In this document: positions 1 to 64,000 of the stretch, one piece after another | How positions within the stretch are numbered: the first letter of the stretch is position 1 | How the letters are laid out: every line of letters starts with the position of its first letter | Source of the DNA: an uncultured virus (IMG/VR IMGVR_UViG_3300032607_001790) | Lineage: Duplodnaviria > Heunggongvirae > Uroviricota > Caudoviricetes | IMG/VR virus record: IMGVR_UViG_3300032607_001790 | DNA: 64,000 nt | Direction: 5' to 3' (one strand) | Translations under genes and position numbers: made by a program | Notes under the pieces: generated by a model | Seen by the model: the letters and a program-made list of their open reading frames with translations, nothing else | The model's database searches: none | What the model was told of the DNA's origin: nothing

Positions 1-51
1 CGCTGCCCTGCCATATTACAACAAAAGTGTCAGACGCAGGAGTGAAGGGAA

Positions 52-417
52 CTACGCGCCGGGGAACGGATATTTTTCTTTTACCGCAATACACGCTGCT
101 TTATATGCGGCAATTTGTGCGGCATCATCCTTGGCAATACCGTCTAGGTAGTCGGACGATGGAGGATATTCCGCACGGCGTTGGATTCTAATTCCATGTT
201 TAATAGCTTCTAATGCATCTGCATCATTACCGGCTGGTACAACTGCATTAATATCATGAGCAAATAAAGTCTTACTCGAAGCTTCGTACGCCTGGTATGT
301 AGTGACGTCATCCTTGTCAAGGCTAGATGTGATGGCATACGGAATAAGCCATTCGCCTTTAACTAACCGGGGGCTGGGATAGGTGTTGCCGTAATTTACG
401 AAGGTAATTTCTGACAC
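52..417 (-). CDS. Putative tail-fibre assembly/chaperone-like protein (121 aa), last gene of virion operon; overlaps RT 3' end by 59 nt
   Basis: C-terminal RRAEYPP..DYLDGI..AYKAACIAVKEKYP pattern recalled from small genes next to phage tail fibres. It does not look like the basic four-helix Avd. Confidence 0.5.
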   Translation of the reverse strand: MSEITFVNYGNTYPSPRLVKGEWLIPYAITSSLDKDDVTTYQAYEASSKTLFAHDINAVVPAGNDADALEAIKHGIRIQRRAEYPPSSDYLDGIAKDDAAQIAAYKAACIAVKEKYPFPGA

Positions 418-1399
418 GGGATTTCGAGGGTAAGACGTACTTGTTTATCAGTCTACCAGAATCCGCGTAACGCAGCCACCCTTTAAACGAACCCGTGACC
501 TGCACTAGGCGAACGGTTTCGTTTAATGTCATACGTTTAATTTTTAATCGTTCCTTAAAGCGCTGAATTGTGGTGCGTCGTATAAGAGTTTTGTCGGGCC
601 AAAAACGATAACCCAAGAAATCAATACCGCGATCTGATATAGGGAATACTTGCCAATTATTCTTTAAGATTAACTTAAGTTCTTTTAATTTTAATTCTGC
701 TTCAATTCGTAATTCATGTAAAAGATGTTTATTCTGCATAATAATAATAAAATCATCGCAATATCTGTAATAATATTTTATTTTTTTGTGATGTTTTATC
801 CAATGGTCGAAAGGACTTAAAGCTATATTACCAAAGTACTGGCTTAGATAATTGCCTATAGGTATCCCTGGTGCGGAATCAATAATAATGTCAAACAATC
901 GAAGCAAGGATTTATCTTTTATTTGTTTAGACAGCAAACTTTTTAAGATAGTATGATCTACAGACGGATAAAATTTAGTTATATCACACTTAAGTGCATA
1001 CCATCCTTCGCATTGAGGCATTATACGTTTGATGCGTCGAACACCATCATGAATACCTCTACCTGGTATTGAAGCATACGTATCACGAATAAAGCTTTTA
1101 ATCCATATCGGGCCACATATTTGCACAATTGCATGGTGAATAATGCGATCAGGAAAGAATGGTAGTGAATGTATAACACGATCTTTACCGCGTTCCTTTA
1201 ATTCAAACGTATTGTATTTACCATTAACAAAACGTTCTTCTTTTAATATATCGTGTATCTCTTTTAAGTAAGGATCTGGATTTTTACTAATTTCTCTTAT
1301 TGTGCGAATACCAGATTTACCGCGTATTGCATTTTCAAATGCTACTTTTATATTTTCTGGATCGCAAATTTCTGCATATAGATTACCTTTGCGTTTCAT
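359..1399 (-). CDS. DGR reverse transcriptase (346 aa)
   Basis: RT motifs PDRIIHHAI, KCDITKFYPSVDH, DGR-type GIPIGNYLSQ, catalytic YRYCDD and IDFLGY. It lies 122 bp downstream of a template repeat. Confidence 0.97.
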   Translation of the reverse strand: MKRKGNLYAEICDPENIKVAFENAIRGKSGIRTIREISKNPDPYLKEIHDILKEERFVNGKYNTFELKERGKDRVIHSLPFFPDRIIHHAIVQICGPIWIKSFIRDTYASIPGRGIHDGVRRIKRIMPQCEGWYALKCDITKFYPSVDHTILKSLLSKQIKDKSLLRLFDIIIDSAPGIPIGNYLSQYFGNIALSPFDHWIKHHKKIKYYYRYCDDFIIIMQNKHLLHELRIEAELKLKELKLILKNNWQVFPISDRGIDFLGYRFWPDKTLIRRTTIQRFKERLKIKRMTLNETVRLVQVTGSFKGWLRYADSGRLINKYVLPSKSRVRNYLRKLRQHLSQPPVS

Positions 1400-1521
1400 T
1401 TTTAAGCCCCCAGCGGCGCAGAGTTTTCGAGCGGACGCCTACTAACACTTTACGCAATGCAACTATTTTACCGAGTGGTAAGGCTTGCTTTGTGTGGTTG
1501 TTGTGAGAACCTGAGGGCGAT
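1400..1521 (-). ncRNA. DGR spacer (3' part of the TR-containing RNA) between TR and RT start
   Basis: Non-coding 122 nt between TR and the RT ATG, the position of the Sp element in characterised DGRs. Function is inferred from position. Confidence 0.55.
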
Positions 1522-1645
1522 GGCCGAGCGAGCTCCGATGTTATCGTTCGTATTGCCTGAATCATTGTTCAGATTCAAGTAGAAGGCTCCATCAATGGAC
1601 CCATTGTTGGAATTGCCTCCCACATTGGCTACGTGCCAGCCGGAA
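1522..1645 (-). repeat. DGR template repeat (TR), 124 bp
   Basis: Ungapped alignment to 1714-1837 gives 99/124 identity, and all 25 mismatches are at TR adenines (minus strand). In the VR frame it reads SGWHVANVGGNSNNGSIDGAFYLNLNNDSGNTNDNIGARSA with 10 AAY codons. Confidence 0.97.
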
Positions 1646-1664
1646 AAACAAAGTCAAGCCCGAT

Positions 1665-1684
1665 GTGATGTAAGTTGGCATCAC
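1665..1684 (-). promoter_or_regulatory. Hairpin downstream of VR/IMH (candidate DGR target-recognition stem-loop)
   Basis: GTGATG-8 nt loop-CATCAC inverted repeat 14 nt after the target stop codon. Confidence 0.45.
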
Positions 1685-1698
1685 TTAAGTATTATAAC

Positions 1699-3477
1699 CT
1701 AGTTTGCCGCGTAGGCCGAGCGAGCCCCGATGCTACCGTCCGCATCGCCCGAATCAAGGCTCAGATCCAAGCAGAAGGCCCCAACAAGGGACCCATGGCC
1801 GGAAAGGCCCCCCACAAAGGCCACGCGCCAGCCGGAACTTGTCCAGAGACCATCAGCGAGATACGTGGTGCTAGATGCGCCGGTCACAACAGAGGGCAGA
1901 AATACATCAGCCAATGGGAATAGTTCCTTTTGGTAAGAGCTGCTTCCGCTAGGAACCTGAGCATAAAAACTATAGCCCACGCTTGTGTCATCAGCAAAAA
2001 CTGATTGGTTATTAGTTAGATATACAACACGTTCATATACGTTAATACCATCAGCCCATGTCCATGCACGTCCATATAAATTTTCAATGCCGCGATAGCT
2101 CATGAAATCTGAACTAGAACCGCCTCCTGTATATACATTACCGCTGCGGTTACCACGGCTATTACTAAGGCCAGTTGATACGCCATAAACAGAACCTTCC
2201 ATGGAACCGTTACCTACGACTTTTTGTGAGTTGTAATCACGGTATTCAGTTACCAATAAAGTTTGAATTGCTGCTAATTCTAAATATGACTGTACATGCC
2301 AGCCAGTACCACGCAATGCAGCACGGGTACGAAATGTAGCGCGGGTTAATGAACGTGTGTTGGTCTGTCCGCTTACGCTAGCAAGATTAGTACCATCGCT
2401 ATATGCGTGGTAAGCACCCCAATAAAATGCAGTTTTATAAGTGCCATCAGTTTTAATAAATGCTGTATGCGGGCGGAAACCTTGTGCGATTAATCCATCG
2501 TTACATCCAAGACGAACCTCACGAGTATGTACACCGTTAATAAAACCATAACGCACACTAAATGCAGGAATTTCTACTACAACTTGCCCGTCAGTACCAT
2601 CTAGTACGCTAGCTACAGCACCTGCTGCTGGTGTCGCAGTTGAACTAGCAGCCACGCATTCCCATAAATATCCACCGTTGGTGACACGTTGTCCGAGAGT
2701 GAATGTACCGGCTGCCCATGCTGGTACACCAACACGTAGCAAACTATTAGTAGCTTCTGCTGCTGGTGCTCCAGTATAGGCTGTTGCTAATGATTCAGTT
2801 TCAACAATACGCAGCCAATCAGCCGATTTATTTGCGCTGTCATTAGCATCTAAATAGTATTGAACTACGCCAGAATCATTGATTACGCAACGACGTATCC
2901 TTGATTGTACGTCAATGTTGATAGTGCCGCTTAATGAGCCAGTGCTAATACTAGTGCCGGGCAAGTACAAACCATAAGCATCGTTATCATGATCCCAACC
3001 AAATACAGCGGCGTTGAGATCTTGCCAAGTCGGAACAGCGGCAGACCCGCTGCTAATTAAGGCTTGACCAGCAGTGCCAAAGTTTGCTCCGCCTACCCCA
3101 AGTGGTCCATCAATTTGGATGCGGTCGTTACCAGCATCAACAAAAAATAAATTTGCTTTTGTATCGCCCTCAACCCTAAAATCACTATCAACACCACCGT
3201 CATTGAACACCACCTCGCTGGTGCCAAACCCAACGCGCTCAACTCCATTGGTTGAGAAGGCTAGTTGGTCTTCACCAGGGCTGTAGATGCCGGTATTTTT
3301 ATCAGAAGCGAAAGCTATAGCCGGAGCTCCAACGAGTCCTCGATCCAGTCCCCTTGTGATTCCGCTAATAGTGACGCTTTTATTTGGGGTGCCAGCATCA
3401 TCAATATCCCTAATTATAAATTGATCTCCTACGGCTAGGCCATCACCTAGAGGTGTAAGCGCAGAAATTTTGGTCAT
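1699..3477 (-). CDS. DGR target: tail fibre/receptor-binding protein with C-terminal CLec (FGE/Mtd-like) domain (592 aa)
   Basis: N-terminus has a cyanophage-type fibre motif (APAIAFASDKNTGIYSPGEDQLAFSTNG). C-terminus has GIENLYGRAWTWADG...VGG...IGAR typical of CLec DGR targets and contains the VR. Confidence 0.9.
   Translation of the reverse strand: MTKISALTPLGDGLAVGDQFIIRDIDDAGTPNKSVTISGITRGLDRGLVGAPAIAFASDKNTGIYSPGEDQLAFSTNGVERVGFGTSEVVFNDGGVDSDFRVEGDTKANLFFVDAGNDRIQIDGPLGVGGANFGTAGQALISSGSAAVPTWQDLNAAVFGWDHDNDAYGLYLPGTSISTGSLSGTINIDVQSRIRRCVINDSGVVQYYLDANDSANKSADWLRIVETESLATAYTGAPAAEATNSLLRVGVPAWAAGTFTLGQRVTNGGYLWECVAASSTATPAAGAVASVLDGTDGQVVVEIPAFSVRYGFINGVHTREVRLGCNDGLIAQGFRPHTAFIKTDGTYKTAFYWGAYHAYSDGTNLASVSGQTNTRSLTRATFRTRAALRGTGWHVQSYLELAAIQTLLVTEYRDYNSQKVVGNGSMEGSVYGVSTGLSNSRGNRSGNVYTGGGSSSDFMSYRGIENLYGRAWTWADGINVYERVVYLTNNQSVFADDTSVGYSFYAQVPSGSSSYQKELFPLADVFLPSVVTGASSTTYLADGLWTSSGWRVAFVGGLSGHGSLVGAFCLDLSLDSGDADGSIGARSAYAAN
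1714..1837 (-). repeat. DGR variable repeat (VR) at 3' end of target gene
   Basis: Encodes SGWRVAFVGGLSGHGSLVGAFCLDLSLDSGDADGSIGARSA and ends in a GC-rich GCTCGCTCGGCC tract shared with TR, after which the copies diverge (IMH/IMH*). Confidence 0.97.
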
Positions 3478-3518
3478 GATCGCAGTTTTTTAAAGCAATA
3501 ACAATAGTCTACTACCAT

Positions 3519-4511
3519 CTAGGCTAAATCCACTTTATAGTTTATCCCGCGAATTATAACCGGAATGGTACTAGCAGCTACTTTCCCTGATGCAATAACT
3601 ATATTTCCACTACTCGTAAGATTATTAACCGTAAGCCCACTAGGGACGACTACTCCTGATGCCGTTTCAATTTGAAGAGAGGACAATGGCGAAGAGCGTG
3701 AAAATAAAGCGTCAGTACTTCCAGATAAAGTAACACCACTAACAACAATACCACTGGCATTGATTTTTCCGCTATTGGACCAGGTGCCTGTAAGAGCATC
3801 CCCAACTGCTGCTCTTAATGTTGTAACTGGACTACCACCAACACCACTAGCCAATAGTAAACGCGCAACTCCAGGCCCTTGAAAATGCTCAATCCTAATG
3901 TCATAAAATTGCCCTGCTGTTAAACCACTACCAGTGAAAGCGTACCAAGTTGGACCTTGCGTCTCCCATTCATCTACCACTTGAATGCCATTTAACCACA
4001 CTCTCACTCCATCGTCCGTCAACACTGCAAAAGTGTTCGAGCCATTGCCACTAGCTTGTATTTGCCCTACGGCACGAATGGAATAATTTGTTCCATTGCC
4101 TCCTTTGCCTATATGGTAAGCATCGGTAAAATCAATTGTGGGTTCTACGTTATGTGAACGAAGAGTATTAAAATATTGCCTTACGCCTGCAATATTATAA
4201 ACTGCATATGTATCGTCAAATAATTCAACCGTCAGCCCTGATGCCGGTGAAACTGTTGGAGCAACACCATGTTTTTCTGCATATAAATAAGAAGTAATGG
4301 TAGCTAATGAAGCAGTTGACGAATTAATTTGATTTTGAAAATTAGCTGAGGAATTAGCAATTTTTTGAATATCTAAATTACTGACGCCAAGTGATGCAGA
4401 CAAGCCTCTAATACGATTGTAATCATCTGTTCTCAGGCCAAGATTAATCCTGGCTAACACTGGATCAGTGAGATCACTTAAATTATTCTTTCGAACAAGT
4501 CCTCTTGTCAT
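3519..4511 (-). CDS. Tail/fibre-associated protein with PA14 carbohydrate-binding domain
   Basis: PA14 motifs TFAVLTDDGVRVWLNG and YDIRIEHFQGPG. N-terminal GLVRKNNLSDL motif. Confidence 0.75.
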   Translation of the reverse strand: MTRGLVRKNNLSDLTDPVLARINLGLRTDDYNRIRGLSASLGVSNLDIQKIANSSANFQNQINSSTASLATITSYLYAEKHGVAPTVSPASGLTVELFDDTYAVYNIAGVRQYFNTLRSHNVEPTIDFTDAYHIGKGGNGTNYSIRAVGQIQASGNGSNTFAVLTDDGVRVWLNGIQVVDEWETQGPTWYAFTGSGLTAGQFYDIRIEHFQGPGVARLLLASGVGGSPVTTLRAAVGDALTGTWSNSGKINASGIVVSGVTLSGSTDALFSRSSPLSSLQIETASGVVVPSGLTVNNLTSSGNIVIASGKVAASTIPVIIRGINYKVDLA

Positions 4512-5851
4512 GGAAAGTCCACCTCAAAAAAAGCACCATCTTCAAATTCTAAAATCTCGAATTGTTCACCTTGTAAAATTTTTGTAGAAGATAATGCTAG
4601 CGCGTCAGGATCCCACACGAAATCATACCTCCATCGAAAATATTCTTCTTGGGAATTTAATTCTGCATCACTTAATACTTCGTCGAATAAGGCTAAGGAA
4701 TGAATGTAACCCCTGAAGGCATGTCCAACACTTGTAGCATCACTAACTCCTATCACGAAATTACCATTGCTTGAATAAGTATATGATCCTGGAGCAATAA
4801 AAGATTGCCTAGAACCATTAATCCTAAATTCAAGGCCATGAGCGCTGCTTGCTCTTACTGTCGCAAGAATTGTGCCATTTGCTGGCATTGTTGCCGAGGA
4901 AGGAAAGCCACCAATCAAACTAGAGGTAAATAATCCCCATGAACCATTCCTCCAGGCACTGGAAACATTGTTTAGAGAACTAAGAATGCAATAGTCTGTA
5001 TCACCGGTAACACCATTGGTACCACTTAAACTAAACAAAACAATTAACGTTGCTCCTGTTGGAATGGAACCACCAATACCGCCCAATGACAAGAAATCAT
5101 TACTACCATCAAAAAATACAGCAGGCTTAGATGCAAGTTCACTGGTCACTAATGTTGGACGATTAGCGCTTGCGGTCTGAGATGCGCTGCCACGTTGTGC
5201 TACATCGTCCCAACGCTTTATTCCTCCATCCTCAATGGTAAAAGAACTAAATTCTCCATCAAGCCATAAAACATTAGATTGCACTGCTGTGGGCGGAGCT
5301 AAATACAATGGTGAAAATCTAGATGTGCTGCCACTATCAGTAAGCCGTAAATACGAACGATATTTAATAAAATAATTAGACCATTCTTTCGTCTCGCCAG
5401 CAAAAGTAAGGCCACTAATCGTTAAATTAGGGAGATATGTAGAGCCAGTTAAATATTGAGCGCCAGAGCTATATCCAGAAGCTGTTTTTGGCGAAAAGAA
5501 GCTATTGGTAGAAGCTGAAATAATATTGTAATTACCATTGTAATAAGCTCGATCATTATTGATTATTGTTCCTGATAAAGCACTAATTCCTAAATCTCCA
5601 TTCCTGCTAATTTTACCAGCCATTGCAGTAAATCCTGATGCTGCTCCTGTTGCTAACACACTAAGTTGGGTTTCTAATGAACTATTTAAATCCTTGCAAT
5701 TAAAATAATCACCTTCTGTTACGCCAGCAGCACTGGTGCCTACTAATAACGGTAAGTCGCTTCTAGTAATGCCAAGATTATCCCAACATGTATTTTTATC
5801 TTCTACTTCAATTAAACTTCTTGTGGCGCGAAATCCAAATTGTTGCGTCAT
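4508..5851 (-). CDS. Tail protein with C-terminal LamG/concanavalin A-like domain
   Basis: LWLDG..WDD..ASQTASANRPT..VFFDGSNDFL..FRGYIHSLALFDEVLS pattern. Confidence 0.7.
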   Translation of the reverse strand: MTQQFGFRATRSLIEVEDKNTCWDNLGITRSDLPLLVGTSAAGVTEGDYFNCKDLNSSLETQLSVLATGAASGFTAMAGKISRNGDLGISALSGTIINNDRAYYNGNYNIISASTNSFFSPKTASGYSSGAQYLTGSTYLPNLTISGLTFAGETKEWSNYFIKYRSYLRLTDSGSTSRFSPLYLAPPTAVQSNVLWLDGEFSSFTIEDGGIKRWDDVAQRGSASQTASANRPTLVTSELASKPAVFFDGSNDFLSLGGIGGSIPTGATLIVLFSLSGTNGVTGDTDYCILSSLNNVSSAWRNGSWGLFTSSLIGGFPSSATMPANGTILATVRASSAHGLEFRINGSRQSFIAPGSYTYSSNGNFVIGVSDATSVGHAFRGYIHSLALFDEVLSDAELNSQEEYFRWRYDFVWDPDALALSSTKILQGEQFEILEFEDGAFFEVDFP

Positions 5852-6819
5852 GATTGCCCCGCCTTAAGATAATAAACATAATTACCATCTCTTACAGGGA
5901 TAGCAATTGAAGGAGAACTCACAACTCCTGAGCTTACAGCGCCTTGCATTGTAAAGATATTAGTAATAATAGCATCATTTAACAGTATTGGCGTAGTTGC
6001 AGTAGAACCACTAAATGGAGTGGTAGCAAGTGACTGCACAGGAATATTGTTAATTCTTAAACTTTGAGCTTTTAAAGTGGAATTTATAGAATAATCACCT
6101 TCAGAAATGGGGGATGCTTTTGGTAGTGCGTTATTTTGAAAAACAATGCCAGAAGAAATTTGTTGACTAGCTGTATTTAATCTAGTTTGTACATTACTGG
6201 TTAAACCGTTAAGCAATAAGATATCTCTCGTGCTAAGTCTACTGATACCAGTAATTGCTAAAACATCAGCTCCTTTAATTGCAATTCCAGTTCCTGCTCT
6301 TATTGTTCTAACTGGATCACTTACATCTTCTTTATTAGCAAAGACTAAACGCGCTTCTCCTGATGCTTGGAAATGTTCAATTTGTATATTATACCATTCC
6401 CCTTGCGTTAAACCACTAGCTGTAAATGTATGCCATGTTGGAGGCTGCGTATACCATTCATTTAACACTTGAACGCCATTAATCGATACTCTCACCCCAT
6501 CATCCGCTAATATTGAAAAAGTATTTGAGCCTCCCTGCTTGGCTTGCACTTGCCCTCCTGCAAGAATAGAAAAATTATTTCCAGTGCCTCCTTTTTCAAT
6601 AGCAAACTGTTTGGTAAAATTAATTACAGGCTCTATAGTAGTTGAACGAAAAGTAGTAAAAGTGCTATTTATATCGCCCGTATCATCAAACAATTCAACA
6701 GTAAGTCCTGCAGCAGGTGAAACTGTTGCTGTAATGCCATCTCCAATATTATCCCATGTAGTCTCAATGCTTGCTACATCTGAAAGGTTATTAGCAGCAA
6801 CTAAACCCGCAAACGCCAT
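5848..6819 (-). CDS. Tail/fibre-associated protein with PA14 domain (paralog of 3519-4511)
   Basis: TFSILADDGVRVSING and YNIQIEHFQASG. N-terminal GLVAANNLSDV motif. Confidence 0.75.
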   Translation of the reverse strand: MAFAGLVAANNLSDVASIETTWDNIGDGITATVSPAAGLTVELFDDTGDINSTFTTFRSTTIEPVINFTKQFAIEKGGTGNNFSILAGGQVQAKQGGSNTFSILADDGVRVSINGVQVLNEWYTQPPTWHTFTASGLTQGEWYNIQIEHFQASGEARLVFANKEDVSDPVRTIRAGTGIAIKGADVLAITGISRLSTRDILLLNGLTSNVQTRLNTASQQISSGIVFQNNALPKASPISEGDYSINSTLKAQSLRINNIPVQSLATTPFSGSTATTPILLNDAIITNIFTMQGAVSSGVVSSPSIAIPVRDGNYVYYLKAGQS

Positions 6820-9209
6820 TACTGTTCCTCCCAGTTCATACTTACACTAGCTTCCCCAGATGCTGTGCGAGCAGTTGCTACTACAAATAATGCACCTGTG
6901 CTATCAGGTCCACCTGGGCTACCAGTTATAAACATCTTATCAAAACCAAACAACGAACTAAGGTCAAATTGATTTGCTTCCCCACTTGCTGCAAAATAAG
7001 TGGCCACGCGATCTCCTCCACGTAACACTCGTAGTCCTTGCCTGTCAACCAATACGGCAGTCAGCGGATCAGCAAGGCTATCTTCAAATTTATTCGCTAT
7101 ATAATTACTGCCACCAGCATTAACCGTGCTTTGAGTGAATCCACTAACCAATGGCCAAGATGTTTGTGCTTGTGTAGATCCACTGCCTGGATACAATCTA
7201 GTAGCAACAGACTGTTGAGCAATTACTATATCTGAAATACTACCGCCTGCGTGAGCTTCAACGACTACTCTGATTGGCCATGGTGAATTACCAGAAATTG
7301 TCATTGATCGTCCTGCCGCACTAATAGTAGTAGTACCACTTGTGGGAAACGTAACCGTAAAATCCGTAAAATGATTACACCCCCCAGGCAATGAGCCCTC
7401 TCCTGTTACTTGCCCAAACCGATTGAAATTCAATGCTGGGTAACGAGAAGCAAACCAAAGCACAGAACCAGACGCTGTAGGATTATAAGTAAGTCCTGAA
7501 GCATTTGGTAACAAACCAATTCTTACATAACCTCCTTTAAATTCTCTAAAAATTGCACCTTGAGTGACACCACTCTCTATGTATCCACTACTTACTGCAT
7601 AATTATTCATTCTTCCCAGTGTAATACTTGTTATTCCAGCCGGAATTGGACGGTCCGTTACGATACGTGTTAAATCATTTGAAATACTATTTACATGAGT
7701 AACATAAATACCTGCTCCCTCTATCTTAACTTTATTCCCCACTTGATAGTCAGCACTACCTCCTAGCTCGTTGCTTATGTCAGGGAAAAATTGTCCCGAT
7801 GGCGTGACTAAAGTGTTTGAATCACTTTGTACTACAGTAATACCGGAAGCAGCATTTGCTGTGAGATCAGTGCCTTCTCCATACATATAACTTTCCTGCC
7901 CACAATAAGCTCTTTGAAACACTAAGTCAAACCTGGTATCAGTAGTAACAAAAGTTGCAAGACTAACTGGAAATACTGCTTTTTTATTGTCTACGTTGTT
8001 AATAGTAGGTTTTACTTGTAAGCCAAAAATACTTCTTGGGGTGGCGTCAACTGGTTTAAATGTCTTCAAGCCAGCAGAACCAACAGTAATAGTACCTTTA
8101 TCTCCTCCATCGATAAATACACTACTGCCATAAAGATTAATAAAAGCTGGTGATAACGCTCCAGCCGTAGTACGTGCTTCCGTGAAAAGCCTTAGAAATG
8201 GACTTCGAAGACTAGGGAATATAAATTGATTTTCCGCGAAAAAATAATGTAAAGTAACCCATCGTGCTTCATCATGACCAATTGGAACATATGCTAAAAA
8301 CCTAGCACCAACAGCGCCATACCAGCTAAATTCAATCTTAAACATTGTCACGCGAGACAAGTTTAAATTCCATTCAGTACTACCAATATTTGGTTGAATG
8401 GGATCACCATTCCAATCGTCTCTAGCAATTTTTGATGTGCCAAGATCAGGCGAGGTGCGCACCACGTATAAGTCACCGCCTTTATCAAGCTGAAAGAAAT
8501 AACCGTCTCCAACATTATTACGACATCCCCACTTAATTGTTTCTCCTGCATAGTTACTACCAGTGGACATTCTTACACCAAAAGTAAAACCAGTCACTCG
8601 TCCTGGTTGATAGCGAAATGCTCGTTTACTTTCCCAAAATGCAAGCATGGCACCGTTAGTATGCCCGCCAGGATATCGACCAGTATTATCATCAACTAAA
8701 TAAGTAAAACTAACTGGAGGAGGAAATACATAAGCTTGAACGGCACTTTCGGCTGGAAGATGTCGCCAATAATTTCCATACGTTTTTCCGTCTTCAGTTC
8801 TAAAAGTCCATTCTCCTGGATCTGCCGAGTAAGCATAAGCAGCGGATTCGGGGCCATAGTAAAATTCTTTATCATTAATACCATAAATATTCACTGCATC
8901 AAATAAACCTAATGACGTTTCGCTACGCGGAATGCCAAGTAAGCTAACTTCTACTTCACTTGCTTGACTATTAACAGAATCAACAATTATGCTGGCGCCA
9001 TCAGAGTTAGCAATAGTAACTGGAATAATGCCTGCATCTGCAGCAAGCACTAAAGTGCCCCTTGAGTCTCCCGTTAATGATTCTTGAACAATGGGATCAA
9101 TTAATAAGTCCCCTGTAAGGAAATCAATGAGTTGAGCATCAATAAGTTCGCTACCGGCTGGCTGTGCATCATCAGGCACTTGATAATATTCAGAAAGATC
9201 TTGTGCCAT
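6819..9209 (-). CDS. Virion structural/tail-tip protein (796 aa), paralog of 9214-10959
   Basis: Shares SLLGIPR, FRYQPGRV, MFKIEFSWYGAVG, IDGGDKGT and WEEQ with its neighbour. Located in the tail region. Confidence 0.6.
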   Translation of the reverse strand: MAQDLSEYYQVPDDAQPAGSELIDAQLIDFLTGDLLIDPIVQESLTGDSRGTLVLAADAGIIPVTIANSDGASIIVDSVNSQASEVEVSLLGIPRSETSLGLFDAVNIYGINDKEFYYGPESAAYAYSADPGEWTFRTEDGKTYGNYWRHLPAESAVQAYVFPPPVSFTYLVDDNTGRYPGGHTNGAMLAFWESKRAFRYQPGRVTGFTFGVRMSTGSNYAGETIKWGCRNNVGDGYFFQLDKGGDLYVVRTSPDLGTSKIARDDWNGDPIQPNIGSTEWNLNLSRVTMFKIEFSWYGAVGARFLAYVPIGHDEARWVTLHYFFAENQFIFPSLRSPFLRLFTEARTTAGALSPAFINLYGSSVFIDGGDKGTITVGSAGLKTFKPVDATPRSIFGLQVKPTINNVDNKKAVFPVSLATFVTTDTRFDLVFQRAYCGQESYMYGEGTDLTANAASGITVVQSDSNTLVTPSGQFFPDISNELGGSADYQVGNKVKIEGAGIYVTHVNSISNDLTRIVTDRPIPAGITSITLGRMNNYAVSSGYIESGVTQGAIFREFKGGYVRIGLLPNASGLTYNPTASGSVLWFASRYPALNFNRFGQVTGEGSLPGGCNHFTDFTVTFPTSGTTTISAAGRSMTISGNSPWPIRVVVEAHAGGSISDIVIAQQSVATRLYPGSGSTQAQTSWPLVSGFTQSTVNAGGSNYIANKFEDSLADPLTAVLVDRQGLRVLRGGDRVATYFAASGEANQFDLSSLFGFDKMFITGSPGGPDSTGALFVVATARTASGEASVSMNWEEQ

Positions 9210-9213
9210 TTAT

Positions 9214-10959
9214 TTACACTTGCTCCTCCCAAGTTAACGAAGCGCTCATGTTTGCCGATGCACCAACACCTTGCGCAAATACATATAACGTATCACCAGC
9301 GGCAGCAGTCAATGGGTAAGATAAATAGTCTTTGTTGTAACCAAAATATGGAGCTAAATCAATATCTACGCCACCAGCGCCTACGAAAAATGTAGCAACA
9401 TCCGTTCCACCACTTATGGTTACAATACCACTGCTTGTAGTTGCATTTGTTGGGCTCAAGGTGTTTGCACTGGTAAAAGAAGGAGTGCCAGAAACAGTAG
9501 TAGGATTTTTTATAAGTTTTACTACAGCACGACCACTACTACCCACACCTAAACGAGTGGGATAAACTTGCATGCGATTGCGAATTGAATTAACATTTTC
9601 TTTTATTTGCAATCCAATTAACATTGTGCCGCTTGTTGTTACGGAGCGATCAGCATTATTGCTTGATGATCTGACTGTAACGGTGCCTTTATCGCCACCA
9701 TCAATGTAGTAAGAAGCACCATATTTATAAATTGCACATTCATTTGAGCTGGACGATTTTTGCGCTAGGTAAGAGATGGGAAGTGTGGGGTTACCTAAGC
9801 TAGGGCTAGTGAGTTGATTAGAAGCTCGTATGTGATGCATCCGAGCCCATCGTGCTTCCCCAGTAGTAGTAGCATCAGGCACGTAAGCCAAGAAATGTCC
9901 GCCAACTGCACCATACCAACTATATTCAACTTTAAACATTGTTACTTTTGAAAAATCAATATCCCAAATGCTTGTTTTGGTAACAATGTCATTATTTACA
10001 TCTGTTACGGATGTACCATTTGTATATGTCACTACAGGATTACCTGCGGTGCCTCCAACTGCTAATGTAAAAGAAACACGTCCTGGCGTTTTATCTGCGT
10101 AATATTGTGTTTTTGTTTGTGCATCTAAACGATCATGACTAAAATATTTACGTGGCACACGATATTCATATGTGTACCTATACTCATTTTCTACTGAAAT
10201 AAAGCTACCAGCAACAGCAGTCACACCATCCGAAGAAGCAATGTTACCAATGCTTACGCCTCCAGCGCCACGAACGCTGCGATCAAAAAGACCAGCATGA
10301 ATATAAGTAAGACCAGCTCGCACAATTACCAAATCTGTTCCTGCTGTACCAACATCACCGTCTGCTGTATTTGGCGTCAGAATGCCTGATTCATTGCTAC
10401 CAAATGCACTTGTTCTTCTTACGCAATAGCAATTGAAATCTTTACTGGCTGCATCTGATTGGCCACCACCTTGCATTTCTATATAATAACCATCACGTTT
10501 ATCAAAAGCACCAAATTTCTTGATATCAGTGGAATCATTTGTGTTGGAACTCCTCACTCCAAACGTAGCGGCACTTACTCGTCCCGGTTGATAGCGAAAG
10601 AAACGCCTACTACTTAAGATTTGATAATTATTGGTTGTAGCATCGCCAAGATACACCTTAGCCGCGCTTTCGTTTGGAATATGATCGCTTTCACCACCGC
10701 CTTCGCTAGACCATTCACTAGGATTAATGTCGTAAGTGGTAACATCAGCAAAAATACCAAGCGCTACTTCAGCACGAGGAATACCAAGCAAACTTAAACT
10801 TACTTCACTGATTTGTTGGTTTGCTACTTCCACCGGCACTGGCGTTTGATCACTAGCAATCACCACTGGCAAACTTACTGCCATCGTTTGCTGACCAGGA
10901 GGAATCGGCGCAGTACGACCTACCGTTACAACTGATACGCCTTCTTTCAAGTCAGCCAT
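9214..10959 (-). CDS. Virion structural/tail-tip protein (581 aa)
   Basis: Same motifs as 6819-9209, beta-rich, in the tail operon. Confidence 0.6.
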   Translation of the reverse strand: MADLKEGVSVVTVGRTAPIPPGQQTMAVSLPVVIASDQTPVPVEVANQQISEVSLSLLGIPRAEVALGIFADVTTYDINPSEWSSEGGGESDHIPNESAAKVYLGDATTNNYQILSSRRFFRYQPGRVSAATFGVRSSNTNDSTDIKKFGAFDKRDGYYIEMQGGGQSDAASKDFNCYCVRRTSAFGSNESGILTPNTADGDVGTAGTDLVIVRAGLTYIHAGLFDRSVRGAGGVSIGNIASSDGVTAVAGSFISVENEYRYTYEYRVPRKYFSHDRLDAQTKTQYYADKTPGRVSFTLAVGGTAGNPVVTYTNGTSVTDVNNDIVTKTSIWDIDFSKVTMFKVEYSWYGAVGGHFLAYVPDATTTGEARWARMHHIRASNQLTSPSLGNPTLPISYLAQKSSSSNECAIYKYGASYYIDGGDKGTVTVRSSSNNADRSVTTSGTMLIGLQIKENVNSIRNRMQVYPTRLGVGSSGRAVVKLIKNPTTVSGTPSFTSANTLSPTNATTSSGIVTISGGTDVATFFVGAGGVDIDLAPYFGYNKDYLSYPLTAAAGDTLYVFAQGVGASANMSASLTWEEQV

Positions 10960-10965
10960 AATTCC

Positions 10966-11664
10966 TCAAGGAAAACAATTGGAGAAAGTGGTGCCTACGA
11001 TTACTCCGCCGCCCGCCACTGTATCTTGTTTTAGTCTATAAACATTTCCACCAATTCCTGAGGCTGTAACACCAGAAAGAGTGGCAATGGTGAAAGAATA
11101 AGGGGCAACATAAGTAAGCCCCGTCAAATTAGTGTAGATGCGGGCACTTGTGCTATTGTAGTTGATGCCACTAGAAGTGGTGGTGCCACCAAACACCACT
11201 CGTTCTGTAGCACCAAGCCCATGATTAGTTTGAGAAATAAATACGCCACTACTAACACTAATTAAACTAGCTAATTCATCTTGTTTTTCAATACGAACAT
11301 CCCATGACAATGAACCTTGCACTTCATTTTCAGTGTAAGCAGTAGGGAAGAAACTTTGACTAATAGCTGCATTTTGTGGTTCCTCGGCTGCATCCCAAAT
11401 TGTTGCCACTTGAGACGAAGTAAGCCATAGTCTTACCACACCATTGCGAAACGGTTCCTGCTTTTCTACATTAAAAGCAGTAACTTGAGATAGGACTCCA
11501 GCCGCTGTATATTTCCATACAGAAGCGCATACTGTTACTAAACTTAAATCAAATGGCTCACCATCACTATCTTGCAATAATAATCCAAAACCATCAAAAA
11601 AGTCCCTACGCAATAAATGCAAATTAATTTGAGGAACAAGCTTAGTAGCAAGAAAAGTGCTCAT
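10966..11664 (-). CDS. Putative baseplate/fibre attachment protein
   Basis: Operon position. The N-terminal LQDSDGEPFDLS..GVVRLWLTSSQ pattern resembles fibre-anchoring (BppU-like) domains. Confidence 0.4.
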   Translation of the reverse strand: MSTFLATKLVPQINLHLLRRDFFDGFGLLLQDSDGEPFDLSLVTVCASVWKYTAAGVLSQVTAFNVEKQEPFRNGVVRLWLTSSQVATIWDAAEEPQNAAISQSFFPTAYTENEVQGSLSWDVRIEKQDELASLISVSSGVFISQTNHGLGATERVVFGGTTTSSGINYNSTSARIYTNLTGLTYVAPYSFTIATLSGVTASGIGGNVYRLKQDTVAGGGVIVGTTFSNCFP

Positions 11665-12071
11665 ACCACCTCTCGATATGAAAGCATCACCGTGTAAGTA
11701 GTAGAACCACTTACTACGGCATTAATTTTTTCACCAATAGCACTTTCAAAGAGCCCTAAAGGATTGCTTTGTACTAGGTTACCATTAGCGGCAATATGAA
11801 ATGGAGGCGTTTTATCCGTTGCTCCACCGCTTTGTAGTTTTACAGTGCAACCAGATAAAGATGTTATTGCCATTGCCATCACTCGCAATTTAGTGCTAGC
11901 TACAAGAGGAATTACATCTGCATTGCCGCTAGCCGAAACAAAAGCGCTTTTCAATTGAGCGCTAATTAGTAAATCATTACTAACAATATAAGGATCACCA
12001 ACAGCTCCGGCTCCAGTTGCTTTTATGTAAGCAGCATTACCAGCAGCATCAAGTCCAAAAAGATTTGCCAT
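11661..12071 (-). CDS. Hypothetical virion protein
   Basis: Coupled ORF in the tail operon. Confidence 0.5.
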   Translation of the reverse strand: MANLFGLDAAGNAAYIKATGAGAVGDPYIVSNDLLISAQLKSAFVSASGNADVIPLVASTKLRVMAMAITSLSGCTVKLQSGGATDKTPPFHIAANGNLVQSNPLGLFESAIGEKINAVVSGSTTYTVMLSYREVV

Positions 12072-12072
12072 A

Positions 12073-12471
12073 TCAAAGAATCAAGAAAAGGTAACGCTGG
12101 TTAGGCACTTCTGTACCATTGATTAATCTTACTGTTTGAGTTGTAGTAAAATCAAACGCCAATGGACTAGAAAATGCTACTTTACTGTAAGCATAGGGGG
12201 AACGAATGCCATTGATGCCTATTGTAGCAATTCTAATTTGATAAGTCGCCTGTCCGGTGTAATTATCACTAGGAAAACGAATGTAATTTGTAGCGCTACG
12301 GCCAATATTGGTCCACAATTGATTCTCTACGTCTAAATAGTCAACATCAAACAATGCTATAAAAGGATTGTTTTGCAATGGGTTCCAGCAAATGGCTGAA
12401 TTAACTGCTCCGTTAAGAATTGAATACGACGAATATTGAGGATAATCCCATGCCACTTCATTATAAGCCAT
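12073..12471 (-). CDS. Fibronectin type III-like tail-tip protein
   Basis: W...FDVDY...TYQIRIATIGING.RSPY pattern. Overlaps the gpJ stop codon. Confidence 0.45.
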   Translation of the reverse strand: MAYNEVAWDYPQYSSYSILNGAVNSAICWNPLQNNPFIALFDVDYLDVENQLWTNIGRSATNYIRFPSDNYTGQATYQIRIATIGINGIRSPYAYSKVAFSSPLAFDFTTTQTVRLINGTEVPNQRYLFLIL

Positions 12472-14603
12472 TACGACACCGTTCCAAGCTTAATACTACC
12501 TGCTGATATAAGTGGAAGTATTTGTAGTCTAGTGAATGAAACCCGTTTGGAACCTAATTGAGGACTATCGGCAATTGCAAATTTATCTTCATTATAAAGC
12601 GACGCTATTAAGGTCACTTCTCCTTGATTTTCATTAATTGAAATCACTCGAAACTTTCTCACCCCATCGCTATTCTCTTGTAACACCCATGGAGCGCCTG
12701 TTGTCGGCGTTGTAGAAAGTGCTGCATTCAAACTGAGCACAGTTGCTGCACCAGGAGTGTTGAGCACCGTACGGCTTTGCAGTGAGCCATCAGGAAGCAT
12801 CACCGTTAATGAATAGGACTTGCTTGTCAATATTGCAAAAGAAGAATCAATGGTAATGGCAGTTGTGGTGGCACTAACAATTCTTCCCCCATAGCGTTTT
12901 CCTCCTTTAATTGGATCAGCAATACCAATAACTTCTCCTGGTAAAACAAAAAAGCCTTCTGTACCAGTTTTAAATGTTACAGTTTCTACATCTAATTGAT
13001 CTGTTAATAAAATCCACCTTCCAATACGTTGCGCTTGTCCTTGAGAAGTGGTGCCAAATGCTCTTGCTTCCACTTCGTGGTAACCATAGCGATCAATTCC
13101 TTCACTATCTTCTACATATTCAATTTTGCTTTTATATGAATCCTCAGGATCATTCCAGCTAATTAATGCTACAGTTTTTCTTGCTTTACGTGCAGTGCCT
13201 TCATAAGCAAATGGTGGTGATGTTACATTACCATTATCATCAATTTCTTGTATAACATTAGCAGGTGAAAATATCTTGCTAATAGCTTTTGGCACATCTT
13301 GAATTGCAACAACAGAACCTTCCGCAAAATATAACATACCACGAAAAGCAGCAGCTAAACTATTCAGTACACTATAAGCTTCACCTCTATCTGTAATGTA
13401 AGCATTAAAAGTAAATCGTGGTTCCAAACCACCTTTACCATTACTAACCAGTTCGTCACAATATTGAGCAACAGGCAGAAGACTATAGCGATCCACTTGG
13501 CTTTCAGCTATAAACTGTCCTGCACCATACCTGCTATTTGTTAATAAATCATAAAATACCCACACTGGATTATTACTCCATTCTGTCTTAAATGTACCAT
13601 TCCAAATGCCTGAATAGGTACGACCAATGGGATTATAATTCTGAGGAATTTTGATTTTTACACCTAACATATCAGCCGCTACTGTTGGCACTGACGAGAA
13701 ATTTTCAGCACCAATCTTTAATCCTAGCAATGCAGTATTAGGATAACGGAATGATTGATTTATGATTCCTACAATTGCTTTAAAATATAAATCATTACTT
13801 TCAGTGGTACTAACAGGATCAGCAAGTGTTCTTTCTACACTTACTATCCATGGACCATTACCGCTTAATGAATACTCGTATTCAAAATCAACTGGTCCTC
13901 TTGATTTACCACCAATCACTTTATTATCATTAACAATAACGCCACCACCATCAGCTTGAATTTGAATATTAAAGCTTACAAATCCTCCCTTTACATCACC
14001 ATTATCTTTATTAACATAAAACAATGAGCCAATTCCAATTCTTACTCGCACACGATTGAATAAACTGCTAGTTGTAACCCTAAATACACGACCTGCAGCT
14101 CTTGTAAGTTTAATATTTACACCTTGCTCTGCTCTTACATCATCAAAACCTGGCATCGGATCTTGATTTTGTATTCCCACTCGATAATCAGCAACAATAG
14201 TATTCACACCGCCAGTAGATTCATTGCGAATTAATCCTGGTATTGAGCTTGAAATAGCAGAAATTAAGCTTCCTTTGCCTTGTGCATTAGAAGAAGATCC
14301 CGTATAAAAACCAACAATTGAAAAATTAGAACTGCCGTCTCGGTTCTTTAATGGCACTCCATCCAGGAAAATACGAGTGAGTGGATCTACACCATCTTCA
14401 AAACCTTGTACTTCCCCTTCTGATAATACAGCAACAAAACTAGCTTCCGATCTGCTTCGTAAGGATTCTGGATCTTCTTCTGGTTTACGTGCACTACCAC
14501 CACCGCCTTTTCCTTTGCCTCCACCGCCGCCTCCGCCGCCTTTACCCCCGCCACCAGCGCCACTGTAAACAATTTCTTCTTCTAATGCCATTGGTAAAGT
14601 CAT
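12471..14603 (-). CDS. Tail tip central fibre/host-specificity protein J-like (710 aa)
   Basis: GAGGGGKGGG start, LSEGEVQG, YPNTAL, WSNNPVWVFYDLLTN.RYG, EPRFTFN and GQAQRIGRWIL motifs. Confidence 0.92.
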   Translation of the reverse strand: MTLPMALEEEIVYSGAGGGGKGGGGGGGGKGKGGGGSARKPEEDPESLRSRSEASFVAVLSEGEVQGFEDGVDPLTRIFLDGVPLKNRDGSSNFSIVGFYTGSSSNAQGKGSLISAISSSIPGLIRNESTGGVNTIVADYRVGIQNQDPMPGFDDVRAEQGVNIKLTRAAGRVFRVTTSSLFNRVRVRIGIGSLFYVNKDNGDVKGGFVSFNIQIQADGGGVIVNDNKVIGGKSRGPVDFEYEYSLSGNGPWIVSVERTLADPVSTTESNDLYFKAIVGIINQSFRYPNTALLGLKIGAENFSSVPTVAADMLGVKIKIPQNYNPIGRTYSGIWNGTFKTEWSNNPVWVFYDLLTNSRYGAGQFIAESQVDRYSLLPVAQYCDELVSNGKGGLEPRFTFNAYITDRGEAYSVLNSLAAAFRGMLYFAEGSVVAIQDVPKAISKIFSPANVIQEIDDNGNVTSPPFAYEGTARKARKTVALISWNDPEDSYKSKIEYVEDSEGIDRYGYHEVEARAFGTTSQGQAQRIGRWILLTDQLDVETVTFKTGTEGFFVLPGEVIGIADPIKGGKRYGGRIVSATTTAITIDSSFAILTSKSYSLTVMLPDGSLQSRTVLNTPGAATVLSLNAALSTTPTTGAPWVLQENSDGVRKFRVISINENQGEVTLIASLYNEDKFAIADSPQLGSKRVSFTRLQILPLISAGSIKLGTVS

Positions 14604-15205
14604 TACACTGCTGCTTGTTGAGTGGAAAGAGAAGAACTAATAATCAATGGACTTTGAGCTAAAAATCTACCATAAAGCAATGGTATTGGTGCACCTTGAG
14701 ATGTTAATTCTGTTGCACGGTCAAACAAAAAACTTTCTTTACGTTCTGCATCACCTTTTGGCGCTTCTACCGGTGGTGTAAGTAATGATGCAATACCAGT
14801 TAGAACTAATCCCACACCAAAATTAAACAATAAACTTCCCACACCAATTGGTGTCGCACCGAAAGTACCAATGGCAGCAGCGCCTACACCAGGAACAAAA
14901 GCTAATGCAACTAATGCCACCCCTATTAAAATTCGTCCTACAGTCCCCCCACCGCTAATGATTGGTGCAATTACAAGACGGTTACAGCCCATTAACACAT
15001 TGGAATAATCCATGCCGTCTGGATCATCATTTATAAGTTTAAATCCAATTCCATGTTCATGAGCGTCAACCATATATCGCTTGAATCCATCCAATTGATT
15101 GCATAAAGCAGACATCACATCTTTAGGGGAATTAGCCATGAATTCATAGCTACGGCCAAACTTTCGCCCTAATTCTCCCAGTAGTTTTACTTTAATTAAT
15201 TGCAT
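14603..15205 (-). CDS. Tail assembly protein I-like
   Basis: VKLLGELGRKFGR...QGAPIPLLYG, located between K and J. Confidence 0.88.
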   Translation of the reverse strand: MQLIKVKLLGELGRKFGRSYEFMANSPKDVMSALCNQLDGFKRYMVDAHEHGIGFKLINDDPDGMDYSNVLMGCNRLVIAPIISGGGTVGRILIGVALVALAFVPGVGAAAIGTFGATPIGVGSLLFNFGVGLVLTGIASLLTPPVEAPKGDAERKESFLFDRATELTSQGAPIPLLYGRFLAQSPLIISSSLSTQQAAV

Positions 15206-15915
15206 AATAAATCTTTGTGCCTCAATATTCTATTTGTTACCTTAGCCCAGTAGCCACCATAAACATTTTGTTCTGAAATGCGGCCCATTAAATGCTGATA
15301 AAAAATATTTGATGCTGGCGACACAATGAAACCAGCGTGGTTTGGAAATGAAGCTTGCATCTGCATCAACAGCATATCGCCTTTTTTCATGGGACCGTCA
15401 CAATCAATAAATCCTTGTTGCTCTACATTTTTTTCAAACATTCGCCATTCTGAATTTTCCCATTCGCCTTCTTCACCACGATCAAAATCATCCAACATAA
15501 TATTAAATTCCCTACCATAGAAATCTTTCATTAATGCATAGCAATCATAAATGCCATATTGCCATGGTCGGCCAAGGTACGGAGCATTTCCTGAAGGATC
15601 AATTTCCACCCATTGATTTGCACCAGTACAATACAAAACCCAAGGTAGTTTGCTTTGCTTACATGCTGCAATATCATGACTACTAAAACTATCTAATAAA
15701 TTTGGATGAGAATGAAATATGGCTTGGATGACGCCTTTGTCCGATGCTTTTGCATAATCTTTAGCATCAATGGCAAAATAATTTAATGGGAAAGCATGTA
15801 CATTGTTGCATGGTAGATATTCATTATTTACAATTAAACCACATGCTTCTTCAGGGAAACATTGCATAGCATGAATTTTCATGGTTGCATATAAAGCTGA
15901 AAATTGCTCAATCAT
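15196..15915 (-). CDS. Tail assembly protein K-like (JAB + NlpC/P60)
   Basis: PEEACG, FHSHP, S.HD, LGRPWQYGIYDCY and NHAG motifs. Confidence 0.92.
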   Translation of the reverse strand: MIEQFSALYATMKIHAMQCFPEEACGLIVNNEYLPCNNVHAFPLNYFAIDAKDYAKASDKGVIQAIFHSHPNLLDSFSSHDIAACKQSKLPWVLYCTGANQWVEIDPSGNAPYLGRPWQYGIYDCYALMKDFYGREFNIMLDDFDRGEEGEWENSEWRMFEKNVEQQGFIDCDGPMKKGDMLLMQMQASFPNHAGFIVSPASNIFYQHLMGRISEQNVYGGYWAKVTNRILRHKDLLCN

Positions 15916-17033
15916 CGCGCTAAGTTAGCTCCAGGAAAAGCACCAAAAGGTAGTGATACATTCGGGAATCTTAATTGACAACTTTTTAATCGTTTACCGC
16001 AAATATCAAGACTGAATACATTATCATCCACTGGTAAAGCAGCAACGGCAGCAACTAACGCGGCCTCAGCGGCATTATAAGCTGCAAGTGCTGTTGTAAT
16101 ATTAGCATCAGCAGTTGCTAAATTTGCCGTAGCAGTTGCACATCCTGCTGCATTATCTCCCCATTCTTCAATAAAATATTCAGTAGAATTACTACTTTCT
16201 TCATATGATGCTTGCGGTCCCTGTCTATATTGCAATCCTAAATCTACAGGTATGCCTGCCCATAGAGCTTGAGCGGCATTAACAAGATAAGTGCCAGGTA
16301 CATACCTACTATCTAATAGCGAATATGGCGCACAAATATTTAATTGAACTTCTCTAGCCCTGTTCCTAAGAGAAACAGTAGTTGTATATTCCACGTATCG
16401 TTGATCTCTTAATTTGAAAGCATTAATCACAGTTATTGCTTCTGGGCTAGCTCCCGCTAAATCAATGGGTTCGTCATTTTTTGTGAATACTGGTGGTCCA
16501 ACATAGCCGCATTCGCTACTGCGATATTTCCATAAACAATGATTTTGTGTAATAACACGACGAGGTAATTGCAACCCCTCTAAGTCCATGACACTAGCAA
16601 GTTGCCAAGAAATTACTAATGCAGATTCTTCTAACTTACGTTCAATATAAAAAATATCAATGGGAAATTCTTGTGTTATATCAGCAGATGGTTCACCATC
16701 TAAATATTTAGCAAATGTGCGTCGTCTTGTAACTTTACTTCCTACTAAATCATCATAATCTTTTATTGCAGAACTAAGTGTTCCTAAGATATTTGCAACT
16801 GTTAAAGAAGGCTGTGCAATTTGACCAGTGGTATTACGTTCATAACCTGTTGATAAAATTGGCAATGCTTCGTAAGTGTTACCTTTCCATGCGATAAGAG
16901 AAGAATCTGGCTTTAATTGATTTGTGAAATAATAAATATCATTGGCATCTCCTGTGATAGAAGATAAATCAATATCATACATTTCTACAATGGCATCATG
17001 CCATCCTTTTTGAATATCAGTTTCTAGGGTCAT
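15912..17033 (-). CDS. Minor tail protein L-like
   Basis: VTRRRTFAKYLD, LPRR..C.WKYRSSECGY and DICGKRLKSCQLRF..LPFGAFPG (Fe-S cysteines). Confidence 0.92.
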   Translation of the reverse strand: MTLETDIQKGWHDAIVEMYDIDLSSITGDANDIYYFTNQLKPDSSLIAWKGNTYEALPILSTGYERNTTGQIAQPSLTVANILGTLSSAIKDYDDLVGSKVTRRRTFAKYLDGEPSADITQEFPIDIFYIERKLEESALVISWQLASVMDLEGLQLPRRVITQNHCLWKYRSSECGYVGPPVFTKNDEPIDLAGASPEAITVINAFKLRDQRYVEYTTTVSLRNRAREVQLNICAPYSLLDSRYVPGTYLVNAAQALWAGIPVDLGLQYRQGPQASYEESSNSTEYFIEEWGDNAAGCATATANLATADANITTALAAYNAAEAALVAAVAALPVDDNVFSLDICGKRLKSCQLRFPNVSLPFGAFPGANLAR

Positions 17034-17370
17034 AGATCTGCTCTACAGCAAAAGAAAATTTGTTGCTATTGGGACCAAGACTAGCCCATTGCCATTGATT
17101 TGGTGATAAGCGATATTTATATAAATGGTCATCCATGAAGAATTGCGAATAGAAAAAATCACCTTGCAATGCAGCTAGCTGCGCATCTAGTGCTATTGCA
17201 ATGGTATCAGCAATTGGTACTGTATCGATTTGGTATTTCCTGATTTCATTATTTATACCATCAGGAGCTATTTGCGCATAGCCATCACCAAATTTTGTTT
17301 CTTTAGTGCGAATGCCTCTTACGACTGTAAGGCCATATTCACAAGGTAAAGCTAATGTTGGTTGAGCCAT
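17017..17370 (-). CDS. Minor tail protein M-like
   Basis: KFGDGYAQ..PDGIN motif directly after the tape measure gene. Confidence 0.88.
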   Translation of the reverse strand: MAQPTLALPCEYGLTVVRGIRTKETKFGDGYAQIAPDGINNEIRKYQIDTVPIADTIAIALDAQLAALQGDFFYSQFFMDDHLYKYRLSPNQWQWASLGPNSNKFSFAVEQIYDPRN

Positions 17371-17372
17371 GA

Positions 17373-20300
17373 TTAACGCCTCCCTGCTAGAACACCGCCT
17401 GGCCTTAATTCAGCTACGATCACTTGTTTTACAGCCCCTTCAATTTTACGTCCTAAGTCTACAGAATTAGAACCGTTTGCATTGCTTGAGCTTTGCCCAT
17501 CGGAACTTACATTTACCACAATATTACTGGTGACATTATTTGTAGCAGCAGCAGCACCACCAAGCTCCACAGGAACGCTTCTGCCATCGGGAAGTGGAAT
17601 GATAGCTTCGTTATAGCGACCTTCGCCTACGAGGCCCAAAGTAGGGCCTGTGACCATACCACCATCAGCAAATGCAGTGAAGCCTCCAGTCCATACAGCA
17701 CCATTAGCTGCAGTTTGCATTCCTGTACTTATTACGCCGGGAAGACTGAAGCCCGCACCGGATTGCAAATTAGGCGCCACTGGTGCAGCCCCAAGAGTAG
17801 CACCGGCCACTGCAGCGCCAGGGGCGAACATGCTAAATATGCTCATAAGCCCTTGTATTGCTTGCATTTCAATCCATTTCGAGATTATCCTGCTGCCCAT
17901 ATCCAAGAAATAATCTCCAACACTTTGGAATAAAGAAGCCATAGATTCTTTAACAGTTTTGCTGCCGGTAATCATATCTTTAAACGAACTACCAAATGCT
18001 TCTCCTATGGATTTAGCGCCACCAATTGCCATTGAAGACGCACTACTCATTTCTACTAATTCTCTTTTTGCTTCATTTACTTGTTTTGCTAATTTAACCA
18101 TTGGTGATTCAACGGCTAGCGCAGCAGTTCTTTCTAGTTGCTCATTAAATAATCTTTGCTTTTCTGGAATACCAGCAATTTCAAGGTTATATCCTGCGGT
18201 CAAATTTGTTAAAGATTTTATTTGCTCTTTGTCTTCTAGAGTTGTAATTTTTTTGCCTTTTAGTTTTGTTAATTCTTCGTTATTTTTAGCTATTTCCTCA
18301 TTTAACGTTTGCAAATTATATGCATTTTCTTTGACTGCTTTATATTTTTGTACTTCCATATCAATAATTTCCTTAGAAGCGCCTTTTAGCTCAAGATTAT
18401 TGCGCATTTCAAGCAGGTCATTTTCTAATTTTTGCTCTTTTACGGGGAAAATAGAATCTATATTTTGCTGCACTAAAGTAATAGTTTGCTCAAGTGCAAG
18501 ATTATTTGCTCTTCTAATTGTTTCTAGTTTTTCTAGAGCCTTATTTTGTACGTCTTGTTGCTCTACTGCAAGGTTACCTTCAGCTTTATCTTCACGACGC
18601 CCCATGGCATATTCGCCTGGCCTTGTGTTGAGACCAACCGCGCCACCTTGCAAGCCTTTTCCTTCAATTAAACTAGATAATCCTGGTGTTAATTTAATTT
18701 TTTCGTCAGGAGTTGGTACATGCAGATGAATATTTTGACCACCTTTTCCGGCCCCATGTCCACGCGGATCTCTCTCTGGACCAAAAAGTTGATCGCCAAA
18801 TGCTCCAGTAGCCTTCAGCTTTCTTTCCATTGCAATTGTTTTGCGCAATGCGTCCGCATCACTCCCTCCCAAAATCCCATAATCCATTGCATTACGCATG
18901 TGATCAGGCGTCTGGTGACCTTTATTAGTAAAATCTCCACTTGTACGACTAAATCCTTCGGATTCCAAATATTTCCGCAACACGCTTCTGTCAACGTATT
19001 TAGAAGTACCTCCTGGATTGCCACCACTGACTGCCGCTGCCTTTACAGTTGCTGATCTTAAATCTTGAACAGCTTTAACTGCATCTAATTCTGCTTTCCT
19101 AATGCTATCAATACGACGATTTTCAATTGCTTTTAAATCTTGTTGGAATTTCTTTTGACGAGCTTCAATGGAATCAAGTCCTGATATTTGACGCTCAAAA
19201 TAGTCATCTTGTAAGGCTCTCTGGTGATCATATTCAGCATCGCTCATTCTTAAGCGACTATCAAAAGTGCTTTGATCAAGAGCAACTCGACGGTTTGCTG
19301 CATCTTGATCTAATTGTTGCTGTCTAGTTGCAAGTGTATCTTGTGATTTTGCTAGTTTTTTTTCTTCGTCCTCCCTCTTTTTCTTATCCGCTTCTGTTTC
19401 TCCTTCGTTGGTTCCTGTACCTAACGTGGGTGCATTTAGTCCAAGCCGTTTTGCGTTACGCAATGCCTGTTGCTGCTGTTCTTTTAAAAGAATTGAAGAC
19501 TTGCGTGTTTCGGCTGAAATTTGCCCAGCCTGCTCTCGTGCTTGGGACAATTGTGGCATCAAGAATGCTTGAATCTCAAATCCTTTTCCTCCTTTTTTGA
19601 GTTGATTGCCAGAAATAATTCCAGCAATTTCATTGGAATATTCCGCCGCACCCTTCAATGATGCCATGTCACTAGTGGAAATTATTGGCCTACCTCCACC
19701 TTTCATGATTGCCCTGTTAGTGTCATGTATACGCTCAAGAGTTTTAAGTCCTTCCGACACAACTCTATTTTTAGCCAATTCTTGATTTAATTGAGCTGTC
19801 ACTGGAAGCACTTGGCCCATAGCAGCGGCATTTGCTCCTTCTTTTATTGCATCCTTAGAAGCTTCTCCCGCTTCTTTAGCTCTATCTCTCATAGATAAGA
19901 ATGCCGTTGCAAGAGATCCCACTAAAACCACTAAAAGTCCAATGCCGGTACTGGCTATTAATCCTTTTACTGCGGTGCCAAATCCAATTGTGGCAATTTC
20001 AGCACCAGTAGCTTGTACTCCAACAATCCTAAATGCGCCTGCCAATACAGTGCTTTTAGCCGCTGCTGCCATGCTAATAGTTCCGTTAGCCGCCACCACT
20101 GCATTCACAGTCGCCAATGTCCCCGTAAATAATAGGGTTGCTAGTCTTATAGCAGTGAAGCCCAAAGCAAAAAGTATAAGATTTCCAACTATAGATGTAA
20201 AATTACCGCCAAGAATAGTAAGGAACGGGCTTAGCACGTTGCCAATAACGCCAGCCAAGTTCATCACAAAAGTACCAGCTTTTGCTAGCTCAGTGGTAAA

Positions 20301-22985
20301 ATTTCGTATATCATTTACTCTTTGAACCATTGCGGGATCTTGCAAGGCTGTATTTAGCTGTTTATAACGCATTTGCAGTGCTAATACATTTTGCTCTGCT
20401 GCTTTAATTTGTTCTGGTTTGGCACCGCCAACTTTTAAATCCACGACAATTTGCTTTGCGTCTTTTATTTGCGCTTGAACCCTTTCTACCTCTCCCATTG
20501 CAATTTGAGCTGCAATTCCAACATCTCTGAGCATCCTTGATAGTGGACCTAATGTTGCTTGAGCCGCCGAATCAGCCAAAGGCGCAAAACTTTCTAACGT
20601 GCGAGTAAAATCACCGCCAACAGTATTAATCAGACCTTGTAATGATTTACCAGCAATTTGAGCACCAGTGCCAAATCTATTGATCAGCTCATCACTTACC
20701 TTGGCAAATACTTCTCTAAAGCGATTACCAGTAAATTCCCCATCCTCCATTGCTTTGCTAAAGTCCTTCACGGACATCCCAGCGGCTTTAGAGAAAATTG
20801 CCAACGCTCCAGGCAACACGTCGCCTAATTGTCCTTTGAGTTCTTCGGCCATGATCTGGCCCTTACTGGCCATTTGCCCGAAAGCATAAATAACGCGCTC
20901 AGCTTTATCAGGCGTTAGTTGCAAAGCCGCAGTAGCAGCACTAATGCCAGTAAAGAGTTTTTCAATGGACCCCGAATCAAATCCCGTTGGAGCCATTGAA
21001 GCAAAAAGCCTGACAAAACCAGTTCTAGTAGTTTCTAAATTAAGGCCAAATGCTCTCTGAACATTATCAACAAAAAGCATTTCTTTTGCAAATGTACCAG
21101 TTTCTTGTGTGGAAACTTTTAATGCATTTGTAAATTGTTGTTGGTTTTTTGCTGCATTAAGAATCTGACCAGGCAAGCTCATAACAAAGCTCAACCCTTT
21201 ATATGCAGCGCCATAAAGCAATACTTGTTTAGTCGCCTGTCCAAGTTCTCCCGCAATACCTTTAAGGCCGCCAATCAATGGAAGTTGACTTGCCCTGAAA
21301 TTTTGGCTGGATGCAGTAGCCACATCTAATGCTGTTTTGAATTTCTCCATTTGGCTGCCAGCGCCAATGAAAGTTGCTGGCCCCTGCTTCCCTCCTGGCA
21401 TTTTCGTTTCAGAAGGGAATCCGCCTGGCGGTACATAACCTCTGTTGCGATCAAAGGGAGAAGCAAACCCTTCGCCAAAACTGCCGGTTGTAATGCGTGG
21501 TCGATTTAATCCTGCAGTTGTTTCTCCTGCAGCAGGAAGCATTAAAGGTGTCCTGGGCAGCGGTGGAAGCGCACCTTGATTCAAGGGACCATGGCCTACT
21601 GACTTAAAATATTCGCCAACGGCACCATCAACGATACGCCTGAATCCAGACAATCCCGACTCAGCAGGCAGCATCTTGCGTTCTGCGGCTGGAGGAAGTC
21701 GTGGTTGTCCTCCTTCACTTACGATGGCAGGCACAATACGACGCCGCGCTGCATTTGCTGTGTTTATTAATTGTTGAGTAAGAATTGCTTTATGGTAGGC
21801 GTCAATATTTTGTTTATAATTACGAGTGAAGTTATCTAATTGCGTTTTATGATAATCTTCAATTATATTAAAAGCACTCCGAATCTGCACTTCAATTACC
21901 TTAGATGCGCCCTCCCTTGAACTAATAGCTAGCGCTCCCCCTGGCGCACGACCAGGCAGCAACCCAGGCCCAGCAGTGGCCGCAGCAGCACCACCAGCAG
22001 CGCCACCAGCCCTGCGATTAATTCTGTCTGCATATGCATTCGTGGCAGCGGTAGCTGTTTTGGTAGCAGTATCAAACCTTCTTAATGTCTGGTCAAGGCT
22101 ATCGCTAAAGCCTGAAATCCCAACAAATGAATTGCTTGTAGTGCGTAAAACAGAAGTTAATTCTGTTAAATTATCGAGCAGTTCAGTTCCACTTTGCGCT
22201 GATACTTTCCTTAAATCTTTGCCAAGTTTGTCAATTTGACTTAATAATGAAGCAATTTTTAATCCATAATTCTGAGGATAAAGAGTTTTACCGCCAGTAG
22301 ATAAAGACGCCCTGCCAGTAGTCCTGGCGGTTTCTCCCATTGCACGTAGATCTTGCGCTAAACTTTCTGCGCTGGATTGAATTTTATCAAACTTTTGTTT
22401 TAATTCTCGGTTCTCGCCCATCATCATGACGGAACCATCGTCAAGTGCTTTTCGTAGTTTCTGTGGATCTACTTGATTTAATTCTTGAAAGAAAAGCTTG
22501 AAAGCACTTTCAACACCCATGCCTTTAGCGGCAGATTTGAATCCTGGAATGCTTCGAGTGCCGGAGCCGAAAGGAGCTTCTCCCCTCATCTCTACCATTT
22601 TTGCAACAGCTTTATTTATATCTCCTTTGCTTTCCTTGGCCATTTTCGTGGCCATCTCCTTCATCGCTGTACCTATGGTTTTAGTGCCACCTCCTGCATT
22701 AAAATCAATTTTGATAGAACCCGAAAGATTCTTAAGGGAAGCCGCTAATTTTTCAATCTTGTCAGCAGCTAATCCGACGGATGTATCGTTTAAATCTATC
22801 CTGTATTTTTTCTTGCCAAGAGTTCGCCCAATAGCTTCTAATTGTGTTGTTAGATTTTTTTTATTAATTAATACATTTACAGGATAATAGTACGCCCCTG
22901 CTGTTTGCGCAAGCTTTCCTAGTTGCGAGCGAAATCCTGCTAGATTTAGCGTTACGTCAAGTCTTAATTCAGCCATATTCGACAA
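17373..22985 (-). CDS. Tape measure protein (1870 aa) with internal putative M15/LAS peptidase domain
   Basis: Tape-measure motif AFGQMASKGQIMAEELKGQLGD, coiled coils and C-terminal FADGG..GPT..VGEG..EAIIPL. Internal H-x-D...HLH segment. Confidence 0.93.
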   Translation of the reverse strand: MSNMAELRLDVTLNLAGFRSQLGKLAQTAGAYYYPVNVLINKKNLTTQLEAIGRTLGKKKYRIDLNDTSVGLAADKIEKLAASLKNLSGSIKIDFNAGGGTKTIGTAMKEMATKMAKESKGDINKAVAKMVEMRGEAPFGSGTRSIPGFKSAAKGMGVESAFKLFFQELNQVDPQKLRKALDDGSVMMMGENRELKQKFDKIQSSAESLAQDLRAMGETARTTGRASLSTGGKTLYPQNYGLKIASLLSQIDKLGKDLRKVSAQSGTELLDNLTELTSVLRTTSNSFVGISGFSDSLDQTLRRFDTATKTATAATNAYADRINRRAGGAAGGAAAATAGPGLLPGRAPGGALAISSREGASKVIEVQIRSAFNIIEDYHKTQLDNFTRNYKQNIDAYHKAILTQQLINTANAARRRIVPAIVSEGGQPRLPPAAERKMLPAESGLSGFRRIVDGAVGEYFKSVGHGPLNQGALPPLPRTPLMLPAAGETTAGLNRPRITTGSFGEGFASPFDRNRGYVPPGGFPSETKMPGGKQGPATFIGAGSQMEKFKTALDVATASSQNFRASQLPLIGGLKGIAGELGQATKQVLLYGAAYKGLSFVMSLPGQILNAAKNQQQFTNALKVSTQETGTFAKEMLFVDNVQRAFGLNLETTRTGFVRLFASMAPTGFDSGSIEKLFTGISAATAALQLTPDKAERVIYAFGQMASKGQIMAEELKGQLGDVLPGALAIFSKAAGMSVKDFSKAMEDGEFTGNRFREVFAKVSDELINRFGTGAQIAGKSLQGLINTVGGDFTRTLESFAPLADSAAQATLGPLSRMLRDVGIAAQIAMGEVERVQAQIKDAKQIVVDLKVGGAKPEQIKAAEQNVLALQMRYKQLNTALQDPAMVQRVNDIRNFTTELAKAGTFVMNLAGVIGNVLSPFLTILGGNFTSIVGNLILFALGFTAIRLATLLFTGTLATVNAVVAANGTISMAAAAKSTVLAGAFRIVGVQATGAEIATIGFGTAVKGLIASTGIGLLVVLVGSLATAFLSMRDRAKEAGEASKDAIKEGANAAAMGQVLPVTAQLNQELAKNRVVSEGLKTLERIHDTNRAIMKGGGRPIISTSDMASLKGAAEYSNEIAGIISGNQLKKGGKGFEIQAFLMPQLSQAREQAGQISAETRKSSILLKEQQQQALRNAKRLGLNAPTLGTGTNEGETEADKKKREDEEKKLAKSQDTLATRQQQLDQDAANRRVALDQSTFDSRLRMSDAEYDHQRALQDDYFERQISGLDSIEARQKKFQQDLKAIENRRIDSIRKAELDAVKAVQDLRSATVKAAAVSGGNPGGTSKYVDRSVLRKYLESEGFSRTSGDFTNKGHQTPDHMRNAMDYGILGGSDADALRKTIAMERKLKATGAFGDQLFGPERDPRGHGAGKGGQNIHLHVPTPDEKIKLTPGLSSLIEGKGLQGGAVGLNTRPGEYAMGRREDKAEGNLAVEQQDVQNKALEKLETIRRANNLALEQTITLVQQNIDSIFPVKEQKLENDLLEMRNNLELKGASKEIIDMEVQKYKAVKENAYNLQTLNEEIAKNNEELTKLKGKKITTLEDKEQIKSLTNLTAGYNLEIAGIPEKQRLFNEQLERTAALAVESPMVKLAKQVNEAKRELVEMSSASSMAIGGAKSIGEAFGSSFKDMITGSKTVKESMASLFQSVGDYFLDMGSRIISKWIEMQAIQGLMSIFSMFAPGAAVAGATLGAAPVAPNLQSGAGFSLPGVISTGMQTAANGAVWTGGFTAFADGGMVTGPTLGLVGEGRYNEAIIPLPDGRSVPVELGGAAAATNNVTSNIVVNVSSDGQSSSNANGSNSVDLGRKIEGAVKQVIVAELRPGGVLAGRR

Positions 22986-23008
22986 TAGCCCTATTATTCA
23001 TAATATAG

Positions 23009-23478
23009 CTACTCCCCACTTGGTTCACGGGTGGAAGCAGTTTTTAGCTCATCAGCTAATAATGCAATAACTCGACCGTCTAATCGTCTAGTACGCATCA
23101 AACGCTGCAATACTCCCAAGCTTTCATCCGTCATGCCATTTTGTTTCTTTAATCTTCTGGTGTCAAATGGTAAGAAATCATCCGCTGATACCCTAGCTTT
23201 TTTCCCTCCCAGTGCTCCTACTACTACAGTGCCTAGCTTAGCTGTTGCAATACTATTAATATTATATTTTGTAATATCATGATTTTCCAACCATTTCAAT
23301 GCTGTCACAATATCTTTCACACGTTGCTTACCAAAATTATGCGCCTCCCATCGGCAATCATTAAAATCCGATGAATTAAGACGAAAATAAATTTCATCCC
23401 ATTTTGTTAAGTTTTTTAAAAATTGCCGGGCTTGTTTCTCTAGTCGCTCGGCAAAGCTTCCTTCGTCCGGCGTGGTGC
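23009..23478 (-). CDS. Tail assembly chaperone gpGT-like -1 frameshift extension
   Basis: The -1 frame is open from the slippery A7 run (23479-23485) through STTPDEGSFAERLEKQARQF... into the 23009-23320 ORF. Confidence 0.8.
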
Positions 23479-23988
23479 TTTTTTTGCTTGTCCTGCTTCT
23501 TTCGCCTCAGCCTCTTGCTCGCTCGCTATAAATTCCATGCCTTTAGCAATTAAACGCCTTCCCATTGATTTAGTGTCTTCAATGGACCAATCATCAAGGG
23601 GCAGCCATTCCCCATCGCTCATCAAGCCTTCACCCCGGCAGCGCATGAACACTGTCACCATACGAGCATTACCTAGCTCAACACCACCACTACTATTGAT
23701 CATCCCTAGTGTCTCCTCAGTGAAATCGCTTAATAGCTCCATTTCGCTCATGTCAGCACCACCTTGAAGCAAAGCAAATGCTTCATCTAATGGAATATCT
23801 TTTGCAATGGCAATTCGTTTTGCTAATTGCACCGCACGAATAGTTGCTTGGCTTTGCACCTTGCTAAGTTCTTCTTGCTCAATACCTTCTGCAACTAACC
23901 ATCCGCCATGTTGCCTTAGGCGCAACTTGGGGCTGAGTTCAAAAAATTCAGGCTCTTCGCTTTGCAGCAGGAAGCTATACTTGCTCAT
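23440..23988 (-). CDS. Tail assembly chaperone gpG-like
   Basis: Lies between tail tube/neck genes and the tape measure. Ends GCA AAA AAA GCA slippery site. Confidence 0.75.
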   Translation of the reverse strand: MSKYSFLLQSEEPEFFELSPKLRLRQHGGWLVAEGIEQEELSKVQSQATIRAVQLAKRIAIAKDIPLDEAFALLQGGADMSEMELLSDFTEETLGMINSSGGVELGNARMVTVFMRCRGEGLMSDGEWLPLDDWSIEDTKSMGRRLIAKGMEFIASEQEAEAKEAGQAKKAPRRTKEALPSD

Positions 23989-24214
23989 GATTTAGAACGG
24001 TTAAAGTGGCATTGAAGACCTTTACTCTTTCGCTTTGAGAACGAAATTCTTTCGGCACTTCAACAAGAAAAGAATGATCTTCGTTTGAAATTCTAATGGC
24101 ATCTTCAGGAAATGCCATAAGACAAAGAATACCTATTTCAACACTGGCTCCCACATAAGAGCAATTAATGGCATGACATCGCCCGTCCTTACTCCATAAG
24201 TAATCAATTTGCAT
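23975..24214 (-). CDS. Hypothetical protein
   Basis: Coupled ORF in the virion operon. Confidence 0.55.
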   Translation of the reverse strand: MQIDYLWSKDGRCHAINCSYVGASVEIGILCLMAFPEDAIRISNEDHSFLVEVPKEFRSQSERVKVFNATLTVLNHEQV

Positions 24215-24653
24215 ACATTGCGTCTAATGCTGCTTGCACTCTAAGCTTAAAAGCTTTAGCAACTGGTTTCCTGAAAGAAAATGCAATGGATAAATCATCA
24301 GTAAATTTCCTGGGATACCCTGCATTTGTTCCTGTGCCTTCGTGTACGTATTCTGCGTATTCTTTGCCGCTATTGTTTTTAGCATCCCAATGCCAATGTG
24401 CTGTTACTTGATTAAGGGAGCTTGTCAACTTGTAACTTTCTTTGCCGCTATCGTAAAGCGCTCCTAAATCGTAAATATCACGAGGCGATCCTACTGTGTC
24501 ACCATTTCTTCTTGTTGTAGATGGACTATGCTTCCACTTGTCTTCTCTGAATTGATCATCCCAGAAAGCGTCATTAATATCTTGCTCCGTCCAATCTTCA
24601 AAAGCTTTTGCTAGAGCTTCTTCAACGCCGTCAAAACCAATAAGAATTGCCAT
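24204..24653 (-). CDS. HK97 gp10-like neck/tail completion protein
   Basis: RDIYDLGALYDS...EYAEYVHEGT..PRKF pattern. Confidence 0.65.
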   Translation of the reverse strand: MAILIGFDGVEEALAKAFEDWTEQDINDAFWDDQFREDKWKHSPSTTRRNGDTVGSPRDIYDLGALYDSGKESYKLTSSLNQVTAHWHWDAKNNSGKEYAEYVHEGTGTNAGYPRKFTDDLSIAFSFRKPVAKAFKLRVQAALDAMYAN

Positions 24654-24655
24654 GG

Positions 24656-25066
24656 TTAAGGACCAGGGAAGATACGACGAATCGTCATATCAGGAATAAT
24701 AAAACGGCAACGTTCATATGCCACATCATCACCAGGCGTAAATCGTAATCCAGCATCAGGGAATCGCCTCACCATTCGATCCATTGCTTCTGCAATTTGT
24801 TTGCCATCAGGATTATATTGCATAATTATTACTTCCCATTGCTGCAATACACTTACCATTCCTACCCCAGCTTCAGACAATAATTCTGGATATTGCCGTA
24901 TAGTAACTTCCATGCCAGTAACTTTCCATTCTGCTGGTACACCTTTTTGTCCTACCACATAAATAGCTGGTACTTGTGTATTATCGGGAAAGATGTAAGA
25001 ACCAATTAAGTTAGGAGCCGCTGAAAGCAGTTCATAAATTGTTTCCCTAAGTTGATTAATGTCCAA
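24656..25066 (-). CDS. Putative tail terminator
   Basis: Position and size. Inference only. Confidence 0.45.
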   Translation of the reverse strand: MDINQLRETIYELLSAAPNLIGSYIFPDNTQVPAIYVVGQKGVPAEWKVTGMEVTIRQYPELLSEAGVGMVSVLQQWEVIIMQYNPDGKQIAEAMDRMVRRFPDAGLRFTPGDDVAYERCRFIIPDMTIRRIFPGP

Positions 25067-25095
25067 AATAAAAAGCCTCCCCGTAAGGAGAGGCT
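25065..25095 (-). terminator. Rho-independent terminator after the major tail gene
   Basis: AGCCTCTCC-TTAC-GGGGAGGCT followed by TTTTATTTT on the minus strand. Confidence 0.75.
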
Positions 25096-25119
25096 AGCAG
25101 AAAACAATGGGAATAGTGC

Positions 25120-25698
25120 TTAGTTAGGAGCAGTTGGGATGATGCTGCCGGAGCTAGTAGCGTTTTGGTGGATACCAATACGACCACGGCTCATGAGATC
25201 AAAGGTAACTTCAACTAAGTTATCAGCAGGATAGCTTTCGCTGTAGTTCATAACACGACCAACATAAGCTACGCGGTCGTAGTAGTAAGTAGTGCCACTA
25301 ACGCCAAGTTGCTTGTTGATTTCAACGTACACTTCAGCGTCCTTGTCATAGCGATTAGTAGCAATCACTTGGAAAGCTTCATCAAAACTATCAGGGATGA
25401 ATACTGTGCCATCAACGTCCTTCTGGAAGTAGGAAGTGATAGAAGCTGTTGCTGCACTGGTAACAATTACGCTATCAGAGAAGCCACCGCCACCAAGTAG
25501 GTAAAACTCGGTGTTGCCATCATTAAAAGCAACAGAAGCTGTAGTAGCTGCTTGTAGCGTGAAAAGAGTAGGAGCGCCAGATACAGTGAAAGTAGCGCCA
25601 CTTTGAGTGATAACTGGACGACCGCTTGCGGTGATAATAGAACCAACACGTACAATTACGTCTTGGCTCTTAACCAGTTCTGTGGGATGGTAGAGCAT
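25120..25698 (-). CDS. Major tail tube protein
   Basis: 192 aa, beta-rich, VMNYSESYPADNLVEVTFDL. Biased codon usage and followed by a terminator. Confidence 0.7.
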   Translation of the reverse strand: MLYHPTELVKSQDVIVRVGSIITASGRPVITQSGATFTVSGAPTLFTLQAATTASVAFNDGNTEFYLLGGGGFSDSVIVTSAATASITSYFQKDVDGTVFIPDSFDEAFQVIATNRYDKDAEVYVEINKQLGVSGTTYYYDRVAYVGRVMNYSESYPADNLVEVTFDLMSRGRIGIHQNATSSGSIIPTAPN

Positions 25699-25738
25699 GA
25701 GAATGCCTCAACAATGGGAAAGAGAAAGTGGTTAAGCG

Positions 25739-26128
25739 TCAGACGTTCTGTACGCTTCCTTTACCAACCAGTCTAAAGATTCCTCTGATTGGTGTGCCTA
25801 AAAACTGCCAATAATGTTCAGCAATTTGTTCATTAGGCAATAGCTCAAATCGTCCTTCCCTTCCATTGATTGTGGCAGAAGCTGAACTTCCAGGAGTGAT
25901 GCCAGAAAGAGCCAAAGGCCCAGTCAAACGTCCTTCCATGTACACAGCAGTATTATCAGCACCAAGCAAATAATCATACTGTGGATTACGTTTTTGCTGT
26001 AACGTGGCGTAATAAGTAACACCAGTAGCAGTTGGAACGTAATTACCAGTGCCTGATTCAACGACATAACCAGAAGCTACGGACCACACAAGCGTGGCAT
26101 TAGCTAATGGCAATAGTACGTTGGTCAT
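25739..26128 (-). CDS. Head closure/head-tail joining protein
   Basis: Synteny after the adaptor gene. Confidence 0.5.
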   Translation of the reverse strand: MTNVLLPLANATLVWSVASGYVVESGTGNYVPTATGVTYYATLQQKRNPQYDYLLGADNTAVYMEGRLTGPLALSGITPGSSASATINGREGRFELLPNEQIAEHYWQFLGTPIRGIFRLVGKGSVQNV

Positions 26129-26439
26129 GCAACAAAACCAATTGAAAGAGAGCCAGCGACGGTTTCAAGCATTCGTTTAAACTCTTGGCCATATTGTGTG
26201 GCCTCCAGTCCTTTACCGTAAACCTTGCCTTCTGTAGCGCCAATTTGAACGCCCATTTGTGCAAGTTGAATGGCAACGATATGTGCTGTTAAATGTTTCA
26301 CCGCTCTGTCTACTTGACTGCCGAATACATCTGCTGATGCATCTGCAGTAGCTTCGAGCAATGCCCCATTTACAATCCCCGATGGATGGGGAGTAAATTC
26401 AGGGAAACGATCTAAGAATGCTGCATACGTAACAGCCAT
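26125..26439 (-). CDS. Head-tail adaptor (DUF4054-like)
   Basis: FLDRFPEF...LTAH...TQYGQEF motif. Confidence 0.8.
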   Translation of the reverse strand: MAVTYAAFLDRFPEFTPHPSGIVNGALLEATADASADVFGSQVDRAVKHLTAHIVAIQLAQMGVQIGATEGKVYGKGLEATQYGQEFKRMLETVAGSLSIGFVA

Positions 26440-26441
26440 GG

Positions 26442-26828
26442 CTATGCCTTGCCTGCTTTGATGGATTCCTGACGTTTAGCAATAATATTGCGTACTCTCA
26501 CTCGCCCTTCGATCTTTTTCCATGCCGCGAGTTGATCGAGGTCATGAATTATTTCAATGACTCGTGAGGCTTCAATAACAGGAAGATTAGAAAGGGTTTC
26601 TACATCTTGCGGAATAGCTTCCACAGTCACTCGTTCCCTTACTTCTTCAATGGCCCCAATAGTAATCAATTTTTTTACAATTGCATTCTCTTGGGCAATT
26701 TTCCATTGTGATTCTGGTACATCCTGATTTAAGCCAGGAGTAAGTTGAATCATGCCACCATCGGTGATAATACCAAACCCACCTTCGCGGGGTGGATTTT
26801 CAAGCTCAGGGCGATAAGCAATCAACAT
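26442..26828 (-). CDS. Hypothetical head-associated protein
   Basis: Directly after the capsid gene. IQLTPGLN.V motif. Confidence 0.55.
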   Translation of the reverse strand: MLIAYRPELENPPREGGFGIITDGGMIQLTPGLNQDVPESQWKIAQENAIVKKLITIGAIEEVRERVTVEAIPQDVETLSNLPVIEASRVIEIIHDLDQLAAWKKIEGRVRVRNIIAKRQESIKAGKA

Positions 26829-26882
26829 GTTAAAAGGTTCAGAAGAACTGATGATAGCTTAACGCCCATTGCTAGGTTAGGC

Positions 26883-27797
26883 TCAAGCCGAAGCTTGAAC
26901 ATAAATAACGCTCTTAGGGAAGTACAGAGCTACACCACCCACGCGAGCGTGAGCAGGAACAATGAACTCAAGACCGCGTTGCTGAGGAGGGAACAATTCG
27001 AGAGGCTGAGGAATGTGCAGTTGCACTTTCTCAGGATCGCGCTTGTAAACCACCATACGATTAGTATTTAATTCGCTATTATCTGCATCCAATTGGTTGA
27101 TGGGCTCAACATTACGGATGTAAGGATTAGTACGAAGGAAATACTCAAGCACAGTAACGTCCGAAGAATCGGAATTACGAGTGGTGCTTACTACGTTGTA
27201 GTCTTCATAAGCCATCAAGATGGTATCGGGCTGCTCCTTCATCTTGGAAGCATTGATGATGGCAGTAACGCCATGGTTCAATAATTCCAGCATGTCTTGA
27301 GCGGTTCCACTAGCAGTGGTGCCAGTGAACCACTTGTTAGCTGCAATTACATCAACAGTTGCATTGTTGAAGAAACCAGCCAATCCGACAGAAGATTCGC
27401 CAAACATGGCAACAGCTTCTACTTTCTCTTCATACGCACGACGCACTGCTTGGGCGCGACGTTGCTCAAGAGCAATATTAGCCATTTGAGCAGCACGTAA
27501 TTCTTGTACGGTATAACCGAAGCTACCACCGAAAGAACGAATGTTGATGCTCTTTTCCACTTGGCTAACGTCTGCACGTGGCAAATCATCAGCAGCATCC
27601 GAAATCAATTTGAACTCACCAGTGGAGTCCATGATGCGGAAAGTGAAAGTTTGTGCGCCAGGACCAGCTTCGCTAGTTACAGGCAACAATGTTGGGTATT
27701 TGATATCGGCATAAACCGTTTCAAATACTTGAGGGCGGATGAACTCAAGCTGACGCTCAAGAAACAGACCCGCGTCGTCTAGACGAAAATCAGACAT
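26883..27797 (-). CDS. Major capsid protein (DUF2184/encapsulin-like HK97 fold)
   Basis: FLERQLEFI, DDLPRAD, YTVQELRAA and NRMVVY..P..V...P pattern. Confidence 0.9.
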   Translation of the reverse strand: MSDFRLDDAGLFLERQLEFIRPQVFETVYADIKYPTLLPVTSEAGPGAQTFTFRIMDSTGEFKLISDAADDLPRADVSQVEKSINIRSFGGSFGYTVQELRAAQMANIALEQRRAQAVRRAYEEKVEAVAMFGESSVGLAGFFNNATVDVIAANKWFTGTTASGTAQDMLELLNHGVTAIINASKMKEQPDTILMAYEDYNVVSTTRNSDSSDVTVLEYFLRTNPYIRNVEPINQLDADNSELNTNRMVVYKRDPEKVQLHIPQPLELFPPQQRGLEFIVPAHARVGGVALYFPKSVIYVQASA

Positions 27798-27812
27798 TAG
27801 TAGGGCCTCCTA

Positions 27813-28373
27813 TCAAGAATCAGCGGAAAGAACAAAGCTTGGGCCGTTGAGTTCCAAAATTGCCAAACCACTACCAGTAGTAGTAGAAAGGAAACGAGCA
27901 TTGGAAAGACGGGAAGTCTTACCTGAAGCAAAAGCATGACTGAATTGACCAGCCTTACCAGTGCCACTTGCTGAGAACAACACACGGACAGGGGATGCAG
28001 GGGTGACAGCACCAGTTACATAAATAGCAACTGCACCTTCGTTAGCAACGTTCAGCACTTGGTCAATTTTCACGCCAGGACGGCTATCGCCATTCAAAGC
28101 AGTTTCATCAACATAAGTGAGAACATTAATACCAACAACGGTATCGCCACTAGCTGAAAGGGTCTTAGCAGAATTAGCTACGGTGCCAGCAGAGTTGAAC
28201 ACTTGTACATCACCGAAAGGCAGCACAACTGCAGTTTCGTTGATATAGGTGCCAATGGTATTGTCGCGAATATCAGAGAGTTGACCTTCTAAAAGTGAAG
28301 CATGAACAAGAGCATAGCTCTGTTGCACACCACCAGCAGAAGCAGTCCCCGACGTGGAAAAAGTTACAGCCAT
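27813..28373 (-). CDS. Capsid decoration/cement protein
   Basis: Lies between protease and MCP, Ala/Gly/Ser-rich beta protein. Confidence 0.7.
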   Translation of the reverse strand: MAVTFSTSGTASAGGVQQSYALVHASLLEGQLSDIRDNTIGTYINETAVVLPFGDVQVFNSAGTVANSAKTLSASGDTVVGINVLTYVDETALNGDSRPGVKIDQVLNVANEGAVAIYVTGAVTPASPVRVLFSASGTGKAGQFSHAFASGKTSRLSNARFLSTTTGSGLAILELNGPSFVLSADS

Positions 28374-28376
28374 GGA

Positions 28377-29570
28377 TCAGCGCTCCTTAGAGACGGAGAG
28401 AGGGGATTTCCAAGCATTCTGCAACTTATCCATGTAGGACGAAGGTGCAGACATTGGAGAAACAAGAGAAGCAACGGCTTTACGCAGTTCTTCTGTAGCA
28501 GCAGAATCACCACGGGGGGTTGATTCAGCTAAGGTGTCGAACATAGCAGTTACATAATCATCGGAACGATCCGATAAATCAGCATCACCACGAACGGCTT
28601 TGATGGAAGTTTCCATGATTTCACGAGCAGTTTTGCCAGTAAAATCAAAAGCAGCATCAAGAGAAGGACGAGCTTTATCGATTAGCGCAATACGCTCTTC
28701 AACAAGGCTGTCAACATTTGTTTTTTGCGCTTCGGACAATTCACCTTTAAGGCTGTCTACTTCTTCAGTAAGTGCATCAGCACGTCCTTCAGCAGCATCA
28801 ACTTTACCTTTCATTTCCTTGTGCATGGCATCCATTTCTTCCTTCATTTTGGAAGCTTCTGCCATCATGCCATCGTACTTTTTCTTCATTTCGGCATAGC
28901 TGCCTTTGGCGTCATCTCGTTCTTTAGTGATCGCTAGCGCTACGCTCTCAGTCACCTCAAACTCAGCGCCATCAAAATTGACTTTTGCAGTCATAGATGG
29001 TTCCTCAATGGGAGTAAATAAAGAAGGATCGGCAGCATCTAGACGATCTAGATGTAGCTTCACTTGCGGGCCAGCCCGGCCCCGGCGAACAACAGCAATG
29101 TGATTTCCGCTGATATCTTTTTGGATGCCATCGTAATTTTCACCACCATCAGTCACACCAGGAATCGCCTCATAATTGACACGATAACCAGCGCTGACCT
29201 CCTTTGCATCACCACGCATAATGCGTTCAATAGCATCTTTATCAGTGATTGTCATAACTGCACGGACAAAGCCGTTGTCATAAACCACTTCAGTGCTAGT
29301 GAAGCCAATTTGATAATCCTTTGTATTGGAACTATCTAAAAGAACTGATGGATGTTCAAGAGTAATTGCTTTGCCCGCAAACGAGGCCAAGCTAATAGGA
29401 GAGGCCACCTCTGCTTCCGGACGATATTCACGACGAATTGAACCATCGGCATCAGTGTACTGCTGTACACCAGTGCGAGCGATGGTTGCCCAAGCACGAA
29501 GATAACCTTCAGGGGTTAGCTCATACTTGTCAATCGGCGCTACATCGTAACGGAAGCAAGTGTCGCTCAT
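28377..29570 (-). CDS. Prohead protease/scaffold (DUF2213-like)
   Basis: TPEGYL..IARTGVQQY, ITLEHP, EVSAGY and NHIAVV.RGRAG, with a C-terminal coiled-coil scaffold. Confidence 0.88.
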   Translation of the reverse strand: MSDTCFRYDVAPIDKYELTPEGYLRAWATIARTGVQQYTDADGSIRREYRPEAEVASPISLASFAGKAITLEHPSVLLDSSNTKDYQIGFTSTEVVYDNGFVRAVMTITDKDAIERIMRGDAKEVSAGYRVNYEAIPGVTDGGENYDGIQKDISGNHIAVVRRGRAGPQVKLHLDRLDAADPSLFTPIEEPSMTAKVNFDGAEFEVTESVALAITKERDDAKGSYAEMKKKYDGMMAEASKMKEEMDAMHKEMKGKVDAAEGRADALTEEVDSLKGELSEAQKTNVDSLVEERIALIDKARPSLDAAFDFTGKTAREIMETSIKAVRGDADLSDRSDDYVTAMFDTLAESTPRGDSAATEELRKAVASLVSPMSAPSSYMDKLQNAWKSPLSVSKER

Positions 29571-29631
29571 ATCAATACTATATCAAAGAATCCACTGTAA
29601 GATAGACTAACTTAGTAAATACTGCCTAGAA

Positions 29632-29928
29632 ATGCAACACATTCAACATCGCAGGATTACCACTCGATTAAAAGCACCAAATATTACTATTCAGGAAAGT
29701 AGGCAAGTAATTGGTAATCGCATGAAAGAAGCACGATTAAATTCTGGCATGTCACAGCAAGATATTGCGCAGATTTTACATTGTGATCAAACTACTATTT
29801 CACGCATGGAACGAGGAGCAATATCTCCTGATTGCGCTCAAATTCGTACACTTAGCTCAGTGTTTCAACTTTCTATTCTGTACCTGCTTGGCTACCCCAC
29901 TTTCGTGGTATCAGCCACTGCTAGTTAA
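29632..29928 (+). CDS. XRE-family HTH transcriptional regulator, antisense within the head operon
   Basis: IGNRMKEARLNSGMSQQDIAQILHCDQTTISRMERG. Confidence 0.85.
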   Translation: MQHIQHRRITTRLKAPNITIQESRQVIGNRMKEARLNSGMSQQDIAQILHCDQTTISRMERGAISPDCAQIRTLSSVFQLSILYLLGYPTFVVSATAS

Positions 29929-30236
29929 TCATCATCTTCATCATCATCACGCAATTCAGCCAATTGATCTTCAATGCCTGCCATCACATAAGCTTTAGCT
30001 ATTGCTTCGGCTTCAAAAACCAAGAATTTGCTTTCTTCAAAATGTTCATCAGGTTTATCGTAAAAGCTTTTGACGAAAGTGTGTGTTTCGTCTAAACGGC
30101 CATTTTTAAAATGCTGCTCTTCGATTAAACGCCAATGAGTGGTACTGCGATGTTCATTAGCTGAAAGAATGGCCAATGCTTTCATTGTGCCGATGCCTTC
30201 GTCTTCTTCTTCAATGACGCGGACGTATTCGCTCAT
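29925..30236 (-). CDS. Hypothetical acidic protein
   Basis: Coupled ORF. Confidence 0.55.
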   Translation of the reverse strand: MSEYVRVIEEEDEGIGTMKALAILSANEHRSTTHWRLIEEQHFKNGRLDETHTFVKSFYDKPDEHFEESKFLVFEAEAIAKAYVMAGIEDQLAELRDDDEDDD

Positions 30237-30784
30237 GGTTTTGATTGACGGCTTTCTACCATCTTAATGATGCGATTTGCCCATGACCTGCCTGCATCTC
30301 CGCCCCATAATTGCCAGGCTATAAACCCTGCATCATCTTCACCACCGCTTTTATTCTTTTCATGGCGGGAGAAAAACGCAGCCATGCGCTTAACTATTCC
30401 ATAACTTATTGATTGACCATTGGCCAAGCTCGTAGCTCTCGCCACTCCACTGCCAATGCCTTGCTTACCAGCTTCCTGCGTGGTTAAACCGCCTTTACCA
30501 TACTTCTTGCGCAGTTCCAGCCCGCGACGCGCTGCAGCCCTTACGGACGATGGAAGGGGAAATGATTCGGCATCTCCTCGATCTTCTTGGAATGTTTCTA
30601 CATAAGCTTTTAAGTATGCTTCGCTTGCATCTTTTTGTTTCACAGGCACACCTGCTTCGCTTAATACAATTGCTAGCGCTTGACGACCATTCTTCACTAA
30701 TTCACCGCTGCTGCTTTTAAGCGTACCGGCTCCAAATTCTTTCATTACAGAAGCAATTTTTGCTTGCTTTTCTTTTTTAGTCAT
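30233..30784 (-). CDS. Two-domain head-associated protein (N-terminal DUF6496-like)
   Basis: KIASVMKEFGAGTLKSSSG..QALAIVLSEA, then ARRGLELR..GVARA..RMAAFFSRH..IAWQLWGGDAG. Confidence 0.6.
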   Translation of the reverse strand: MTKKEKQAKIASVMKEFGAGTLKSSSGELVKNGRQALAIVLSEAGVPVKQKDASEAYLKAYVETFQEDRGDAESFPLPSSVRAAARRGLELRKKYGKGGLTTQEAGKQGIGSGVARATSLANGQSISYGIVKRMAAFFSRHEKNKSGGEDDAGFIAWQLWGGDAGRSWANRIIKMVESRQSKP

Positions 30785-30801
30785 TACTGTTTTTTCTTAG
30801 T

Positions 30802-31332
30802 CTAAGCTTTCGCTCCATAAAAATACAAATCACAAGATTGAGTATTCACGCTGAATTGATGCTCAATAAAAATAGAAGAAAAATCTATGAAACCAAAATC
30901 TTCTTCCGTCAAATTTAAGTAGTAGCTCCACCCTTTTGCAATGGTCAAAGGACTGTCTTGTGGTGTTGAGCGTTCAGTGCCGTGTTCAGGGCGTCCAGTG
31001 GTAGCACAAGTAAATATCACGAGCCCTCCGCTTGCGCAAAGGCGAACCATGTTTAGGAAAGTTTCCTTCCAGAAAGGATTGTGCTCAAAGCATTCACAGG
31101 ATATACAGCAATCAAACAACTTGTCGCTGTCGTATTCGTGCCCGCTAATAACAACATCCACTCCCGGACCACTACCCACATCTACGCCCACGTATTCACT
31201 AGAAGTGAAGGCATTTCGCACTGTGCCATTGATATTCAAGCTTCCTATTTCTAAAGTTCTTTCTCCGCTAAAAGCAATAGGAAATTTAGCTTTGAGAGAA
31301 TCAATGTAATCTGATTGTTCTTTGTGAGCCAT
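30802..31332 (-). CDS. Class I SAM-dependent methyltransferase
   Basis: LEIGSLNING, YVGVD..GPGVD and FDCCISCECFEH motifs. Confidence 0.85.
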   Translation of the reverse strand: MAHKEQSDYIDSLKAKFPIAFSGERTLEIGSLNINGTVRNAFTSSEYVGVDVGSGPGVDVVISGHEYDSDKLFDCCISCECFEHNPFWKETFLNMVRLCASGGLVIFTCATTGRPEHGTERSTPQDSPLTIAKGWSYYLNLTEEDFGFIDFSSIFIEHQFSVNTQSCDLYFYGAKA

Positions 31333-31334
31333 GA

Positions 31335-32054
31335 TTAATTAATGAATCCAATGGGAGCGGTGGCAATGTTCATGCCAGGGAAAAATCTATCCCGATACAA
31401 GACCATGCCTGTAATCAGTCGTTCTGCAATAAAGGCAATTGCCCTTTTGTCATAGCCTTCAATTTTCAATAAAGATTCTTTGTTTTCCTCCCAAATTGGC
31501 GTCAATGCATCTAAAATAGTAGTCATAAACTCTTGGTATTGACTGCGTGGTCCACGCGCCATGTTGCAACCAATAAATAAATTCTGCTGCCAAATTTTAT
31601 CTATCTCTTCGCGAGAGAATAGCCATTGCCCCGTATCAGCCAGTGCCTTGGTAATTGACGGCGCATCAAATGCCGAATGCCCACTATAAAATTGCTGCTC
31701 AAGACTACAACTAAATGTTGCAAACTCTGGAACGTACAACGTGTTTTCGTCGTACCACTCGTTGCTTGGCTCAACCCAATTGCGCCGATACTGTGCATTG
31801 CCAATGTTCGCCTGCTGAGCATTATTGACTATCCATTGAATGCACGACAGTTCACCAAGGTAGGGGTTTAATGGGGAAAGAAATGATTGCTCTTCGTCAT
31901 CAAAAACATAACCTTGCTGACGCAAGTCTTCGCGCTCTCCTTCAAGTAATTTATATGCTCCGCCCATGATGGGAATCAATGGAGCGCGAGACGAATAGCG
32001 CACCGTCTTACCGGGAATACATACTGCGTAGATGGCGCAATCAGACGGTTGCAT
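31335..32054 (-). CDS. DUF4422-like polysaccharide-biosynthesis/glycosyltransferase-like protein (probable start MQPSDC at 32054)
   Basis: LNPYLGELSCIQWI, IGNAQYRR, CNM and RAIAFIAERL motifs. Confidence 0.7.
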   Translation of the reverse strand: MQPSDCAIYAVCIPGKTVRYSSRAPLIPIMGGAYKLLEGEREDLRQQGYVFDDEEQSFLSPLNPYLGELSCIQWIVNNAQQANIGNAQYRRNWVEPSNEWYDENTLYVPEFATFSCSLEQQFYSGHSAFDAPSITKALADTGQWLFSREEIDKIWQQNLFIGCNMARGPRSQYQEFMTTILDALTPIWEENKESLLKIEGYDKRAIAFIAERLITGMVLYRDRFFPGMNIATAPIGFIN

Positions 32055-32754
32055 ACACTTCTCTCGCAGCCCAAAGTTCGTTGTAATTATTAACGCCCTT
32101 GGCACCAATTCCAGTTAAGTCGCCCCCTCCAGATGGCTTGCTCCATGCCATGATCGTGCCATCGGGAAGAACAAAGGCTCTATTCTTTTGCTCATGCGTA
32201 GGCGTGAGTTCTAAGTAATCACCATAAACAAAATTAGTTTCACCACCATTAGCAGCTAATGCAGCGCCTAATAGCGATGGTCCAGTAGGGCATAATGGCG
32301 TGATGCCATAATATTTATTTTTACAATTATTAATAATCATTTCAATAGCAAATTGTAAAGCGGTATTATCAGGCTTGGAGTAAAGAACAGTAGTAGCACA
32401 AGCCCATGAAGTAAAGCTAAATCGCTGAATATCTCTAAATGCTAAGAAATCAATGCGTTCGCCCACCTCTACTGGATTAACCATTCTTACGCCAATATCT
32501 AAGTACCACCCCCCAAGTTTATTAAGTAAACAGAATCTTCCTAAATCTGCTTTGTATGAATATGGCTTCAAGCAATCATAAGCTGATACCACGCTTTCTC
32601 CATAATTTTCGCTAATAAAATTGCGTAATGTTTCTTTGTTGTACAATTGATAATCAGCGCCAGGAAATGCGCCTTGCACTGTGCCAGTGGCATGTTTCAG
32701 AAATGGTGACAATTCTGCGTCACTATCAGAAAGAAAGATTTGAGAAACGTTCAT
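32041..32754 (-). CDS. Glycosyltransferase, GT32/OCH1-like
   Basis: KADLGRFCLLNKLGGWYLDI and PTGPSLL motifs. Confidence 0.82.
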   Translation of the reverse strand: MNVSQIFLSDSDAELSPFLKHATGTVQGAFPGADYQLYNKETLRNFISENYGESVVSAYDCLKPYSYKADLGRFCLLNKLGGWYLDIGVRMVNPVEVGERIDFLAFRDIQRFSFTSWACATTVLYSKPDNTALQFAIEMIINNCKNKYYGITPLCPTGPSLLGAALAANGGETNFVYGDYLELTPTHEQKNRAFVLPDGTIMAWSKPSGGGDLTGIGAKGVNNYNELWAAREVYATV

Positions 32755-32756
32755 GA

Positions 32757-33989
32757 TTAATTAATCCGGGCAGGAGCACCAAAACCTTTAAAGGTCGATG
32801 GTGGTTGATTGTTCAAGGTGCGGTTCACGATAGAAAGCAATTGCTTTCCAATATTATCCCATTCAAATGCTGGTTCACAAGCTCGTCCATAGCACCAATC
32901 AGCATCTTTATTTAGCGCATCACGATTATCGTAATAATAAGAAAGCAACTCTGCACCATGGCTTGCTGATGGAATGCCTCTATCTAAACCATAATTTCTA
33001 TCTACTTCCCAGCTTTCAATATCCATGCGTGGCACATTGTAAAAAATCTCTTTTAAGCTTGTGTGATCAGGAACCACTTGCGCTTTTTTTGTGGCGGCAT
33101 GTTCAAAGTTCACAAGCCCCCAGCCTTCGCCCATACAAGTATTAATACCAACATCACAAGCGTTATACACTTTATTTAATTGTTCAATGGGAAGGCAATT
33201 ATTTACATCAAAATGAGGACTGGTAAGAATTAATTTACTAGCGGCGTCATAATCTTCATCGCGGGCCATCCGTTTGAATAATGGCACCAAATCCCATCCC
33301 ATATCTCTTGGCCCCATATGCAGCCATAATCGAGCATCTGGTTTATCTTTAGCAAATTGAATAAAGCTTTTAATCGTAATGTCAATGCGTTTGCGTGGTT
33401 GATTCCTGTTGCCATTAAAAACAATAAACGTATCTTCTGGTACGCCAAGATCACGCCTGCATTCGTTTTGATCAATGGGAAAAAACGAAGCTTTATCTAC
33501 ACCATGAGGAATAATATCAAGAGAACCTTCATAGCCAGCCTTGCGAACTTCTTCTGCACCAAATTCTGTATATACACCAAAGCCATCCCAGTCCACAGCC
33601 ATTTTCATGGTTTCAGGGAAAATACCATAGGAATCGATAGGGCTATACGAATAAAATTTAAACCCCAATGCTTCTTTTGATGGTTTTACTGCTTCCCATA
33701 AATTTAAATTCACCCAGAAATCATTAGTGGTCCAAATTAGGTCGGGCTTGATTTGCTGGACAATTGATGCAATACGATGAGCACCGAATGGATCATTGCC
33801 ATGAATACCAGCAGGATACACTTTGTAATTTTGCGCTTCAGGGGAGTAATCGCCCCAATAATTAACGGCTAAAACGTGTACATCCTGCTCTTTTGCTAGT
33901 ATTGGCAGTAGATGTGCGGCCACTCGTCCAAAGCCCGTTTGCACGAACGCATCGCCAACGTAAAGGATTCGCGCCATAAGAAAAACCAA
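32757..33989 (-). CDS. Glycosyltransferase, GT-B/GT4
   Basis: TGFGRV, IIPHGVD, NRNQPRKRID and YNACDVGINTCMGEGWGLVNFE motifs. Confidence 0.9.
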   Translation of the reverse strand: MVFLMARILYVGDAFVQTGFGRVAAHLLPILAKEQDVHVLAVNYWGDYSPEAQNYKVYPAGIHGNDPFGAHRIASIVQQIKPDLIWTTNDFWVNLNLWEAVKPSKEALGFKFYSYSPIDSYGIFPETMKMAVDWDGFGVYTEFGAEEVRKAGYEGSLDIIPHGVDKASFFPIDQNECRRDLGVPEDTFIVFNGNRNQPRKRIDITIKSFIQFAKDKPDARLWLHMGPRDMGWDLVPLFKRMARDEDYDAASKLILTSPHFDVNNCLPIEQLNKVYNACDVGINTCMGEGWGLVNFEHAATKKAQVVPDHTSLKEIFYNVPRMDIESWEVDRNYGLDRGIPSASHGAELLSYYYDNRDALNKDADWCYGRACEPAFEWDNIGKQLLSIVNRTLNNQPPSTFKGFGAPARIN

Positions 33990-34013
33990 TCTTGATTGAT
34001 GATAATGGCAAAA

Positions 34014-34691
34014 TCAAACGGGGACTACTTGCGCCTGGCCGCGATAATAAACAACGCTGCATTTACATCTGGCACCACATTCGCAACGAATACCAGGCAT
34101 AGGCAAGCTACCAATAGAAACCATCCCACGAGCTGCATAACCAATGCAATCCCCACAATGCACGGCTTGATCATCTAGCACTCGCCGCATCATCGAGAAG
34201 CCTCGCTGTTGCTCCTTCATTTCAGTGCCTTGCCAATACGAACCACGAGCGCTTTGCGCATATAAGCCAATACGCGCCATTGCCATTGGTGCTGAAATGC
34301 GACCATCAATTAAATCACGAGCAAAGCCTTGTAGGTAGGTGTATTCAGAACGTAGACGTTGACCGATACGGCCATATTCGCTACGTCCCATTTCAGCTTT
34401 ACCGCCATAGCCAATAGTGGCAACTTGTATATGAGCGATTTTAATTGCTTCACGTACACTGCCTTGCCATTGCTCCAAGGTTATAGAACTATTGACAAGC
34501 TTTTCTGTGAAGCTTTTTAGCTGTTGCTCAAGTTTGCTGATGCGACCATCAACAATAGCACCAACTGCTTTTTTGCTTAAGAATTGCCCCTTTTCGTTTC
34601 TATAACGTCCAACTTTGCGGTCGTAAGACCACTCAGCGTCCATCCTGGTGGACATTATGGCATTACTGAAAGCAGCTAAATCATTCAACAT
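34014..34691 (-). CDS. MuF-like minor head protein (probable start MLNDL)
   Basis: Follows the portal gene. C-terminal HC..C...LPMPG..C.C...C.C motif. Confidence 0.7.
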   Translation of the reverse strand: MLNDLAAFSNAIMSTRMDAEWSYDRKVGRYRNEKGQFLSKKAVGAIVDGRISKLEQQLKSFTEKLVNSSITLEQWQGSVREAIKIAHIQVATIGYGGKAEMGRSEYGRIGQRLRSEYTYLQGFARDLIDGRISAPMAMARIGLYAQSARGSYWQGTEMKEQQRGFSMMRRVLDDQAVHCGDCIGYAARGMVSIGSLPMPGIRCECGARCKCSVVYYRGQAQVVPV

Positions 34692-36936
34692 TATCAGCTT
34701 CCAGCAATTCTTTAAATTTAGCTGGTGCTTCTTCTTTCCATTGTTGCATTGCCTTTTCAATATCTTCGTCCGAAATGAAAGCTGCTTCATCAATATCAGC
34801 CAACATCACCCCTTCAGTTTTTACTGGAGTGATTGCATCTTCTTTAGTTGCTAGAAATTCTTCATGCTTTTCAAGAAATATTGAATGCGTAGAACACGGC
34901 ATAAATATTGGACCATCTTCACCTTCTTCTTGATGGAAGCCATTACAACCAATTTTCTTTGCTGTTGCTAAAGCTTCTTCTTTAGTGGCATATGAATGTG
35001 CGGCTGGATCTTTGGCATCCACTTTGCTGCTAACCATTTTTGCCGGTCCTTTGCGGTCAGGGTCGGGGTCAGCTTTACGCTTACGGGCAACAATTGTTTG
35101 ACGCTCTTCTTTTGATAGTGCTTGTGCTTTTGCTTTAGGGAGGCATTTCGGCTTGCCTTCCTTTTCTTCGCGCCCACCACATGGTCCCATTATTTCACCA
35201 TTAGCACCAATCCTTACCCAGCCTTCTTTAAACCATTGCCCAAGATCATCTTCATTGATTTCGCCATTGTCACCTTTAAATGCACCGCTAGTGGAACCAT
35301 GCTTCTCCTTGTACATCCGCTTGTACTGTTGCACTACATAACCACTGGCATAAGCTGATGGCCATACTTTAAATTTCGCTTTTGCTGCAGCTACAGCACG
35401 GCTATGAAGAGCTGCATCAGTAAATTTCACATCACCACTCACTTCTTCTAAATCACCAGGAAGAAATAAGCCAGCAGCATCTTCCACTTCACGACTGCCA
35501 TCCATTGGCAAGGTGCCATTTTCTTCATCTAATGGATCACGACCACCAACTGGAACTGCAGGCTTGACGCTTTCTTGTTGACCAGCGCCACTTCCCGGCT
35601 GGGCCGGAAGCTCACGAGGAAGCGATGGGTCGAGAGTGAGTTCCATTGACCATTCAGAGCCGCCATAACGAGCATCTGCCACTTCTTTCGGATGAAGCAC
35701 CCCTAGTTGGATATAGCGACCATCAACAGCAGCTACACGCGCTCTAACATCAGCTTTTTCGCGTTCATTTAATTCAAATAGATCATTAAATTTAATCCGC
35801 CATGATTCAGGCAATCTGCCATTTGTTGGGCCTTCTTTGCTTAGCATTAAAATTTTCATTAAATGCTGTAATGATCTCTTATAATGCGTGGATTGATAGT
35901 CACCAAGATGTTTTGCAAAGTCACGTTCCTCACTGCGGCCAGTAGAACCAAGGCCGCCAGGACTTTCGCCAAACAAAATTGTATGTGGTATTTGTGATGC
36001 TCCAATAATATCAATGCGAAGTTTTTCTAATATTTCACCAACACCACCAAAATTCCTGCTAATAAATTCAAGCTCTTCTTTTTCTGCATCAATTGCATAG
36101 CCGCGATAGATGCTTTTGCTCATATCATTTAACACTAAGCGATCTCTTACATCATTTTCTTTGCCAGCAGCCAGCATAGAAGAAAGGCCGCGTAGTTTAT
36201 GTACAAAAATATCAAATTCCGTTAACAATGTCGCGGCAGAGCTAATACCAGTGGAATAAAAACGAAAGCTGTCATATACACTTTGCAGCGTACTCATTCC
36301 CCACCCATAGTTTCTTTGTCTAATGCGATATGGTAACCACTCACCATCAAAACGCAACACTCTATCTTTATGAATTTTTACCAATTGTGGTTGCCTAATA
36401 AGATCACCAGAAATAATTTGATAATAAGTTGCTTTTGAATAATCATACAAGCTATCTTCATTTATTACTGGTGCAATCTGCCAGCGATCTAATACTTCCA
36501 TGCCTTCTACAGCACGAATATTACGATAATCAACTGGTTGATCTGCTGACCTACCATCATCGATATAAAGCAAAATTACTGAGCCGCCAAATAACCTTGC
36601 ATTCTTGGAGGCTAATCCCAGATTTTCAAGGATATACAGGTCTTCTATTATTTGTTCGATGCCAGCCACCTCTTTTGCTGCTGCGCCTTCACCACCAAAT
36701 AAAACCTTGAACCCTTTCCTGGTGGATTGTTCTGCGACAATATCTACAATACGTTTAGGAATCCATTCGCTATAAAGATTCTCTAATTCTTCTTGGGTAA
36801 GGAAGACGATGGGGGTGGAATTGGTGTACTGGCTTTTATCTCTTCCCGTGCCCATGCCCGTTAAAGCATTCACCAAACCATCAGCCCTAAAGAAATTGTC
36901 ACCATTGTGTCCTAAATCAACAGTTTCGTTTGACAT
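34681..36936 (-). CDS. Portal protein (DUF1073-like) with about 300 aa C-terminal extension
   Basis: LY.EWIPKRIVD, ARLFGGS, IHKDRVLRF, WGMS.LQ, IPHTILFGESPGGL and F..LFEL.EREKA motifs. Confidence 0.9.
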   Translation of the reverse strand: MSNETVDLGHNGDNFFRADGLVNALTGMGTGRDKSQYTNSTPIVFLTQEELENLYSEWIPKRIVDIVAEQSTRKGFKVLFGGEGAAAKEVAGIEQIIEDLYILENLGLASKNARLFGGSVILLYIDDGRSADQPVDYRNIRAVEGMEVLDRWQIAPVINEDSLYDYSKATYYQIISGDLIRQPQLVKIHKDRVLRFDGEWLPYRIRQRNYGWGMSTLQSVYDSFRFYSTGISSAATLLTEFDIFVHKLRGLSSMLAAGKENDVRDRLVLNDMSKSIYRGYAIDAEKEELEFISRNFGGVGEILEKLRIDIIGASQIPHTILFGESPGGLGSTGRSEERDFAKHLGDYQSTHYKRSLQHLMKILMLSKEGPTNGRLPESWRIKFNDLFELNEREKADVRARVAAVDGRYIQLGVLHPKEVADARYGGSEWSMELTLDPSLPRELPAQPGSGAGQQESVKPAVPVGGRDPLDEENGTLPMDGSREVEDAAGLFLPGDLEEVSGDVKFTDAALHSRAVAAAKAKFKVWPSAYASGYVVQQYKRMYKEKHGSTSGAFKGDNGEINEDDLGQWFKEGWVRIGANGEIMGPCGGREEKEGKPKCLPKAKAQALSKEERQTIVARKRKADPDPDRKGPAKMVSSKVDAKDPAAHSYATKEEALATAKKIGCNGFHQEEGEDGPIFMPCSTHSIFLEKHEEFLATKEDAITPVKTEGVMLADIDEAAFISDEDIEKAMQQWKEEAPAKFKELLEADNVE

Positions 36937-37001
36937 TTACGGCTTTAGTGTGTTCCCTTTATCTTAACAGTGGCTATGATAATATTGATTTGTTTTTCTT
37001 T

Positions 37002-37496
37002 ATGCCCACTCCGATTTCGTTTGTCTTTACTGAAGAAGAAAGAAAGCTTGCGACGGAAGAGGGAATGAGGAGGCAGGGAGTCAATGAAGCGAAGGGTCTT
37101 CGTGGTCGCAATGGTGGAGCATGGAAAGGTAGCAAAGCGCTGGACATTCACTTGCTTGGTGCTGCGGGGGAGCTAGCAGTGGCAAGCTATCTGGGGCTGA
37201 AACACGAGCTCTACAAGGAAACAGAAGCGCGTCGCGGGTCTGATGACCTTCCTGGTATTGACGTAAAAACGCGCTCCAATCATTCTTATGATTTAATTGT
37301 TCAAAAAAACGAAGATCCTCGGAAAAAATTCGTTTTAGTCACCATTTTTAAACAGCAAACACTGATCTGGGGATGGTGTCACGGGGAAGACGCAATGAAA
37401 GATGAATATTGGGCTGATCCTGCTCGCGGTCGACCTGCTTATTTCATCCCTAAAGAACAATTGTCTCCTCTTGATACTCTTACATGGCAAGACTAA
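37002..37496 (+). CDS. PD-(D/E)XK-like nuclease-fold protein upstream of terL (probable start MPTP)
   Basis: GAAGELAVA...DD...IDVKT motif. Confidence 0.55.
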   Translation: MPTPISFVFTEEERKLATEEGMRRQGVNEAKGLRGRNGGAWKGSKALDIHLLGAAGELAVASYLGLKHELYKETEARRGSDDLPGIDVKTRSNHSYDLIVQKNEDPRKKFVLVTIFKQQTLIWGWCHGEDAMKDEYWADPARGRPAYFIPKEQLSPLDTLTWQD

Positions 37497-38863
37497 CCTG
37501 TGGCGATTTTGCTAAGCACGTATTAAATACTCCGCTGTGGCCTAAGCAACAAGAAATATTAAATGAATATTTTGGTGGTGGTAAAAGCCATGCAGTATGG
37601 GCACTTGGCCGAAGAGCAGGAAAAACACTTATGGCTTCTATTGCAGCAGCATATGCTTGCTTTATTTTAGAAAGCTATTATAAAAATAAAGTACGAAAAA
37701 ACGAAAAGTGGTATATTGTTACTATTGCGAATGACCAGCAACAATCAAAGATTTCTTTGAATAATATCCGTCAATTAATATTAGATAGCCCTCTTGGTGG
37801 TGAAATTACGAGGGAAACTGCAACAGAAATCGAAATTAGCAATGGTTGTGTATTCCAAGCAATTCCTGCCTCTGCTCGTGCTTCTCGCGGTAAAGCTGTA
37901 GTAATGTGTATATTTGACGAGCTTGCCTTCCAGTTGGAAGGAGATGCGAATAGAGGCGCAAAAGCAATATACGACGCGCTGTCACCTTCTATCGCTCAAT
38001 TCGGTAGTCATGGCCGAATACTAGAGTTGTCTTCACCTTGGCTCACTGATGGATTATTTTATTCCCATTTCAAAGAAGCAGAGAGTGGTGATTTTCCATT
38101 CATGCAAGCAAAAAACATTCCAACATGGGAAATAAATCCTAATCTTCCATGGGGCTGTCCTTTCCTTGAAGCAGAACAGAAGCGAGATGAAGATAAGTTC
38201 TGGACAGAATATGGTGCAAGATTTAGAGGCAACAAGTCTTCACTATTAGCAACTGAAGTTATAGATGCTGCAATTAATAAAGATAGAAATATTTTATTGC
38301 CATCGAGAGAATTTATGGGGAAATATGTATTAGCACTTGACCCTGCTCGTGGTGGTGTTGGGCGAGATGAATATATTGCTTGTATTGTGCATTTTGATCA
38401 CGCTAGTTTAATTGTAGATAAATTCCATGCATTCGCTGCGGATTTTGAGATCAATGGTAAAAAAGAAGTTTCTATTCAAGCAGTAGAAGATTGGATACGT
38501 GAACACCATAAAACTTACCAGTTTGATAGTATCGTGCTTGACCAGTTCAATAGTTCAGCTACCATTCAAAGTTTATCCGCTGATTTCCCGATTCGAGAAC
38601 TTACCTGGTCTGTAAGTACCAAGATGCAAGCTTTCAGTAAAATGAAAGAATTATTTAATGCTGGCCTTGTTGATATATATCCACACACGCAAGCTATTAG
38701 ACAACTTAAAAATTTAAATGTTCTTTATAGGCAAAGTGGTCAATGGTCAGTAACTGGTGGTAAAGAAATTGGTGTGGATGATTATTGCTTTGCTTTAGCT
38801 GCTGCAATCCTTGAAGCTTCCAAAGATGATGACTTAAATTGGCTGGAAAGTTTAATTCGCTGA
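37484..38863 (+). CDS. terL: Terminase large subunit
   Basis: PKQ, Walker A GRRAGKT, Walker B CIFDE, coupling motif LSSP, and nuclease residues LALDPA and DDYCFA. Confidence 0.92.
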   Translation: MARLTCGDFAKHVLNTPLWPKQQEILNEYFGGGKSHAVWALGRRAGKTLMASIAAAYACFILESYYKNKVRKNEKWYIVTIANDQQQSKISLNNIRQLILDSPLGGEITRETATEIEISNGCVFQAIPASARASRGKAVVMCIFDELAFQLEGDANRGAKAIYDALSPSIAQFGSHGRILELSSPWLTDGLFYSHFKEAESGDFPFMQAKNIPTWEINPNLPWGCPFLEAEQKRDEDKFWTEYGARFRGNKSSLLATEVIDAAINKDRNILLPSREFMGKYVLALDPARGGVGRDEYIACIVHFDHASLIVDKFHAFAADFEINGKKEVSIQAVEDWIREHHKTYQFDSIVLDQFNSSATIQSLSADFPIRELTWSVSTKMQAFSKMKELFNAGLVDIYPHTQAIRQLKNLNVLYRQSGQWSVTGGKEIGVDDYCFALAAAILEASKDDDLNWLESLIR

Positions 38864-38911
38864 TTGGCATTAGAATTTTCAAGAATTTACTTTTATCCCA
38901 TTTCATGAAAA

Positions 38912-39094
38912 ATGACAAATTTTGAACTTTCCCTTAAAGAAGCATCATATTTGGTTGCAATTCTTGAAGCCAATAGACAAACTGCTCTCCAACTTCTTGC
39001 TGCTGATCATTTCTATCAGCCTTCTTTATTGCCTCGTCTCAAAAAATTTCAACAAATGCTAAAAAACGAACATTTAGCAAAGCAAAAAGAATAG
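38912..39094 (+). CDS. Hypothetical protein
   Basis: Short ORF with ATG following terL. Confidence 0.45.
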   Translation: MTNFELSLKEASYLVAILEANRQTALQLLAADHFYQPSLLPRLKKFQQMLKNEHLAKQKE

Positions 39095-39118
39095 AATATT
39101 TATTCATGCTGCTTTACC

Positions 39119-39304
39119 ATGGTTCTGTCAAAAGCTGCGGAAAAAGCATTTGATGCTGCAATAGAAGCTGCATACATAATGGAAGAAGCAGGAAAGCGAT
39201 GGGCTAGAAATAGTAAGGAGATCGCTGTGGCAAGCATGATCTATGATTGGCGCATAGAAGAATACGACGCATTAAGCGAAAACCAATGTTCTTACAACGT
39301 ATAG
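39119..39304 (+). CDS. Hypothetical protein
   Basis: ccATG start typical of this genome. Confidence 0.45.
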   Translation: MVLSKAAEKAFDAAIEAAYIMEEAGKRWARNSKEIAVASMIYDWRIEEYDALSENQCSYNV

Positions 39305-39715
39305 CCATGATTTGCTTATTGTATTCATTAAATGGCAAGCGTTATGAAGAAATTGTGCCATTGCATTTAGCACGACTAAGAAATAAGCAATTATTCCTAC
39401 AAGGTGCAGCAGTGTATTGGAGTGAACGCTGTTAAACTTTAGGAGCTTCTGCAGAGCCCAGTGGCCACTGGTGACCAGCATCTCATCGCTGCTGGTCGTT
39501 AAATAGGAATAACAAAGAACTGAAGACCCTTTGTTGTTTTGTAAGTGGGATGCCCGCCGCACGGGCTAAAGAGCTATTGCGTTCTAATCCTGCTTCACAA
39601 CTTTTGATAATTTTCTTGCAGCATTTCATGCCGCTGTAGCTTGAAGGGGGAATAACGAGAACTGCCCTCGTCTCTTCTAGGCTATGTGCCTAGCGCTGCT
39701 CAGCTTCCCCTGAAT

Positions 39716-39745
39716 ATTATATTATGCAGCACTATAGGCAGGCAA
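39716..39745 (-). promoter_or_regulatory. sigma70-type promoter TTGCCT-N18-TATAAT at the end of nrdB, pointing into a structured non-coding region
   Basis: Read directly from the minus strand. Confidence 0.5.
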
Positions 39746-40462
39746 ATTTACGTTTGAAGTTTCAAAAAAACTAATCATCCTGCTAGCGCGAGATTCTGCC
39801 ATATCAGGAGCTTTACCTTCCCAGAACAAACGCTTTGAACGATCCATCCAAGCATCCTTATCTAACCATTTATCATCACTTTTTCCTAGATCTTCAAATA
39901 ACCATGCTGCTGTAGCAGCACGAAGTTTATTTAGGCTTTCAGAGTCTTTTTCATTTAATTCCTTAGCAACAAGTCCATGCACCCCACAGTGGATTTGCTC
40001 ATCCCTTGAGATATCGGCTGATACTGTTCTCATGCCAATATTACCATTAAAGCGAAAAAATGGTAATGCAACAAAGAAAACCGAACGCTCTATAATTGCA
40101 ACTTTATGAATTGGGTGGGCGGGATGTTCCATCCATACTTTTAAAATATTCATTACTTCACTTTCAGCTTTAGCACTTGTGCCATAAGCTTGCGCTACAT
40201 AATTCAACGCCTCATCATGACGTTCTTCGTCTTTCTGGTTTGAATGTAATGCTTCTATGATTCCAGGCGTAGATGGTAAATCACGCTGTAAGCCTTGCTC
40301 TAGTAAATCTTTTACAGGCAGTTCAATATGCCTTAAAGCAAGCGCTTTATACAATGTAGCTTCAGCTCCTTTCTTAACTGGTGCATCATCTACTGGAGTG
40401 GCTTGCCACGAGCGCTTCTTAGCAATCATTTGCAGATAGGGACTGCGAATTGTAGTCGTCAT
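39722..40462 (-). CDS. nrdB: Ribonucleotide reductase class I beta subunit, compact cyanophage type
   Basis: Ferritin-like DEERH and DEQIH motifs, FFETS C-terminus, downstream of the alpha gene. Confidence 0.85.
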   Translation of the reverse strand: MTTTIRSPYLQMIAKKRSWQATPVDDAPVKKGAEATLYKALALRHIELPVKDLLEQGLQRDLPSTPGIIEALHSNQKDEERHDEALNYVAQAYGTSAKAESEVMNILKVWMEHPAHPIHKVAIIERSVFFVALPFFRFNGNIGMRTVSADISRDEQIHCGVHGLVAKELNEKDSESLNKLRAATAAWLFEDLGKSDDKWLDKDAWMDRSKRLFWEGKAPDMAESRASRMISFFETSNVNLPAYSAA

Positions 40463-40505
40463 TTGTTTTCAGTGAAAAGGATAAAATTAACAATGGGAAA
40501 GAGAA

Positions 40506-41958
40506 TTATTCGGCGCAACTACTACAAAAATTAGTAACCTTTTCAAATGAAACAATTGCTTCATCTTCATCGCTTGAATCGTTCAAACCAAACATATCCT
40601 TGAAATCGTCATCTAATGCCGCATAGGCATCATCTTTCCGTTGCGTGTCCGAAAGGACTTGCAAAGAATAGTACAAACTGGTCTGTGATGATTCTAGCCA
40701 ATTTGCCAAGAAGTCACGATCATAAACCACCATATCACTCCAGCTATTGAAGCTATAACCATGAAATAATCCTGAATATTCGTATAAAGTAGCAATGCCA
40801 TTTACCACTTTACAATAATTCTCCCAGCCCACTTCTTCAGCCGTTTCAACATTACCATAATCAAAGCTTTCTACACCAAACGTGCCAGAATCACGATCCA
40901 CTAAACGAGCAATGGGAGGAGCAATTTCTGGGGCAGTAGTAAAACCACTTTTATCTAAATAACGATACGAACATGAAGCAGTAGGAGCAATAGCAAAAGC
41001 ACGGTCCATTAAATAGCATTGTGCCATTAAAGAAGCATCTGTAATTGCAGCCGATAGTTCAATTACAATTTTACCTGCTGTCGTATCACGCCATACATCA
41101 GCCCATGGCAATAAATCCTTATTCAACCATGCCGTTAAAGCGTCGCCAAAATCTTTATACGATACCTGTTGTGCAGCTAAGAAATTAGCTAAACCAATCA
41201 TGCCCAGGCCAACTTGCCTATCTTTTGCAGGAGAAAGATATTCGCCAGTGCTATCAACTTGAGTGGTGGAATGCAATTGGCATAATTGTTCCATGCCATC
41301 GACAAATGTTGTTCTAATTTCATTAATTTCACAAGCGCCCATATTTACATGCTGCAGCAAACAAGTGCCACGATGGGGCAAATACACTTCTAGGCAAACA
41401 TTAGCATAAATGCGTTTTCCATCTTCGTCATAACGTATTTTGTTTAACCAAAGATCGCCAGAACTAATCTTTTGTAATGCAGCATCAATCAATTCAGGAG
41501 AAGAATTTATCAGAAAATCCTCATCTACATTTAAGCAACGCTTTACCCATGGTAATTCTTGCCTGCTAGCAGTTATAAACTCAATGGCATCAGGATGATT
41601 GTAATCTAAATGTAATACTACCGCGCCGTTTTTAAAGATTCCACCACGACGCAATATTTCGTTCAATGATGAATAAATCTTACCAAAACTTACAGGACCA
41701 CTTGCAACTAAGCCTTTACCATTTGCATTGCCTTTACCACGGAGCTTCGACAGGTGCACTGCAACACCAGCACCATTTCGTAGCCCATGGGATACAAACC
41801 TCCAGGACTGTTCAATGCCGTTAGGGCCTTCCATGGCATCTTCTACCACGAATACGGTGCAACTCACTGGCAATCGGCCTTCAGGGCTCTCTAACCAGCT
41901 TTCTACCCTTCCTGTGCGAGCAATCTTTTCACGCTTTGCATTTTCTTTCAGCTTCATG
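40506..41958 (-). CDS. nrdA: Ribonucleotide reductase class I alpha subunit, very short cyanophage type (probable start MKLKEN)
   Basis: PVSC, NVCLE, CLL, APTASCS, TSLYY and C-terminal CSSCAE. Confidence 0.9.
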
Positions 41959-42039
41959 AGACGACGAAGCCCGCACTCGGCGGGCTGTAATGAGAACACT
42001 GCCTAGTCTAGCCCCTTAAGAGGCCGCTTCAACATGATT

Positions 42040-42420
42040 TCATGATTCGTCGTCGTCTCTCACTATTGGTTCAATGTAATCAGCAAACATATCACGCATA
42101 ACGTCATGAGTTTCATTGGGCTCAACATATCCATTAGTATTCAATTCCTTTTCTATCCATTTATAAATTGCTTGGAATATCAATAATGTCGTATCATCTG
42201 AATCATGTTCCATATTATCAATTAAATCAAATACTGTCTTCCATATCGATTGCTGCGCTTGATTCGTTTCGTCAATGGCAATTAAATAACCAAATGCTGC
42301 TGCAACAGATTTGCTTTGCGCATGTTCGCACATTTCAAAACGGTCCCTTAATGCAGTGAATGTATCGGGATCATCAAATACATATTTTGTCACAAGTTTC
42401 AAGAATTGCGAAGATGTCAT
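42040..42420 (-). CDS. Hypothetical acidic protein
   Basis: ORF track, ccATG start. Confidence 0.55.
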   Translation of the reverse strand: MTSSQFLKLVTKYVFDDPDTFTALRDRFEMCEHAQSKSVAAAFGYLIAIDETNQAQQSIWKTVFDLIDNMEHDSDDTTLLIFQAIYKWIEKELNTNGYVEPNETHDVMRDMFADYIEPIVRDDDES

Positions 42421-42437
42421 GGAAACAAAAGAAATGG

Positions 42438-42680
42438 TTACCAGTCAGGATAGGAGGCTCCAGGTATAAAGTCAAGCGCTTGATCAATGGTAAAATCAAT
42501 TAAATCTGCTTGATAACCATTATATTTTGCGCCAGAAGCTTTCCATAGACAAGGATTAACTGGTTGCAAACGCTCGCGTAATTCAACAATTGCTTTCTTG
42601 AAATAACGACTAGCACCTACTTTTAATTGCCATCGTTGTGTGACGACGATAACGGTGTCTTCTGGTTCGTAATAAGTCAT
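42438..42680 (-). CDS. Hypothetical protein
   Basis: ORF track, ccATG start. Confidence 0.5.
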   Translation of the reverse strand: MTYYEPEDTVIVVTQRWQLKVGASRYFKKAIVELRERLQPVNPCLWKASGAKYNGYQADLIDFTIDQALDFIPGASYPDW

Positions 42681-43235
42681 GGCTAATCATAAAGCATGAA
42701 GCTGAAACGTAAAACTTGATCAAATCTTAAGAAATTCTGTAGTTTTTTGCTTTTTCGGTCGAAAACACTAGGTTTTCTTGATGGGCCTAATAACTTTAAT
42801 GAGACTGCGATATACGATAGGTAAAGACCCTGCTCATGGTTACGAACATGACAAGGTTTTGTAGCATGTAGCAACGCGCTGCCTCTGCTAGCCGCTACGA
42901 GAAGGAGCCCCCCAGGCGTACATTCCAAGCGGCTCTGCTTCATTGTTCTTTTCTTAAGGAGCCTTACGAGCAAAGCCCTAGCGAATACATTCCCAAGGCT
43001 CCTTCTTCATATTCTTTGGCGAGAGCATTTGAAGCCGCTGATATAGTACCCTGCTTGCACCAGACTAAAAAATATTTATTTATATAATAAAAGAAGAAGA
43101 AGGACGCAATGATTTACGCTCTTTGGGAGCTACCTTCGCGATGCGTCCAAAACAATGGAAGGAAAGTGCAATTATTACACTTTAGTGACCTCACAAGGCT
43201 CGTAAAGGCGCGATTGTTCGGTCAGTCGCCATTGA

Positions 43236-43266
43236 CCGCGCAAGTGCCGCGCAAGTACCGCGCAAG
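43236..43266. repeat. 3 x CCGCGCAAG at 11-bp period
   Basis: Copies at 43236, 43247 and 43258. Confidence 0.85.
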
Positions 43267-43581
43267 ATACGAGCATGTTTGTAAACTTACGAGCACCGTA
43301 GTAAATAGCCGTAAAGTAACTAAATGACGGTTATTGAGAATACAAGTAAAACGAAAAAGTCGATGAAAAAGTTGGTCGCTTTTGGAAGGGGTACCCCCGA
43401 CACCCCAACCCTAGGACACCCGTACTACTGCTCTACATCAGCATTGCTAATATAAGGATTCCTGATATAACGCTAGCGTTGTTATTATTTAGTGGTGGAT
43501 AATTGTTGTTATTTAGGCTAAATTTCTCTCTGCACACTTAAAGCCATTATAATAACTGAATTATAAGGGCCATGTATAGAT

Positions 43582-43725
43582 TCAGCCTAGGAAACAACGC
43601 AATAACAATAAGCCCTCATTTATAGCCCATAACCTAGCTAAATTTAGCGCATCATCTGAGCTATTAGCTTCCATCGAGATAGATTCACTCCCAAAGGTGT
43701 GAATTATAGTTACTGAGTAAACCAT
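43582..43725 (-). CDS. Small 47-aa ORF (MVYSVTIIHTFG...) not in ORF track
   Basis: TAATG stop/start overlap with the upstream gene. Confidence 0.55.
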   Translation of the reverse strand: MVYSVTIIHTFGSESISMEANSSDDALNLARLWAINEGLLLLRCFLG

Positions 43726-44333
43726 TATCCCCCCCCCTCTTTAATCATCCGTCGCCAAGCTATCCAGGTAATGGCTTGAATCTGTGCGGGAGTATAATCA
43801 GCGCTTAAGATTAAGTTAATCTTATCCGTAGCGAGCTCATAATCAGCAACAATTAAGCTATAAATCTTAGGAGTTATTTTAGGTGTTTTAGTTGTTGGTA
43901 TATAGTGACCTTGCCAAATAGCGTAAGCGTGCCCATCAACGCAGACATCATCCTGGCCAATAATGCAACCATAGAAGGCTCTTACTTTAAGACCTCCCAA
44001 TATATCTAACGGTTCCGCACCGTTTAAGATACTTAGCGCCTTTGTTTTATTATTATTATAAGTAGCAACTTTAATTGTATTAGCTAACTCTAAACCACCG
44101 GTAGAGTAAGCTCTAACCAGGGAATCAGCGTCTATTAGGTTACGATTCCAACGATTATTTGGTGAGAGGGCTGCTATCACTCCCGCTGCAGCGCTTAAGG
44201 GTATTTGGTAACGACTAGCCAGTACTGCAGCAGCTTGGTTAGCCACTAGATACCACTGCGCACCATTGATTCTTTCGAGATCCGTAGCATTTAAAAACAC
44301 GGCTAGGATATTTCCATAGGTGATAGGAACCAT
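43725..44333 (-). CDS. Phage protein with HhH-glycosylase-like motifs
   Basis: WY..A, GVIAALSPNNRW, GLKVRAFY, CVDGHA (compare EndoIII K and VDTH) and QIQAITW. Confidence 0.5.
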   Translation of the reverse strand: MVPITYGNILAVFLNATDLERINGAQWYLVANQAAAVLASRYQIPLSAAAGVIAALSPNNRWNRNLIDADSLVRAYSTGGLELANTIKVATYNNNKTKALSILNGAEPLDILGGLKVRAFYGCIIGQDDVCVDGHAYAIWQGHYIPTTKTPKITPKIYSLIVADYELATDKINLILSADYTPAQIQAITWIAWRRMIKEGGG

Positions 44334-44878
44334 TACTTTACCCTCCCAACTTTTAAGTTATTTTTTTTAATGGGAAATAATTCAACGTGCTTAACTAATT
44401 TCTGAACTGGAAAGGATCCCGTATGTATTCTTACTGCAGCTTGCATAACTATTTCTGAGAATAGAAGCCAGTGAATAAAAGCCGGAGCTGTTTTTTTAGC
44501 CTCTCTAAATGCAATTATTTCGCCGGGCAAGGTGGAATCAGCACTTGCTCTTATATGATGCCAATCATGCAGAGCTCTAAATCTTAGATTTTGCCCCTTA
44601 GTCAACAATGCAGTATTTGGCTCATTATGCTCGCTACTTATAAATAATACGTTGAACCGCTTAAATATTTTTTTACACTTATCTAGGCTCACTGGTTTAG
44701 CCGTGAAATACACGGCAACAGGAATACAAAAGAACTCGAGCTCTAACCAGGAGTGAAAGATTTCAAGCTCCAAAGAGCTTGGAGTCACGTTGGAAGATAT
44801 AGACCATTGATCAGCCAGCTCAGCGGCGGAGGGATCAGCCTCGCCCATTAAGCCATTAAATGCATCGTGAAAGGTCAT
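44333..44878 (-). CDS. Putative metal-binding enzyme (FRALHDWHH...GE motif)
   Basis: N..FRA.HD..H...GE...SE motif. Zincin-like by inference. Confidence 0.45.
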   Translation of the reverse strand: MTFHDAFNGLMGEADPSAAELADQWSISSNVTPSSLELEIFHSWLELEFFCIPVAVYFTAKPVSLDKCKKIFKRFNVLFISSEHNEPNTALLTKGQNLRFRALHDWHHIRASADSTLPGEIIAFREAKKTAPAFIHWLLFSEIVMQAAVRIHTGSFPVQKLVKHVELFPIKKNNLKVGRVK

Positions 44879-45162
44879 CGGTTCAGAACAAGGGGAGCAG
44901 CCTCTCGGCTACCCGCCAAATATAGATCGTTTAAGCCACTAAAAATAGGAATCAGCCAATCGATTAGCAGCGCTGATTGAAACACCTGATAAAGGCCACT
45001 GATAAGGGCCTATGCTTATAGGTGAGCTATATAGGCTCAAACCATAGGCTCAGATTATCGCTCAGAATAAAGAGAGAATATTCAAGCTTAAGCGAAATAA
45101 CAATTAAGCGCCGATTGGTTGGGTATAGCTTGCGTGTATAGATTAATCAATCTATTGTTAAG

Positions 45163-45300
45163 GTGAAACAGTGTTGTTCATCAGTGTGAAACAGTGTTGT
45201 TCATCAGTGTGAAACAGTGTTACCAATTAAGGTGAAACAGTATTGTTTGTTAGTGTGAAACAACAGTGTTTATTAGTGTGAAACAGTATTGTTTGTTTAC
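45163..45300. repeat. 6 x 23-bp tandem units with invariant GTGAAACA
   Basis: Core at 45163, 45186, 45209, 45232, 45255 and 45278. Confidence 0.95.
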
Positions 45301-45468
45301 TATTATTTAACGCTGTATAATAAGTATTATTCAACGCTGTATATTTATTATCATTTAACGCTGTATATTTATTATTATTTAGTACTATTTAATAAGTATT
45401 ATTTAGTACTGTATATTTATTATTATTTAGCGCTGTTTAATTAGAATTATTTAATATTGTTTAATTAC
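45301..45468. repeat. 7 x 24-bp AT-rich tandem units (TATTATTTAACGCTGTATATTTAT-like)
   Basis: Units start at 45301, 45325, 45349, 45373, 45397, 45421 and 45445. Confidence 0.9.
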
Positions 45469-45477
45469 TAATACGTA

Positions 45478-45525
45478 ATACAAAGCTAGCTAGACCCTAT
45501 ACAAAGCTAGCTAGACCCTATACAA
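45478..45525. repeat. 2.3 x 21-bp exact repeat ATACAAAGCTAGCTAGACCCT
   Basis: Copies at 45478-45498 and 45499-45519, partial copy at 45520-45525. Confidence 0.95.
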
Positions 45526-45559
45526 GACTGGCCTTTTCTAATACCGCAGCAGCCGGGCC

Positions 45560-46015
45560 TCACCAGCCATCACCAGCTTGCGCAGCAGCAACTGCAGCAT
45601 CTTCCGACCCATGCGAACTTCTTAAGATAGTTGATACTGCTACATTATCATTAACATCAACAACTTCAAGGCAACAATCATTGATCTTAAAAAATGCTAA
45701 TTGACGAAACAATTGCGCAACCAAAATAATATCATTAATAGTTGGTCCGCTAATAGCCCAGCTCACTTCTTCCCAATCTTCATTAACAGAATACCCAACC
45801 ACTTCTGTGATTATTGCATCTGGAAATTCAGAGCGAAGATAGCCATGCAACAAGTTATGATAAAGGCGATTATATTTATGGCTTGCAAGTTTGCCATGTG
45901 GATTGCAACCAGTGATTACATAAGCTGGATAATTAAATTGAGACTTTATTTGTTTATCTTTCCAACAAAGCTTTGATGCAGCAAACTTTTGCCAAATTGT
46001 AACAGTAGAAGTCAT
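45560..46015 (-). CDS. DUF3293-like protein
   Basis: AYVITGCNPHG..S...N....L...L..G....W.E.S..A..F.Q.A motif. Confidence 0.7.
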   Translation of the reverse strand: MTSTVTIWQKFAASKLCWKDKQIKSQFNYPAYVITGCNPHGKLASHKYNRLYHNLLHGYLRSEFPDAIITEVVGYSVNEDWEEVSWAISGPTINDIILVAQLFRQLAFFKINDCCLEVVDVNDNVAVSTILRSSHGSEDAAVAAAQAGDGW

Positions 46016-46048
46016 GATAAAAGAAAAGCAATAAACAACTTTTAAAAA

Positions 46049-46168
46049 TTAAGCATTCCTCTCAGCAGCGGATAGGGCAGAAGACGATGGGTCAAACAAT
46101 TGTTCTTCGTCATCATTATCTTCTTCTTCGTGATAATCGTAATTCTCGTCGCTGTCAAAATAGTTCAT
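46049..46168 (-). CDS. 39-aa highly acidic peptide not in ORF track
   Basis: ATGA overlap with the upstream stop. MNYFDSDENYDYHEEEDNDDEEQLFDPSSSALSAAERNA. Confidence 0.6.
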   Translation of the reverse strand: MNYFDSDENYDYHEEEDNDDEEQLFDPSSSALSAAERNA

Positions 46169-46473
46169 GCTGCCCTCTGTAGTTTTGCTACGGTCATTGC
46201 AAAAGTTTGAGGAGATCGCCCACTAGGCCGCTTCAGCTCATAGCCATCGCGATCAACAATAGTATCGCCAGCACTATCTACGTGCCCCTCCAGTTCGCGA
46301 TCCCACATGCCAACGCAACGATCTTCATGAAACACTGCGATAGTGTCCTCGCCATCTTCCATGGCAAGGCGACAATGGGAAAGCAGTTCACTAAAACGAG
46401 CGGCTTGATAACTCATTACTGTGGCCCCATAGTAAGGGCCATTGTCTTTGTAAGTGCGAACGGTGCAGGTCAT
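46165..46473 (-). CDS. Hypothetical early-region protein
   Basis: ORF within the cassette array. Confidence 0.6.
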   Translation of the reverse strand: MTCTVRTYKDNGPYYGATVMSYQAARFSELLSHCRLAMEDGEDTIAVFHEDRCVGMWDRELEGHVDSAGDTIVDRDGYELKRPSGRSPQTFAMTVAKLQRAA

Positions 46474-46544
46474 GATTTTGAAACAATGGGAAAGAAATAG
46501 TTTTTAATAATGAAGGAGGGGCCTGATGGCCCCTTTGTGCAAGC

Positions 46545-46826
46545 TTATGCTGCTTGCTTTTGCCATTGCTCTATCATCCAGCGTTGACGGTCATCGGCAT
46601 TTTCAAATAATGCAATCGGTTCTTCAAGGCCAGGTCTAGTGCAAAAGAATTTACTGGTAATGCGCTGACCGGACTTTGCCTTGCGGAAGTCTGCTGTCCA
46701 TAGGTGAAAGCCCATGCAGGATGCTATAAGGCTTACTCTGCGCTCAGTGTTTACATTGCGGCAATCGCGCCACCACTGGCCCTGCGTGGATGAGAAGCTG
46801 CTGTTGTTGAAGGTGAGGCTGGTCAT
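46545..46826 (-). CDS. Hypothetical early-region protein (probable start MTSLTF)
   Basis: ccATG start downstream of a promoter cassette. Confidence 0.55.
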   Translation of the reverse strand: MTSLTFNNSSFSSTQGQWWRDCRNVNTERRVSLIASCMGFHLWTADFRKAKSGQRITSKFFCTRPGLEEPIALFENADDRQRWMIEQWQKQAA

Positions 46827-46867
46827 GGCTTTGAGAAGGGAGAAAGGTGGGCTTGCGACTACTTTAT

Positions 46868-46911
46868 AAGCTATTAAGTGGCCTAATGGCAACGTTGTAA
46901 CAAGTTTTACA
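46868..46911 (-). promoter_or_regulatory. NtcA-like promoter: GTA-N8-TAC (46897-46910, flanked as TGTA/TACA), 23 nt, TAGCTT
   Basis: Matches the known cyanobacterial NtcA class II architecture GTAN8TAC-N22/23-TAN3T. Confidence 0.5.
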
Positions 46912-47164
46912 ATTGGTCAAAGATGCCAGCAACCATCTCACCAGCATATGCCTGAGCCTCGCGAAGCTGATCGAGGGCTTCATCGCGCTCGCTGCGAGCT
47001 TGGTAATAGGCACCATTAGCCTGAGGGTAGTAATCCCTGGCATTTAACGTAGTAGCAGCTAACGCATCAATAGCTTTACCAATGGCATGGTATGCAGCAG
47101 TGTATTCCTGCTCTAAATCAGTTTTGCTGGTGCCGTTGAGGTGAAGCGTGGGAAAAGTTGCCAT
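46907..47164 (-). CDS. Hypothetical early-region protein
   Basis: PTLHLNGTS...NARDYYPQ ORF with its own promoter cassette. Confidence 0.65.
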   Translation of the reverse strand: MATFPTLHLNGTSKTDLEQEYTAAYHAIGKAIDALAATTLNARDYYPQANGAYYQARSERDEALDQLREAQAYAGEMVAGIFDQL

Positions 47165-47238
47165 GGTGGTAAAGCAAAGGGGAAGCTCGCGCCTCGTGAA
47201 AAAAGAATAAATGATTGTGGGGCCTAGTGGCCCCTGGT

Positions 47239-47256
47239 GTCACAAAACTTTACAAA
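47239..47256. promoter_or_regulatory. HLR1 (RpaB)-like direct repeat GTCACAAA-AC-TTTACAAA
   Basis: Fits (G/T)TTACA(T/A)(T/A)-N2 repeat. Equivalent sites at 47802-47819 and, weaker, 49099-49116. Confidence 0.5.
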
Positions 47257-47518
47257 CTGCTTCCATTAGTTGCTTTTGGCTAACTCGCTTGCCATTAACG
47301 TTCCATGATGTATTTCGGCTTAATTTGCTATTTATGCAACGATTAGAAATGGTGCAATTAATTTCTTTCCCATTGAACTCTTCTGATGCCTGGCCATAGC
47401 CTGAATTACGATGGGCAACATAAGCCTGATCGTAAAGCTTGCCGGTGAGAACAAAAGCATCTGCGTAAAGCTCATGAGCCCCTACTGCTAATAATTGATC
47501 CTTGGAAAGATATTTCAT
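47240..47518 (-). CDS. Hypothetical early-region protein
   Basis: ORF track. Confidence 0.55.
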   Translation of the reverse strand: MKYLSKDQLLAVGAHELYADAFVLTGKLYDQAYVAHRNSGYGQASEEFNGKEINCTISNRCINSKLSRNTSWNVNGKRVSQKQLMEAVCKVL

Positions 47519-47520
47519 GA

Positions 47521-47727
47521 TTAGTTAATAACGATGTGGTGGCTGGTGTTAGTGATGCGCAAATGGTTCAAGTAATCGTCGTATTTTTGTTGCCATTCGG
47601 CAGCAGTGTTGAAGAGCTTAATGAAATAGTCGGGATCAGGGCAGCCAGCAGCTAAGTAGCCGTTGACTGTTTCCAGCCAGAACTGCTGCTGCCTGGTTAC
47701 TTCGTCGCCGTAAGAAGAGAATGGCAT
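47521..47727 (-). CDS. Hypothetical early-region protein
   Basis: ccATG start after a leader hairpin. Confidence 0.5.
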   Translation of the reverse strand: MPFSSYGDEVTRQQQFWLETVNGYLAAGCPDPDYFIKLFNTAAEWQQKYDDYLNHLRITNTSHHIVIN

Positions 47728-47811
47728 GGGAGAAACTAAAGGTGAGGGCTCTCGCCCGTTGAAAGAATAGTAAACGATGGAGGGGCCTGATGGCCCCCTT
47801 TGTAACAGAAC

Positions 47812-48192
47812 TTAACAAAAAGTAGTGCGACCATTGGAATAGGCAAACCATTCCTTTTTTCCTTCGGGGGAGTCCTTGCTCAACGCTTGCCAGTGCTGAG
47901 GTAACTCTGCACTTTCGATGCGAGTGCCGGCAGGAACCTTAATCGAACCCATCATGGTGGAGATGCTCCATTGATCTACTACTGGCCCATTGATATACCA
48001 CGCTTTGCAGACGTGCAACAGGCCGTGAGTTTCTAATTGGCGAGGATTAACGGCACCAATACGCGCTTGAATAGGGAAAGGCTCGTGCCAATCAGGCAGG
48101 GTGATCAATAAAACAAGGCTATTTAGACCTTTGAATGCTGTGTAGGAATCAGCAGTGGTGAGCTGTTCAACTGTGTGATTAAGGCTGGCCAT
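47812..48192 (-). CDS. Hypothetical early-region protein
   Basis: ORF with its own promoter cassette. Confidence 0.6.
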   Translation of the reverse strand: MASLNHTVEQLTTADSYTAFKGLNSLVLLITLPDWHEPFPIQARIGAVNPRQLETHGLLHVCKAWYINGPVVDQWSISTMMGSIKVPAGTRIESAELPQHWQALSKDSPEGKKEWFAYSNGRTTFC

Positions 48193-48248
48193 GATTGTGA
48201 ATGCAACGGTGGTGGAAGCTCTCGCCTCCGTCCTTAAATTATTGCACT

Positions 48249-48276
48249 AAAAAAGCCAGGAAGCTGCTCCTGGCTG
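48249..48276 (-). terminator. Rho-independent terminator
   Basis: CAGCCAGGAGCAGCTTCCTGGCTTTTTT on the minus strand. Confidence 0.6.
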
Positions 48277-48299
48277 ATTAGCTTTACTTATTGAAACAA

Positions 48300-48485
48300 T
48301 TAGCGCGGAGGATCAGTGCCTGGTACGACTTTCCATCGTCTATTGGTGAACAAGGCTTTTAAGCCTTTTGCTTTTAGCTCTAGCTCTTGCTGAGAACCAT
48401 TACCGAAATGATGCCAAGTTCCAGCAGGATCGCGAGCCCATAATGAAAAGCCAGCATCTGGCCTAGTGGCAACTGCTGTGCTCAT
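48300..48485 (-). CDS. Hypothetical protein
   Basis: ATGA-coupled ORF. Confidence 0.5.
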   Translation of the reverse strand: MSTAVATRPDAGFSLWARDPAGTWHHFGNGSQQELELKAKGLKALFTNRRWKVVPGTDPPR

Positions 48486-48766
48486 AGCTGGAACTCCAAC
48501 ACTTGTCCTTTTGCTTTGATGCTTACCACCCGCTCACAATCAAACGAGCGCCATGCCCCGGCACCATCATTTTTAGCAATGGTGAAATCACGGCAGCGAA
48601 TGATTGCAGGATTCTTCAATGCATAGCCAGTGCCTTTAATTTCTTGGGCATCAAGGGGATTGAACTGCAAAGAGCGCTTATCGCCATTGGCCTTGATGAA
48701 ATTAACGCTGATAATGCTGCTGCCAGCATTGTGGATGAAGCTTTTGATGAGAGTGGTTTTGTCCAT
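48482..48766 (-). CDS. SH3/WYL-like beta-barrel protein (probable start MDKTT)
   Basis: SVNFIKANGDKR...D.....AWRSF..ERV motif. Confidence 0.65.
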   Translation of the reverse strand: MDKTTLIKSFIHNAGSSIISVNFIKANGDKRSLQFNPLDAQEIKGTGYALKNPAIIRCRDFTIAKNDGAGAWRSFDCERVVSIKAKGQVLEFQL

Positions 48767-48806
48767 GGTTTGATGGTGGTGGGATCTCGCCCGTGGTGGT
48801 GAATTA

Positions 48807-48861
48807 ATTATTGCCCATGAAGGGCAGAAAAGCAATGGCCTGAATGATCAGCTTTGCTTAT
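48807..48861 (-). promoter_or_regulatory. sigma70 promoter TTGCTT-N17-AATAAT with LysR-type box ATCAG-N5-CTTAT 11 nt upstream of -35
   Basis: Read from sequence. Same geometry at 54014-54068. Confidence 0.55.
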
Positions 48862-49040
48862 GGTGCAATTGTACTAGGAGCATAAGTGAGGCGGCAATAT
48901 CTATCGGGGTGGAGCAGTTGACAGGCAGCTAAACCGGGGAGATCATTTGCCGGGGGCTCCGGCACGATTAAGGCCAAACCAATCAAGCCAGCGGCAGCAC
49001 CTAACAGGACAATGGAAATGCGAACAGAAGGAATGTGCAT
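48858..49040 (-). CDS. Small membrane-anchored protein
   Basis: N-terminal hydrophobic helix, two Cys. Confidence 0.5.
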   Translation of the reverse strand: MHIPSVRISIVLLGAAAGLIGLALIVPEPPANDLPGLAACQLLHPDRYCRLTYAPSTIAP

Positions 49041-49128
49041 GGTTTTAGCTGGAAGGCAATTTCAGATTACAGGATGAGCCGGACCTTGCAAAGTGCTTGT
49101 AATTTTCCTTTACAAGGCTGGCTGGATC

Positions 49129-49752
49129 TTAAAGAATTAGCGCTGAAAGCTCCTCCAGGAGAAGCAAGCACCATTCTTTTCCTTTTTTAGTGAGCAACTT
49201 TTGGGCCGTAGAATCTGGATCTTTAAGCTGGAGCGATGGGAATGGAATGATGATGCCAGCTTCTATTGCGGCAGCGCGAACACTTTTGATCTCGCCACGG
49301 TTTAAAGCATCAGCCAACTCTGGCGCATCACGACGCAGGCGGGCTTTTAGGTAGGCGGCGCTATTGCTCCTGTGTTTCAACGGGACAATGTCCCCTTGAT
49401 TCTCCCTTGCCTGCACTGATCGTCGGTCGCCACCATGCTCCCCGAAAGCCGCTGCAACAAGCTCATCAGCCTTGATCACCTTGCCAGAAGTAACCTTGAC
49501 GCCTTGAATCAACCAATCCACCCATTCAGGAGGCTGTTGTACATACTGCTTGCACAGTGTGTCCCAGTCAGCAAACACCTCAGGGTGGTACTTGCGCCAC
49601 TTTTCTAATTGCGAGATAGCACTCCTGGCATCCATGCTGCCACTTTTAAGGCTAGGAGCAATGCTCTGCACGAAAACTTTTTTCGCAGTTTCAGGCGATT
49701 GATTTGCGCAATGTTCAGGGGGAAGATCGGGGCGTTTCATCAGGAGATACAA
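49129..49752 (-). CDS. Putative DNA-binding protein (HGGDRRS motif, helical C-terminus)
   Basis: HGGDRRS...SAAYLKARLRRD...KSVRAAAIEAG. Confidence 0.55.
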   Translation of the reverse strand: MYLLMKRPDLPPEHCANQSPETAKKVFVQSIAPSLKSGSMDARSAISQLEKWRKYHPEVFADWDTLCKQYVQQPPEWVDWLIQGVKVTSGKVIKADELVAAAFGEHGGDRRSVQARENQGDIVPLKHRSNSAAYLKARLRRDAPELADALNRGEIKSVRAAAIEAGIIIPFPSLQLKDPDSTAQKLLTKKGKEWCLLLLEELSALIL

Positions 49753-51746
49753 AGAGTGGGGAACTGCCTGGCAAAGTCCTCGCGAGACAATGATCGAAGT
49801 TTTTCATTAATTTCGTTAATAAAAGCATGGCGCTCTGTTAATTCACTTTCCCCCATTGAAACAGTACCAAAACCAAAATTACGCTTAAGCAAGGTATTAA
49901 TTGCTTTATTGGTATCAGGTAGCCTTGATTTATTGAAATTACCAAGAGACAATGCGCGAACCACATTGCTTGCAAGTGTTTTTACAGCTTTTGCATTAGC
50001 GCTACGAGCTTGTTCAATGCGATCAGTACTACCCATAGCATCAACAATTTGTTTTTCTGCTACGCCAATATTCATCTCTAACATAATGTCCCGCATCATT
50101 TTTATTGCCATTAATTCAGCCTCTGCATCATGACCACGAGCAACTGCAATTGACTTCACTTCTTCAAGAAGATGTTGATCTTTCGCTTTTTCCATAAGGC
50201 CATCGACAATATGGACATTTAGTAATTCCACGTCTCCAAACATGATTGGAGGAATAGCGTAAATAGGAGTCACATCGCGAAGACTTCCTAACGGCTTTCG
50301 GTATTCATGTGGTTGCAAATCCTCCATGGAAAGAAAGTAATTCTTAGCTGGATGATCTTCGCTAATAAAAACATCACACAAATCCTCCTCGTATTCAAGG
50401 CTATAGTTACGTCGAAGACCACGACCGAGTTGTTGCATTGCTAAAACGCTTTCGCCAACATCATTAAGGAAGAGCATTACGCTACATTCCACGCAGTTAA
50501 AGCCTTCTGCAGCCTTGCTTACGTTGATCATTACGTCAAGATTGCCAGCAATAAAATCGCGTAACACTTGTTCATTGATTTCATCTGGACGTTTTTCACC
50601 TAACCAATCAGCAGTAAGATCCCCATACTTCACAAAATAGCCTTGAAGGTGTTCTGCATGTTTTTGATCTCTAGCAAACACCAACATACGATGATGTTTT
50701 GTCGAGGGAAGATCTTTTTTGTCAAGCTTCTGACGTTTGTCATTTAAACAATCAACTGCTCCTTGAACTAAGGTGCTTATATATTTATCTTTGTAAGCAA
50801 GAAACTCACGGGCTTCGTTTTTAGCTCTGTGTTTAGGAACACCAGCAGCTTTCCTAACTTCAATATAATCGCCTTCTAATTCACTAAGTTCCTTTGTAGT
50901 CATATCATACATTTCACCGTTAAATTCAACAGTGACAGAATAATCATGAACATGAGTTCTAAAAGGTCTAATAGCTTTTTCATTAATAGCATCAGCAATA
51001 GCCACTTCAACGATTAATTCGGGATCTTTCATTGCCACTGGCATCCCATCGGTGCGTTGTTTGGCAGCGGTTAATCCAAGAACAAACTCAGGATTTTGAT
51101 TTAGCAGTTCACCAACAGAAAGCCCCCATTGGTTCTCCTCTCCATAGCGATGCAATTCGTCTAATGCAATCATCCATCGTTTGCCTGGATAATTCAAAAG
51201 ACGTTTAGCTACATCTAAGTTATTAGTAGACATCAGCGATTGGCAAGTGGCAACAATAACCTCACATTTGTCTTGAATTACTTCGCGAGTGACAATTTTT
51301 AGCAAGTTTGCACTAAGACGATAAGCAACAATTTCATCGCCCCATTTTTCTTTAAAATCAAATTCAATGCCTCCGAGGTAACTAGAAAGTTGTTCTTTGG
51401 ATGGCACAATAATCATGAGCGCATCAACACGCCCTTGAAGCTTTAAAAGCTTATAAGCGAATTCAATGGCATCAGTTTTTCCGTAACCAGTGGGAAAAAT
51501 TGCTTTGGCCGTATTAATAGCAGGATTAGCAGCAAGACCACTGACAAGGGCCAACTGTCCTTCGCGAAGACTGTACTTTTGATTGTTGAGCAGCAAGCTT
51601 TCAGTCAGCTTTTGCTGTGTTTTGTTTGATGACAAGGGAGACATAACAACTCCAGATTTGGAAGGGATGTAGCGCCGCCTTCCGAATAAAGATGTCGATG
51701 ATGAGCTTCGAACTTGTCCGTAAGTTTTGTTTTGCAGCAGGCACAA
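49740..51746 (-). CDS. Superfamily 2 DExH helicase (Res-subunit-like); start uncertain
   Basis: LREGQ, PTGYGKT, DELH, GLTA, EGFN and QQLGRGLR motifs. Confidence 0.88.
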   Translation of the reverse strand: MCLLQNKTYGQVRSSSSTSLFGRRRYIPSKSGVVMSPLSSNKTQQKLTESLLLNNQKYSLREGQLALVSGLAANPAINTAKAIFPTGYGKTDAIEFAYKLLKLQGRVDALMIIVPSKEQLSSYLGGIEFDFKEKWGDEIVAYRLSANLLKIVTREVIQDKCEVIVATCQSLMSTNNLDVAKRLLNYPGKRWMIALDELHRYGEENQWGLSVGELLNQNPEFVLGLTAAKQRTDGMPVAMKDPELIVEVAIADAINEKAIRPFRTHVHDYSVTVEFNGEMYDMTTKELSELEGDYIEVRKAAGVPKHRAKNEAREFLAYKDKYISTLVQGAVDCLNDKRQKLDKKDLPSTKHHRMLVFARDQKHAEHLQGYFVKYGDLTADWLGEKRPDEINEQVLRDFIAGNLDVMINVSKAAEGFNCVECSVMLFLNDVGESVLAMQQLGRGLRRNYSLEYEEDLCDVFISEDHPAKNYFLSMEDLQPHEYRKPLGSLRDVTPIYAIPPIMFGDVELLNVHIVDGLMEKAKDQHLLEEVKSIAVARGHDAEAELMAIKMMRDIMLEMNIGVAEKQIVDAMGSTDRIEQARSANAKAVKTLASNVVRALSLGNFNKSRLPDTNKAINTLLKRNFGFGTVSMGESELTERHAFINEINEKLRSLSREDFARQFPTLCIS

Positions 51747-51817
51747 AGACCTTGCTGATCAAGCAGTAAAATACTGCATTGCCATTGATTGGCGTAACGA
51801 GCTTTAGGATTGAACAT
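51605..51817 (-). CDS. HNH endonuclease (70 aa)
   Basis: C..C...EAHH....GG.T...NL..LC..CH..KH. Confidence 0.85.
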   Translation of the reverse strand: MFNPKARYANQWQCSILLLDQQGLCACCKTKLTDKFEAHHRHLYSEGGATSLPNLELLCLPCHQTKHSKS

Positions 51818-51876
51818 CAGCTATGCCTTGATAGGCTCATCGACCCTTGATGGAGGCGACTTACAAAATATAGCGC

Positions 51877-51908
51877 AAAAAAAAAGGCAAGCATAGTGCC
51901 TGCCTTTG
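51877..51908 (-). terminator. Rho-independent terminator after rlpA
   Basis: AAAGGCAGGCACTATGCTTGCC followed by a T9 run on the minus strand. Confidence 0.7.
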
Positions 51909-51927
51909 CCTTCCTCACACCAGAGGA

Positions 51928-52290
51928 CTATATCACGGAATGGCAGACTTTAGCAACACCTTGGCCGGGGCTAGCAATTCTGCTGAAAGCACCATAACTC
52001 AAGTCCAGATCACGACCAGCAATAAATGGTCCTCTGTCTGTCACTGTAACGACAACGGTTTTGCCATTGTTTGGATTGCTTACCAGGAGCCTGGTGCCAA
52101 ATGGTAGGTAGCGATGGGCCGTAGTAAGGGATTGCGGATTCATCGGCTGACCATTAGCCATTGTTTGCCAGGCATAGCCATCACCATGACCATAGAAGCT
52201 GGCATGAGAGCACATTGAAGCAGCCCCCACTGCAGTAGGCGCAAAAGCACCAAAGGCAATGGAAGCAGAAAGAAAAATTGATTTAAGCAC
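51928..52290 (-). CDS. rlpA: RlpA-family (DPBB) lytic transglycosylase with signal peptide
   Basis: ASFYG..TMANG..LTTAHRYLPFGT..VTVTDRGPF..RDLDLS. Confidence 0.9.
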   Translation of the reverse strand: MLKSIFLSASIAFGAFAPTAVGAASMCSHASFYGHGDGYAWQTMANGQPMNPQSLTTAHRYLPFGTRLLVSNPNNGKTVVVTVTDRGPFIAGRDLDLSYGAFSRIASPGQGVAKVCHSVI

Positions 52291-52394
52291 TGTTTTGGGG
52301 AATAAGGATCAAGGCTGCAGATCTCGCTGCAACCTTCATATTACCACAAAAGGAAAAGCTTGTGTTTTAATGGTCCTGATGTTATGATTATTTT

Positions 52395-52560
52395 GTTGGT
52401 CGGTCCTCCCCGTAAGGATGGACGGCTTTGACAGGAAGGGTTACCCCGTAAGGGATGCCGGGCGCTCATGGTTAGCCTGCAAGGCTTCCTGTCCCTTTGT
52501 TGAGGAGCCAAGCCATCGGAGGCCAATAGAAAGAAAGGGGCCGTAAGGCCCCTTCTTCTT
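52395..52560 (+). ncRNA. Candidate ~165-nt structured sRNA
   Basis: Promoter TTGTGT-N17-TATGAT (52360-52388), nested stems including GACAGGAAG/CTTCCTGTC, three CC-GTAA-GG loops and a terminal hairpin. Confidence 0.55.
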
Positions 52561-52590
52561 GCAGTAAACTAAATCACCAACCACAAAACC

Positions 52591-52767
52591 ATGAAAGTTA
52601 ACGTTCGATTAGTGCTGGAAGATTTAATTGCAGAGGGCATTGCTTTAGGATATCGCCGTTCGTTTAAACACAATGACAAACCAACAGAATCAGATATAAC
52701 GGAACATATCGAAACAGCAATATGGGAGAAGATGCATCAATATTTAAGTTTTGACGATGATTTTTAA
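52591..52767 (+). CDS. 58-aa protein not in ORF track (MKVNVRLVLEDLIAEGIALGYRRSFKH...)
   Basis: ccATG start and clean ORF. Resembles small cyanophage proteins from memory. Confidence 0.6.
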   Translation: MKVNVRLVLEDLIAEGIALGYRRSFKHNDKPTESDITEHIETAIWEKMHQYLSFDDDF

Positions 52768-55030
52768 TTATTTATGCTCATCGAGTTGCTTATTAGTGGT
52801 TTCCATCACATAAGAATAATAAACATCTCTGCCCCTTAAATTCCAAGGGTCAAATTTTGGGTCAGACATACGATATTCACTTTCCATTTGATACCAACCA
52901 TAGCTGAGTTCCTCAAAGAAAGCACAACGGTCTATGTTGTCATCGTAATCAACAAATCGGGAATGAATGCAACACCCCCAAGACCACCAAGCATCTTCAA
53001 ACCATTTTTTCATTTTACTTCTTCTCCAGTTTAGCAAGTTTTTCCTGTGCTATTTTATAAGCACGAGCAGAACTTTCCATCCATTTTTCGGCATACTCTT
53101 CACTTTTGCGTTGTTGTTCTTCCCAATCATGATTTGCCTGACGATATGCCTTCATATCATTAGCATATGCTTTATGCCGATAAGTGAGACCGTCTTCAAT
53201 AGACATTTTCATTTTCCATCTAATTGATATAAAATATTAGCAGCATAAGAACCAAAGTCGATCTTTCCTAACTTTGTACCGCCACAATATTCGGGAACAT
53301 TATCCATTAAGTATTCATCAAAATAAAGAAACACACGAATTGCTTTTAGTTTATTCCGTTTATGAGGTTCCGCAATCACCTCTGCAACCATCTCAAAAAG
53401 TTCATTTAATGTCATCGGGCAATGCCTCCAATGCACGTCTAATGAGGATGTGTTCATCGGTGTTAATTACGGTCATTTGAGTGGGATAATCGGGACCACC
53501 AGCGGTAGCCAAAATCGCTAGCGCTTCCTCCTTTAAGGTCGGCGTCAGCTCAGGCTCAGACAGGGCGGCGCGGGCGCGTTGGCATAATGGATCTTCGTCA
53601 GGAGCAATTACCCAATGCGCGTACCCCTCATTTTCCAAAGCGCTTAATAGCTCAGCGCACAGTGCGCGGTAAGGATTAGTCATTTTAAACTCCAATTGCA
53701 GCAGCATAAGCCGCCAGGTAAGCAAGCTGATCGTCAGCGGTAGGAGCTGCAGTTAGTTCATTATGCTCTTTCTCATGCCTTTTTACTGCCGTTTTTAGGA
53801 TGATTAGCAGTTGCACCATGCTGCCCTGATGGCAAGCCTCAACGCCAGGAAGCAATTGCTCCAGCGTGGTAATGCTGTCCTGAAGCTGTTTTACCAGCAG
53901 GAAGCAGTTCACTACGGGCTGGCCGAAGTTCATTACTAATCTCTCGTTGCTAAAAGCAGAAATGCTGCCGTTGTATTCAGTTTTAATCATGGGTTTTGTT
54001 TGGAGGCTCCATCATCATGCCCATGCCTTTCCCCATTGTCAAGCCTGTCAGCAATTAGTAAAACTTATGCTTATTTCCAACCTTCTGCAATCATTCGATA
54101 TTTACCAACTTGTTGAAAAAATACATGACGATGGGTGCGTTCTATTACATTACGAAATGCTTGTCGCATCTTTCTACTTATTTTCTCTTCTGGTTCTATT
54201 AACCAGCTTTTCGCCCAATCAGCCACTTCTTCAATATCTTTTAAGTCATTAGTACGTGCCACGAAATGATTACCACGTTCTTCAAACTTACGCCATATTG
54301 GATGTACTGGTGGTTCTTGAGCAGCAATTGCTTTTGCCTTTGCTCTTAATAATGGCGGCATATAAAGCAGCACCAATGGTGGAAAAGCAATGGGATCAAT
54401 GGCAACAGGACTAAACATGAGCTTCCTCCTTTAGTTGATAAGCATTTACAATTGCTTGACCTGCATTTAATTCCATTGCTAATTGCATTGCCATTGTTTC
54501 ATCTCTTGCAATTAAAGAAAATTGATCACCATTACCAAGAACAATGGTGAAGACATCCATTATATTTCCTGTTATCATTTGCTTTGCTCCAGGTAATCTT
54601 CAAGGGAGATGTTATCCTTCTCCAACTTCTCTAACATGGCATGAGTAATTGTAGTTTTTATCATTTTTAACCATTGCTCATCACCAGAGAATGAACCTGT
54701 TTGTTGCAATAATTGTAATACTGTAGTGAGACGACTTAAGTCGTCCATAATAGATAAACCTTCTTGAATGCAATCATTATTAATTTGTTTACGTAAGACG
54801 TGAGCATGATAATTATGCCATTGATTCATGCAAAATAAAATAATTTGCCTATATGTTTCATCACCATATTGATTTACTAAGGTAGCAATGGAATTAGCAA
54901 ATACAGGCGGCACTCCAACTAATCCTGCATCATCAAAATAAGGCGTTAAATTATCATCAATGGAGGCAATCGTCTCTTCTTTAACTGATTTGGCTTGACG
55001 AAGGAAATCGTCCACTGAAGAAAAATCCAT
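52768..55030 (-). other. Cluster of small hypothetical ORFs (52768-53012, 53015-53212, 53209-53418, 53402-53683, 53685-53990, 54071-54418, 54575-55030)
   Basis: Coupled minus-strand ORFs. Promoters TTGACA-N17-CATGAT (54014-54042) and TTGACA-N17-CATGCT (55054-55082). Confidence 0.55.
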
Positions 55031-55098
55031 GGAGCAGCAAGAAATGCAATACCAGCATGACGGATATTAGCGCAATTGTCAATAGCCCCATGATTATT

Positions 55099-55797
55099 TC
55101 ATACGCTTATGGTTGCTAATTTCGACGGGGGTTCAGTTGGTTCGTCATTTTCAGCTACGGTGAAGGTTGCATCAATTGCTTGTGCTTTTTCTTCTTTTTC
55201 TTTTACATCACCAATGGTTTTCGCAATATCATCCAAGAAATTCTTATAGCTTTTCTTTTCTTCGCTTTGCGGCTTGATTTCATATAGCCCTAGAACTTTT
55301 GCTTGCTGCTCCAAACAATTCCTTGCAACAGTAAGGAACGATGACTCCCCTGCCGATTCTGTAATGGTAGTTATCTCTCCCCTTTCGGAAACTGTAGTAA
55401 CAATTCGCTTTTTGCTAACTTCAAATTGTGATAATGCTTGTTCTTTTAATTCCATCGCTTCATTTAATAACCTAGCGCGATGACAATCCTGGCTTTTTAA
55501 TATACTTTCAGTCCATAGACTTCTGTTCTGTTGTCTATCAGCATTAACTGTTTCCTTGCTAAGTTTTAATACTCTTGATATTTGCGAATTACTTAAGTTT
55601 GCTGATAACAATTCTTGTACCATATAACGCCTTAAACCAGTGGTTTCTTTTGTATATGGAATCTTACCAGGACCATTACCAATCTTTTCTCGAATCTTCT
55701 CCACTTGTTCAAGGGTCAAGCCGGAATCTACTAATACTTTTAAACTATGACGCACCTCAGATTGATCATCAGGGAAATTAATAATAGGAGTTGCCAT
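55099..55797 (-). CDS. HTH protein, candidate terminase small subunit
   Basis: HTH LSNSQISRVLKLSKETVNAD, helical middle and AG..SFL......EQQAKVLGL pattern. Confidence 0.5.
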   Translation of the reverse strand: MATPIINFPDDQSEVRHSLKVLVDSGLTLEQVEKIREKIGNGPGKIPYTKETTGLRRYMVQELLSANLSNSQISRVLKLSKETVNADRQQNRSLWTESILKSQDCHRARLLNEAMELKEQALSQFEVSKKRIVTTVSERGEITTITESAGESSFLTVARNCLEQQAKVLGLYEIKPQSEEKKSYKNFLDDIAKTIGDVKEKEEKAQAIDATFTVAENDEPTEPPSKLATISV

Positions 55798-55799
55798 GG

Positions 55800-56132
55800 T
55801 TAAAACAATTGCTCTTCTTTAGGAAGTGAATATACCAAACTTTCTTTATAGCTTAAAATTTTGTAATCACCTAAATCATCAGCTAATTTCTTGGTTTCTT
55901 TTAGTTCTTGCTCCATACGTACAATGATATCATTATATTGTTTATTAGCACGTTGTTGTAGTCGCACTGAACCATGAGTTGTAGATTCTTTTTCGATGCC
56001 ATTCTCTTGCATAAATTGTTGTATTTCTTCTCTACATAAAGCTTCAGCTTCGTTAAGTACTTTTTGCTGCAATTTAATACTTTCTAATTTTTCCGTCAAT
56101 TCACTTAAGCCATCCATGATATCAACGGTCAT
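55800..56132 (-). CDS. Coiled-coil hypothetical protein (Gp157-like)
   Basis: Heptad pattern followed by MQENGIEKEST.HG.V. Confidence 0.4.
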   Translation of the reverse strand: MTVDIMDGLSELTEKLESIKLQQKVLNEAEALCREEIQQFMQENGIEKESTTHGSVRLQQRANKQYNDIIVRMEQELKETKKLADDLGDYKILSYKESLVYSLPKEEQLF

Positions 56133-56364
56133 GATTAGACAATGGCGAAGGGGCAAAGTTACGATCAATGAGTTGGGTGATTTCTTCTAAGCTTGAGCGC
56201 CAATGGCGCTCGCCCTTTTTATCTCTTACTCCATATAACATTCTGCTTTTAGGAGATGCACCACGATCAGGCGTTGAATAGCCATGATGATTTAAGACAG
56301 TCACTTCCAGCCCTCTATGTTCCAATGCTGGGAGCACTTCAGGAGAAATAGGACGAAAAGGCAT
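56122..56364 (-). CDS. Hypothetical protein
   Basis: ORF track. Confidence 0.5.
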   Translation of the reverse strand: MPFRPISPEVLPALEHRGLEVTVLNHHGYSTPDRGASPKSRMLYGVRDKKGERHWRSSLEEITQLIDRNFAPSPLSNHDR

Positions 56365-56937
56365 AACAAGGTGCAGTAAACATCATTAGCTTACCACAAA
56401 ATTATTAAAGGTAACAATGAAAAAAGAGACGCAGATCGCTTCATAGGCGAACTGTAGCTGTTTTTTTATGCAACCTTGAAGGAAAGCGAAAGAAAGTTAA
56501 AGCACCTTATGAATGACGACCTTGTGGTCTACCTGATCGTACGGTGCTAAGCGAAAGGAACTTATGGTTTTACCATCGTTTCCTTCTATGCGAAAGCGCC
56601 GGAGGGCAGGAGTGCTTAGGAAACCCTAGGCGCGTAGATAAGAAGGAAAACCTTCGGGACGATTCTACGCACCCCCACCAAGCTCAAATGTGCCAGTCAA
56701 ATAATTGGCACAGAAGCTTTAACCGAACCCTTTAGCAAAGCCTTTGGCAACAGGCTCATCTTCTTCCTCTTCATCAGCATCATCAGGCAGGATCACAGTG
56801 AAAGGCATATCGAGGGGAGCTGCTGGCGGATCGAGGGGAGCTTCCCATGGATCGATGGGAGCTGAAGCTGGCTGATTGATGATTACCACAAAAAAGGATG
56901 CAATGGTTAATAAATTCTAATCGCAATTGTTTTCATT

Positions 56938-56960
56938 AAAAAAGGCCCCAAAGGGCCTTC
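56938..56960 (-). terminator. Rho-independent terminator after primase-helicase
   Basis: GAAGGCCCTTTGGGGCCTTTTTT on the minus strand. Confidence 0.7.
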
Positions 56961-56981
56961 GTGAATTGTTTTGTTTGCTAC

Positions 56982-58952
56982 TTAAAAGAACTCTTCCACT
57001 ACTTCTGTCACTTCCTTCTCTTCTATATCAGGGCCAGCCCATTCTGCTGCTTCATAATCCCACGAATGGTAAAGCCTAGTTTTTTCTCCATTGGGACCAG
57101 TTTGAAAGCTACTGGTAACTAAGCCTTGACGGCGAGCCACTTCCAGCATCTTGCCTGCAGTAGATAGCTCCACGCCTGCCAGCATTGACACCTCAAGCCT
57201 GGTAAAGCGCTGGTTCTTACGACGCTTCACAGCACCAACACATTGCTCCAGCTCGTTCAAAGAGCCGCTTAATGGCCCTGCATAATGCCAGCCATAGTTC
57301 AATGAATCGCGTTGCAGCATATGCTTTCCAGTGAGGCCGCTTCTGCTTTTCGTCCATTCAAAATGGAACTGGTTTGGATCACCACAATTATCAGGACGAG
57401 TAAGCTTCACCACTTCGCTCACATTATCAACAAAGCTGCTTGAATCCCTGGTGCCACCGCTTTTGTTTAAATGGTGTAAAATGCAAATGCTAACTTTATA
57501 TTTATTTGCAATATCACGAAGGCCATAAATTACATCGCCCGCATTGCTACGAACTAAATCAACTTCCATGCCTGCAAGGCAAGCCGTTAATGAATCAATG
57601 GCAACAAATAAAGGGCGATTTTTCCTTACGTATTCTTCTAATTGATTTATGTGGCCAAAACGCCAATTCTCCCAAAAGGCAATAGTGCCTTCTTCTAATC
57701 CTGCTTCCCTATAACCAATAACGTTTAGCTTTTCGCTGGTATCAACTAATGGCTCATCCGATTGAATGATCAAGCTTTTTCCTTTCATGCATCGTCTGCC
57801 GCTCCATTCTTGCCCTAATGCAACATTTAATGCCCAGTTATAAATTAAAGTTGACTTACCCGTGCCGCCTGATGCAGCAAGCAACATTACGCTTCCTAAT
57901 GGCATGATACCTGCAATCAACCATTCCCTGCATTCTTCAGAATTTGCAATGGTAAGCGCATCAATTGTTTCAATTTCTTCACGGCCATAAATGCGATATT
58001 TTGCATCTTCAATAATTTTATCAATATTCTGTTGACTCATCTTTATGCCACGTTGCTCTAACCATGATGTAAATTCATAAACAGTGCGGGCATCATTGGC
58101 GTAAAGCCCAACAAAATTTTCAATGGTGGCAATAATTTCTTCATAAGATGGCTTACCGTCTTGCCCTTTATGACGGCTAGTTGTAATTGAAGCTAATAAA
58201 TCATCCTTATCAACACCTTCTGCAATGTAATCAGCTAGGTCTAATCCGTTGCCACTAGGAAGATTCCGCCATTCCCATGATTTAGGATCTGCATATAACC
58301 ATTGAGCACCAGGATTATCAGTTTCAATTTCACGCATAAATGCCACACCTTGCTCATCACGATCAGGCGCAAGCACTAACTTATGCTGCTTAAATAATTG
58401 TGAATAATCACCATTAGTACGGTATTGTTTGCTGCCACCAAGGAAAGTAACTGATGGTAAACCAATACTCCACACTGCATCACAAGTAAGTTCACCTTCT
58501 ACGATTACTATTGGCAATCCACTTTCTTTGCTAAATTTAATCGCTTCATTGTATTTATAAGGCAGTATCCCGGCTTTTATTTCTTGTAATTGCACCTTAT
58601 GGCTGGGGAGGGTGTTGTCAATGGTTGGGAAATTTTGCCAAATGCGCTTAGTGCCGCTGGTGTCATCACGATGCACCACCACCACTTCAGTGCCCGTTTT
58701 ATCGAAATAAGGAAATGAATACGATTGCGCAATACGAGGAGGCTTTTCCCATCGCACCATTGGAGCAAGTTTGTCGCGGATTTCCGCTCTGTGAGCCGGG
58801 CTCGGATCGTTGAAACAGGAGTAGGCACCATTGGTTTTATTTATCGAAAAGTCGTTGCCACCACAGGCCGGGCAGATGAATTTGCTTTTATCCTCTTTAC
58901 TGCTGGTTAGCTGGTCTAAGTGATCAAGAATCGAAAACGTCATTCGGTGCAA
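56982..58952 (-). CDS. Primase-helicase (Zn finger + TOPRIM + RecA/AAA_25 helicase)
   Basis: CPACGG..CF, IVEGE..D, PDRDEQG, ASGGTGKS, IDSL and LHHLNK motifs. Confidence 0.9.
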   Translation of the reverse strand: MHRMTFSILDHLDQLTSSKEDKSKFICPACGGNDFSINKTNGAYSCFNDPSPAHRAEIRDKLAPMVRWEKPPRIAQSYSFPYFDKTGTEVVVVHRDDTSGTKRIWQNFPTIDNTLPSHKVQLQEIKAGILPYKYNEAIKFSKESGLPIVIVEGELTCDAVWSIGLPSVTFLGGSKQYRTNGDYSQLFKQHKLVLAPDRDEQGVAFMREIETDNPGAQWLYADPKSWEWRNLPSGNGLDLADYIAEGVDKDDLLASITTSRHKGQDGKPSYEEIIATIENFVGLYANDARTVYEFTSWLEQRGIKMSQQNIDKIIEDAKYRIYGREEIETIDALTIANSEECREWLIAGIMPLGSVMLLAASGGTGKSTLIYNWALNVALGQEWSGRRCMKGKSLIIQSDEPLVDTSEKLNVIGYREAGLEEGTIAFWENWRFGHINQLEEYVRKNRPLFVAIDSLTACLAGMEVDLVRSNAGDVIYGLRDIANKYKVSICILHHLNKSGGTRDSSSFVDNVSEVVKLTRPDNCGDPNQFHFEWTKSRSGLTGKHMLQRDSLNYGWHYAGPLSGSLNELEQCVGAVKRRKNQRFTRLEVSMLAGVELSTAGKMLEVARRQGLVTSSFQTGPNGEKTRLYHSWDYEAAEWAGPDIEEKEVTEVVEEFF

Positions 58953-59085
58953 GGAATTGCATCCACCATCATTACAGCAATATCACCAGCTTGCAAGGCA
59001 TTGTGGGCATAAGCAATGCTTATGAAAGAAATAGTGGCAAGGGCTTGCTGAAGCGGTATTGTGGGCATGATCTTCGCGCTAATCA

Positions 59086-59312
59086 TGCCGAAAAGCCCTT
59101 ATGACGGTGGCAAACATCGCCGCCATTTCACCTTGTCAGATCAAGCATACAATCACCTCACTGCTATTGCAAGCGATGGTGATCTATCGCGATCTGAAGC
59201 CTTAGAACGTCTCATTCGTTCCTGCCCTATTTTTGAGGGCAATGCCACGCTTTCAAATGGCGTCTGGCCGTTAATCATTGATCATTCCCTACCATCCCCC
59301 TGCCTTCCATGA
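59086..59312 (+). CDS. Ribbon-helix-helix DNA-binding protein (probable start MPKSPY)
   Basis: KHRRHFTLSDQAYNHL..IA....LSRSEALERLIR. Confidence 0.75.
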
Positions 59313-59560
59313 CAATCCACGAATTGATTACAGCTCTCACTGCCGCCACTCAAACAGTGCCTCAAGACACTGAAGTGCTACTGAGTTTTGAACCAAATGC
59401 CATGAAAGAAGGCTTTGATTGGGAACACGTTGAGACCATTTCTGACGTGAGAGTTTGCCCCCACTGGCCCCTACCTGGTAACAGCGTAGTAATTCAAGAA
59501 ACTGAAATACCATCAAAAGTTATTTTGTTTTACGACCTTTGTGATAATTGCTACGAATGA
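59309..59560 (+). CDS. Hypothetical protein
   Basis: ATGA-coupled ORF. Confidence 0.55.
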   Translation: MTIHELITALTAATQTVPQDTEVLLSFEPNAMKEGFDWEHVETISDVRVCPHWPLPGNSVVIQETEIPSKVILFYDLCDNCYE

Positions 59561-60507
59561 CTAATTCTTCTTCTTATTTTCTTTACGATTCCAAATTCAT
59601 GCAATCACCTGCTGCTGCTTCTATGTCTGATCGAATGAATGGCATCTTTTCTCCTTTAGAGATTAGCCCTGCTGCTTTTACCACTGCTTATGAGCTTGCC
59701 ATTGGCGAACACGTTGAGAAGAATTACAAAGGGCTTTCGTACCTTTCGTGGCCGTTTGCTTTTCGTTACCTCAAAGAACAGTTCCCTACGCTGTTTGTAG
59801 CATTTGAAGAAATCACAATGGGATGGCCAGTATTTGGTCAAACTGGCTGCTGGTTATTGCGTCCATATCTAACTGATGGATGCCGTCGTACTCCAGCGTT
59901 GGTATTTCCCATTATGGACAACAGACATAATGCAGTGAAAGAACTTGATGCTCGTCAAGTAAGCGACAATATCCAACGAGCAAGCGTTAAATGTATTGCA
60001 ACTTTTACTGGTTTAGGGCTCAAGCTTTATTCTGGTGAAGATATCCCCACGAGTGATGAAAAAGAACCTGCCAAACTCCCGCTGCAACAGGAAAGCACGA
60101 AGTCTGCTGCGAGGCCAGACACGACGCAAGCACCAGCTACGGAAGCTGCTGCAACACCTGGAGCAACAGGGATTCCTGCCGCCAGTGGTAGTGAATTTAA
60201 TGGCAAGGAAGCACTTCTTGGATTCTGTAAGGCCAACCCTTTCGATTATCCACAAGAACGCAACAGCATGATGGCTGGCAAAAAAGCGCTTGAAAACTTG
60301 GGACTATCAAAAGGTGATGATATTAAAGATGTAGAGATGTTTGGTAATGTTGTTACTACTATGGTTACAGAATGGATTAAAGAAAAAGAAATAAAGATAT
60401 CAAAAGCTGCAATGGTTACTGAAATCAAAGCGCTTCGTGAAGCATGTTCTGTATCAACAGAGCAAGCATTAAAGGAGGTGGAGGCGTTTGTTGCGGGAAA
60501 GCAATAA
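59548..60507 (+). CDS. Sak/Rad52-like single-strand annealing protein (DUF1071-like)
   Basis: HVEK..GLSYLSW..A...PIMDNRHNAV..IQR..VKCIA...GLGLKLYSGED. Confidence 0.85.
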   Translation: MLRMTNSSSYFLYDSKFMQSPAAASMSDRMNGIFSPLEISPAAFTTAYELAIGEHVEKNYKGLSYLSWPFAFRYLKEQFPTLFVAFEEITMGWPVFGQTGCWLLRPYLTDGCRRTPALVFPIMDNRHNAVKELDARQVSDNIQRASVKCIATFTGLGLKLYSGEDIPTSDEKEPAKLPLQQESTKSAARPDTTQAPATEAAATPGATGIPAASGSEFNGKEALLGFCKANPFDYPQERNSMMAGKKALENLGLSKGDDIKDVEMFGNVVTTMVTEWIKEKEIKISKAAMVTEIKALREACSVSTEQALKEVEAFVAGKQ

Positions 60508-60592
60508 ATCTAGTGGTGGCCCGTTTTTCGCGGGCCTTTACTGGAGCTTATGCCTTAAATGATGATGGTTCCCTTCTTTCCCTTGAAACATT

Positions 60593-60850
60593 ATGACAAG
60601 AGCTGAACTTCAACGAATGATCAAAAGGCTAAACGAAGCAAGTGTATCTTGTTTTGAATGTGGAGCTAAATACGGCATATATAGTGTTGGATGTTCATCA
60701 GTATGGCAAGGTAAATGTCATATTTGTGGCCGCACAACAGGAATTACTGAAGCAAGAGATTTTGCTTATTTTGTAACTGGTTTACGGCAATTACATTTAC
60801 AATTAGCAGCTATTCCTAAAGATAAAAAAAAGGTTCCGTTTAATGAATAA
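60593..60850 (+). CDS. Small Cys-rich (zinc-finger-like) protein
   Basis: CFECG...CHICG motif. Confidence 0.6.
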   Translation: MTRAELQRMIKRLNEASVSCFECGAKYGIYSVGCSSVWQGKCHICGRTTGITEARDFAYFVTGLRQLHLQLAAIPKDKKKVPFNE

Positions 60851-61610
60851 TATGCTTGCTCGTTATGAGCCCAACCGCATTTCTCTTAATGGCAAAAGGC
60901 ACTACCAGATCAGCCAGTTCCCGAATGTTCCAGAAGGTATGCTGCTGCCTTCTGTCACCACTGTGCTGTCTTCCATGGCACCAGTTGGCAAGATCATGGC
61001 CTTGATTAACTGGCGGAAGCGAGTGGGAAATGAAGAGGCAAATCGTCGCACCAGGCTTGCTGCTGATCGTGGCACCTGGATGCATGGTGTAATAGAAGAT
61101 TTATTCAATGGCGAAGATATTGAACATCATTTGGAACGCAAGCCAGAATGGCAGCCATATTTCAATGCCATTGAACCCTTCCTTGAATTAATTGACAAGC
61201 CATTATTAGCTGAAAGCGCAGTGGCCTGGTGGAACGAAGAAGAGAAAATGGGCTACTCTGGAACGTTGGACCAATTGGCCCTAATGGCAGACGGCTCTAT
61301 TGCATTGATGGATTGGAAAACCAGTTATAAGATTAAACCAGATTATCAACTTGCAGATTACAAAAAACAATTAGGCGCGTATAGCTTGGCTGCCGAATCA
61401 ATGTATGGCATCGATGTTGAAGCTGCATATTGCGTGATCAGCGTATACGACCCTGAAGAATCTAGTAGAGAAGCGGAACTACAAATATTGCATATGGATG
61501 GCTTTGAGCTGGTGCAGCAGCAGTCCGTTATGCAGGACACTCTTAAGAGATATTTCAACCAGTTCTACCCAGGCGGAAAAGCATTTGCATTAACCATGGA
61601 TAAGGGGTAA
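60843..61610 (+). CDS. PD-(D/E)XK exonuclease
   Basis: PSVTTVL, RGT.MH, E...YSGTLD..DWKTS..QLGAY. Confidence 0.88.
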   Translation: MNNMLARYEPNRISLNGKRHYQISQFPNVPEGMLLPSVTTVLSSMAPVGKIMALINWRKRVGNEEANRRTRLAADRGTWMHGVIEDLFNGEDIEHHLERKPEWQPYFNAIEPFLELIDKPLLAESAVAWWNEEEKMGYSGTLDQLALMADGSIALMDWKTSYKIKPDYQLADYKKQLGAYSLAAESMYGIDVEAAYCVISVYDPEESSREAELQILHMDGFELVQQQSVMQDTLKRYFNQFYPGGKAFALTMDKG

Positions 61611-61659
61611 GATAAGCGAGCCCTAAACAAGGGCTCCATTACTCCCCGGAGAAACACTC

Positions 61660-61908
61660 ATGGCTAACAGGCCCCCAATCACCGCTGCAATCGACCTAAC
61701 TCCTGAAGTGCTTAATGCATTGAAGAAAGCTGGTCCCAATGAGCGCGGTAACTATTCGCTTGATATGGCCGTATGGGTGAACGAAAAGCGCACTTCTGAC
61801 AAAGCCCCCAACTTGACGGGCAGTGTCAAAGTTAAAGGCGATAAAGATGGCCCTAAAGGCTATGCCAGTGTGTGGCAAAATGACGTTGAAACCAACGACG
61901 TTTTCTAA
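61660..61908 (+). CDS. Putative single-stranded DNA-binding protein
   Basis: NEKRTSDKAPNLTGSV..ASVW and acidic-aromatic tail NDVF, next to Sak and the exonuclease. Confidence 0.6.
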   Translation: MANRPPITAAIDLTPEVLNALKKAGPNERGNYSLDMAVWVNEKRTSDKAPNLTGSVKVKGDKDGPKGYASVWQNDVETNDVF

Positions 61909-61911
61909 ACC

Positions 61912-62091
61912 ATGAAGACTACTGCCATCGTTTTAGTTATCATTATTTTTGCTGGCTTAAGCGCGGTGGTAGCTTGTTTAGCCGCTTGGGCATTGACTGC
62001 CATCTGGCCGTCTTTGCCCTTTTGGCCTGTTGCTACTCTGGCTTGGCTTACTGCTGGTGTTTTTAGTCGTTCCTCTGCATCTTCATCATGA
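61912..62091 (+). CDS. 59-aa membrane protein not in ORF track
   Basis: MKTTAIVLVIIIFAGLSAVVACLAAWALTAIWP..., ATGA-coupled to dcd. Confidence 0.6.
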   Translation: MKTTAIVLVIIIFAGLSAVVACLAAWALTAIWPSLPFWPVATLAWLTAGVFSRSSASSS

Positions 62092-62687
62092 CCCTGCTTA
62101 ATGATAAACAAATCAGCCAATTAGCTGAAAATGACATCTTTCTGCCATTCATTGGCGAAAAACGACGCACCCTTGACAATGGCACAAAAGCAATTTCTTA
62201 CGGTTTATCACAATCAGGTTATGACATCCGATTGTCTTCTGTTGAATTTTTAGTTTATGAACCTGAATTTACAACAGAAAATTTTTTTGATGGTCCAATA
62301 GTTGATCCCAAAAACTATCAAGCTAATGTTATTGTTGCAACTTTAGAAGAGCAAGAAGATGGCTCATGTTATTTCATTCTTCCTCCTAATACTTATGCAT
62401 TAGGTACAAGTCTTGAATTAATATCAATGCCCAATAATGTATTTGCTTTATGTGAAGGAAAATCTACTTATGGTCGCTGTGGTCTTATTGCTAATATTCT
62501 TCCCATTGAACCTGGGTGGATTGGCCATTTAACAATGTGCCTAATAAATCCCACAGAAACTCCTATCCGTGTTTATGCAAATGAAGGGATTGCTCAACTT
62601 GTGCTTTTTGGCATTGATGAAACCAGCAAACCATATGAAGGCATTTACCAGAAGCAATCGTCTAGGGTACAATTCGCTGCAGTTTAA
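62088..62687 (+). CDS. dcd: dCTP deaminase
   Basis: ISYGLS..GYDIRL, GKSTYGRCG, PIEPGW.G and YANEGIAQ motifs. Confidence 0.93.
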   Translation: MTLLNDKQISQLAENDIFLPFIGEKRRTLDNGTKAISYGLSQSGYDIRLSSVEFLVYEPEFTTENFFDGPIVDPKNYQANVIVATLEEQEDGSCYFILPPNTYALGTSLELISMPNNVFALCEGKSTYGRCGLIANILPIEPGWIGHLTMCLINPTETPIRVYANEGIAQLVLFGIDETSKPYEGIYQKQSSRVQFAAV

Positions 62688-62690
62688 CCA

Positions 62691-63056
62691 TTGAGCGCTC
62701 TTGAAGATCAGTTCCTTAGCCTTTGGCAAGCACGATTTCCTAAGTTAATTCTTGAAAGAGAATTTTCTGATATTCCAGCATGGGAAGCTGATTATCAAAA
62801 GCGCTATTCCAAAAGTAAACGTTCAAAAAGGTATCGTCTTGACTTTGCTCACTCCAACAGTTGCACTGGTATCGAAATCCAAGGTGGCGTTTACATTCGT
62901 GGCCGTCATGTCACTGGCAGCGGTTATGAGCGTGATTGTTGCAAATATAATCTCGCGTACACAAGCAACTGGACGATCTTCCTCTTGACTAGCCAAATGG
63001 CCAAGGAAGCTTCATGGCTGTCATTGATTGCCGCTCACATTGCATCTGCTCGATAG
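62691..63056 (+). CDS. Vsr/PD-(D/E)XK-like endonuclease (possible resolvase)
   Basis: YRLDFA....IEIQGG....GRH....Y..D..KYN motif. Confidence 0.75.
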   Translation: MSALEDQFLSLWQARFPKLILEREFSDIPAWEADYQKRYSKSKRSKRYRLDFAHSNSCTGIEIQGGVYIRGRHVTGSGYERDCCKYNLAYTSNWTIFLLTSQMAKEASWLSLIAAHIASAR

Positions 63057-63360
63057 TATTACCAGCTTGAATCATTAATTCTTCTGCCGCTTTCAGATCT
63101 CTATCGCGACCATCTAAAGCTTGACGAAGTTCAATATTTTCTAGCATTATGCTTTGAAAAGCTGTTTGCATTGAACACCACCCCTGCAATAAATTCAAAG
63201 CTACAGGCTTGAGCTGGTTGATGTCTGAACAATCATGAATGGCGCGTTTATTTACCGTTAAAGCAAATTCACGTTCTGCAGAATGTTGGAATGGCCCCAT
63301 GTTCGCAATATATTTCCGTCCATTGTAATTCATTTCTACTGGGATACTGTATGAAGCCAT
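62989..63360 (-). CDS. Hypothetical coiled-coil protein
   Basis: ORF track. Confidence 0.5.
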   Translation of the reverse strand: MASYSIPVEMNYNGRKYIANMGPFQHSAEREFALTVNKRAIHDCSDINQLKPVALNLLQGWCSMQTAFQSIMLENIELRQALDGRDRDLKAAEELMIQAGNTIEQMQCERQSMTAMKLPWPFG

Positions 63361-63712
63361 GGCAAAACGCTTTTCTTTTGTTACTAGGCTACAACTAACC
63401 GATGGGCGTAAGCAATTTGTACGGGCCGTGGAGAATGGCGAAAAAGCCGAAATTATGCATCCGGTTTCCCGCCGTTATGCTCTCGCCAGGCTTCCTGAAG
63501 GCTATGAATGGACGATAGGAGAGCGAGTGGTGCTAATTGCTTATACGGCTGCTGGTCCAGTTCCCACTGCAATATACGGACTATTCGCAGGGTTGACGAA
63601 AGGAAGCAATGGAAGGAAAGCAGCAATTATTGAATGGGATGAAAAGCAAGGCTTGATTTCTGATATAGTTGCGATGCAACGTATCCGCCCCGTTTCTTGC
63701 ATTCCCAGATGA
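63359..63712 (+). CDS. Hypothetical protein
   Basis: ORF track. Confidence 0.45.
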   Translation: MAKRFSFVTRLQLTDGRKQFVRAVENGEKAEIMHPVSRRYALARLPEGYEWTIGERVVLIAYTAAGPVPTAIYGLFAGLTKGSNGRKAAIIEWDEKQGLISDIVAMQRIRPVSCIPR

Positions 63713-63924
63713 CCAGTTCTCAGTTAGAAACTTTTGCTGCGGCGGCTGGAGCTGCTGCTGCTCTTATTGCTATTGAGCTGGGCCTTGCGAGCTTAAGGGC
63801 TTGGCTTTTAAGTTTAGCAGTGGCATTGTTTGCGCCTGCCATTGTTCTTACTTTTTGGCAATGGCTTTTGGTCGTAGCGACCATTCGCTTCCTACTTATT
63901 GATCTTAATTCTTCTAAAAAATGA
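63709..63924 (+). CDS. Small membrane protein (probable start MTSSQ)
   Basis: Two hydrophobic stretches, ATGA-coupled. Confidence 0.5.
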   Translation: MTSSQLETFAAAAGAAAALIAIELGLASLRAWLLSLAVALFAPAIVLTFWQWLLVVATIRFLLIDLNSSKK

Positions 63925-64000
63925 CTTACGCTCCTTCGCTTTCTAGCCTCTTAGATGATGTTGCCATGTGTGCCATGGTACAGCTCATCCATTCGTATGA

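Follow-up and report, generated by a model that had tools for sequence, protein, structure and literature searches.

A compact, probably accessory-free diversity-generating retroelement behind the tail-fibre genes of a Synechococcus siphophage related to S-CBS4

Diversity-generating retroelements (DGRs) that lack accessory genes are already well documented. In the part of the survey by Wu et al. (2018, PMC5758913) drawn on here, the accessory-free "Architecture A" accounts for 75 of 372 DGRs, Avd-less DGRs make up 29% of the 372, and one whole reverse transcriptase (RT) lineage, Lineage 3, is without avd; the part of a 2021 article used here (PMC7981956) reports DGRs on predicted lytic phages. 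In BPP-1, where the order is mtd-avd-TR-brt, the structured RNA between TR and RT is the Rfam family RT-10 (Weinberg et al., 2017). The element that we describe, from a 64-kb stretch of DNA of an uncultured virus (IMG/VR IMGVR_UViG_3300032607_001790; this whole stretch is hereafter called the window), is a well-documented example of an element kind that is already known. It is highly probable that it represents an intact, recently active, accessory-free DGR which ends the tail-fibre module in a freshwater siphophage of Synechococcus that is S-CBS4-like. An earlier sequence-only reading had considered this context unusual, a claim that is not supported, since Avd-less DGRs and lytic-phage DGRs have both been published and all of the RT relatives that we analysed are equally compact. 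What is new lies in the details, namely an RT-17-like spacer RNA, a 97% identical cassette in phage S-EIV1 with its RT deleted, a unit that is present or absent as a whole, and a small gene (ORF52) tied to the fibre.

The locus shares with Architecture A1/Lineage 3, as set out in that part of Wu et al. (2018, PMC5758913), a TR-RT core without avd, HRDC or MutS-like genes, the placement of all parts on one strand, association with a phage, and a target of CLec fold that has its VR at the 3' end; the cyanophage setting goes unmentioned in the same part of the survey. The resemblance to BPP-1 lies in the adenine-specific transfer from TR to a VR within a tail-fibre protein's C-terminal CLec fold, in an RT with the same motifs, and in a structured RNA between TR and RT. 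Unlike in BPP-1, no Avd was found here, the gap between VR and TR is 53 nt rather than a gene, the spacer RNA resembles RT-17 instead of RT-10, the VR is not followed by a significant hairpin, and no integrase was seen.

All parts of the DGR lie on the minus strand of the window (Table 1). Both the ORF calls and the gaps agree with the order proposed from sequence alone, target(VR)-53 bp-TR-122 bp-RT on one strand, with 122 nt separating TR from the RT start codon. Both gaps are free of ORFs and no Avd-sized ORF fits between the cassette parts, as had also been claimed.

Table 1. Coordinates of the cassette features within the window
Feature	Position	Strand	Description
Target ORF	1699-3477	-	592 aa, tail-fibre-type protein, VR at 3' end
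VR	1714-1837	-	final ~42 target codons; differs from TR at 25/124 positions
VR-TR spacer	1646-1698	-	53 nt, from target stop codon to TR; ORF-free
TR	1522-1645	-	33 adenines, chiefly in AAY codons
TR-RT spacer RNA	1400-1485	-	Rfam RT-17 (RF03020)-like, including P1 hairpin 1468-1481
Long-range helix	1406-1518	-	1511-1518 paired with 1406-1413
RT ORF	359-1399	-	346 aa, without additional C-terminal domain
TR + spacer + RT unit	397-1694	-	1298 nt, block present or absent in natural populations
ORF52	52-417	-	121 aa, GTG start; fibre-module gene downstream of RT

A repeat finder pairs 1517-1645 with 1709-1837 at 79% identity. When the 124-nt core was recomputed, the earlier count of TR/VR differences was reproduced exactly, with all 25 mismatches at TR adenines (25 of the 33; 16 A>G, 5 A>T and 4 A>C), an adenine bias that is beyond chance; the first non-adenine difference appears 2 nt past the core. 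The VR ends 12 nt upstream of the target stop codon. With regard to an IMH-type boundary, the final 12 identical bases of TR and VR are GC-rich and divergence begins thereafter, and no significant hairpin relative to shuffled sequence was found when the region after the VR was folded as DNA (z 0.00). The coding potential of the TR is such that 18 codons can change their amino acid, giving ~3.8e16 proteins with zero possible stop codons.

The RT is recognized by Pfam RVT_1 (5.2e-14) and phrog_1423 (5.4e-110). RTs of the DGR clade are marked by the motifs [LIV]GxxxSQ and YxDD, and the IGNYLSQ and YCDD of this RT align with the IGSLTSQ and YMDD of the BPP-1 bRT, to which it is 31% identical over 323 aa (E 1e-44). 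The identity of the element as a DGR rests on adenine-only TR/VR differences, an RT of the DGR clade, a VR at the target 3' end in a predicted CLec fold, and the evidence for mutagenic retrohoming from a VR that varies among copies with a constant TR. Matches to the RT were obtained in 148 phage records, the best full-length ones, 39-43% identical, being those of crAss-like phages and Psychrobacillus phage Perkons. The relatives analysed have the same compact layout, with VR-TR gaps of 12-151 nt and TR-RT gaps of 102-233 nt at 21 of 21 loci. The closest named RTs, those of crAss-like cr55_1 and cr50_1 and of Perkons, align along >90% of the length and belong to elements with related target tips; cr55_1 also has an RT-17-like hit upstream of its RT (32.9 bits), and cr55_1 and cr50_1 both carry a small ORF overlapping the RT end. 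These phages differ from the present one in order, host and habitat, and their small post-RT ORFs are without detectable homology to ORF52.

The target matches phrog_5302 "tail protein" (E 1.9e-104), and its N-terminal anchor varies with the phage backbone. The C-terminal ~300 aa are predicted to form a CLec-fold receptor-binding domain. In the AlphaFold2 (AF2) model of residues 290-592 (pLDDT 86.7), the top Foldseek matches are the Thermus aquaticus protein TaqVP (5vf4; E 3.4e-11, probability 1.00, TM 0.58) and Mtd (1yu0; E 1.7e-3), while a phmmer search of PDB sequences with the target gave no match. Like TaqVP, the modelled tip would have a CLec fold in which the VR is C-terminal. Sequence identity is 17-19%, and TaqVP is a bacterial protein rather than a phage fibre. 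The tail-protein match and the predicted tip fold together support the earlier assignment of the target as a tail-fibre tip.

The backbone is that of an S-CBS4-like siphophage from a freshwater habitat: relative to Synechococcus phage S-CBS4 the major capsid protein is 86.8% and the portal 62.5-67% identical, and the tail genes comprise a tape measure and gpM/L/K/I/J-type genes. An RNR as well as a primase-like ATPase are encoded in the window, and the 79 scanned ORFs gave no match to an integrase family. The previous proposal of a picocyanobacterial siphophage with RNR and primase and no integrase in view is supported. A DGR is hereby linked to phages that infect picocyanobacteria and have relatives in culture. 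Among the papers searchable here, none of those listed concerns a cyanophage DGR judging by title or abstract, and none joins S-EIV1 with diversity-generating elements.

In Synechococcus phage S-EIV1 (KJ410740, 19.5-22.0 kb) the fibre tip recurs with its VR and TR and with a homologue of ORF52, in genes annotated only as hypothetical. Nucleotide identity is 96.9% over window positions 1309-3099 (1.8 kb) and 85% over 47-469. The difference is that RT residues 28-308 are deleted in S-EIV1, which means that the element is dead there, and that its backbone is unrelated, with no match to the portal or capsid protein of the window. Between the two phages the TR shows 0 differences and the 124-nt VR shows 22, with 20 at TR-adenine sites and 2 non-adenine differences. 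Similarly, across 15 proteins that share at least 89% identity in their final 303 aa, columns 547-588 (the VR) hold a mean of 3.2 residue types vs. 1.24 outside, and this variation sits on codons with a TR adenine. The metagenome data are assembled freshwater contigs rather than raw reads, and parts without cover were left uninterpreted. In run X1 a single contig spans 630-1705 with 0 differences, and 1705-1818 fragments into many short alternative contigs. Of the listed variable places in the VR, 17 of 18 are at TR-adenine sites vs. 27% expected, and none is listed in the TR in any of the four runs, so that the adenine-restricted polymorphism proposed as a check appears at the contig level; one recurrent VR variant, at window position 1773, falls off the adenine sites. 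An invariant VR, named beforehand as the sign of an inactive element, was not found, since the VR is variable both between phages and in metagenome contigs.

These patterns could also be left by a fossil element, with the VR differences being old standing variation that is reshuffled by recombination among fibre alleles and with no current retrohoming. RT loss is indeed common in the lineage (7 of 26 cassette-bearing records), the adenine footprint persists in the VRs of RT-less genomes (in locus L030, adenine sites hold 29 of the 31 differences), and the module has recombination breakpoints on its flanks, where three runs show loose ends at 3093. We regard this as very improbable for the window, however, where the RT has an unbroken ORF that retains the catalytic motifs and the TR is intact and the same as the S-EIV1 copy; moreover, run X1 is dominated by the RT-bearing form (no RT-skipping joint is listed), and its VR splits at adenine sites between flanks that are single clean contigs. 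An accessory-free element is also preferred over one that draws on a hidden partner. The window has 89 ORFs that reach 90 aa; a scan of 79 of them against all Pfam families found no Avd, with ~5.4 kb of a probable 69.5-kb genome lying outside the window. Nor did the HRDC or MutS-like families match any of these 79 ORFs, in keeping with an accessory-free cassette and unlike the BPP-1-type Architecture B, whose order is avd-TR-RT. A phmmer search with bAvd of 613 six-frame segments gave a sole hit at 63697-63924 (75 aa, E 0.009, 11.6 bits), which we rejected as compositional as it is hydrophobic and alanine-rich and has no Avd Pfam match. Among related records, PF05635 was found in 0 of 26, PF22296 in 1 of 27 (the BPP-1 control, 2.2e-37), and each in 0 of 5 further records, including a 99%-complete genome with an RT 67% identical; neither Avd family therefore occurs in any of the 31 related records, and within the window the absence of Avd claimed from the sequence stands under the HMM check that had been suggested for it. 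A known accessory gene, of the Avd type or another, might still lie in the ~5.4 kb outside the 64-kb window or be too divergent for the models, given that avd genes are described as very poorly conserved in the part of Wu et al. (2018, PMC5758913) used here and that ten antisense frames of 90-99 aa and the ORFs below 90 aa fell outside the scan. This seems improbable in the extreme, as the same models detect the BPP-1 Avd, no such gene is found in genomes of the same RT clade at 95% (G007), 93% (G020), 100% (G021), 99% (G029) and 100% (G030) completeness or in complete S-EIV1, and the corresponding stretch of S-CBS4 is annotated with small hypothetical proteins, virion structural proteins and an endonuclease.

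The remaining candidate for a partner is ORF52. It is not an Avd, which is a basic four-helix bundle of ~120-130 aa: there is no match to PF22296 or PF05635 (no Pfam hit even at E 10, although an Avd within 52-417 had been raised as a possible refutation), its AF2 model (pLDDT 89.3) has four strands and three helices, and its pI is 5.03 vs. 9.55 for bAvd. Its 121 aa also differ from the 160-169 aa given for CH1 in the part of Wu et al. (2018, PMC5758913) drawn on here. The model has no Foldseek match in the PDB at E<=0.001, and a wide VIA-align search returned generic helical hairpins alone (Z up to 6.0). ORF52 could instead be a new helper that replaces Avd, is translationally coupled to the RT and acts in cDNA synthesis, which we consider unlikely. 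In favour of this, the gene begins 59 nt inside the RT 3' end, all 16 close relatives with a full-length RT have a homologue behind it, conservation of the family is good along its full length, and an ORF of 88-123 aa comes directly after the RT in nearly every wider relative; a fold search of viral models gives weak matches (E 0.03-0.09) to small proteins that are similar in size to those annotated just behind the DGR RT, and overlapping it, in crAss-like cr50_1 and cr55_1. Against such a role, ORF52 is intact beside the target in seven records that have lost the RT (L030, L042, L045, L046, L047, L051 and S-EIV1), it has its own ATG with GGAG upstream in the RT-less form, and it is acidic where Avd is basic. 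Its C-terminal 45-aa module occurs at 56 loci in small proteins, mostly of 83-110 aa; all of these loci lack a match to the RT or the target, and at some of them the protein comes after weak PHROG hits to tail or tail-fibre families. In addition, hhalign against the other post-RT ORF groups gives a best probability of 0.5%. Homology among the five small post-RT ORF groups is likewise not convincing by hhalign (best pair C-E, 27% probability), and HMMs of groups B-E find no match in the six frames of the window. ORF52 thus keeps with the fibre gene and not with the RT, and is probably a fibre assembly or accessory protein, in line with the fibre role first suggested for it. Separately, the nearest named Atlas cluster to ORF52 is XkdW (score 0.89), a name carried by 32% of its members, which we note as a lead only.

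The spacer between TR and RT resembles RT-17 (RF03020) along the full model length, at 33.3 bits (E 9e-5 to 1e-3), below the gathering score of 40.4. Relatives score above gathering at the same position (L008, 59.4; L013, 44.6), with others at 39.5, 37.9, 32.9 and 30.5 bits, and L025 reaches 70 bits for RT-18. Covariation backs the P1 and P2 helices; in P1, 3 of 4 pairs are compensatory and a pair is broken in 0 of 25 sequences. The long-range helix encloses the spacer RNA and covers a purine-rich stretch directly 5' of the RT start codon. One of its pairs is seen as U-A, U-G and C-G among 11 close relatives, and it is paired in only 67% of cells across the 25 sequences, so that its support is confined to the close subclade. 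By analogy with the BPP-1 spacer RNA, this RNA would probably position or prime the RT, which would give the orphan Rfam motif RT-17 a likely role and fits the speculation of Weinberg et al. (2017).

In the mechanism that we propose, a transcript containing the TR and the 122-nt spacer would be copied by the RT, which would misincorporate opposite template adenines, and the cDNA would take the place of the VR. The outcome would be the randomisation of 18 codons in one tail-fibre protein, on the face of its CLec-fold tip that binds the ligand (~4e16 proteins, no stop), and the benefit may be a switching of receptor or host range. The RT would presumably suffice without a protein partner. A broader and tentative reading, which we hold to be possible though rather doubtful, is that the phage DGRs of this clade need no protein partner, with an RT-17/RT-18-class RNA doing the scaffolding and priming of BPP-1's Avd and spacer RNA, a helix covering the ribosome-binding site tying RT translation to RNA folding, and the unit being gained and lost as a block and travelling with the fibre tip. 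If this is true, the 1.3-kb unit could be gained, lost and moved because the machine is self-sufficient, populations would mix "evolving" and "frozen" receptor-binding alleles, and the fibre tip would have crossed between cyanophages whose backbones are unrelated (S-CBS4-like, S-EIV1-like and a 44-kb type).

The 1.3-kb TR-RNA-RT unit is found in the same lakes with its RT present, deleted or missing, which makes a compact natural system for asking about the requirements of a DGR that works without Avd and about the advantage that a cyanophage draws from a hypermutated fibre tip. In run X7, one contig leads from position 396 to 1695 through 36 other letters and lacks the RT unit, and locus L030 has the same RT-less form; run X5 shows loose ends matching the boundaries of the unit. 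Presence and absence of the unit are mixed inside single samples, and the record nearest to the window, G001 (23.6 kb), is itself without the RT.

The element is a real, active and well-supported diversity-generating retroelement (DGR) of an accessory-free type that has already been described, found here in a host and phage context that is new. ORF and repeat analysis showed the arrangement proposed in the sequence-only reading to be exact, with the target gene and its variable region (VR), a gap of 53 nt from the target stop to the template region (TR), and a further 122 nt to the start of the reverse transcriptase (RT) gene, all on one strand. The repeat finder reports the pair as 1517–1645 and 1709–1837, and the 124-nt cores differ at 25 positions, every one of them (25/25) a TR adenine, so that 25 of the 33 TR adenines are altered in VR (16 to G, 5 to T and 4 to C). 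This layout is common to the whole RT clade, with a VR-TR gap of 12–151 nt and a TR-RT gap of 102–233 nt in 21 of the 21 related loci analyzed. In the closest IMG/VR relative (L034, the contig of L002; RT 86% identical), TR positions 39–96 are represented twice in VR (3009–3209), a partial internal VR duplication.

Coordinates of the DGR features in the window
Feature	Position	Strand	Description
Target ORF	1699-3477	-	592 aa
RT ORF	359-1399	-	346 aa
ORF52	52-417	-	121 aa, GTG start, 59-nt overlap with the RT end
TR	1522-1645	-	124-nt core
VR	1714-1837	-	124-nt core

The RT matches RVT_1 in Pfam, falls in the phage RT family phrog_1423 (5.4e-110) and is 31% identical to BPP-1 bRT over 323 residues (E 1e-44), with IGNYLSQ opposite the bRT motif IGSLTSQ and YCDD opposite YMDD; it has no extra C-terminal domain. 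At 35.1% G+C the RT gene is lower than the window (42.1%) and the target (47.2%), a hint that the RT comes from another source.

No Pfam family matches the target, which falls in phrog_5302 “tail protein” (1.9e-104). Its C-terminal 303 residues were modeled with AlphaFold (pLDDT 86.7), and the best structural match is TaqVP, a DGR variable protein of Thermus (5vf4; E 3.4e-11), with BPP-1 Mtd second (E 1.7e-3) and formylglycine-generating enzymes and TvpA scoring more weakly (E 0.08 to about 1); each of these is a C-type-lectin fold. The TR adenines lie mostly within AAY codons, and adenine mutagenesis can vary the amino acid at 18 codons, none of which can yield a stop, giving about 3.8e16 proteins. 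Upstream of the target, 3519–6819 encodes two paralogous PA14-domain proteins (3519–4511 and 5848–6819; genes about 70% identical over 390 nt) around a Laminin_G_3-like protein, a carbohydrate-binding fiber set adjoining the diversified fiber.

Three independent lines of sequence comparison agree in indicating that the DGR is active. The same cassette occurs in Synechococcus phage S-EIV1 at 96.9% identity over window 1309–3099, where the TR and both spacers are identical while 20 of the 22 differences in the 124-nt VR fall at TR-adenine sites. The target tip has 762 homologues, of which 14 clusters share at least 89% identity over the final 303 residues; when these are combined with the window, the mean number of residue types per column is 3.2 in 547–588 and 1.24 elsewhere; the variable columns are the adenine-bearing codons and the intervening residues are invariant. 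The stretch is also present in freshwater and viral metagenomes of 10 studies. In metagenome run X1, 630–1705 (RT and TR) lies in a single contig with 0 differences and the fiber body is equally clean, while 1705–1818 is shattered into many short alternative contigs. The predicted A-restricted polymorphism is borne out at the level of assembled contigs rather than reads, with 17 of the 18 variable VR places listed at TR-adenine sites and none listed in TR. An invariant VR, which the sequence-only reading had associated with an inactive element, is not what the population presents: VR varies across S-EIV1, the protein clusters and the contigs, and TR is identical in S-EIV1 and has no variable place listed in the contigs. 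At window 1773 a VR variant recurs in 11 run X1 contigs and in S-EIV1 at a non-adenine position beside an adenine site, and could be a non-adenine RT error or a TR variant from another lineage.

That the element lacks Avd, the accessory protein of BPP-1-type DGRs, is upheld by profile and phmmer searches, which detected none in the window or in related records and did find the BPP-1 control. A scan of all Pfam families covered 79 of the 89 window ORFs of at least 90 aa (the other 10 being 90–99-aa frames antisense within longer genes), and no Avd, HRDC or MutS family was found among these 79 in the 64-kb window; the genome is probably 69.5 kb long, with about 5.4 kb outside the window. In the control, BPP-1 Avd matches PF22296 and not PF05635, and both families were therefore searched. 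PF05635 matches none of 26 related records, PF22296 matches one of 27, namely BPP-1 itself (2.2e-37), and each matches none of five further records, including a 99%-complete 44.5-kb genome with an RT 67% identical. The only phmmer match of bAvd against 613 six-frame segments, a hydrophobic 75-aa ORF at 11.6 bits, was dismissed.

The sequence-only reading had regarded an accessory-free DGR in a cyanophage with no integrase in view as unusual, a view that we do not retain since accessory-free DGRs and DGRs on predicted-lytic phages have both already been described. Passages of Wu et al. (2018; PMC5758913) give avd in 74% of 372 DGRs, an accessory-free “Architecture A” in 29% (75/372) and a Lineage 3 without avd; a profile search reported there turned up no distant copies of avd, and the authors inferred from this that homing is Avd-independent. 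DGRs are likewise described in part of Cook et al. (2021; PMC7981956) as widespread on predicted-lytic phages, and in part of Roux et al. (2021; PMC8144416) viral DGRs targeting tail proteins are catalogued across biomes. Useful by-products of the present analysis are the RT-17 assignment, the recognition that S-EIV1 carries a fossil copy, and the finding that a 1.3-kb unit is polymorphic for presence or absence.

S-EIV1 (KJ410740.1, locus 5594–8110) retains an intact target, VR and TR; of the RT, only residues 1–27 and 309–346 are left, residues 28–308 being deleted, so that this copy in a cultured cyanophage is dead; the genes of the locus are all annotated as hypothetical. Remnants of the RT C-terminus are found in loci L042 and L046/L047. 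In locus L030 (1943–1981) and a run X7 contig TR and RT are wholly gone, with 396 joined to 1695 via 36 other letters. The VR of L030 descends from a diversified ancestor, because 29 of its 31 differences from TR are at adenine sites. The TR-RT unit (397–1694, 1.3 kb) is present or absent within single samples, and both forms coexist in runs X5 and X7 (in X7 at contig depths, indicative only, of 24.5 RT-less vs. 6.9 RT-bearing).

These losses bear on ORF52, which could be thought a DGR helper and which the sequence-only reading took for a fiber chaperone. Its family of 23 clusters is conserved over the full length, and it lies beside a full-length upstream RT in 16 of the 24 IMG/VR loci encoding it; 2 loci are truncated by contig ends. 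It is kept, however, in the 6 loci that have lost the RT (L030, L042, L045, L046, L047 and L051), and S-EIV1 is a seventh case, with an intact homologue annotated too short (82 aa from an internal ATG). In the RT-less form ORF52 has its own ATG preceded by GGAG. A module made up of its final 45 residues is found in 56 loci, chiefly within 83–110-aa proteins (phrog_9114/2687), and no RT or target match was found in these 56; 2 of 5 sampled proteins upstream of this module have weak tail or tail-fiber PHROG matches. The ORF52 protein is acidic (pI 5.03) and is modeled (pLDDT 89.3) as four strands plus three helices, not as a helical bundle; structure searches gave no convincing PDB match. Given this evidence, we do not accept a helper role and read ORF52 as a fiber-module gene, possibly one for an assembly factor. 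Directly after the RT, 13 more distant relatives (L006–L011, L015–L020, L024, L026) carry a basic 96–98-aa ORF (phrog_19665, pI about 9) and other relatives acidic 88–123-aa ORFs; the window has no homologue of either type.

Tail genes of siphophage type (tape measure and gpM/L/K/I/J types) are present in the window along with genes for capsid, portal, terminase, RNR, helicase, primase-like ATPase, Sak and nuclease. Identity to the corresponding proteins of Synechococcus phage S-CBS4 is 86.8% for the capsid protein and 62.5–67% for the portal; unlike the window, S-CBS4 has neither RT nor target. The cassette or its remains occur in S-EIV1 and two related genomes (G029, 44.5 kb, and G030, 78 kb), in none of which was a match found to the window portal (in a search that detected S-CBS4) or to the capsid protein (in a search run without a control genome). 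Fiber tips at 89–93% identity are joined to proteins of 399–828 aa. Since contigs of three runs depart from the window at 3093 and S-EIV1 similarity ends at the same boundary, 3093–3099 is a recombination joint between the fiber tip module and backbone-specific N-termini. Together, the backbones, the varied protein lengths and the shared break show that the tip-plus-DGR module moves between backbones. A methyltransferase and three glycosyltransferase-like genes occupy an odd location at 30802–33989, with head genes on one side and the portal gene on the other, and possibly serve glycosylation of the virion or host surface; the portal protein (34681–36936) carries C-terminal DUF5872 and DUF3721 domains.

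The spacer between TR and RT matches Rfam RT-17 (RF03020) over its full length at 1400–1485, with 33.3 bits against a gathering score of 40.4 (E 9e-5 to 1e-3). At the same place relatives score 59.4 and 44.6 bits (above threshold), 39.5, 37.9, 32.9 (cr55_1) and 30.5, and one has RT-18 at 70 bits. When 25 spacers are aligned, compensatory changes appear at 3 of the 4 pairs of the P1 hairpin (1468–1481) and no pair is broken. Across three helices jointly 78.8% of cells pair, a value reached in 0 of 500 shuffles, compared with 63.5% when shuffled and 35–45% when slid. Weinberg et al. (2017; PMC5737381) placed RT-10 between TR and RT of BPP-1 and speculated that further RT motifs act in other DGRs, and the present RNA fits that speculation. 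A long-range helix (1511–1518 with 1406–1413, just before the RT start) shows U-A, U-G and C-G at one pair within the close subclade and might link translation of the RT to the folding of the RNA; it overlies a purine-rich stretch 7–11 nt 5' of the RT start codon.
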